Shown piece by piece: positions 1-33,175 of a stretch of DNA of 33,175 nucleotides. The notes under the pieces were generated by a model. That model did no database searches. It was not told the DNA's origin and saw only the letters and a list, made by a program, of their open reading frames with translations. The position numbers and the translations under genes are program-made. The first letter of the stretch is position 1. Every line of letters starts with the position of its first letter. This stretch comes from Candidatus Acidiferrales bacterium (GTDB lineage: Bacteria > Acidobacteriota > Terriglobia > Acidiferrales > UBA7541): the NCBI GenBank assembly GCA_036513735.1, contig DATBYL010000308.1, positions 1 through 33,175 of the forward strand, given 5' to 3'.

Positions 1-1800
1 CTGCGCAAGCGTTTCTAACTCCGTTTCGTAGCGCCGCACGGTGGCCGTCAGCGAATTGAAATCGAATGGAAGCAAATCCGCGTCGGCCATGCGCATCACC
101 GCAGTGCCGATGGTTTGTGACATTGCTTTGCCGTATTCAAATTTCACGTCGTCGAAATGCGTGAACCAATAAAAATCATCGTAGATCGAATGATAGACAC
201 CGGCGCTGCTATCTTCTCCGCCGTAGCGCATGTCCATGCTGGCGATGCCCAGAAAATCCAGAAACACGGTGTAGTCGGAGCCGGAACCGAGCGCACCGAG
301 TTGAAATCCTTGCCCGCCGCCACCGCGTCCCGCCGGCGCAGTGGCTGCATCGCCACGACCGCCGCGTCCGCCCGCAGCGCCTGCGCCCGAACGTCGCAAT
401 TGATCGCGTTGCAAAACAGAAATATTTTTTTCTGGGTCGACGATGCTGCGCGCAACATCATTCACAAACGGTTCCAGCGAATGCGATCCGGAAACATTCA
501 GGTAGCCACGGCTGTTGTTATCCGAATTAATGTAAACGACTGCGTGCTTCTTTAATTCGTCCGCATGAGTTTCCGCCCACTCCGTTGAACCCAGCAAACC
601 GGGCTCCTCGCCGTCCCACGCGCAATAAATAATAGTGCGCTTCGGCTTCCATCCCTGCTTCACAAGGTCACCCATCGCGCGCGCTTCTTCCAGCATTGCC
701 ACCTGACCAGAAATCGGATCGTCGGCGCCATTCACCCATGCGTCGTGATGATTTCCGCGAATCACCCACTCGTCTGCTTCGGACGAGCCGTGAAGCTTCG
801 CGATCACGTCGTAAATCGTGGCCATGTCCCAATTCGATTTCACTTTCAGATGAACTTTCGCAGGGCCGGGGCCGATACGATATGTAAGTTGCAACGCGCC
901 GCGCCACGCCGCAGGCGCAACGGGACCGCGCAACGCTTCGAGCAGCGGCTGCGCGTCAGCATAAGAAATTGGAAGCACAGGAATTTTCGTGAGCGTCGGC
1001 GCATCCTTAATAGCAAGACGTTTTGCATCCGGAGTTGCGCCAACTCCGGGCGTTAGCGGATCGCCGGGAAATAACGGCATATCCGCAACGCTGCCGCGCT
1101 GCACACCATCCTTCGGACGATACGGTCCTTCGGGAAAAACTGCGCCTTCGTAATATCCATCGTCGCGCGGATCGGAATATATTATGCAGCCGACCGCGCC
1201 ATGTTCGTGCGCAACCTTCGGCTTAATTCCGCGCCAGGTCTGGCCGTAACGCGCAATCACAATCGCGCCGTTCACCGAAATTCCGCGGCGATCGAGTTCT
1301 TCGTAGTCAGCGGGCGCGCCGTAATTTACGTAAACAAGGGGCGCGGTAACATCACCGTCAATCGAATACGCGTTGTAGCTGGGCAATTGTTCCGATTGCT
1401 GATTCGATGTGGGATCGCCGGCAACGGGCGGCTCTTGCAATTTGGCCACAAATTTTGTCGGCTCGACAAGTTCTACCGCGCGCTCTTTCGGCGTTGGAAA
1501 AAGTACGCTGAAAGTTTCGATGTTCGCGTCCCAGCCGTAACTCTTGAATTGCGCAAGCAACCACTCGGCGTTGTCCTTGTCGTAAGGCGAGCCGACGTGA
1601 TGAGGGCGCGCCGTCAGGCGCTGCATCGCATCGCGCATTTTGTCGCCTGAAGGCATGGCGCGAAATTTTTGTTCCCATTGGACTTCTGAGCGCGCATCGT
1701 CGGGCGCAAAACCGTCCATCGCCACTGGCCGCTCCTGCGTAAGCGCCGGAAGCGAAATAAGAGCCGCGCACAATACCGCGAGAACAAAAAAGCGCTTCAT
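1..1800 (-). CDS. Secreted M28-family metallopeptidase, glutamate carboxypeptidase II / NAALADase-like. The C-terminus runs off the window.
   Basis: This gene is not in the ORF track because it is open to the window edge. My translation of the minus strand from the ATG at 1800-1798 gives MKRFFVLAVLCAALISLPALTQ (signal peptide). It continues through RGNHHDAWVNGADDPISG, IIYCAWDGEEPGLLGSTEWAETH, VVYINSDN and LGSGSDYTVF. These match the Zn-ligand and PA/M28 motifs of GCPII-type peptidases. The frame stays open through position 1. Confidence 0.85.
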   Translation of the reverse strand, partial: MKRFFVLAVLCAALISLPALTQERPVAMDGFAPDDARSEVQWEQKFRAMPSGDKMRDAMQRLTARPHHVGSPYDKDNAEWLLAQFKSYGWDANIETFSVLFPTPKERAVELVEPTKFVAKLQEPPVAGDPTSNQQSEQLPSYNAYSIDGDVTAPLVYVNYGAPADYEELDRRGISVNGAIVIARYGQTWRGIKPKVAHEHGAVGCIIYSDPRDDGYYEGAVFPEGPYRPKDGVQRGSVADMPLFPGDPLTPGVGATPDAKRLAIKDAPTLTKIPVLPISYADAQPLLEALRGPVAPAAWRGALQLTYRIGPGPAKVHLKVKSNWDMATIYDVIAKLHGSSEADEWVIRGNHHDAWVNGADDPISGQVAMLEEARAMGDLVKQGWKPKRTIIYCAWDGEEPGLLGSTEWAETHADELKKHAVVYINSDNNSRGYLNVSGSHSLEPFVNDVARSIVDPEKNISVLQRDQLRRSGAGAAGGRGGRGDAATAPAGRGGGGQGFQLGALGSGSDYTVFLDFLGIASMDMRYGGEDSSAGVYHSIYDDFYWFTHFDDVKFEYGKAMSQTIGTAVMRMADADLLPFDFNSLTATVRRYETELETLAQ

Positions 1801-1998
1801 GAAACCCTCCCCTAAATGCGAGCGCCGATTATAACGGCAGTCGAGCGCGATTTAGGCAAACTATTTTTTGGCGAGGCTGAATATTTTTGAGGAGCTCGTT
1901 TTGCGGCGGACGATTCACTTTTTTCGCTGTGCGCGTCTCTGTTAGCATGGTATGGAGCACGGCGCACGCCGCCGAAACGCGCGTTCGGAGAATGAAGA

Positions 1999-3087
1999 AT
2001 GTTCAAGTGCCGAATTATGGTGATGGCTGCGATCACCGGAACGCTGCTGCTCGCGGGAATTCTCGCCGCGCAGACGCCTTCACCCGGCGGCACGTGGCAA
2101 TTTACCGTCTCAGGTGATTCGCGAAATTGTGGCGACGTCGTGATGCCCGCAATTGCGGCGGACGTCGTGAAGCATCACCCTTCATTTTATTGGCATCTGG
2201 GCGATTTTCGCGCCACGTACACCTTCGACGAAGATATTCTGGCGCAGCCCGCGCACATGCTGCGGCCGCCGACAATCTACGAATACTTGCACAACGAGTG
2301 GCAAGACTTTCTCGATAATCAAATCGCCTCGTTTGGCGACCTGCCCGTCTTCCTTGGAATTGGAAATCACGAAGCCATCGCGCCGAAAACTCGCGAGGAA
2401 TTTATCGCGCAATTCGCGGATTGGCTGGACAGTCCGGTTCTCCGCGCGCAACGGCTGCGCGATAATCCGCGCGATCATCAATTGCATATTTATTATCACT
2501 GGCGCGAGCGCAACATCGATTTCATCAACATGGATAACGCCACCGATGACCAATTTGACGCCGCGCAGATGGAATGGTTTGAAGACGTTCTGGCGCGGGA
2601 CGTGGCCGATTCGGGTATCGCAACCGTTGTCGTGGGAATGCACGAGGCGCTGCCCGACAGTATTTCCGAAGATCACAGCATGAGCCAATCGCCGACCGGC
2701 GTGGAAAGCGGGCGGCGCGTTTACCAGGAATTGTTGCGGGCGGAGAAAAGCGGCCACAAGCGCGTCTACATTCTGGCCAGCCATTCGCATTTTTACATGG
2801 CGAATATTTTCAACACGGAATACGTTCACCAGCATGGAGGCGTTTTGCCCGGATGGATTATCGGAACCGCCGGCGCGTTTCGATATCCTCTGCCGCCGAA
2901 CTCGAGCGCCGCAACCGCCGCGCAAACCAACGTGTACGGATATCTTTTGGCGAATGTAAAAGCCGACGGCTCGATTGATTTTCAATTTCAGAAATTGGAA
3001 GAAGATAGCGTGCCCGCCGCCGTCGTAAGGCGCTACGAGCCGAAATTCATTCACTGGTGCTGGACGCAGAATACCGACGCGAGATAA
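1999..3087 (+). CDS. Secreted calcineurin-like metallophosphoesterase
   Basis: 362-aa ORF with an N-terminal hydrophobic signal (AAITGTLLLAGILAAQ). It has phosphoesterase motifs GDSRNCGD, HLGDF, GIGNHE, GMHE and SHSH. A GGAG lies 9 nt upstream of the ATG. Confidence 0.8.
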   Translation: MFKCRIMVMAAITGTLLLAGILAAQTPSPGGTWQFTVSGDSRNCGDVVMPAIAADVVKHHPSFYWHLGDFRATYTFDEDILAQPAHMLRPPTIYEYLHNEWQDFLDNQIASFGDLPVFLGIGNHEAIAPKTREEFIAQFADWLDSPVLRAQRLRDNPRDHQLHIYYHWRERNIDFINMDNATDDQFDAAQMEWFEDVLARDVADSGIATVVVGMHEALPDSISEDHSMSQSPTGVESGRRVYQELLRAEKSGHKRVYILASHSHFYMANIFNTEYVHQHGGVLPGWIIGTAGAFRYPLPPNSSAATAAQTNVYGYLLANVKADGSIDFQFQKLEEDSVPAAVVRRYEPKFIHWCWTQNTDAR

Positions 3088-3102
3088 TCGCGGAGCAAAT
3101 CT

Positions 3103-3570
3103 ATGGAAGAAAAATTCATGCAACGCGCAATCGAGCTGGCTCTGGAGAATGTCCGGAACGGGCGCGGCGGCCCGTTTGGCGCAGTGATTGTTAAAGATGG
3201 CGCGGTAATTTCAGAGGGCACGAATCGCGTTACGTCCACAAACGATCCGACGGCGCACGCGGAAATTATTGCGATTCGCGAAGCCTGCCAAAAGCTCGGA
3301 ACATTTCAGCTCGATGGCTGCGAACTTTACACCAGCTGCGAACCATGCCCAATGTGCCTTGGCGCAATTTATTGGGCGCGCCCGGCAGGAGTAATTTACG
3401 GCGCATCAGCCGCCGACGCAGCCGCCGCGCAATTCGACGACGCCTTTATTTTCCGCGAAATCGCGCAGCCCACGCGCCTGCGAAAAATCCCCATGTCACA
3501 GGTAATGCGCGATGAAGCGCTGGTTGCTTTCCGCGCCTGGCTGGATAAGAGCGACCGGATCCGATACTAA
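3103..3570 (+). CDS. guaD: Guanine deaminase, a small CDA-fold nucleoside deaminase (GuaD type)
   Basis: 155 aa. The motifs GGPFGAVIVKDG, DPTAHAE and YTSCEPCPMCLGAIYWAR are collinear with Bacillus subtilis GuaD over nearly the whole length (from memory of that sequence). A GGAG lies 8 nt upstream of the ATG. Confidence 0.8.
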   Translation: MEEKFMQRAIELALENVRNGRGGPFGAVIVKDGAVISEGTNRVTSTNDPTAHAEIIAIREACQKLGTFQLDGCELYTSCEPCPMCLGAIYWARPAGVIYGASAADAAAAQFDDAFIFREIAQPTRLRKIPMSQVMRDEALVAFRAWLDKSDRIRY

Positions 3571-3597
3571 GATGTTTCGGTAGAATCGCGCGTCGAA

Positions 3598-4617
3598 CTA
3601 CTTCTCCGCCACAATTATCTGCTCCCCAACCGGCGGCACATGCAACTCGCTCGACTTAAATCCCGCGTTCGCAAACATTTTTTGATACTGCGAAAATGTG
3701 TACGCGTCTCCCGCAACCGTATTGGCCAGCATCACCAAACTGAATCGCGCGGACATGGGCGGGCTGATTCGATCCTCATTCGGCACAAATTCCAGCGCCA
3801 CCGCGCGTCCACCGGGCGCGAGGGCGGCATGAACTTTGCGAAGAAGTTTTTCATTGGTCGGAACGTCAAAGTGATGCAGGAAGTTGGTCAGCAAAATTAC
3901 GTCGTAGCCGGTGCCGTAGTCGACATCAAACGCGCTGCCCGGCAAAGTGCGATAGCGATTCGCCACACCCGCGGCAGCCGCATTTTCTTTCGCAACTTCC
4001 AGAACCGCAGGCCAATCGAGCGCAACAATTTCCGCGTTGGGATTGTGGCGTGCCACCGTAACGCCGAATAATCCGTGGCCTGCCGCAATGTCCAGTACTT
4101 TCCATTTCTTTCCTTCCGCGGCGCCCATTGTTTTCGCAAGTATTTCCGCGGGCATCGCCATCATCGGTGCCATCGAGCGCGCAAATTCCACCCAGATGGG
4201 ATTTTCGGGCTTCGTCGATCCTTCTTTGTCAGCGACCGTTCCGTTTTTCACGGTCGTCGTAAGTTCCGCAATGTGCGCCACCGAATCAGGCGAAAGCAGA
4301 AATTTGTGAACGGAGCCCATATACGCCGGTGATTTGCGATTCAAGAATGCGGCCGCGTCCGGCGCTAAACCATATTTCCCGTCGGTCTTCGTAATCAATC
4401 CGCCGACGGCGACAAAATCGCACAGGATGCGGATGCCGCGCTCGGACGCGCTGCATCGGCGCGCAATTGACGCGACATCGTGATTACCTTCCGCGATTGC
4501 GGTGAAAACGTCCAACTCGATTGCAGCTTTCAACGTTGCGGATTGTTGATAGCCATTCAGAATTTCAAAAACGCGCTCAGGCGTTGGTTGCCCAGAAACT
4601 GGTTGTGCGGATGACAT
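3598..4617 (-). CDS. SAM-dependent O-methyltransferase, family 2-like (N-terminal dimerisation/winged-helix part plus Rossmann fold)
   Basis: The track ORF is 3598-4659. I prefer the internal ATG at 4617 (MSSAQPVSG...) because GGAGGAAATCACATG gives a strong SD. SAM motif I is VLDIAAGHGLFG, and the N-terminus LNGYQQSATLKAAIELDVFTAI is typical of O-MT family 2. Confidence 0.75.
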   Translation of the reverse strand: MSSAQPVSGQPTPERVFEILNGYQQSATLKAAIELDVFTAIAEGNHDVASIARRCSASERGIRILCDFVAVGGLITKTDGKYGLAPDAAAFLNRKSPAYMGSVHKFLLSPDSVAHIAELTTTVKNGTVADKEGSTKPENPIWVEFARSMAPMMAMPAEILAKTMGAAEGKKWKVLDIAAGHGLFGVTVARHNPNAEIVALDWPAVLEVAKENAAAAGVANRYRTLPGSAFDVDYGTGYDVILLTNFLHHFDVPTNEKLLRKVHAALAPGGRAVALEFVPNEDRISPPMSARFSLVMLANTVAGDAYTFSQYQKMFANAGFKSSELHVPPVGEQIIVAEK

Positions 4618-4638
4618 GTGATTTCCTCCGAGCGCAAA

Positions 4639-4662
4639 TTCTCGCACATCTTCTCGCACATC
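4639..4662. repeat. Perfect tandem duplication of the 12-mer TTCTCGCACATC in the O-methyltransferase leader
   Basis: Read directly from the sequence: ttctcgcacatc at 4639-4650 and ttctcgcacatc at 4651-4662. The pair sits immediately upstream of the SD of the minus-strand gene. Confidence 0.9.
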
Positions 4663-4769
4663 GCGAATTCCTTTGCCAGTGCAAAGGGTGCATCACAATG
4701 CTTGCGAACAGACGCCACACGGTACATAATCGCGCCCATAGACATTGTGTTTTTTTTCGAGGAGGCGCT

Positions 4770-5918
4770 ATGAAGAAGAATGGACTGAATCGCAGACAAT
4801 TCGCGCAGAGCGTAGGCGCGGTGCTTGGCGGAGCGATGGTGATGCCGTCGTTCACGGAAACACTCGCCGCGCGTCCGCAGCATGCGCCGCGCTCAACCGA
4901 TGGCGCAATTCAAATTGACTCCAACGAAAATCCTTACGGCCCGTCGCCGCGCGCTCGCGAAGCCATCACCAACTCGGAAACAATCGCGTGCCGCTATCCG
5001 GACGTGACGGAAAGCCGCATGCTCGCAGCCATCGCGAAATATCACAACGTGCCGACGACGCAAGTAGCGCTCGGCTGCGGCTCCACGGAAATTCTTCGCA
5101 TGGCGGACACGGCATTTCTCGGGCCGGATAAAAATGTCGTCGCCGCCGCGCCAACTTACGAAGCGGTTCTGAGCTTTGCCAAAGTAATGCGCGCCAACGC
5201 CATCAGCGTTCCGCAAACAAAAGATCATCTTCACGATTTGGATGCGATGGCCACAAAAACGACCAGCGCAACTGGCCTCGTCTACATCTGCAACCCGAAT
5301 AATCCCACGGGCACGATCGTCTCGAAAGTTGCCATCGGAAAATTTATGGATCGCGTGCCGCAAAGTGCGATGGTCCTTGTCGACGAAGCCTATTGCCATT
5401 TCGCGGACGATCCGGCGTACGGCAGCGTGATCGAGTGGGTCGGAAAATATCCGAACCTGATTGTGGCGCGGACATTTTCAAAAATTTACGGAATGGCCGG
5501 CATGCGCCTGGGCTATGCAATCGCCACGCCGCAAACGATCAACGCCATGCGTGCCAGCAAACTTTGGAGCAGCACCAACGCCGCGGTGATGACGGCTGCG
5601 ATGGTGAGCCTCTCCGATCCAGATCACGTCGCCGACCAACAACGGAAAATCAATGGCACGCGCAAATGGCTTTGCACGGAACTCGAAAAGGACGGCCGCA
5701 CCTACATTCCTTCCCAAACGAACTTCGTCATGATCCACGTTGGGCGCGACGTTTCGCCGATCATCAAATCCTTCTCGGATCGAAACATTCTTGTCGGCCG
5801 GAAATTTACTTCCATGGAAGACTGGCTGCGCGTTTCGATGGGTACGCCCGAAGAGATGCAAAAGTTTGTGGCGGCGCTGCGGGAGATCGTTCCAGCGAAT
5901 GGCACGAAAGCTTCCTAA
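4770..5918 (+). CDS. Class I/II PLP-dependent aminotransferase (HisC/histidinol-phosphate aminotransferase-like) with a twin-arginine signal peptide
   Basis: The track ORF starts at 4521. I prefer the ATG at 4770, which is preceded by GAGGAGGCGCT. The N-terminus is MKKNGLNRRQFAQSVGAVLGGAMVMPSFTETLAA|RP, a Tat motif RRxFA followed by a hydrophobic region and an AxA-like site. The PLP-lysine motif is ARTFSKIYGMAGMRLGY, and ICNPNNPTG is also present. Confidence 0.8.
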   Translation: MKKNGLNRRQFAQSVGAVLGGAMVMPSFTETLAARPQHAPRSTDGAIQIDSNENPYGPSPRAREAITNSETIACRYPDVTESRMLAAIAKYHNVPTTQVALGCGSTEILRMADTAFLGPDKNVVAAAPTYEAVLSFAKVMRANAISVPQTKDHLHDLDAMATKTTSATGLVYICNPNNPTGTIVSKVAIGKFMDRVPQSAMVLVDEAYCHFADDPAYGSVIEWVGKYPNLIVARTFSKIYGMAGMRLGYAIATPQTINAMRASKLWSSTNAAVMTAAMVSLSDPDHVADQQRKINGTRKWLCTELEKDGRTYIPSQTNFVMIHVGRDVSPIIKSFSDRNILVGRKFTSMEDWLRVSMGTPEEMQKFVAALREIVPANGTKAS

Positions 5919-5946
5919 GTAAAATTCGATTCAGCGGAAAAAACTT

Positions 5947-5987
5947 CGGCCCTTCGATCATTCAAGATCGAAGGGCCGTTTGTTGTT
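5947..5987. terminator. Rho-independent terminator, plausibly bidirectional
   Basis: The stem is a 13-bp perfect match, CGGCCCTTCGATC (5947-5959) with GATCGAAGGGCCG (5966-5978), and the loop is 6 nt. It is followed by TTTGTTGTT on the plus strand and by AAGTTTTTT on the minus strand. It lies between convergent genes. Confidence 0.8.
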
Positions 5988-6102
5988 AATGCAGTTGTCT
6001 ATCGTTAATAGAGATGCGTTGTCCGGATCAACTTGCCCCTAGTGACCTGGCCGAAACGTCCCCCGTCGAATTCGCCACTCCAGCGTTTCCCGCCAAACAA
6101 AA

Positions 6103-6402
6103 CTAGGCGGGTGAGCCCATCGCTCGCCGCGCTTGAAAACATTCGCGGCAATAAACCGGCCGGCCTTGCGTCGGCTTGAAGGGAACCGTGGTTTCCTTCC
6201 CGCATTGCGAGCAGGTGGTTTTTGTTTCGGCGCGCTGAAATCCGCCGGAACTTGCGCCCTCTGCCCTTCTCGACTTGCAGGCCTTACAACGCTTGGGCTC
6301 ATTCTTGAAGCCCTTGTCGGCGAAAAACATTTGCTCGCCGGCGGTGAAAACAAATTCCGCACCGCATTCCGAACACTTCAGAACCCTATCGTTGTATTCC
6401 AT
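6103..6402 (-). CDS. Small zinc-ribbon protein with two CxxC...CxxC modules
   Basis: The track ORF is 6103-6456. I prefer the ATG at 6402 (MEYNDRVLK...), which follows GGAGCCGCC. Cys pairs are CSEC...CKAC and CSQC-x17-CREC. The protein resembles the widespread zinc-ribbon / CxxC-x17-CxxC domain proteins. Confidence 0.7.
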   Translation of the reverse strand: MEYNDRVLKCSECGAEFVFTAGEQMFFADKGFKNEPKRCKACKSRRAEGASSGGFQRAETKTTCSQCGKETTVPFKPTQGRPVYCRECFQARRAMGSPA

Positions 6403-6550
6403 GGCGGCTCCGAACCTCGCGAGCATTGCGAGGTGGCAGCTTGATGGTCCGGGCAAGTCTGGGCTGGGTTACTCCACTTGTCCCAAGCTGCCCTCAAACC
6501 CCAAGGGTATTCGTTCAATCCGGAACTCCGGGAAGAACTAATCCAATATC

Positions 6551-6748
6551 TTAGTCCAACTCCCGGCGCTGCTTCTTGCGAAGCCGTTTGCGAGAGAGCG
6601 CCTGTTTTACCCGGCGTTTCTCTCCTGGCTTCATATAGAAGCTGTGCTTTTTTATTTCTTTGATGATGTCTTCCTGTTGCACTTTTCGCTTGAAACGCCG
6701 CAAAGCGTTTTCCAGCGATTCACCTTCTTGAATAATTACTTCTGCCAA
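6551..6748 (-). CDS. rpsU: 30S ribosomal protein S21
   Basis: 65 aa: MAEVIIQEGESLENALRRFKRKVQQEDIIKEIKKHSFYMKPGEKRRVK..., the canonical S21 sequence pattern. It has a TTG start preceded by GGGGGTGA. Confidence 0.93.
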   Translation of the reverse strand: MAEVIIQEGESLENALRRFKRKVQQEDIIKEIKKHSFYMKPGEKRRVKQALSRKRLRKKQRRELD

Positions 6749-6967
6749 GCAGTATCACCCCCAATTTCGGCAGACCCAATATCGTTAGGAATTAATCGGC
6801 TCGCACTTACAAGCGATTCCCCCTATTGTCCGCTTCTTCTAGCTCTGCCGCAACCCGAAGTCAAGGATTGTTTTTCTCAGCGCGGCTCAGCGGCAGTGCC
6901 CGCCCGCGTGGTCGCCCTCCGCGTGAAAATCACAGAACGAATTGAACATCGCGGAGTTGCTGTTAGA

Positions 6968-8218
6968 ATGGTCGCGATCATGTCTTCGATGCGCGAAGCG
7001 GTCGGGGTTTTGTTGGCGGGAGGTCAGGGCGAACGCCTGTGGCCGCTGACGCGCGATCGCGCGAAGCCCGCAGTTCCCTTCGGCGGAACTTATCGCATCA
7101 TCGACATAACGCTTTCTAACTGCGTAAACAGCGGCTTGCGGCGCGTTTTCGTTCTCACGCAATACAAAGCTCTCAGCCTCAATCGACATTTGCGCCGCGG
7201 CTGGTCTGGAATTATGGGCCTCGGCGATTACATCGAAATCCTGCCGCCGCAAATGCGGGTCTCAACTCACTGGTATCAAGGCACCGCTGACGCCGTGTAT
7301 CAAAATATTTATTCGATCGGCAGCGAGCGTTCCAGCTACGTGATCGTTCTCTCTGGCGATCACATTTACAAAATGAATTATGAAAAAATGTTGCAGCAGC
7401 ATGTGGACTCTGGCGCGCACGCGACCGTGGCATCGCTGGAAGTAAGTGTGGGAGACGCCGCTAACAAGTTCGGCGTGCTAGAGACGGATAAGGATTGGCG
7501 AGTGTTGCGCTTTGAAGAAAAGCCCGCAAATCCCGCGCGGTCACGTTTGAATCCCGATAAAGTAAACGCGTCGATGGGAATTTATATTTTCAACACCCAG
7601 TTGCTGATTCCCATTTTAATTGCCGACGCGGAAGATCCGAACTCTTCCCATGATTTCGGCCACGATATTCTGCCGAAAATTCTTGAGAAATATCGCGTGT
7701 TCGCTTACAACTTTGAAGACGAAAATAAACAGGGTCCGCAATACTGGCGCGATGTCGGCACGCTGGACGCGTATTACGAAGCGAATATGGATCTGGTTTC
7801 CGTCTCGCCGATTTTCAATTTGTATGACAAGGCGTGGCCGCTGCGCACATGGCAGCAACAATATCCGCCGGCAAAATTTGTTTTTAACGATCCCGACCGC
7901 ATGGGCGCTGCGATCGATTCAATTGTTGCGCCCGGGTGCGTGATCTCCGGAGGACGCGTTGTGAAGTCCGTGGTCGGCCTGGATGTGCGCGTGAATAGTT
8001 ACTGCGAAGTGGAAAATTCCATTCTCTACAATCACGTCAGCATCGGCCGCCACTCGAAAATTCGCAATGCAATTATTGACCGGCACGTCAGTCTGCCCGA
8101 GCACACCGAAATTGGTTACGACCTGGAAGCGGACAAGAAGCGTTTTCATGTGAGCGATGGCGGTGTCGTGGTTGTTGTGCGAGACGAATCCATGTTGGAA
8201 GAACCCGAATCCGAATAA
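6968..8218 (+). CDS. glgC: Glucose-1-phosphate adenylyltransferase
   Basis: The track ORF starts at 6644 and overlaps rpsU on the antisense strand. The conserved GlgC N-terminus VLLAGGQGERLWPLTRDRAKPAVPFGGTYRIIDITLSNCVNSG begins just after the ATGs at 6968, 6980 and 6989. QGTADAV and a C-terminal left-handed beta-helix region are present. The exact start is uncertain. Confidence 0.9.
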   Translation: MVAIMSSMREAVGVLLAGGQGERLWPLTRDRAKPAVPFGGTYRIIDITLSNCVNSGLRRVFVLTQYKALSLNRHLRRGWSGIMGLGDYIEILPPQMRVSTHWYQGTADAVYQNIYSIGSERSSYVIVLSGDHIYKMNYEKMLQQHVDSGAHATVASLEVSVGDAANKFGVLETDKDWRVLRFEEKPANPARSRLNPDKVNASMGIYIFNTQLLIPILIADAEDPNSSHDFGHDILPKILEKYRVFAYNFEDENKQGPQYWRDVGTLDAYYEANMDLVSVSPIFNLYDKAWPLRTWQQQYPPAKFVFNDPDRMGAAIDSIVAPGCVISGGRVVKSVVGLDVRVNSYCEVENSILYNHVSIGRHSKIRNAIIDRHVSLPEHTEIGYDLEADKKRFHVSDGGVVVVVRDESMLEEPESE

Positions 8219-9571
<1,353 letters not shown>

Positions 9572-9572
9572 A

Positions 9573-11150
9573 ATGTCCAAGCGACCGCGACCAATTATTT
9601 TGACTGTCCTCGACGGCTGGGGTTTTCGCGCCGAATCCGCAGGCAATGCCATCGCCCTAGCGCGCAAACCGAATTACGATGAACTCCTACGCAAATTTCC
9701 CAACACTCTGATTCACACTTCCGGAAAATATGTCGGCCTGCCGGATGGGCAAATGGGCAACAGCGAAGTCGGCCATCTAAATATCGGCGCCGGCCGCATC
9801 ATTCACATGGATAGCACCAAGCTCGACTTGATGATTCAGAGCGGAGAAATTTTCCACAACTCCGTTCTGCTCGATGCCATGGCCCACGGCCGCACGCGTC
9901 AACTTCATTTGATCGGATTGCTTAGCGATGGTGGCGTTCACTCGCACATTGACCACCTTTTCGCGCTTCTCAAAATGGCGCGCGAACAAAGTGTCGAGCG
10001 CGTGTTCGTCCACTGCTTCATGGACGGGCGCGACACCCCTCCGCACAGCGGTGCGGAATTTCTCGATCAGTTGCAGCACAATTTGCTGGAATTTCAAGCC
10101 GGGCAAATCGCCAGCGTCACCGGGCGCTATTTCGCGATGGATCGCGATAATCGCTGGGAGCGCATCGAGCGCGCCTATCGCGCCATGGTTCACGGTGACG
10201 CGCCCGTCCGAGTGGTCGACCCGATCGCCGCCGTTCGCGCCAGCTACGACCGCGGCACCTCCGACGAATTCATCGAGCCAATTGTTGTTACGAAACCCAT
10301 TCCCGCCGGCGAATCCGGCAGCGGCAAGCCTGTCGCCACAATTCGCGATGAAGACTCCGTCATCTTCTACAATTTCCGCGCCGATCGCGCCCGCCAAATG
10401 ACGCGCGCTCTTTCCGAACCGGGCTTCGAAAAATTTTCCGACCCGTCGCGCCCGAAAAACCTTCTCTTCACCGGCATCACGCAATATGACAAAACTTTCT
10501 CCTGGATGAAATTCCTGCTCACCCAGGACAGACTCGATCACATCCTCGCGCAGGTTTTCGCCGATATGAACTTCAAAAACCTGCGCGTCGCCGAAACCGA
10601 AAAATATGCGCACGTGACTTATTTTTTCAATGGTGGAGTGGAAAAGCCTTTCGGCGGCGAAGAACGCATCCTCGTGCCATCGCCAAAAGTTCCGACCTAC
10701 GATTTGAAGCCCGAAATGAGCGCCGCGGGTATCGCCGACGCCGTAACCAACGCGATTCGCAAAGGCGATTTCGACGCCATTATCATGAATTTCGCGAACG
10801 CCGATATGGTCGGCCACTCCGGAAATCTCGACGCCACAATCAAAGCCGTCGAAACTGTCGACGCCTGCCTCGGCCAAATTCGCCAAGCGCTAAATGACGC
10901 CGGCGATACCGCATGGCTAATCACCGCCGATCACGGCAACGCCGAAACAATGATCGATCCGCGCACCGGCGGCCCGCACACCTATCACACAACAAATCCG
11001 GTGCCGTTTATTTTCGTTTCCAATGATTCAAATGCACAAGTACGCGCGAACGGATCGCTCCAGGATATTTCGCCCACAATTTTAGGCGCCCTCGGCATTC
11101 AAGAGCCAATCGAAATGACCGGCCATGATTTGCGTGAGCCCGTGGAATAA
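9573..11150 (+). CDS. gpmI: 2,3-bisphosphoglycerate-independent phosphoglycerate mutase
   Basis: 525 aa with the motifs [38 protein letters not shown] and ITADHGNAE. The start is 1 nt after the eno stop. Confidence 0.95.
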
Positions 11151-11152
11151 AA

Positions 11153-12157
11153 ATGTCCGCGCCCCCATCTCCAAATGAAACTAAAGTCGTCCTGTGTGTG
11201 CAATTTAATTTTACTTTCTGGACCATTCCGCCCGAGCTTCCAGCGGCATTACAAAATCGCTGGCCGGAAATGCGCGTGATGCACGTGAAGTCATACGACG
11301 CCCTCCCCGCCGAACTTCCCGATACAGATATTTTCGTCGGCTTCAATCTGCTGCCCAAGCAACTCGCCGTCGCGCGCAAATTAAAGTGGATTCACATCAC
11401 TTCGGCGGGCGTTTCCCAAATGATGCGCCCGGACGTGCAAACCACAGGCGTCGTCATCACCAATGCGCGCGGCATTCACGCCATTCCAATGGCCGAACAC
11501 ACGATGGGCGCAATGCTCGCGCTAGCCCGAAAATTTCCGGACACTGTGCATTATCAGGACGCGAAAGTTTGGGCGCAGGAACAGATTTGGCGATCGCGTC
11601 CGTCCGAACTTCACGGCGCAACTTTATTGATCGTCGGCCTCGGCACAATCGGCGGCGAAATCGCGCGTCGCGCCCGCGCATTCGGAATGCGCATCGAAGC
11701 CGTTACGCGCTCGGGCCATGGTGACGCATCATTGGCCGACAAAATTTATCCCGCATCGCAACTTCTTCAGGCCTTCCCGCAGGCCGACTACATCGTCCTC
11801 GCCGCGCCAGACACTCCCGAAACGCAGCGCATGATCGGCGCGCGCGAATTAAAATCAATGAAGCCGACCGCATATTTATTGAATATCGGACGCGGCTCTT
11901 TGGTGGATGAAGCGGCGTTAATCGACGCGCTTCAACAAAGCACAATCGCAGGTGCCGCGCTCGACGTAATGGAAAAAGAACCGTTGCCTCAGGAAAGTCC
12001 GCTCTGGCAAATGAAGAATGTTTTTATCTCTCCGCATATCAGCGCCGTAAGCCAATTGCTCTGGCCGCGCCAAACGGAATTGTTAATCGAAAATCTCGAA
12101 CGCTGGTTCAGCGGCCGCGAATTGAAGAACATTGTCGACACCACGCGCGGCTACTAA
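11153..12157 (+). CDS. D-isomer-specific 2-hydroxyacid dehydrogenase family protein (NAD-binding)
   Basis: 334 aa. The Rossmann motif is IVGLGTIGGEIARRA. Also present are LNIGRGSLVDEAAL, AALDV and SPHIS, which carry the catalytic His, Glu and Arg region. The start is 2 nt after the gpmI stop. Confidence 0.85.
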   Translation: MSAPPSPNETKVVLCVQFNFTFWTIPPELPAALQNRWPEMRVMHVKSYDALPAELPDTDIFVGFNLLPKQLAVARKLKWIHITSAGVSQMMRPDVQTTGVVITNARGIHAIPMAEHTMGAMLALARKFPDTVHYQDAKVWAQEQIWRSRPSELHGATLLIVGLGTIGGEIARRARAFGMRIEAVTRSGHGDASLADKIYPASQLLQAFPQADYIVLAAPDTPETQRMIGARELKSMKPTAYLLNIGRGSLVDEAALIDALQQSTIAGAALDVMEKEPLPQESPLWQMKNVFISPHISAVSQLLWPRQTELLIENLERWFSGRELKNIVDTTRGY

Positions 12158-12169
12158 CTCACGCACGCT

Positions 12170-13261
12170 CTAATCGCCACTGGCACTCTTGGCCGCCGTA
12201 TATCCCTGCCGCGCATACACAACAAACTTCACCTTCTTGCCTTTCTGATTCGTCACCACCATCGGCGTGCCGTCGGCGTTCACCAACTCAACTTTAATCT
12301 TGTGATATTTTCCGTCCTGCGAAGTCGGCGCGTATCCCAGGCTGTACTGATTGCGAAGACTTGCCGCAATCGTACGCATGATTTCCGGAATCTGTCCGTC
12401 AAATTCCGGCGTCCAGGCCTGGCCTCCGGTTAGATCCGCGAAAACTTTCATCTGCTGTTGCGCCACTTGGCTTCGGATATTTCCGATACTGCTGCCGCCT
12501 GAAATAGCCGCGTTGGTGTCCACTATAAACTGGCTCGTTCCGATCGTATAAATTCCCACATCTGACTGGCGCACCAGCTTCATCGTGTTGTCGTACGTAA
12601 GTTTGCTGAATGTGTCGTAGCCCGACGCAACAACAAGGATTGTTTTCTTTCCTTTCACTTCCGCAAGCCGGTCAATCGTTTCACCAAGCGCATCGTACAG
12701 GCACGACTCGCTGTAAAGCGGCACCACCATACGATTAATTTCCTGCATTATTTCTCGGGGGTCGTGTGTGAAATCCACATCCACGCGCGTCTTCAAATCG
12801 AAATCTTCCAGCGCAATCCAGTCATCCTTTTTCAACTGGTTCAGAAAATTGGCCGCCCAGTATTTGCTCACCTGCGCGTAATAATTTCCCGTATAAAGGT
12901 GCGCTCTAAATTCGATCAGCAGCACGATTGTAATCGGCGCTTCGCCGGCTCCCGTAAAATTCGTAATAATTTGCGGCTTTCCGTCTTCCAGAATCCGGAA
13001 ATTTTCTTTCTTCAGCCCGGGCAAAAAATTCCCGTCGCCGTCCGTCACCACCGCGTCCACGTTCACAAGTTGCGCGTTCACGCTGATTTGATAATTTCCC
13101 TGCGGCGCTGGCTGGCCCTGCTGCTGCGTTGGCGGCGGTGGAGCTTGCTGACCCTGCGCCTGCGCGGGAATCGCCGCCGCCGCGTGCATTCCATGCGGCG
13201 AAACAATAATGATAAGCGTCAGGACGATCAGTATCGCGGACTGCAAAATAACTCGCTTCAT
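12170..13261 (-). CDS. Secreted VWA-domain protein with the acidobacterial-type N-terminal domain
   Basis: 363 aa with a signal peptide and a P/Q-rich linker (AQGQQAPPPPTQQQGQPAPQG). This is followed by VNAQLVNVDAVVTDGDGNFLPGLKKENFRILEDGKPQIITNF. That stretch matches my memory of the VWFA-related Acidobacterial domain. A VWA-like core (ITIVLLIE..., ILVVASGYD) follows. Confidence 0.75.
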   Translation of the reverse strand: MKRVILQSAILIVLTLIIIVSPHGMHAAAAIPAQAQGQQAPPPPTQQQGQPAPQGNYQISVNAQLVNVDAVVTDGDGNFLPGLKKENFRILEDGKPQIITNFTGAGEAPITIVLLIEFRAHLYTGNYYAQVSKYWAANFLNQLKKDDWIALEDFDLKTRVDVDFTHDPREIMQEINRMVVPLYSESCLYDALGETIDRLAEVKGKKTILVVASGYDTFSKLTYDNTMKLVRQSDVGIYTIGTSQFIVDTNAAISGGSSIGNIRSQVAQQQMKVFADLTGGQAWTPEFDGQIPEIMRTIAASLRNQYSLGYAPTSQDGKYHKIKVELVNADGTPMVVTNQKGKKVKFVVYARQGYTAAKSASGD

Positions 13262-13429
13262 ATTTGTGCCTCGTTTATGAATTCAATGCTCCCACGAATT
13301 GCGGACTTGTTCAATTCTCTAACGGCTTTTCCGAAACACACGTCCGACTCGTCCCCGGCCGTTCCCAACCAGCATGATAATATGATTCGCGTGCTCACGA
13401 AGAGGTTTCCTAGCCGGAGGCTACGACGA

Positions 13430-14878
13430 ATGCTTCGCCGTCCCTTTTTGCCGATTTGCATAGCGGTCTTCTTCAGTCTCGCGTTGACCAGCGCCGCCTC
13501 CGCGCAAACCACTCCCGGAATTCCGTCCCCGGCCAGCGCGCCGAACATGGGCACGCTGCCTCAGGAATCCATCGCGTGGCTCGAAGGACTCATCCGCATT
13601 AACACTACAAATCCTCCGGGAAATGAACTCGCCGCGGCAAATTACATCGCCGCCATTTTGGAAAAAGAAGGCATTCCGCACGAAGTGATTGAAATTACTC
13701 CCGGCCGCGGAATTGTCATCGGCCGTCTGAACGCTTCCGTGATGCCCGACGCTTCGCGCAGTCTTCTTCTCCTCGCGCATTTGGATGTCGTCGGCGTCAC
13801 TCGTGAAAAATGGACTGTCGATCCTTTCGCCGCCGTCACGCAAAACGGTTATCTCTACGGCCGCGGAACCATTGACGACAAGAGTATGGTCATCGCGAAT
13901 CTCGCGGCCATCATTGCGCTGAAACGAAACGCAGTTCCGCTTCAGCGCGATGTAATTTTTCTTGCCGACGATGACGAGGAGCAAGGCGGCGACGCCAGCA
14001 TCAAAGCCGTCATCGCAAAACATTGGGACAAAATCGCATCCGGATTCGCCATCAACGAAGAAGGCCGCGTAATCACAAAAAATGGCAAGCCGCTTTACGT
14101 CGGCATTCAGACCAGCGAAAAAGTTTCCATGAATGTCACCGTGATTTGCACCGGCACTTCCGGCCACGCCTCCATGCCGCGTCCCGATAACGCCGTCGTC
14201 CATTTGTCACAGGCCATCGCAAAAATCGGCGATTACGAGACTCCCATCAAATTTATTCCGGAAACAGAACGCTTTTTCGAGCAGCTCGCCAGGGTCGAAG
14301 ATGACGAGACCGCCAAATGGATTCGCGCGCTCGAACAACCGTCGCGTCAAAGTCTCGCCGTGAAGCGCGTTTCTGAAATGAATCCCGCGTGGAATTCCAT
14401 GATGCGCGATACCATCGCGCCCACGATGCTGGAAGCCGGCGTGCGCTTGAACGTAATTCCGTCCGAAGCCCGCGCCAATTTAAATGTTCGCCTGCTTCCC
14501 GGCGACTCGATCAATGACGTGCTCGCCGATCTGAAAAAAGTCGTGAACGATCCGCAAATTCGTTTTGAAGTTGTTCAGAACGGAGGGACGCCTTCGCCGC
14601 CGTCGTCGCTCGAATCGCCGCTATACAAAACGATTCAGCTGGCAAGCGAACAGGAATTTCCCGGCATCGTCACGATGCCTTACATGAGCACCGGCGCCAC
14701 CGATTCCGCGCAGCTCCGCCTACACAACGTGCAAGCCTACGGCCTGCTTCCCTTTCCGCTCGCTGAAGAAGACGTACTGCGCATGCACGCCGATGACGAA
14801 CGCATTCCGCTCGATTCGTTTCGCAAGGGCGTCGAATTTCTCTATCGCATCGTCAATGATTTCGTAGCGCGAAGATAA
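13430..14878 (+). CDS. Secreted M20-family metallopeptidase (ArgE/DapE/CPG2-like)
   Basis: The track ORF starts at 12764 and overlaps the VWA gene. I prefer the ATG at 13430, which follows CCGGAGG with a 9-nt spacer. The signal peptide is MLRRPFLPICIAVFFSLALTSAASA. Motifs are LLLAHLDVV, YGRGTIDDK, DDDEEQGG and TGTSGHASMP. Confidence 0.85.
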   Translation: MLRRPFLPICIAVFFSLALTSAASAQTTPGIPSPASAPNMGTLPQESIAWLEGLIRINTTNPPGNELAAANYIAAILEKEGIPHEVIEITPGRGIVIGRLNASVMPDASRSLLLLAHLDVVGVTREKWTVDPFAAVTQNGYLYGRGTIDDKSMVIANLAAIIALKRNAVPLQRDVIFLADDDEEQGGDASIKAVIAKHWDKIASGFAINEEGRVITKNGKPLYVGIQTSEKVSMNVTVICTGTSGHASMPRPDNAVVHLSQAIAKIGDYETPIKFIPETERFFEQLARVEDDETAKWIRALEQPSRQSLAVKRVSEMNPAWNSMMRDTIAPTMLEAGVRLNVIPSEARANLNVRLLPGDSINDVLADLKKVVNDPQIRFEVVQNGGTPSPPSSLESPLYKTIQLASEQEFPGIVTMPYMSTGATDSAQLRLHNVQAYGLLPFPLAEEDVLRMHADDERIPLDSFRKGVEFLYRIVNDFVARR

Positions 14879-14882
14879 ATAA

Positions 14883-16325
14883 ATGTCTCGCTCTACAAAC
14901 TTGCAAATGGATTTCCGTCGCTCAAAAATTGTTTGCACTCTGGGTCCCGCCACGGACTCCCGGCGCATGATCGCGCAACTCGTGCGCTCCGGAATGGACG
15001 TAGCCCGTCTGAATTTTTCTCACGGCGCTCACGTGTGGCACGCGCGAATGATCACTCTTCTTCGCGAAGCTTCTTCGACGATGAAAAAACCTCTCGCCAT
15101 CTTGGCCGATCTTGGCGGACCGAAAATTCGCACCGGCACGCTCGTCGGCGGTGTGCGCATCATGCTTCACTCCGGCCAGCGCTTCACAATTTCTACCGGC
15201 AACAAGCCCGGCGATGTCTCAGGAATTTCCACCACGTTTCGCGCTCTGCCAAAAGAAGTTCATCGCGGCGGACGCATTCTTCTCGCCGATGGACTCATCG
15301 AGTTGCGCGTCACCTCCGTGCGCCGAAATGAAATTATTTGTGAAGTCGTGAACGGTGGTGAACTCGGCGAGCATCAGGGAATTAATTTGCCCGGTGCGGA
15401 ATTGAAAGTTCCATCTCTTCTGCCCAAAGACTATGACGATCTAAGTTTCGCGCTGAAGCATGGCGTGAATTATGTCGCCGTCAGTTTCGTGCGCCGTCCG
15501 CAGGATGTGGAAGCCGCACGCCGCGCCATAAAACGCGCCGGAATGGATACTCCCATCATCGCCAAGCTCGAAAAGCCGCAGGCCATCGCAAATCTCGACG
15601 CAATTCTTGACGTCGCCGATGGCGTGATGGTTGCTCGCGGCGATCTCGGCGTTGAAATGAGCCCCGAAGTTGTTCCCGTGCTGCAAAAGAAAATTATCGA
15701 ACGCGCTCGCGACGCTCGCCGCCCGGTAATCACCGCAACGCAAATGCTCGAATCCATGACGGAAAATCCGCGCCCCACTCGCGCCGAAGCCAGCGACGTT
15801 GCCAACGCCGTTCTCGACGGCAGCGACGCCCTTATGCTTTCCGGAGAAACTGCGCGCGGCCGTTATCCCATCGAAGCCGTGCAAATGATGGATCGAATTA
15901 TTCGCGAAGCCGAATCCAGTATCACAAATTTTTTACATCCTCACGAAGCAAAATGGGATGTCCCCGAAACCACCGCCGAACTGATTTGCCACGCTTCCGA
16001 AGAATTGCAAATGAAAGTGATCGCGGTTTTCACGGAGACGGGTTCAACCGCGCGCTTGATTTCGCAGCATCGTCCGCGCCCGCAAATTATCGCCTTCACT
16101 CCGTTTGCGGAAACTCGCCGCCGCCTCGCGCTTCTTTGGGGAGTTTTGCCGCGCACAATTTCCCGCATCCGCGATATTGATGGCCTTGCCGCCGTCACAG
16201 AAAAGCGTCTTCTCGACGAGGGCCTCGCGCAGCGCGGCGATGTTGTCGGAATTGTGGCAGGCACGCCGCTGGGCAGCCGTGGCACTACAAATTTCATAAA
16301 ACTCCACGTAATTCCCCGCCGCTAA
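14883..16325 (+). CDS. pyk: Pyruvate kinase
   Basis: 480 aa with the motifs KIVCTLGPA, ARLNFSHG, MVARGDLGVE, TQMLESM and MLSGETA. The start is 4 nt after the M20 stop. An alternative ATG lies at 14907. Confidence 0.95.
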   Translation: MSRSTNLQMDFRRSKIVCTLGPATDSRRMIAQLVRSGMDVARLNFSHGAHVWHARMITLLREASSTMKKPLAILADLGGPKIRTGTLVGGVRIMLHSGQRFTISTGNKPGDVSGISTTFRALPKEVHRGGRILLADGLIELRVTSVRRNEIICEVVNGGELGEHQGINLPGAELKVPSLLPKDYDDLSFALKHGVNYVAVSFVRRPQDVEAARRAIKRAGMDTPIIAKLEKPQAIANLDAILDVADGVMVARGDLGVEMSPEVVPVLQKKIIERARDARRPVITATQMLESMTENPRPTRAEASDVANAVLDGSDALMLSGETARGRYPIEAVQMMDRIIREAESSITNFLHPHEAKWDVPETTAELICHASEELQMKVIAVFTETGSTARLISQHRPRPQIIAFTPFAETRRRLALLWGVLPRTISRIRDIDGLAAVTEKRLLDEGLAQRGDVVGIVAGTPLGSRGTTNFIKLHVIPRR

Positions 16326-16393
16326 TTCTCACTTTTCAATTCGAATGGATTTGTTCGAAACGAATTCGCTAACCTCGTGGCATTGCACCACTT

Positions 16394-16419
16394 AAAATTG
16401 TTCCACGTGGAACAATTTT
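16394..16419. promoter_or_regulatory. parS-like centromere site 1 (ParB-binding consensus)
   Basis: A 26-bp perfect palindrome, AAAATTGTTCCACGTGGAACAATTTT. The core TGTTCCACGTGGAACA (16399-16414) differs at 1 position from the B. subtilis parS TGTTCCACGTGAAACA. It also fits the pan-bacterial tGTTNCACGTGAAACa half-site pattern. Confidence 0.75.
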
Positions 16420-16438
16420 GATTTTACAAACACGCGCA

Positions 16439-16464
16439 CAAATTGTTTCACGTGAAACAATTTG
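16439..16464. promoter_or_regulatory. parS-like centromere site 2 (perfect palindromic parS consensus)
   Basis: A 26-bp perfect palindrome, CAAATTGTTTCACGTGAAACAATTTG. The core TGTTTCACGTGAAACA lies at 16444-16459. The centre is 45 bp from the centre of site 1. Confidence 0.8.
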
Positions 16465-16473
16465 ATCGGCATC

Positions 16474-17286
16474 TCAATTCACCCATCGATCCGGCGGCGC
16501 AGGCGGTTCCCCGCTCTTCTTCCGCATATAAACCTGAAATTTCCGCATATTCCGTTTCCGCTTCCAATCGGAAATCTCATTTCGCGCTCCGGAAAAAAAT
16601 GTTCCGCGCCGCAAATAAAGATATCCCACCAACATTCCGCCCAAATGCGAAATGTGGCTCACGTTATCGCCGCTCGAACGAATCTCGCTCAAAAATTCGA
16701 TTCCGGCAATGATCGCCACCAGCCATCGCATTGAGATTGCAATCGGCAACGGAAATATAAACGCTTGCCGGTCGGGGAAAAGGATTCCGCACGCGATCAG
16801 CACTCCGTAAATCGCGCCGGAAGCGCCGATCGTCGGCACGTAGGACGGTGCCTGATGCCACGCCATCGGCAAAATTCCCGCTGCCACGTTCACGAGCCCC
16901 GCGCCAACTCCACAAATGAAGAAATAATTCAGGAATCGACGCGTTCCCCACACCGGCTCCAGCATTCTGCCGAAACTCCACAGCACAAACATGTTCAGGA
17001 TGATGTGCAGCAGGTCACTCAAGGAGTGAAGAAAAATGTACGTGAAAGGCTGCCAGATTCTTCCCAGAAAAACGACGGCGGCGGGAATCAGTCCAAACCA
17101 TTTCAGCAGCCAATCGCTGCCGCGCTGCCCAAACTCAAGCGAGATTAAATATTCCGCCGCAAAAACCGCAACCATTGATATCAGCAGGAATTTCAAACCA
17201 GGCATGAGAGGCTCGCCGCCGCCAAACTGGAAGCGCGAGCCTGAACTTCCGTACGAGCCACCGTATCTGCGCGATGCCATAGCCAT
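16474..17286 (-). CDS. Rhomboid-family intramembrane serine protease
   Basis: 270 aa and polytopic. Motifs are HSLSDLLHIILNMFVLW, the catalytic GASGAIYGVL and HISHLGGMLVGY. Confidence 0.88.
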   Translation of the reverse strand: MAMASRRYGGSYGSSGSRFQFGGGEPLMPGLKFLLISMVAVFAAEYLISLEFGQRGSDWLLKWFGLIPAAVVFLGRIWQPFTYIFLHSLSDLLHIILNMFVLWSFGRMLEPVWGTRRFLNYFFICGVGAGLVNVAAGILPMAWHQAPSYVPTIGASGAIYGVLIACGILFPDRQAFIFPLPIAISMRWLVAIIAGIEFLSEIRSSGDNVSHISHLGGMLVGYLYLRRGTFFSGARNEISDWKRKRNMRKFQVYMRKKSGEPPAPPDRWVN

Positions 17287-17344
17287 CTAGGTACAGTCTA
17301 GAAGCCGCCGCACCGCGATGTCAAAAGGTGTCCATCGCCACCCA

Positions 17345-19495
17345 CTAATCCAATTTCTTCCGCGCGAAAACAAACAACGAAGCCGCCAACGCCACAAAAA
17401 TAAATACGCCAGTCCAGGAATTATCAGCAAGCCCGCCAAGAATCTTCGGCCCAAATTTAAAATAGTCAACCCGCATCCAACCTTTATCTTCCAAAAGCTT
17501 AAAAATAATCGCCAGCAATCCGAAAATTCCTCCGGCCGCGATCAATCCGCTCGCATAAAGCGAACCCGGACTCACTTCGCTGTCCGATCCCTCTGCTTTT
17601 TCCTTCCCACGCTCAGCAAGCCAACGCACCAATCCCCCGGCAAATATCGCCATCGTCGTAGCGACGCTTAAATACGATCCCACCGCAAACGGCAGCGATC
17701 GTATCCCCAGCAATTCCACCGCAATCACCAGAAAAACTCCCAGCAGCACGAGACGCCACGGCAATCGCTGATTCAAAATTCCGTTAATCACCGTCGCCAT
17801 CAGCCGCGCCTGCGGAGCCGCCGCCTGATCGCTTCCAATTCCCTGCACCCATTGCACGTCAATCTTCTGTACAGCGGGATCGTAAAGATATTTACCATCC
17901 GGAAGTGACGTCGCTCCAATCGAATTCACCAGCACATAAGTTTTTCCGTCGTACACATAATTTTGCTGCTCGATACTCACACCCGCGGAAATTTCCTGAA
18001 TGTTGAAAGGAATATCCACTGGATTATATTTCGCCAATCCTTTATTCATCGCAATCAGCGTCAATCCAATCGCCACCGTCGAAACGCTCACTCCAATAAT
18101 CAATCCAATCTGCTGCCAGTACGGAGTAGCTCCCACCAAATGCCCGGTCTTCAAATCCTGTGAAGTAGCTCCGGCAATTGCCGACGCGATACAAACCACT
18201 CCACCGATCGTCAGCGCCAGCACCGCGTAAGGCGGCTGCTTCCATCCGACCACCAGAAACACCGCGCACGTCGCCATCAAAGTTGCAATTGTCATTCCGC
18301 TAATCGGATTGGAACTGTTCCCGATTAATCCGCTGATGCGCGACGCCACCGTCACAAACAAAAATCCAAACGTCACCACAATCAGCGCCGCAAAAATATT
18401 TGCGTACCACGTCGTCTGCGCGCCCGGTATCGGCCGGAACGTCAACATCATCCACGTCAGCACAATTATTCCCAGCGATCCGATCAATAAAAATTTGATC
18501 GGTAAATCGCGCTCAGTGCGCTCGCCGCCCGCTACCAGACCGCGCTCTTTGCGAACGTCCTTCAGACCTTGAGTCAATGCCGAAACAATCGTCGGAATTG
18601 TTTTCACCAACGTAATTAATCCCGCCGTCGCCACCGCCCCAGCGCCCATTGGACGTATGTAGCTCGACCACAATTGGTCCGGCGTCATCTGCGGAATCGG
18701 AATCGTGCTCGGATAGAGCGCCGCGTTCGGCGCCAACCCTCCGAAAAATTTAATCGCGGGCATCAACACAAACCACGAAAAAACTCCGCCCGCAAATAAT
18801 GTTCCCGCCACTTTCGGCCCGATGATGTATCCCACTCCCAAATATTCCGAAGTAATCGCCGCGCGCAATGACGCTCCCGGAAACCATCTCGGCCGATATT
18901 CCGGCTGCTGCGGCCACGCGCCCACGCTGTTCATCAAAAATGTGTAAACGCCGCCAAGCCCCAATCCCCAGAACACTCGGCTCGCAAACGATCCACCGCG
19001 CTCGCCCGCGACCAACACGTCCGCGCACGCCGTGCCCTCAGGAAACGAAAGCGCGCCGTGTTCCTTCACAATCAACTGCCTGCGCAACGGAATCATGAAA
19101 AGTACGCCTAGCCATCCGCCCAGCAGCGCCAGCATAAAAATTCGCGAATACTCCAGCGGAAATCCCAGGAAAATCAGCGCAGGCAAAGTAAAAATAACTC
19201 CCGCCGCCACGGACTCACCCGCCGACCCCACCGTCTGCACAATATTATTTTCTAAAATTGTCGCGCGCCCGAATGCCCGCAAAATACTAATGCTCAGCAC
19301 CGCAATCGGAATCGAAGCCGAAACCGTAAGCCCCGCGCGCAATCCCACGTAAACCGACACCGCGCCAAATAAAATTCCGAACAGCGCGCCCAGCAATACC
19401 GCGCGCAAACTGAACTCCGCCATTACAGTTCCCGCATCCACGTACGGACGAAAGTCCGCGGGTGGTGCGGTCGAACTCCAGGGCTTCGTAGCCAC
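17345..19495 (-). CDS. OPT-family oligopeptide transporter
   Basis: 716 aa with many TM segments. The N-terminus FRPYVDAGTVMAEFSLRAVLLGALFGILFGAVSVYVGLRAGLTVSASIPIAVLS is typical of bacterial OPT proteins. It has a GTG start preceded by GGGAGG. Confidence 0.88.
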   Translation of the reverse strand: MATKPWSSTAPPADFRPYVDAGTVMAEFSLRAVLLGALFGILFGAVSVYVGLRAGLTVSASIPIAVLSISILRAFGRATILENNIVQTVGSAGESVAAGVIFTLPALIFLGFPLEYSRIFMLALLGGWLGVLFMIPLRRQLIVKEHGALSFPEGTACADVLVAGERGGSFASRVFWGLGLGGVYTFLMNSVGAWPQQPEYRPRWFPGASLRAAITSEYLGVGYIIGPKVAGTLFAGGVFSWFVLMPAIKFFGGLAPNAALYPSTIPIPQMTPDQLWSSYIRPMGAGAVATAGLITLVKTIPTIVSALTQGLKDVRKERGLVAGGERTERDLPIKFLLIGSLGIIVLTWMMLTFRPIPGAQTTWYANIFAALIVVTFGFLFVTVASRISGLIGNSSNPISGMTIATLMATCAVFLVVGWKQPPYAVLALTIGGVVCIASAIAGATSQDLKTGHLVGATPYWQQIGLIIGVSVSTVAIGLTLIAMNKGLAKYNPVDIPFNIQEISAGVSIEQQNYVYDGKTYVLVNSIGATSLPDGKYLYDPAVQKIDVQWVQGIGSDQAAAPQARLMATVINGILNQRLPWRLVLLGVFLVIAVELLGIRSLPFAVGSYLSVATTMAIFAGGLVRWLAERGKEKAEGSDSEVSPGSLYASGLIAAGGIFGLLAIIFKLLEDKGWMRVDYFKFGPKILGGLADNSWTGVFIFVALAASLFVFARKKLD

Positions 19496-19908
19496 GCATC
19501 GCCTCCCAAGTTCCGGAAATTATCTGTATTTTCGGAAAACTATTAGCGTTCAGCTTGCCGTTGAATTTAATTCGCCGAGACCGGGCCGTTTTGGCCCACC
19601 AAGTCCCTGAGACTATCCATGCGCGCATCGGATTGCAACATAAAGCCTCACGCGCCGCCGTTATCATTCACCTCCGCCGTCCTTCGTAACGGGCGTACTG
19701 GAACCAAATTACCCCCGTCGCAGTACTTGACTTAATTGCCAAGGGGCGTTAACGTCCCGGTCACTTTATCTAGCCCCTACAGGTATCTCGCCGCTGACGC
19801 GGGCTAAATCGTTCGTCGCACGGAAACACGCGTGACGCGCCAGTGTCCGAACGCGACGGTGGTTAATTGGGATTACATAGAAGCCGCTTTCTTAGATCGG
19901 AGCTGATC

Positions 19909-21909
19909 ATGCGAACGACTGCGCGAATGACGACGCGAATCTGGAACAGGTTTGCCCTTTTAATTCTTCTTTTGGCCGCGGCATCTCCGCTCGGCGTCAC
20001 TCCCGCACGAGCCTCCGCTCCGGATTGGCCTCCCATCGCTCCCGACGAGCTTGCCATGAAAGATAATCCCGCCAGCCCCGGCTCGCTCGCCATGATTCTT
20101 TTCCGCGAAGAAATTGTGAACAGCAAGGATTCATCCGAAACGTATTACTACCGCATCAAGATTTTCACCGAAGAAGGCAAGAAGCACGCCGACGTCGAAA
20201 TTCCATTCATCAAGGGTCTCTCCGACGTCAAAGATATCCGCGCGCGCACAATTCATCCCGACGGCAAAGTAATTGATTTCACGGGCCAGCCCATCGACAA
20301 GCTGGTCGTAAAGTCCGGCGACGCGAAAATTCTCGCGAAAACTTTCACCATGCCCGACGTTACTCCCGGCAGCATCGTCGAATATCGCTACAGAATTCAG
20401 CGCGACTCCGATCTTCTCTACAACATTCTGTGGCGCATCGAGGAACATATTTATACCAAGCGCGCTCACTTTGTTTTCGAGCCTTATCGCGGCGATAACG
20501 CCCCCAGCCTTCTCTGGCGAATCGCCCATCTGGATTCCGGTCTCGCTCCGCAAAAGCAAAAAGACGGCTCGTACTCGCTCGAGGTTCACGACATTCCCGG
20601 CGTTCCCGATGAAGACTACATGCTTCCCGAAGACGAAATCCGCGGCCACATCGAGTTCATTTACAGCGACGAGGAGCATCCGAAGGACGCGAAACTATAT
20701 TGGGATAACGTGGCGAAAGCCCGATTCCAGCATCAGGACGAATTCGTCGGCAAGCGCGGCTCCATTCGCGATCTAGCCAACAAGCTCGTCACCAATGACG
20801 ATTCGCCGGAGCAAAAACTCCGCAAACTTTATGCCCGCGCTCAGCAAATTCACAATCTGGATTTCGACCCCGAAAAAACTTCTCAGGAAGCGAAGCGCGA
20901 TAAAACCAAAGACAACAATAATGTTGACGACGTCATGAAGCACGGCGCCGGCGATTCCGCCGACATCGATTATTTTTTCCTCGCGCTCGCTCAGGCCGCC
21001 GGCTTCGATTCCGGCATCGTCTGGATCGCTCCTAGAAACGAGCGCCGATTCGAGCCAAACGCTCAGGACCGCCGAATGCTTGACGATTTCATCGTCTGGG
21101 CTCACGCCGGTGACAAAGATTATTTCCTCGATCCCGGCGCCGCTCTTTGCCCGTTCGGCACGTTGCCGTGGTACGAAACCAGCATCACCGGACTTCGTCC
21201 CACAAAACAGGGCGCGGTCTTCATGAAAGTTCCGGTTGCCGACGGTGCCGATTCCGCCGTCGCTCGCCGCGCTCAACTCAAGCTCGACGAATCCGATGGC
21301 TCCATGTCCGGCACTCTCTACGTCACCTACACCGGCCAAAACGCGCTCAGTCGCCGCAGAGATGCCCTCAACGAAGACGAGACCGGCAAAAATAAAATTA
21401 TCACCGACGAAGTGAAATCCTGGTTTCCTGCCAACGCAAAATTCGATCTCACCACCGTCACCGGATGGGACAAGCCCGATTCGCCGCTCCAGGTCGAAGG
21501 CAAAATTACTTTGCCCAGCGTCGCCGAATCCGTCGGCCGCCGCGTTCTGCTACCGCTCGGCCTATATGAAGCTGGCCGCCCGCAAATATTCCAAACCGCC
21601 AGCCGCAAGCAGGATATTTATTTTCACTTTCCGTACGCGGAACAAGACGACATCACTCTTCAGGTGCCGCAAGGCTGGCACGCCGAATCTCTTCCTGCGC
21701 CGGCTGTAGTCAATCCCGGTGGCTTGCTTCGCTACGAAATTTCCGCGAAGCAGGAAGGTGACGCTCTTCACGTGCAGCGAAAACTTATCGTCGGCGGCAT
21801 TCTCTATCCCGCCGATTCCTACGGCGCGGTTCGCAAATTTTTCGGCAGCGCAAAAGAGGGCGACGAAACTCAACTCGTCCTGCAAACCGCTCCACCGGCA
21901 AGCAAATGA
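19909..21909 (+). CDS. Secreted DUF3857 / transglutaminase-fold / DUF3858-like protein, paralog 1 (catalytic Cys and His replaced)
   Basis: The track ORF begins at a TTG at 19867. I prefer the ATG at 19909 (GGAG 7 nt upstream). The signal peptide is ...LLILLLAAASPLGVTPARA|SAPDW. The core region KHGAGDSADIDYFFLALAQAAGF aligns with the Cys motif of paralog 3 and has Ser in place of Cys. YFLDPG retains the Asp. Confidence 0.75.
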   Translation: MRTTARMTTRIWNRFALLILLLAAASPLGVTPARASAPDWPPIAPDELAMKDNPASPGSLAMILFREEIVNSKDSSETYYYRIKIFTEEGKKHADVEIPFIKGLSDVKDIRARTIHPDGKVIDFTGQPIDKLVVKSGDAKILAKTFTMPDVTPGSIVEYRYRIQRDSDLLYNILWRIEEHIYTKRAHFVFEPYRGDNAPSLLWRIAHLDSGLAPQKQKDGSYSLEVHDIPGVPDEDYMLPEDEIRGHIEFIYSDEEHPKDAKLYWDNVAKARFQHQDEFVGKRGSIRDLANKLVTNDDSPEQKLRKLYARAQQIHNLDFDPEKTSQEAKRDKTKDNNNVDDVMKHGAGDSADIDYFFLALAQAAGFDSGIVWIAPRNERRFEPNAQDRRMLDDFIVWAHAGDKDYFLDPGAALCPFGTLPWYETSITGLRPTKQGAVFMKVPVADGADSAVARRAQLKLDESDGSMSGTLYVTYTGQNALSRRRDALNEDETGKNKIITDEVKSWFPANAKFDLTTVTGWDKPDSPLQVEGKITLPSVAESVGRRVLLPLGLYEAGRPQIFQTASRKQDIYFHFPYAEQDDITLQVPQGWHAESLPAPAVVNPGGLLRYEISAKQEGDALHVQRKLIVGGILYPADSYGAVRKFFGSAKEGDETQLVLQTAPPASK

Positions 21910-21935
21910 CGACTGACCGAATGGAGCACCCACAA

Positions 21936-23912
21936 ATGTTTTCTCGTCATCGTGCTACAGCAATCGCTCTTCTGTTATTCGCCGCCGCAGTCTTCGGCCC
22001 AGCCCCCGCTCGTGCTTCAGCCGACTGGCCCCCACTCGCTCCCGAAGATCTCTCCCTCAAAGACAATCCCGGCGAGCCGGGCGCTGCCGCCATGATTCTC
22101 TATCGCGAAGAAATCATCAACAATAAGGACTTCCACGATTTTTACTCCGAACATTTCTATCGCATCAAAATTTTCTCCGACGCCGGAAAAAAATACGCGG
22201 ATATCGAAATTCCCTCCGCCAAATTTTTCGGCGAAGTCCGTGACATCCACGGCAAAACAATTCATCCCGATGGCAAAGTCATCGAATTCGATGGAAAAGT
22301 TCTGGATAAATTAGTCGCCAAATCCGGTGACGTGAAAATTCAAGTAAAAACATTTTCCCTTCCCGACGTAACTCCCGGAAGCATCATCGAATACACCTAT
22401 AAAGTTTCGTTGCCCGCCCAATATCTAGCTCCTGCCGACTGGCCCGTGCAGGACGCCATCTATACTCGCCGCGCTCACTTTGTGTATCGCCCCTTCACCG
22501 GCGGCACCACGGCCACCCTCCTCTGGCGCTCGTCCCATCTGCCCGATATCAAGCCCCCTCATAAAGAAAGCGATGGCTCATGGGCAATGGACGTGGCCGA
22601 TGTTCCCGGCTTGCCTGAAGAAGATTTCATGTTGCCTCTGAACGAAGTTCGTGGCCGCATCGAGTTTTATTACACGCACGAAAACCATACCGGCGATACC
22701 AAGCAATATTGGGATAACGTCGCAAAGCAATGGGCCGACGAAAATGAAAAATTTATCGGCAAGCGCGGCTCCATCCGCGATCTCGCGAACCAGCTCACCG
22801 CTTCCGCCGATTCTCCGGAATCCAAGCTACGCAAGTTTTACGTCCGCGCACAGGCCGTCCATAATTTTGACTACGATCCCGAAAAAACGATTCAGGAAGC
22901 CGAGCGCGAAAAAGCCAAGAAGGACACGAACGTTGACGACGTCCTCAAGCGCGGCTCGGCAACCAAGCTCAACATCAATCAATTCTTCGTCGCCCTCGCT
23001 CAGGCCGCTGGATACGACGCCAGCGTCACCTGGGTTCGCGCGCGCACTCGTTCCTTCTTTCATCCCGAAATGCAGGATCGCTCCGAATTAAACGAAGCTC
23101 TCGTCTGGGTTCGTGCCGGTGACAAAGAATATTATTTGGATCCCGGAAATCCGTTTTGTCCTTTCGGCATGTTGCCGTGGTACGAAACTTTCACCACCAC
23201 CATGCGTCCCACCAAGCAGGGCGCCGTTTTCGCCGAAACTCCGCTGCCTCCATCGGACCAGTCCATCATTTCTCGCAACGCGCAATTCACTCTTGATCCC
23301 GATGGCTCCATCTCCGGCACATTCACCGTGCGTTTCACCGGTCAAACCGCCTTCGTTCGCCGCTTCGACGGCCGCAACGAAGACGAAACTGGCCGCAGGA
23401 AAATCATCTCCGACGAAATTAAAAATATGTTCCCCGGCAGCACAACTTTTGAACTCACTACCCTAACCGGCTGGGAGAAAAATGATGTTCCTCTCGAGGC
23501 CGTCGGCAAAGTCACCATGCCCAATATCGCCACCATCGCCGGCCGCCGCGTGCTGCTTCCCGTCACCGCTTTCACCGTTGGCACGCGACAGCGATTTGAC
23601 GCCACCAAGCGCACGCAGGACATTTATTTTGCCTACCCTTACACCAATGCCGACGACTTGATCATTAAATTGCCCGCCAATCTGCAAACGGCGACCCTTC
23701 CCAAACCAAGCGTCTACAATCTGGGCAGTGAATTTCACTATGAAATCGCCGCCAATCAGAAAGACGGCGCTCTGCACGTCGTACGAAAAATGAATGTGAA
23801 TGGCGTTCTCTATCCCGTGGATAACTACCGCGATATCCGCAGTTTTTACGTCATGGCCAAGTCAGGTGACGAGCAGCAGATAGTCTTGCAATCAGCGGGT
23901 TCCAGCAATTAG
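21936..23912 (+). CDS. Secreted DUF3857 / transglutaminase-fold / DUF3858-like protein, paralog 2 (catalytic Cys and His replaced)
   Basis: The track start is 21906, which overlaps the upstream stop as ATGA. The ATG at 21936 has a GGAG 9 nt upstream and gives MFSRHRATAIALLLFAAAVFGPAPARA|SADW. The protein is collinear with paralog 1 throughout. The core reads KRGSATKLNINQFFVALAQAAGY, with no Cys. Confidence 0.75.
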   Translation: MFSRHRATAIALLLFAAAVFGPAPARASADWPPLAPEDLSLKDNPGEPGAAAMILYREEIINNKDFHDFYSEHFYRIKIFSDAGKKYADIEIPSAKFFGEVRDIHGKTIHPDGKVIEFDGKVLDKLVAKSGDVKIQVKTFSLPDVTPGSIIEYTYKVSLPAQYLAPADWPVQDAIYTRRAHFVYRPFTGGTTATLLWRSSHLPDIKPPHKESDGSWAMDVADVPGLPEEDFMLPLNEVRGRIEFYYTHENHTGDTKQYWDNVAKQWADENEKFIGKRGSIRDLANQLTASADSPESKLRKFYVRAQAVHNFDYDPEKTIQEAEREKAKKDTNVDDVLKRGSATKLNINQFFVALAQAAGYDASVTWVRARTRSFFHPEMQDRSELNEALVWVRAGDKEYYLDPGNPFCPFGMLPWYETFTTTMRPTKQGAVFAETPLPPSDQSIISRNAQFTLDPDGSISGTFTVRFTGQTAFVRRFDGRNEDETGRRKIISDEIKNMFPGSTTFELTTLTGWEKNDVPLEAVGKVTMPNIATIAGRRVLLPVTAFTVGTRQRFDATKRTQDIYFAYPYTNADDLIIKLPANLQTATLPKPSVYNLGSEFHYEIAANQKDGALHVVRKMNVNGVLYPVDNYRDIRSFYVMAKSGDEQQIVLQSAGSSN

Positions 23913-23946
23913 AAATTAATTTTCACTCGGTCAAAGGTGAATATCG

Positions 23947-25956
23947 ATGCGCATCAACTCAAATCTCAATTTCTCTCTCGTGCGTTTTCTCCCGCGCGCA
24001 GTCAGCGCCGCATTTCTTCTCGCATTCATCGCATCGCTAGCCTCCGCTCCCGCGCGCGCCGACGTCCCCTCTTGGCTCACCGCCGTCGCGCATGACACTT
24101 ATCCCGGCGTGCCCGCGGAAACCAACGCCATCGTTCTCTATGACGAGCAGGAAACCACCGTTCAGCCAAATGGCGATATCGAAACTCTCTATCGCCGCGC
24201 GTATTTAATTCTCCGCCCCGACGGCCGCGCCTACGGCCGCGTCGCGGTTCCCTTCGATAACGAAACTAAAATCACCTGGATGAAAGCGTGGTGCCTTCCG
24301 AAGGATGGCAAGCCCTACGAGCTAAAAGAAAAAGACGCCGTCGAAGTCGGCGATTTTGAATCTTTCTATTCCGATGACCGCAGCAAAGTTTTGGACATTC
24401 CCGCCGCAACTCCCGGAAATGTTGTCGGCTATGAATATCGCCAGAAGAAACGTCCGTTTTTCCTTCAGGACGAATGGATGATTCAAGACAACATTCCCGT
24501 TCTCCGTTCGCGATTCACTCTGAACTTGCCGGCAGGTTGGGAATTCAGCACGAAATGGATTCACTATCCCGAACAAAAACCAACTTCGCAAAACGCTACG
24601 CAAATCGTCTGGGCCGTCGATCACATTCCGGGAATTAAAAAAGAACCATCCATGCCCACTTTTCATTCCGTCGTAGCGCGAATGGGCGTCACCTATTTCC
24701 CCACCGGCGCGCAAACCAGGGCCTTCGGTCCCACAAATTGGGAACAAATCGGCGTCTGGTACAACAATCTCGCCGCCACTTCGCTCCAATCCAGCCCCGA
24801 AATTCAGCAAAAAGTAAAAGAGCTTACCGCCAACACGAAAACTTGGGAAGAAAAAGTCGGCGTCCTCGCCCACTACGCGCAAAGCCAGATCCGCTACGTC
24901 GATATCGAAATCGGAATCGGCGGATTTCAGCCCCACCCCGCGGGCGATATTTATCGCCACCAGTATGGCGATTGTAAGGACAAAGCCACTCTCCTCAGCG
25001 CCATGCTTCATGAAGCCGGAGTCGAATCCTACCTCACGCTCGCTCAGGTTTTTCGCGGAATCGTCGCGCCCGAATTTGCATCGGCCATCACTTTCAATCA
25101 CGCCATTCTCGCCATCCGCGTTCCCGATGGGCAGGACGTGAAAGATCTCCACTCCGTCATCGACGTTCCCAAGCTCGGCAAACTTTTATTTTTCGATCCC
25201 ACTTCCAGCTACACGCCGTTCGGATTCATTCCCACTTACGAGCAGGATAATTACGTTCTCGTCGCCGCGCCGCAAGGCGGGGTCCTCGTAAATCTTCCGC
25301 TCAGCGCGCCGGACTTGAACCGCCTCGTGCGTTCCGCAAAACTCCAGCTCTTTCCTGACGGTTCTGTCACCGGCTCCGTCGAAGAAATGCGTTACGGCGC
25401 TCAAGCATCCGACGAGCGCGAAATCCTCCTTGGCACCGCCGGAGCCGATCGCGCCAAAATTCTCGAAACTTTTCTCTCCAACTTCCTGCGCGGCTTCCAT
25501 CTCACCAACGCTTCCACCATTGACCTCGACAAAGTCGGCGAACCGCTCGACGTCAAATATGGTTTCACCGCCGACCGCTACGCCAAATCCGCCGGCGATC
25601 TGCTCGTCGTTCGTCCGCGCGTCCTCGGTCAGAAATCCGACGACGTAGCCGAAGGCGATCCGCGAAAGTTTCCCGTCGAATTCGATTCCGCCTCCGTACA
25701 AACCGACGATTTTGAAATCACTTTGCCGCCCGGCTACTCCGTCGAAGACGTGCCGCCGCCCACCAAAGCCGAGTCCGAATTCGCCAGCTACACCAGTCAG
25801 GTCCAGGTGGACGGAAATAAAATCCGTTACACCCGCACCTACCAAATCAAACAAGTCCTCGTCCCGCTCGATAAACTCGACGAGCTAAAAAAATTCAATC
25901 GCCAGGTAGCCGCCGACGAGCGCTCGAGCGTAGTCCTGCATCACAGCGCGAATTAG
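23947..25956 (+). CDS. Secreted DUF3857 / transglutaminase-like / DUF3858-like protein, paralog 3 (intact Cys-His-Asp triad)
   Basis: 669 aa. AAGGTG lies 7 nt upstream of the ATG. The signal peptide is ...FIASLASAPARA|DVPSW. The transglutaminase-core motifs are HQYGDCKDKATLLSAMLHEAGV (Cys), TFNHAILAIRV (His) and LLFFDPTS (Asp). Confidence 0.8.
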   Translation: MRINSNLNFSLVRFLPRAVSAAFLLAFIASLASAPARADVPSWLTAVAHDTYPGVPAETNAIVLYDEQETTVQPNGDIETLYRRAYLILRPDGRAYGRVAVPFDNETKITWMKAWCLPKDGKPYELKEKDAVEVGDFESFYSDDRSKVLDIPAATPGNVVGYEYRQKKRPFFLQDEWMIQDNIPVLRSRFTLNLPAGWEFSTKWIHYPEQKPTSQNATQIVWAVDHIPGIKKEPSMPTFHSVVARMGVTYFPTGAQTRAFGPTNWEQIGVWYNNLAATSLQSSPEIQQKVKELTANTKTWEEKVGVLAHYAQSQIRYVDIEIGIGGFQPHPAGDIYRHQYGDCKDKATLLSAMLHEAGVESYLTLAQVFRGIVAPEFASAITFNHAILAIRVPDGQDVKDLHSVIDVPKLGKLLFFDPTSSYTPFGFIPTYEQDNYVLVAAPQGGVLVNLPLSAPDLNRLVRSAKLQLFPDGSVTGSVEEMRYGAQASDEREILLGTAGADRAKILETFLSNFLRGFHLTNASTIDLDKVGEPLDVKYGFTADRYAKSAGDLLVVRPRVLGQKSDDVAEGDPRKFPVEFDSASVQTDDFEITLPPGYSVEDVPPPTKAESEFASYTSQVQVDGNKIRYTRTYQIKQVLVPLDKLDELKKFNRQVAADERSSVVLHHSAN

Positions 25957-25986
25957 AATTGCTTTCCAAGGTAGGTAGATGGGGTG

Positions 25987-26017
25987 CCCCAGACGCCATC
26001 GTTTCGTCTGGGGTTCT
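25987..26017 (+). terminator. Hairpin terminator candidate downstream of paralog 3
   Basis: CCCCAGACG (25987-25995) pairs with CGTCTGGGG (26005-26013) across a 9-nt loop. It is followed by a weak T tract, TTCT. Confidence 0.5.
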
Positions 26018-26030
26018 GGCTTGTGATTTT

Positions 26031-26077
26031 CTCTGCTCCTCCTCTGCGTTCTCTGCGCCTCTGCGTTAAATGCTCTT
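26031..26077 (+). repeat. CTCTGCG-heptamer intergenic repeat, copy A
   Basis: Sequence: ctctgctcctcCTCTGCGttCTCTGCGcCTCTGCGTTAAATGCTCTT. It shares the 3' end CTCTGCGTT(A/G)AA(T/A)GCT(C/T)TT with the copy at 27322-27359. Confidence 0.7.
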
Positions 26078-26090
26078 ATCTTTGTCTTCT

Positions 26091-26897
26091 CTAAAAATAA
26101 TCCGCCTCCTCGCCCATCATCATATCCGCCGCCTTAAACTTCGCCTCAAATTTCCTCACTCCCACCTGCGTAAAAAATGAAATCTCCGTCGCATCCTTCG
26201 GAATCGAAGGAGTCCCATCCTTCATCCTCTGCGGAAACGCAAAAAAGTACCCGCGACTGTCCCGCGCGTCCACCCACATTCGTGTCTCGGCAATCCTCGC
26301 GTAAATTTTCCGCCCCGAAGGCTTCAACTCCAAATAAGTTTCCCGGCGCAAACTAGTCTCCTCCGTCGGCGGCAAAACGGTTTGCCCGGTCGGAATCATC
26401 ACCAGATCAATATTCTCCTCGTCGTTGATCAAATACCGCTGCGAAGCGAAATCCGTTCCCAACCCTTTCAACACCGCCTCGCGATAAAGCGCCCGACGCA
26501 AAGTCAGCGCCGAATTCCATCGCAAAGTAAAAGTCCCACTCGCACGATAAAGCTGCGCATCCGCTCCGCCCGGATCGCCCGCCTTCCCAATCTTCATCTG
26601 TTGAGCCGTCTCCGGCGAATCCCCATTCAAATAAGGCGAATAAGGAATCGTGATCTGCTTCGCCCACGGCGAATTATTCAAAATCCTGTCCACATCCTTC
26701 GCCGACCACTTCTCATAATCCGCATTCTTCCACGGCTCCGTAGCAAAAACGCAAACCGCCATCAGCAAGATCGCTCCCGCCGCCAAAATAATTCTTCGCC
26801 TCAAATTATTCCGATTGAAATCTTCGAGCTCAGAGGATTGAGACTTGAACAAGATCATCTCCCACGATTCAAACCTATGATGCACAAACATCCCCAC
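26091..26897 (-). CDS. Hypothetical exported or membrane-anchored protein
   Basis: 268-aa ORF. The start is uncertain (GTG at 26897, ATG at 26891, or the later MILFK). There is one N-terminal hydrophobic segment, RRRIILAAGAILLMAVCVFA, then WKNADYEKWSAKDVDRILNNSPWAKQ. I do not recognise a named family. The composition is protein-like, unlike the Arg-rich antisense ORF at 26382-26936. Confidence 0.6.
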   Translation of the reverse strand: MGMFVHHRFESWEMILFKSQSSELEDFNRNNLRRRIILAAGAILLMAVCVFATEPWKNADYEKWSAKDVDRILNNSPWAKQITIPYSPYLNGDSPETAQQMKIGKAGDPGGADAQLYRASGTFTLRWNSALTLRRALYREAVLKGLGTDFASQRYLINDEENIDLVMIPTGQTVLPPTEETSLRRETYLELKPSGRKIYARIAETRMWVDARDSRGYFFAFPQRMKDGTPSIPKDATEISFFTQVGVRKFEAKFKAADMMMGEEADYF

Positions 26898-27260
26898 CCG
26901 TTCAATCCTCCAGAGACGGTCGCCGCAGTTCCCTAAATCGTTCCAACGCGCTACCGTCGCGACAACCGGCCAGTTATACGTCCTCCTCGCCCCTCACTGG
27001 GGAAAGACGGGACGTTTTCCGGAGCAACTGCACCTTGACTCTTTTGTCCCGAAACCCCCGGGGCAGAATAGCGTCCATCTCCCCATGCCCTTTGTTTCCT
27101 TACCCTTAGCCACCACGCGCCCGCACTTCCGATAACCCATTTTTGAAAAAAGTCGTACCCCCACCCCACCCTGTTTTGCGATGTGTGTGCTAATAAAGGA
27201 CTTAGCGGAAAAATCGTAGGAGCCATCCCGCTCCTCACGCGGAATGGGCCGGCGGCATAG

Positions 27261-27281
27261 CTCACGTTCTCCGAACGTGAG
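27261..27281. repeat. Perfect 9-bp-stem hairpin in a non-coding region
   Basis: CTCACGTTC tcc GAACGTGAG, read directly from the sequence. No gene ends nearby, so it is not an obvious terminator. Confidence 0.6.
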
Positions 27282-27321
27282 TCCTTCCTACCTGTTTTCT
27301 CGCTCCGTACTCTCCGATCCT

Positions 27322-27359
27322 TTCTCTGCGTCTCCGCGAACTCTGCGTTGAAAGCTTTT
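27322..27359 (+). repeat. CTCTGCG-heptamer intergenic repeat, copy B
   Basis: Sequence: ttCTCTGCGtCTCCGCGaaCTCTGCGTTGAAAGCTTTT, in the same orientation as copy A. Confidence 0.7.
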
Positions 27360-27379
27360 CCTGTATTTTTCTGCCCCCA

Positions 27380-27401
27380 AAAGTGCACTACAATGCACTT
27401 T
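27380..27401. promoter_or_regulatory. Inverted repeat / candidate operator 1 upstream of the DUF3224 gene
   Basis: AAAGTGCA ctacaa TGCACTTT, with 8-bp perfect arms. It contains the 14-mer GTGCACTACAATGC. Confidence 0.45.
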
Positions 27402-27421
27402 GGGCAAAAATCCGGCTCCAA

Positions 27422-27439
27422 CATGCATTACAGTGCATG
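27422..27439. promoter_or_regulatory. Inverted repeat / candidate operator 2 upstream of the DUF3224 gene
   Basis: CATGCA ttacag TGCATG, with 6-bp perfect arms. It has the same TGCAyTACArTGCA layout as operator 1, about 40 bp downstream of it. Confidence 0.4.
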
Positions 27440-27518
27440 CTTGTTACTTTTCCCCACCACCCTTCATCACATCCGCCATGCAAGATTTCGTGTACACTCC
27501 AATCAATCGAAGCCAACT

Positions 27519-28046
27519 ATGAATCTCAAAACGACTCGCGCCAAAATCGTAACCATAATAATTTTTGCCGCACTCACGTTCACCGTGTCAATCGCCCAAA
27601 CAAAAACAAATCCATCAACCACATCTCAGAAAGCGGCCAATGTGTCCAAACACGCCACAGGAACTTTTGACGTCAAGCTAAGCGTTCAGACCGACGACAA
27701 AGTCGGCGATCCCTCAGTCGGCCGAATGTCCATTGATAAGGTTTTCCATGGTGATCTGGAAGCCACCAGCAAAGGACAAATGCTCAGCACTATCACCGAA
27801 GTAAAAGGCTCTGCAGGCTATGTCGCAATCGAACGTGTCACCGGCACGCTGCAAGGCCACGCAGGCAGCTTTTCCCTCCAGCACAACGCCACCATGAATC
27901 GCGGCGTCCCAGAACTGAACGTCATCGTGATTCCCGATTCCGGCACAGGCCAACTCGTCGGCCTCACCGGCAAACTAAACATCATCATCACCGACGGTAA
28001 ACATTCCTACGAGTTCGATTACACTCTTCCCGACTCTCCGAAATAA
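27519..28046 (+). CDS. Secreted DUF3224-like protein
   Basis: The track ORF starts at 27348. I prefer the ATG at 27519, which gives MNLKTTRAKIVTIIIFAALTFTVSIAQ (signal peptide). The body (GTFDVKL...KVFHGDLEATSKGQML...GTLQGHAGSFSLQHNATM...VIPDSGTGQLVGLTGK...GKHSYEFDYTL) matches my memory of the DUF3224 pattern. Confidence 0.7.
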   Translation: MNLKTTRAKIVTIIIFAALTFTVSIAQTKTNPSTTSQKAANVSKHATGTFDVKLSVQTDDKVGDPSVGRMSIDKVFHGDLEATSKGQMLSTITEVKGSAGYVAIERVTGTLQGHAGSFSLQHNATMNRGVPELNVIVIPDSGTGQLVGLTGKLNIIITDGKHSYEFDYTLPDSPK

Positions 28047-28066
28047 GTGCCCCCAGACAATTTACC

Positions 28067-28087
28067 CGAGGCCCGCCCCGGGCCTCG
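28067..28087 (+). terminator. GC-rich hairpin downstream of the DUF3224 gene (no U tract)
   Basis: CGAGGCCCG ccc CGGGCCTCG, a 9-bp stem lying 20 nt after the stop codon. Confidence 0.4.
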
Positions 28088-28320
28088 CAGGCTCCAAATC
28101 GGCACAAATCATCATATTTGGCCGAAAAATACGTCTTTTTAGCCAATCGTTAAAATCAATTCACGAAATATTGTTCAATACTGCACAGACTTGCCCTCTC
28201 CTTTCACGCCAAACTGTGTCTCTTACGCGGTAGCTATTTCCCTCTTCGCACCACAGTAGTAGTTCGGAACGAAAGTGGGCACTCCACCCAGCGCGCCCAC
28301 GAAAGCAGCCCGAAGAAATT

Positions 28321-29004
28321 ATGAGAAGCGAAGCTCACTTATTAAATCAACGAGGTGAATCAGTGAATAGCGAACGCCGACTCCGTTCCGTCGAGCGAAA
28401 TCTGGAAAGCCCATCTGATCGCGAAGTGAATGACACCGCGAAAGAAGCAGCTCTAGTGCGCCGGGCGCAAAGTGGTGATCAAATGGCATTTTCGCATTTG
28501 GTCCAACCCTATATGCGGCTCGCATATCACGTCGCGCTGCGAATCACCGGCAATCGCGAAGACGCGGAAGATGCATCTCAGCAAAGTTTATTGAAAGCGT
28601 TTATGCGCCTGGATCAATTCAACGGCGAATCTCTTTTTTCCACGTGGCTCACGCGCATTGCCATCAATGAAGCGCTGATGAAAGTTCGCAAGCGCCGGTC
28701 GGAAGATACTCATTTGCTTCACGAAACTCACGCCGATCAGGAAACAAGTCCTGTCGATATGTTGCACGCGGGCGAAGACGTTCATCCCGAATTGTTGTAC
28801 GTGAAATGGGAAAAACAGCGCCTGCTACGGCAAGCCATCGACGAATTGCAAGGCACTTCACGCGCCGTCGTCTGGATGCTTGGAATGCAGGAACGAAAAA
28901 CAAAAGAAACGGCAAGACTTTTGAACTTATCTGAATCCGCCGTAAAATCGAGGTTTTTGCGCGCTCGCCAACAACTGCGCGAAAGTCTCGCGGATCGAAT
29001 TTAA
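28321..29004 (+). CDS. ECF-type sigma-70 family RNA polymerase sigma factor
   Basis: Region 2 reads LVRRAQSGDQMAFSHLVQPYMRLAYHVALRITGNREDAEDASQQSLLKAFMRLDQF...FSTWLTRIAINEALMKVRKRR. Region 4 reads RAVVWMLGMQERKTKETARLLNLSESAVKSRFLRARQQLRE. The start is uncertain. The ATG at 28321 gives a leader of about 45 aa before region 2. The GTG at 28363 follows GAGGTGAATCA and is a good alternative. Confidence 0.85.
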   Translation: MRSEAHLLNQRGESVNSERRLRSVERNLESPSDREVNDTAKEAALVRRAQSGDQMAFSHLVQPYMRLAYHVALRITGNREDAEDASQQSLLKAFMRLDQFNGESLFSTWLTRIAINEALMKVRKRRSEDTHLLHETHADQETSPVDMLHAGEDVHPELLYVKWEKQRLLRQAIDELQGTSRAVVWMLGMQERKTKETARLLNLSESAVKSRFLRARQQLRESLADRI

Positions 29005-29044
29005 TCCAGCGAATCCAATCGCAGCTGGATTTCATCTGACAAAT

Positions 29045-30331
29045 GTGACGTTCAACAACGGCTTCGGCATAAAGAAACTGCGAGCAGTTGCGCTAATCGC
29101 GATTCTTCTGTGTTTTACGCCACAAATTTCGCATGCGTATTCAGTCCTCACTCACGAAGCAATTATTGATTCCGCGTGGACCGACGTAATTCAGCCCGCG
29201 CTTCTCAAGCGATTCCCTGCTTCCACTCCCGACGACCTGAAAAATGCGCACGCCTTCGCGTACGGTGGAGCGATTATTCAGGACATGGGTTATTACCCCG
29301 GCGGAAGTAAATTCTTCAGCGATCTGGTGCATTACGTTCGCAGCGGAACATTCGTGGAAAATCTTTTGCGCGATTCCAGTAATTTAAATGAATACGCTTT
29401 TGCGATGGGCGCGATGTCCCATTATTGCTCGGACAATAACGGCCACAACCTAGCCGTAAATCGCGCGGTGCCGATTCTCTATCCGAGGTTAAAGAAAAGG
29501 TTTGGCGACGTTGTTACCTACGATCAAAATCCCGCAGCACATTTGAAAACGGAATTCGGTTTCGACGTAATTCAAGTAGCGCGAGGACATTACGCTTCAG
29601 AGGCATATCACGATGACATTGGATTTCAAGTTGCAAATGATTTACTCGCGAAAGCATTCCAGGAAACTTACGGCCTGGAATTGAAAACACTGTTCCCGAA
29701 TTACGACAGCACCATCGGAACATTTCGCTATGCGGTTAGCAGCCTGATTCCCAAAATGACGGTGGTCGCGTGGCAGGTCAAGAAAGATGATATTCAGAAA
29801 AACACGCCGGGGCTGACCCGCGATAAATTCATTTACAACATTTCCCGCTCCAGCTACGAAAAAGATTGGAGCAATAAATATAAGAAGCCCGGATTCGGCA
29901 CACAGCTTTTGGCGCTTCTCGTGCGGATAATTCCGAAAGTCGGACCATTCAAAGCTCTGGCGTTTCACGCTCCAACTCCACCAACGGAAACATTATTCAT
30001 GGCGAGTTTCAATTCCACGCTGGTAAATTACAAACAGATGGTCACCGACGAATCCGCAAACGGGCACGCTCCTCTTAAAGACGATAATTTCGACACTGGA
30101 ACTGTGACTGGACCGGGAGATTATCCGCTAGCCGATCACGCGTACGCAAAACTCGTCGACGAATTAAGTGAAAATCATTTCGCGGGAGTAACACCGGATT
30201 TACGCGCCGTAATCCTCGCGTACTACGCCGACTTGAACGCGCCATTTGCTACGAAGAAAAATAAGAAAACGTGGGCAGCGCTTGTCGTGAAGATCGACGA
30301 ACTAAAAACCGCATCGCCGGCCGCCGACTAA
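29045..30331 (+). CDS. Secreted zinc-dependent phospholipase C-like family protein
   Basis: 428 aa with a GTG start and the signal ...LIAILLCFTPQISHA|YSVLTHEAIIDSAW. His/Asp-rich motifs are THEAI, GAIIQDMGYYP, SDLVHY and GAMSHYCSDNNGH, as in the zinc PLC/S1-P1-like fold family. Confidence 0.7.
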   Translation: MTFNNGFGIKKLRAVALIAILLCFTPQISHAYSVLTHEAIIDSAWTDVIQPALLKRFPASTPDDLKNAHAFAYGGAIIQDMGYYPGGSKFFSDLVHYVRSGTFVENLLRDSSNLNEYAFAMGAMSHYCSDNNGHNLAVNRAVPILYPRLKKRFGDVVTYDQNPAAHLKTEFGFDVIQVARGHYASEAYHDDIGFQVANDLLAKAFQETYGLELKTLFPNYDSTIGTFRYAVSSLIPKMTVVAWQVKKDDIQKNTPGLTRDKFIYNISRSSYEKDWSNKYKKPGFGTQLLALLVRIIPKVGPFKALAFHAPTPPTETLFMASFNSTLVNYKQMVTDESANGHAPLKDDNFDTGTVTGPGDYPLADHAYAKLVDELSENHFAGVTPDLRAVILAYYADLNAPFATKKNKKTWAALVVKIDELKTASPAAD

Positions 30332-30495
30332 AGCACGCCATCTGTTCTGTCCCAAAACCAAATAAATTTTCCGTGTGCGTTTTTAGTTTTTATGATAAGC
30401 AGGGCAACTGTGGCGACTGATAACTGGCAATCGCTGCGTGGAAAATTCTTTATGCCAATTCCTGAGTCATAAATCCAACTAAGGAGGAAATAAAC

Positions 30496-31047
30496 GTGAG
30501 CGAGACTTCTGCAGGAACAATCGTGAAAACTTCTTTGGGATGGTCAATTGCTCTCAGCGTGGTGATGATTATCTGCGGTCTGCTTGCCGTCGCATTGCCT
30601 CAGCTTGGCGGAATCGCGGTGAGCTTATTGATCGCGTGGCTGCTGCTTTTCGTTGGCGCAACTCACTTCTTGTTTGGCTGGCACGCGCGCAGCGCGGGTG
30701 GAATTGCGTGGCACATATTTCTGGGAATTCTTGATATCGCCGTCGGCGCGTATATTTTGGTTCGTCCCGTCGCCGGGTTGGTAACGTTCACTCTGATCCT
30801 GGCGATCTATCTGGTGATCCGCGGAATCATGGAATTTATCTTGTCGTTTTCCGTGCGTCCCATGCCCGGCTCGGGCTGGCTGCTGTTCGATGGACTGATC
30901 AGCATAATTCTCGGCGCCTTGATCTGGAAAACATGGCCGTCGAGCACCGAATGGGCAATCGGCACACTGGTGGGAATCAGCATGTTTTTTGCGGGATTCT
31001 CGCGGTTGATGATTTCGATGGCAGCGCGGCGGGCGGTAACGCACTAA
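30496..31047 (+). CDS. HdeD-family (DUF308) membrane protein
   Basis: 183 aa with a GTG start 7 nt after AAGGAGG. It has six hydrophobic segments with repeated G-rich helices (LLFVGATHFLFGW, GILDIAVGAYILVRP, GIMEFILSF, SIILGALIW). Confidence 0.75.
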   Translation: MSETSAGTIVKTSLGWSIALSVVMIICGLLAVALPQLGGIAVSLLIAWLLLFVGATHFLFGWHARSAGGIAWHIFLGILDIAVGAYILVRPVAGLVTFTLILAIYLVIRGIMEFILSFSVRPMPGSGWLLFDGLISIILGALIWKTWPSSTEWAIGTLVGISMFFAGFSRLMISMAARRAVTH

Positions 31048-31075
31048 GTTCAGTTTTTGCGCGGAATCATTTCGG

Positions 31076-32407
31076 TCAATGGCTGGTGAAAAATAATCCG
31101 AGTGATGCGAACAGCATCACCACGGTCGCCAGCCATCCAACCCAGCGAAGATACGGCGGCAAAATAAATTTGCCCATGATTTTCGGATTGTGGGTGAGAA
31201 TCATCATAATGACCATCACCGGAACGGCGACGATGCCGTTGATTACGGCCGACCAGAACAACGCCTTCATGGGATTGATGTGCGCGAACGTGAGCGCAAT
31301 TCCAATGCATGTCGCAACGCCAATCGTGAAGTAAAAACGCCCAGCTTGTCTTGGTTTTTTCTGCAGGCTCGCCGTCCAACCGAAGGCTTCGCTTACTCCG
31401 TAAGCGGCGGAGCCTGCGAGAACGGGCACGGCGAGAAGTCCTGTTCCAATAATTCCGAGCGCAAAAACTATAAATGCGAACCTTCCGGCTAACGGCTCGA
31501 GCGCTTTTGCAGCCTGGCTTGCAGTTTGAATATCCAAAATGCCGTGAGCGTGAAGCGTGGCGGCAGCAGTGAGAATCACGAAGAACGCCACTAAGTTTGA
31601 AACCGCCATTCCAAAATAAGTGTCGAATCGGATTCGCTGAAGCTGCACGGGCCCTTGTTCCGGAGCCACGAGAAGCGGCTTCTGCACGGTGTGCGTGCAG
31701 ACTTCTTCAACTTCCTCCGAAGCTTGCCAGAAAAATAAATAAGGACTGATGGTGGTGCCGAGAACCGCGATCAGCGCGGTGAAATATTCCCGATGAAAAG
31801 AAATTGACGGAAGAAATGTGGCGTGAAGCGCGGCGAGTTTCGGCTCCCTCATCACAACTGAAGTGATGACGTATGCAAAAAGCACGAGAGTGAGCCACTT
31901 CAAATAATGTACGTAACGCGAATACGGCACAAGAATCTGCAGTAGCAAGGAAATCGCGCCAAAAATTAAAACGTACAATCCAGTTGGACCGGGCAGCAAT
32001 AAATTTGCGACGGCGCCCATCGCATCAATATCCGCGCCGAGGTTGCAGATGTTCGCGATCAGCAGCAACGCCACAATCACATACAGCACGGACTTGGAAT
32101 AATGTCGGCGAATATTTGAGGCGATGCCCGCACCTGTGACGCGTCCGATTCGCGCGCTGATTTCCTGAATGACGGACATCAGTGGATACGAAAAAACTAC
32201 GGTCCACAACATTCCGTAGCCGAACTGCGCGCCGACCTGAGAATAGGTGCCGATTCCGCTAGGATCATCGTCGGCGGCTCCGGTGATCAAACCGGGGCCG
32301 AGCCGCCCGAGAATTCTCCTGAAAAAAGAGCTGGGTGGATTTTGTAATTTCTTCGTGGGGCGAAAGGATTGTGTTTTGGCCAAGTTAAATCGCGCCTCGC
32401 GGAACAT
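31076..32407 (-). CDS. NRAMP-related (SLC11-like) cation transporter, non-canonical metal-site motifs
   Basis: The track ORF extends to a TTG at 32464. The first ATG is at 32407 (MFREARF...). The protein aligns with MntH TM1 and TM6. [32 protein letters not shown] corresponds to MntH [40 protein letters not shown] corresponds to LGATIMPHVIYL. Confidence 0.8.
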   Translation of the reverse strand: [443 protein letters not shown]

Positions 32408-32572
32408 CTGGTTGTATGATGTCGGCAAGCGTGAAGAGTTTCGCGGTGCGGGCGTTGATTGCAATCTCTGAGCGCGACCGCAGCAGTGCTTGCAGCATCA
32501 AACGCACGCATCGAATTACCCGCGCGAGATTTCCGATCAATTAGAGTTTTTTAGAAATAGGAGGCAATTCAA

Positions 32573-32725
32573 ATGAACGACACAAAGAAATGCGCTCATC
32601 CAAATTGTAGCTGCAAGGCCGATGCTGACAGCAAATATTGCAGCGCCGCATGTGCGGCGGTGGAAGATATGCCGGATATTGATTGCCGTTGCGGGCACCC
32701 GGGTTGCGCGGGGAAAGCGCACTAG
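32573..32725 (+). CDS. SmtA/BmtA-like bacterial metallothionein (50 aa)
   Basis: This ORF is not in the ORF track because it is shorter than 60 aa. AGGAGG lies 8 nt upstream of the ATG at 32573. Translation: MNDTKKCAHPNCSCKADADSKYCSAACAAVEDMPDIDCRCGHPGCAGKAH, stop TAG at 32723-32725. It has 8 Cys and 3 His. The pattern KCA(H)xxCxC...YCSxxCA...CxCGHxGC parallels Synechococcus SmtA (KCACEPCLC...YYCSEACA...CGHTGCNC). Confidence 0.7.
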   Translation: MNDTKKCAHPNCSCKADADSKYCSAACAAVEDMPDIDCRCGHPGCAGKAH

Positions 32726-32744
32726 GACCTCGGGAAAAAGATTT

Positions 32745-32766
32745 GTACCGACAGGAGTGTCGGTGC
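32745..32766. terminator. Hairpin between convergent genes
   Basis: ACCGACA ggag TGTCGGT (a 7-bp perfect stem, 8 of 9 if extended). It lies between the metallothionein stop and the monooxygenase stop. The flanking A/T tracts are weak. Confidence 0.4.
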
Positions 32767-32803
32767 TACTAAGCCCGCTTGCGTTTACCCAGCAGCAGAA
32801 TGG

Positions 32804-33175
32804 CTAACTCGATGAGCGGAGGTTGTGCTTCTCGAGGTAGGCGGCGATTGATTTGGCGGAGCCGTGCAGATCGATCATGCCGATGTAGCCGTCCGGACGA
32901 ATCAAATATATCGCGTGACACTGCAAGCCTGCACGAGCCATTTCCGGATACCACGGGAAAACATGCAGAGGAATTTTCCGTGCGTCGCAGACTTTTTTGA
33001 CGTCTGGTGCAGCATCGCCATACGCATGGACTTGCCAATCGAGCGACGTGAGCGGCGCGAAATTATCTTTATCGGCGGCGTTCGACTGAATTTTCACCCA
33101 CGGCAAGCGATCTCCACCGTGAACGCATCGGGCGCGTCCCTCGCTTAACGAGCTCCCACGATAATTTATCTGCGT
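32804..33175 (-). CDS. FAD-dependent aromatic-ring monooxygenase, C-terminal part only (the N-terminus is outside the window)
   Basis: The track lists 32804-33106 from a TTG, but the frame stays open to the window end (TQINYRGSSLSEGRARCVHGGDRLPW...). The tail ...HAIYLIRPDGYIGMI... is the typical C-terminal LxRPDGYxxW-like motif of PheA/TfdB-type FAD monooxygenases. Confidence 0.6.
   Translation of the reverse strand, partial: TQINYRGSSLSEGRARCVHGGDRLPWVKIQSNAADKDNFAPLTSLDWQVHAYGDAAPDVKKVCDARKIPLHVFPWYPEMARAGLQCHAIYLIRPDGYIGMIDLHGSAKSIAAYLEKHNLRSSS

Follow-up and report, generated by a model that had tools for sequence, protein, structure and literature searches.

Predicted exported transglutaminase-fold enzymes of Acidobacteriota are encoded directly downstream of conserved pseudoenzyme paralogs

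In a soil Acidobacteriota genome, a stretch of 33,175 nucleotides (the window) contains three consecutive genes for related proteins, P1, P2 and P3, of which P3 appears to be an intact transglutaminase-fold enzyme and the two preceding it appear to be dead, the arrangement put forward in the original prediction. We find that the conserved unit is a pair, a pseudoenzyme gene (psi, P1/P2-type) followed directly by a catalytic gene (CAT, P3-type) and usually overlapping it, to which the window adds an old psi duplication. Our favored reading, held at slightly better than even confidence, is that an exported thiol enzyme acting on peptides or proteins has the dead paralogs as its non-catalytic partner subunits.

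The three genes, each assigned from its ORF, homology and the triad alignment, lie on the + strand, no more than 35 nt apart as originally described, and encode proteins of similar length (~667 aa each). P1 (19909..21909, 666 aa) has a predicted signal peptide of residues 1-35 (19909-20013), that of P2 (21906..23912, 668 aa, or 658 aa from an alternative start at 21936) ends at A37 (22016), and that of P3 (23947..25956, 669 aa) spans residues 1-38 (23947-24060). The N-termini quoted for signal peptides ending in PARA (TPARA/SAPDWPP, APARA/SADWPP and APARA/DVPSW) are all present, and a signal-peptide-like N-terminus is recognised, by a rough rule, in 215 of 235 homologs. The signal peptides predict export, and the earlier word "secreted" is corrected. 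The outer-membrane-vesicle proteome of Tannerella includes proteins of both sizes (PMC10682907).

The P1 stop codon and the ATG at 21906 overlap by 4 nt (ATGA), the P2-P3 gap is 34 nt, and SD-like GGAG and GGTG precede the starts at 19909 and 23947. Divergent to P1 is an OPT-family oligopeptide transporter gene (17345..19495, − strand; Pfam OPT E 3e-84). When the window's OPT/psi intergenic region is aligned with those of seven loci (L001-L007, psi proteins 52-90% identical), the sole conserved block is a promoter-like element on the + strand (19727..19755), ~155 nt 5' of P1, comprising TTGACT (19727-19732), a 17-nt spacer and TAACGT (19750-19755). A consensus promoter scan made no call at this site because the -10 matches just 3/6 positions; we infer a putative promoter role for the block. 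Terminator-like sites occur no more often than in shuffled sequence. The shared strand, the 4-nt overlap, the 34-nt gap and the upstream promoter-like block are in line with the proposal that P1-P3 probably form one operon.

P1-P3 share a DUF3857 beta-sandwich at the N-terminus, a transglutaminase/papain-like core, predicted to be dead in P1 and P2, and a C-terminal DUF3858-like domain. The Pfam check suggested for the three proteins gave DUF3857 (PF12969) scores of 55.2, 43.3 and 87.3 bits for P1, P2 and P3, all above the gathering cut-off of 24.6. Transglut_core (PF01841) scores of 21.2, 20.9 and 20.4 bits fall just under its cut-off of 23, and DUF3858 (PF12970) scores of 17.9 (P1) and 18.7 bits (P2) fall under its cut-off of 27, with no DUF3858 match in P3. 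Since these scores fall short, the Transglut_core and DUF3858 labels rest on structure and orthologs: most P3 orthologs of ≤69% identity have a precomputed PF01841 match, and a Parabacteroides catalytic ortholog scores 39 bits for Transglut_core. AlphaFold models of P1 and P3 (pLDDT 88 each) find 3KD4 as best structural match, with E-values of 2.6e-27 and 5.2e-31, respectively, over ~628 columns and target-normalised TM-scores of 0.56 to 0.75. P1, P2 and P3 all match 3KD4 along their whole length, which leaves the DUF3857/DUF3858 assignment standing, the C-terminal domain being DUF3858-like by predicted fold and not by Pfam model. The next Foldseek matches are the Cytophaga transglutaminase-like cysteine protease 3ISR (E 2e-5 for P3, 1e-3 for P1) and then TG2 (8tr9; E 9e-5 for P3, 4e-4 for P1). 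Literature searches for functional work on the DUF3857/DUF3858 family returned incidental mentions only, as expected from the earlier remark that the architecture has no defined function.

The predicted triad of P3 consists of C343 (24973-24975), H385 (25099-25101) and D417 (25195-25197), which lie in the segments YGDCKDKATLL, FNHAILAI and FFDPT singled out at the start. In the model, C343 opens helix 343-356, H385 opens strand 385-391 and D417 comes after strand 411-416. In a 238-sequence alignment, C/H/D is found in 118/118 P3-type homologs among the matches listed, and the nucleophile and His columns hold Cys or His in 0/117 P1/P2-type homologs. C343, H385 and an additional invariant His, H330 (24934-24936), are 100% conserved in 177 enzymes. 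At the triad positions P1 has S350 (20956-20958), D393 (21085-21087) and D408 (21130-21132), and P2 has K354 (22965-22967), E397 (23094-23096) and D412 (23139-23141), not Cys-His-Asp; the original by-eye placement of these residues agrees with both the 238-sequence alignment and the AlphaFold secondary-structure register. Nor is an alternative active-site Cys or His found, as no Cys, His or Ser is more than 68% conserved across 188 unique pseudoenzymes. Judged by triad and helix placement, P3 is the predicted catalytically competent member. P1 and P2, by their sequences, are pseudoenzymes in which nucleophile and general base are gone with no substitute.

In 79 of 80 reference genomes an intact full-length psi ORF precedes CAT on the same strand. 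Two pseudoenzymes occur in only ~6 of the 80, the P1-P2-P3 triplet is confined to one subclade, and the closest genome has a single P1/P2 hybrid instead of two genes. Synteny of the suggested gene order is therefore confirmed in relatives, but as a pair, not as a triplet. From the psi stop to the CAT W43 codon the median distance is 79 nt, less than the length of the signal peptide, and the two genes therefore overlap. Within Acidobacteriota the OPT gene is the sole neighbor that stays beside the unit; it is present in 58/80 loci, is directly adjacent and divergent in at least 41/77, and is absent beside the Bacteroidota pairs. We treat it as context of the psi-CAT unit and not as an established component, and a link to peptide uptake is suggested only by OPT adjacency in one order-level clade with generally conserved synteny.

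Psi and CAT distances correlate with r 0.89, and with partial r 0.82 given OPT, a slow and imperfect proxy for the species tree; 0/999 permutations reach this correlation, which could nevertheless stem from rate shifts common to both genes or from their transfer together as linked genes. In Acidobacteriota (with one exception, L011), Parabacteroides and Chondrinema, pseudoenzymes are seen only beside the enzyme, and the single-copy relatives sampled have C/H/D in 3/3 cases. Similar enzyme/pseudoenzyme pairs are found in Bacteroidota, and the pairing seems to have originated or been rearranged more than once. A psi-CAT partnership is supported indirectly, in that the genes overlap, the distances co-vary and the pseudoenzymes, L011 apart, are seen only beside the enzyme. 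P1-P3 would be co-transcribed from a promoter near 19727-19755, translationally coupled and exported by Sec, whereupon the dead paralogs would join P3 as non-catalytic subunits serving in substrate recognition, as a scaffold or in allosteric control of its activity, with P1 and P2 as alternative or additional partners. P3 would use its thiol to attack an amide bond of a peptide or protein, leading to proteolysis, deamidation or transamidation, and the system would most likely serve to process peptides or proteins outside the cytoplasm.

The dead paralogs might instead act alone, as exported binding proteins, substrate decoys or inhibitors of P3, co-expression reflecting a common process. We consider this rather unlikely, although the data separate it poorly from the subunit reading. 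Consistent with a kept binding cleft, the pseudoenzymes retain the Asp and the DPGxxxCPFGxLPWYET segment that follows it; L011 has kept its pseudoenzyme with no adjoining enzyme gene or remnant, and pseudoenzyme copies number one or two where the enzyme is always single. The gene overlap, however, suggests matched production, and distance co-variation as strong as that of psi and CAT is more typical of interacting partners.

The retained Asp also bears on the idea that P1 and P2 are still enzymes, performing a different chemistry with it and other residues. It is nearly invariant in Acidobacteriota pseudoenzymes, whose invariant residues include many Arg, Trp and Asp. This idea is nonetheless very improbable given the lack of a well-conserved Cys, His or Ser, a nucleophile column that varies freely (G, S, K, N, A, T, P and others) and the loss of the Asp, too, in the Parabacteroides pseudoenzyme. 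P1 and P2 could also be substrates or building blocks that P3, as a transglutaminase, cross-links or trims in an envelope or extracellular layer. At the position of the enzyme's active-site entrance, the pseudoenzymes have a specific conserved motif (EKTSQEAKRDKTKDNNNVDDVMKHG, first residue 322 in P1), the Lys/Gln/Glu-rich loop EKTxQExKREKxK, through which P3 would act on them and in which pLDDT falls to ~65 at residues 321-330, and TG2 is among the fold matches. This motif-based proposal is speculative, and we judge it very improbable, as the Bacteroidota pseudoenzymes do not show this loop and repeats and structural-protein features are absent.

P1 and P2 share 53% identity across 637 residues, and P3 is 23-24% identical to both, colinear over the full length (E 7e-29 and 1e-29). 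Although the peptide matches that had been quoted between P1 and P2 are all found in pairwise alignments, the description of the two as clearly recent paralogs does not hold: dS is ~1.2, nucleotide identity is 63%, and P1 orthologs and P2 orthologs, the latter including P0058, P0047 and P0057 at 71-93% identity, form separate clades. By these measures P1 and P2 are old duplicates. The 18-nt repeat (21162-21179 and 23171-23188) does exist, with 0 matches expected in whole-window shuffles, but it is no sign of recent duplication, since a run of at least 18 nt arises in 35% of codon-column shuffles of the P1/P2 codon alignment, which contains a second shared run of 19 nt at 20747.

Estimates of dN/dS are 0.06 and 0.18 for P1, 0.14 for P2, and 0.08 and 0.13 for P3, the pseudoenzyme values resembling those of the enzyme and of a neighboring rhomboid gene, which indicates that P1 and P2 are under purifying selection and are not pseudogenes. 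The conservation of the pseudoenzyme-specific motif at the position of the enzyme's active-site entrance likewise points to selection. That they are functionless, decaying duplicates, as could be imagined from the missing catalytic residues, the faster evolution of pseudoenzymes (mean identity to the window proteins of 43.5% versus 49% for the enzyme, which is the more conserved in 71/71 loci) and the merging of P1 and P2 in the closest genome, is effectively refuted by these selection data, and also runs against the persistence of intact ORFs despite deep divergence, the kept signal peptides and 37 invariant columns in a 39-sequence pseudoenzyme alignment.

The closest structural relative, 3KD4, is BDI_1141 of Parabacteroides distasonis, a "putative protease" and the founding structure of both Pfam domains, DUF3857 and DUF3858, which has been counted among the proteins that belong to the superfamily of transglutaminase-like cysteine proteases (PMC4866520). 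Like P1 and P3, it has the same domain order over a full-length match, is exported and is encoded in tandem with a paralog, its gene lying 14 nt downstream of an intact one. It is itself dead: Pro occupies the Cys position, the His is missing and YLSAS replaces (F/L)DPT. It is shorter than P1-P3 (527 aa), its gene lies downstream of the catalytic partner whereas the window pseudoenzymes are encoded upstream of theirs, and its gene neighbors are men genes and a GH84 N-acetylglucosaminidase, with no OPT transporter. Its profile score of 35 against the Acidobacteriota pseudoenzymes, versus 61 against the enzyme profile, gives no specific link between 3KD4 and these pseudoenzymes. Compared with the superfamily at large (clan CA; e.g. 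3ISR, LapG, PNGase and TG2), P3 has its triad in the canonical order and its Cys at the N-terminus of the core helix, as other members do. No characterised enzyme related to P3 is detectable by sequence, profiles included, and, unlike P3, characterised clan CA enzymes have neither flanking DUF3857/DUF3858 domains nor a paired dead paralog.

Enzymes paired with paralogous pseudoenzymes are known from trypanosomatids, in which AdoMetDC/prozyme and deoxyhypusine synthase form cytosolic eukaryotic heteromers with demonstrated activation. As in P1-P3, a dead paralog is there maintained by selection beside a catalytic relative, and a partnership of this type fits the tight linkage and distance co-variation of psi and CAT. 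P1-P3, by contrast, are exported bacterial proteins with a proposed partnership.

A live enzyme accompanied by selectively kept dead copies thus recurs in two phyla, in a family of undefined function. Tentatively, and at rather less than even confidence, we suggest that the DUF3857/DUF3858 transglutaminase-fold family is in general an exported enzyme-pseudoenzyme heteromer, a pairing repeatedly arisen or retained in Acidobacteriota, Bacteroidales and Cytophagales, with copy number tuning substrate range and with 3KD4 as a dead subunit. If so, the number of psi copies (one, two or a fused hybrid) would set the range of substrates, and, the sole crystal structure of the family being that of the dead subunit, "putative protease" would name the wrong partner.

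The three tandem transglutaminase-fold genes of the window, P1 (19909-21909), P2 (21906-23912) and P3 (23947-25956), join an exported catalytic member to exported, catalytically dead paralogs in tight linkage, and this pairing recurs across lineages. The three forward-strand reading frames of the original prediction are all in the ORF list, with ends at 21909, 23912 and 25956. P1 (666 aa) opens with the ATG at 19909, just after a GGAG motif; P2 starts at 21906, where its ATG overlaps the P1 TGA as ATGA, or at 21936; and P3, preceded by a GGTG motif, starts at 23947, 34 nt beyond the P2 stop. P1 and P2 are 53% identical, and P3 shares 23-24% identity with each, colinearly over its whole length. 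The predicted signal peptides are borne out by N-termini with a basic and then hydrophobic stretch, an A-R-A site and a conserved mature end, and a crude rule finds the same type of N-terminus in 215 of 235 homologs. No lipobox Cys or recognisable C-terminal sorting signal was found in P1, P2 or P3, so these N-termini justify calling all three exported but not yet, as had been proposed, secreted.

In Pfam, the domain assignment proposed for the three proteins held for DUF3857, which exceeds its cut-off in each, but not for DUF3858, for which P1 and P2 score under the cut-off and P3 gives no match; Transglut_core, at 20-21 bits, stays just short of its cut-off of 23, and an NCBIfam search of the three gave no matches. 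AlphaFold models of P1 and P3, built from input alignments of 39 and 41 sequences, have pLDDT values of 88.0 and 88.2. Both match best to PDB 3KD4, BDI_1141 of Parabacteroides distasonis and the founding structure of DUF3857 and DUF3858, over ~628 aligned columns (E 2.6e-27 and 5.2e-31). A second tier of matches consists of OST1/ribophorin I (luminal domains) and M1 aminopeptidases (N-terminal beta-sandwich), and 3ISR (a Cytophaga transglutaminase-like cysteine protease) and TG2 rank lower. The structure matches of the models indicate a single three-domain architecture, predicted to be common to P1, P2 and P3. By sequence, single-sequence and profile searches of the PDB returned 3KD4 alone and no characterised enzyme, and there is thus none to use for assigning chemistry.

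The models confirm the register of the by-eye alignment on which loss of the catalytic triad in P1 and P2 had been claimed. The core helix begins with C343 in P3 (helix 343-356) and S350 in P1 (helix 350-363), the following strand begins with H385 and D393, respectively, and the residue past the next strand is D417 in P3 and D408 in P1. In an alignment of 238 sequences, all 118 P3-type homologs have Cys, His and Asp (C/H/D) at the triad columns, and Cys or His is found there in none of the 117 P1/P2-type homologs, nearly all of which keep the Asp. The nucleophile column of the dead group is freely variable (G, S, K, N, A, T, P and others); among 177 enzymes, C343, H385, H330 and S617 are 100% conserved.

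A scan with one genome per species gave 80 loci, all from Acidobacteriota and mostly labelled Terriglobia or Candidatus Acidiferrales. At 79 of the 80 a C/H/D member comes directly after a dead member in the same orientation; the predicted synteny thus holds for the pseudoenzyme-enzyme pair but not for the triplet, since two dead members occur at only ~6 loci (L002, L003, L004, L020, L056 and L068). The enzyme is single throughout. Locus L165 and two JGI contigs also carry the triplet, set in the wider synteny seen in the window. From the stop of the dead gene to the W43 codon of the enzyme the median distance is 79 nt (n=71), less than the length of a signal peptide, so the two genes overlap in most genomes. 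The enzyme is the better conserved of the two at 71 of 71 loci. One reference locus, L011 (9956-11971), has the pseudoenzyme and the divergent oligopeptide transporter gene (OPT) but lacks the enzyme gene, and tblastn found no enzyme remnant at the locus.

The duplication that gave rise to P1 and P2 is old, as the two fall in separate clades of a distance tree. Their genes are 63% identical in nucleotides and 49% at third codon positions, with dS ~1.2. The 18-nt repeat reported between them is in place but lends no support to a recent duplication or to gene conversion, since 35% of codon-column shuffles produce runs of at least 18 nt and dS has reached saturation. In a simple distance tree, the order in the window appears reversed at L003 (7820-13916) and L004 (7948-13907), with a P2-like pseudoenzyme apparently first and a P1-like one beside the enzyme; the duplications at L020, L056 and L068 look independent, and duplication is seen for the pseudoenzyme only, never for the enzyme. 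In the closest reference genome (L001, Terriglobia MAG MFD06092.bin.2.82), whose neighbouring proteins are 96-99% identical to those of the window, a single P1/P2 hybrid gene (10004-11989) corresponds to window 19909-23912. It is 94-100% identical to P1 over residues ~1-560 and 90-93% identical to P2 over its last ~70 residues, an indication that one copy was lost by unequal recombination (deletion). An assembly artefact is unlikely, given that P1 and P2 share just 63% of their nucleotides.

The pairing extends to Bacteroidota. The 3KD4-type protein, labelled 'putative protease', has lost all three triad residues, and a weak PDB alignment sets its YGTPLE against YGDCKD of P3. On gut contigs, a 652-aa paralog with GVCKD, FNHCV and LDPT and a Transglut_core score of 39 bits lies upstream of the 3KD4-type gene, so that the sole solved structure of the DUF3857/DUF3858 family has an intact C/H/D paralog 14 nt upstream (L089:5557-9112; L081:3-3115). 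The pair, flanked by menF/D/B/C/E upstream and a GH84 N-acetylglucosaminidase with CBM32 downstream, is also kept in a second Parabacteroides species (83% identity). In one Logan assembly (L081:2390-2420), an extra C, ATGGCGACTGACC instead of the expected ATGGCGATGACC, breaks the 3KD4-type gene into two ORFs and may reflect either a sequencing error or a polymorphism between strains; several contigs (L082-L084) start near the same point of the gene. A homolog search from the 3KD4 fragment returned fragments only, and a metagenome scan found Parabacteroides only, at 83-100% identity, and so says little on breadth within Bacteroidota.

In the Cytophagales, plasmid NZ_CP111050.1 of Chondrinema litorale (L166:2918-6830) carries a dead member (A/Y/D) and, after 23 nt, a member with C/H/E, Glu replacing Asp as the third triad residue; a gene ~2 kb downstream carries the annotation Pycsar effector family protein. 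The three singletons sampled, from Burkholderia, Aureibacter and Paraburkholderia, all have C/H/D. By hhalign profile scores the enzymes of Acidobacteriota and Parabacteroides look orthologous across phyla: they score 204 against each other, versus 72 for Acidobacteriota dead against Parabacteroides enzyme, 61 for Acidobacteriota enzyme against Parabacteroides dead and 35 for dead against dead. The Parabacteroides pseudoenzyme is thus nearer the Acidobacteriota enzyme profile, and that of Chondrinema is equidistant from both (177 against dead, 184 against enzyme). A repeated origin of dead members across phyla is plausible on these profile comparisons.

The window is core chromosome. Upstream of the triplet lie genes for GlgC, enolase, iPGM, a 2-hydroxyacid dehydrogenase, an M20 peptidase, pyruvate kinase, a rhomboid protein and OPT (17345-19495, reverse strand), and downstream DUF3224, an ECF sigma factor, a Zn phospholipase C, DUF308 and Nramp. 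OPT is the only neighbour that stays by the pair within Acidobacteriota: it is found at 58 of the 80 loci, and in at least 41 of 77 it is the immediate neighbour. A link of the pair to peptide uptake is weak, because upstream synteny is broadly kept across the clade and the pairs in Bacteroidota sit among other genes (men genes and GH84 in Parabacteroides, unrelated plasmid genes in Chondrinema). Function could not be assigned from neighbours: none is kept across phyla, and OPT adjacency is confined to Acidobacteriota. The 413-nt OPT/P1 intergenic region holds a promoter-like block at 19727-19755 (TTGACT, 17 nt, TAACGT), the sole intergenic block common to relatives, down to 52% pseudoenzyme identity, which would give a leader of ~150 nt. 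A shared operator in this region was rejected, recurrent 9-mers being confined to subclades and not present in the window, as was an RNA element (no Rfam or tRNA match anywhere in the window). PADLOC, PHROGs and NCBIfam gave no matches to support anti-phage defence or phage origin.

Elsewhere in the window, three sizeable ORFs have no Pfam match (26091-26897, reverse; 1999-3087, forward; 12170-13261, reverse). The first of these, of 268 aa and convergent with P3, is matched in L001 only, and the 363-aa ORF at 12170-13261 has matches at 24 of 80 loci. The M20 peptidase ORF (12764-14878, forward, 704 aa) probably extends too far at its 5' end: its Pfam match begins at residue 335, part of it lies over the ORF 12170-13261 on the other strand, and its L001 counterpart has 537 aa. 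GC skew on the forward strand is negative throughout 10000-28000, reaching -0.32 at 26-27 kb, and positive beyond ~30 kb.

We infer that the dead paralogs would be non-catalytic partner subunits of a thiol enzyme, which may act on peptide or protein amide bonds outside the cytoplasm. Indirect support for such a partnership comes from the gene overlap, from the finding of dead members only beside an enzyme (L011 excepted), and from the correlation between pseudoenzyme and enzyme distances (r 0.89; partial r 0.82 given OPT, 0/999 permutations), the pseudoenzyme-OPT partial correlation given the enzyme being just 0.13. In a rival reading, the dead members would be independent binders, decoys or inhibitors. 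They might instead be cross-linking substrates of the enzyme through a Gln/Lys-rich loop; the enzyme region IEIGIGGFQPHPAGD...YGDCKDKATLL corresponds in dead members to a conserved charged motif, EKTxQExKREKxKxNNNVEDVLKHG. A third rival would have them keep a cryptic activity; among 188 unique dead members every Cys, His and Ser is conserved at 68% or less, and a search for another active site in P1 and P2 found none, which leaves the predicted triad loss standing. That they are decaying copies is rejected, because P1 (dN/dS 0.06 against L001, 0.18 against L165), P2 (0.14 against L165) and P3 (0.08 and 0.13, respectively) are all under purifying selection, the values for the neighbouring rhomboid gene being 0.03 and 0.16, and 37 columns are invariant in a 39-sequence alignment of dead members.

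Enzyme-pseudoenzyme partnerships, mainly from eukaryotes, and the transglutaminase-like fold are both already known, and to our knowledge DUF3857/DUF3858 proteins, common in soil Acidobacteriota and gut Bacteroidota, have no assigned function. In the literature searched, DUF3857, DUF3858 or 3KD4 are mentioned only incidentally: 3KD4 is placed among transglutaminase-like cysteine proteases (PMC4866520), a DUF3857 gene adjoins lolA in Xanthomonas (PMC6341742), and a Tannerella vesicle proteome lists DUF3857 and DUF3858 proteins of 648 and 544 aa, respectively (PMC10682907). No description of the enzyme/dead-paralog pairing was found there. A live enzyme with a selectively maintained dead paralog calls for study as a pair, by joint expression, assay and deletion, and the pairing alters the interpretation of the sole available structure, 3KD4. 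Parabacteroides distasonis offers a concrete, genetically tractable system for a module otherwise found mostly in uncultured Acidobacteriota. The module would be a clear bacterial, extracytoplasmic addition to enzyme-pseudoenzyme partnerships, and its repeated duplication and fusion events, confined to the pseudoenzyme, could shed light on the evolution of such partners.
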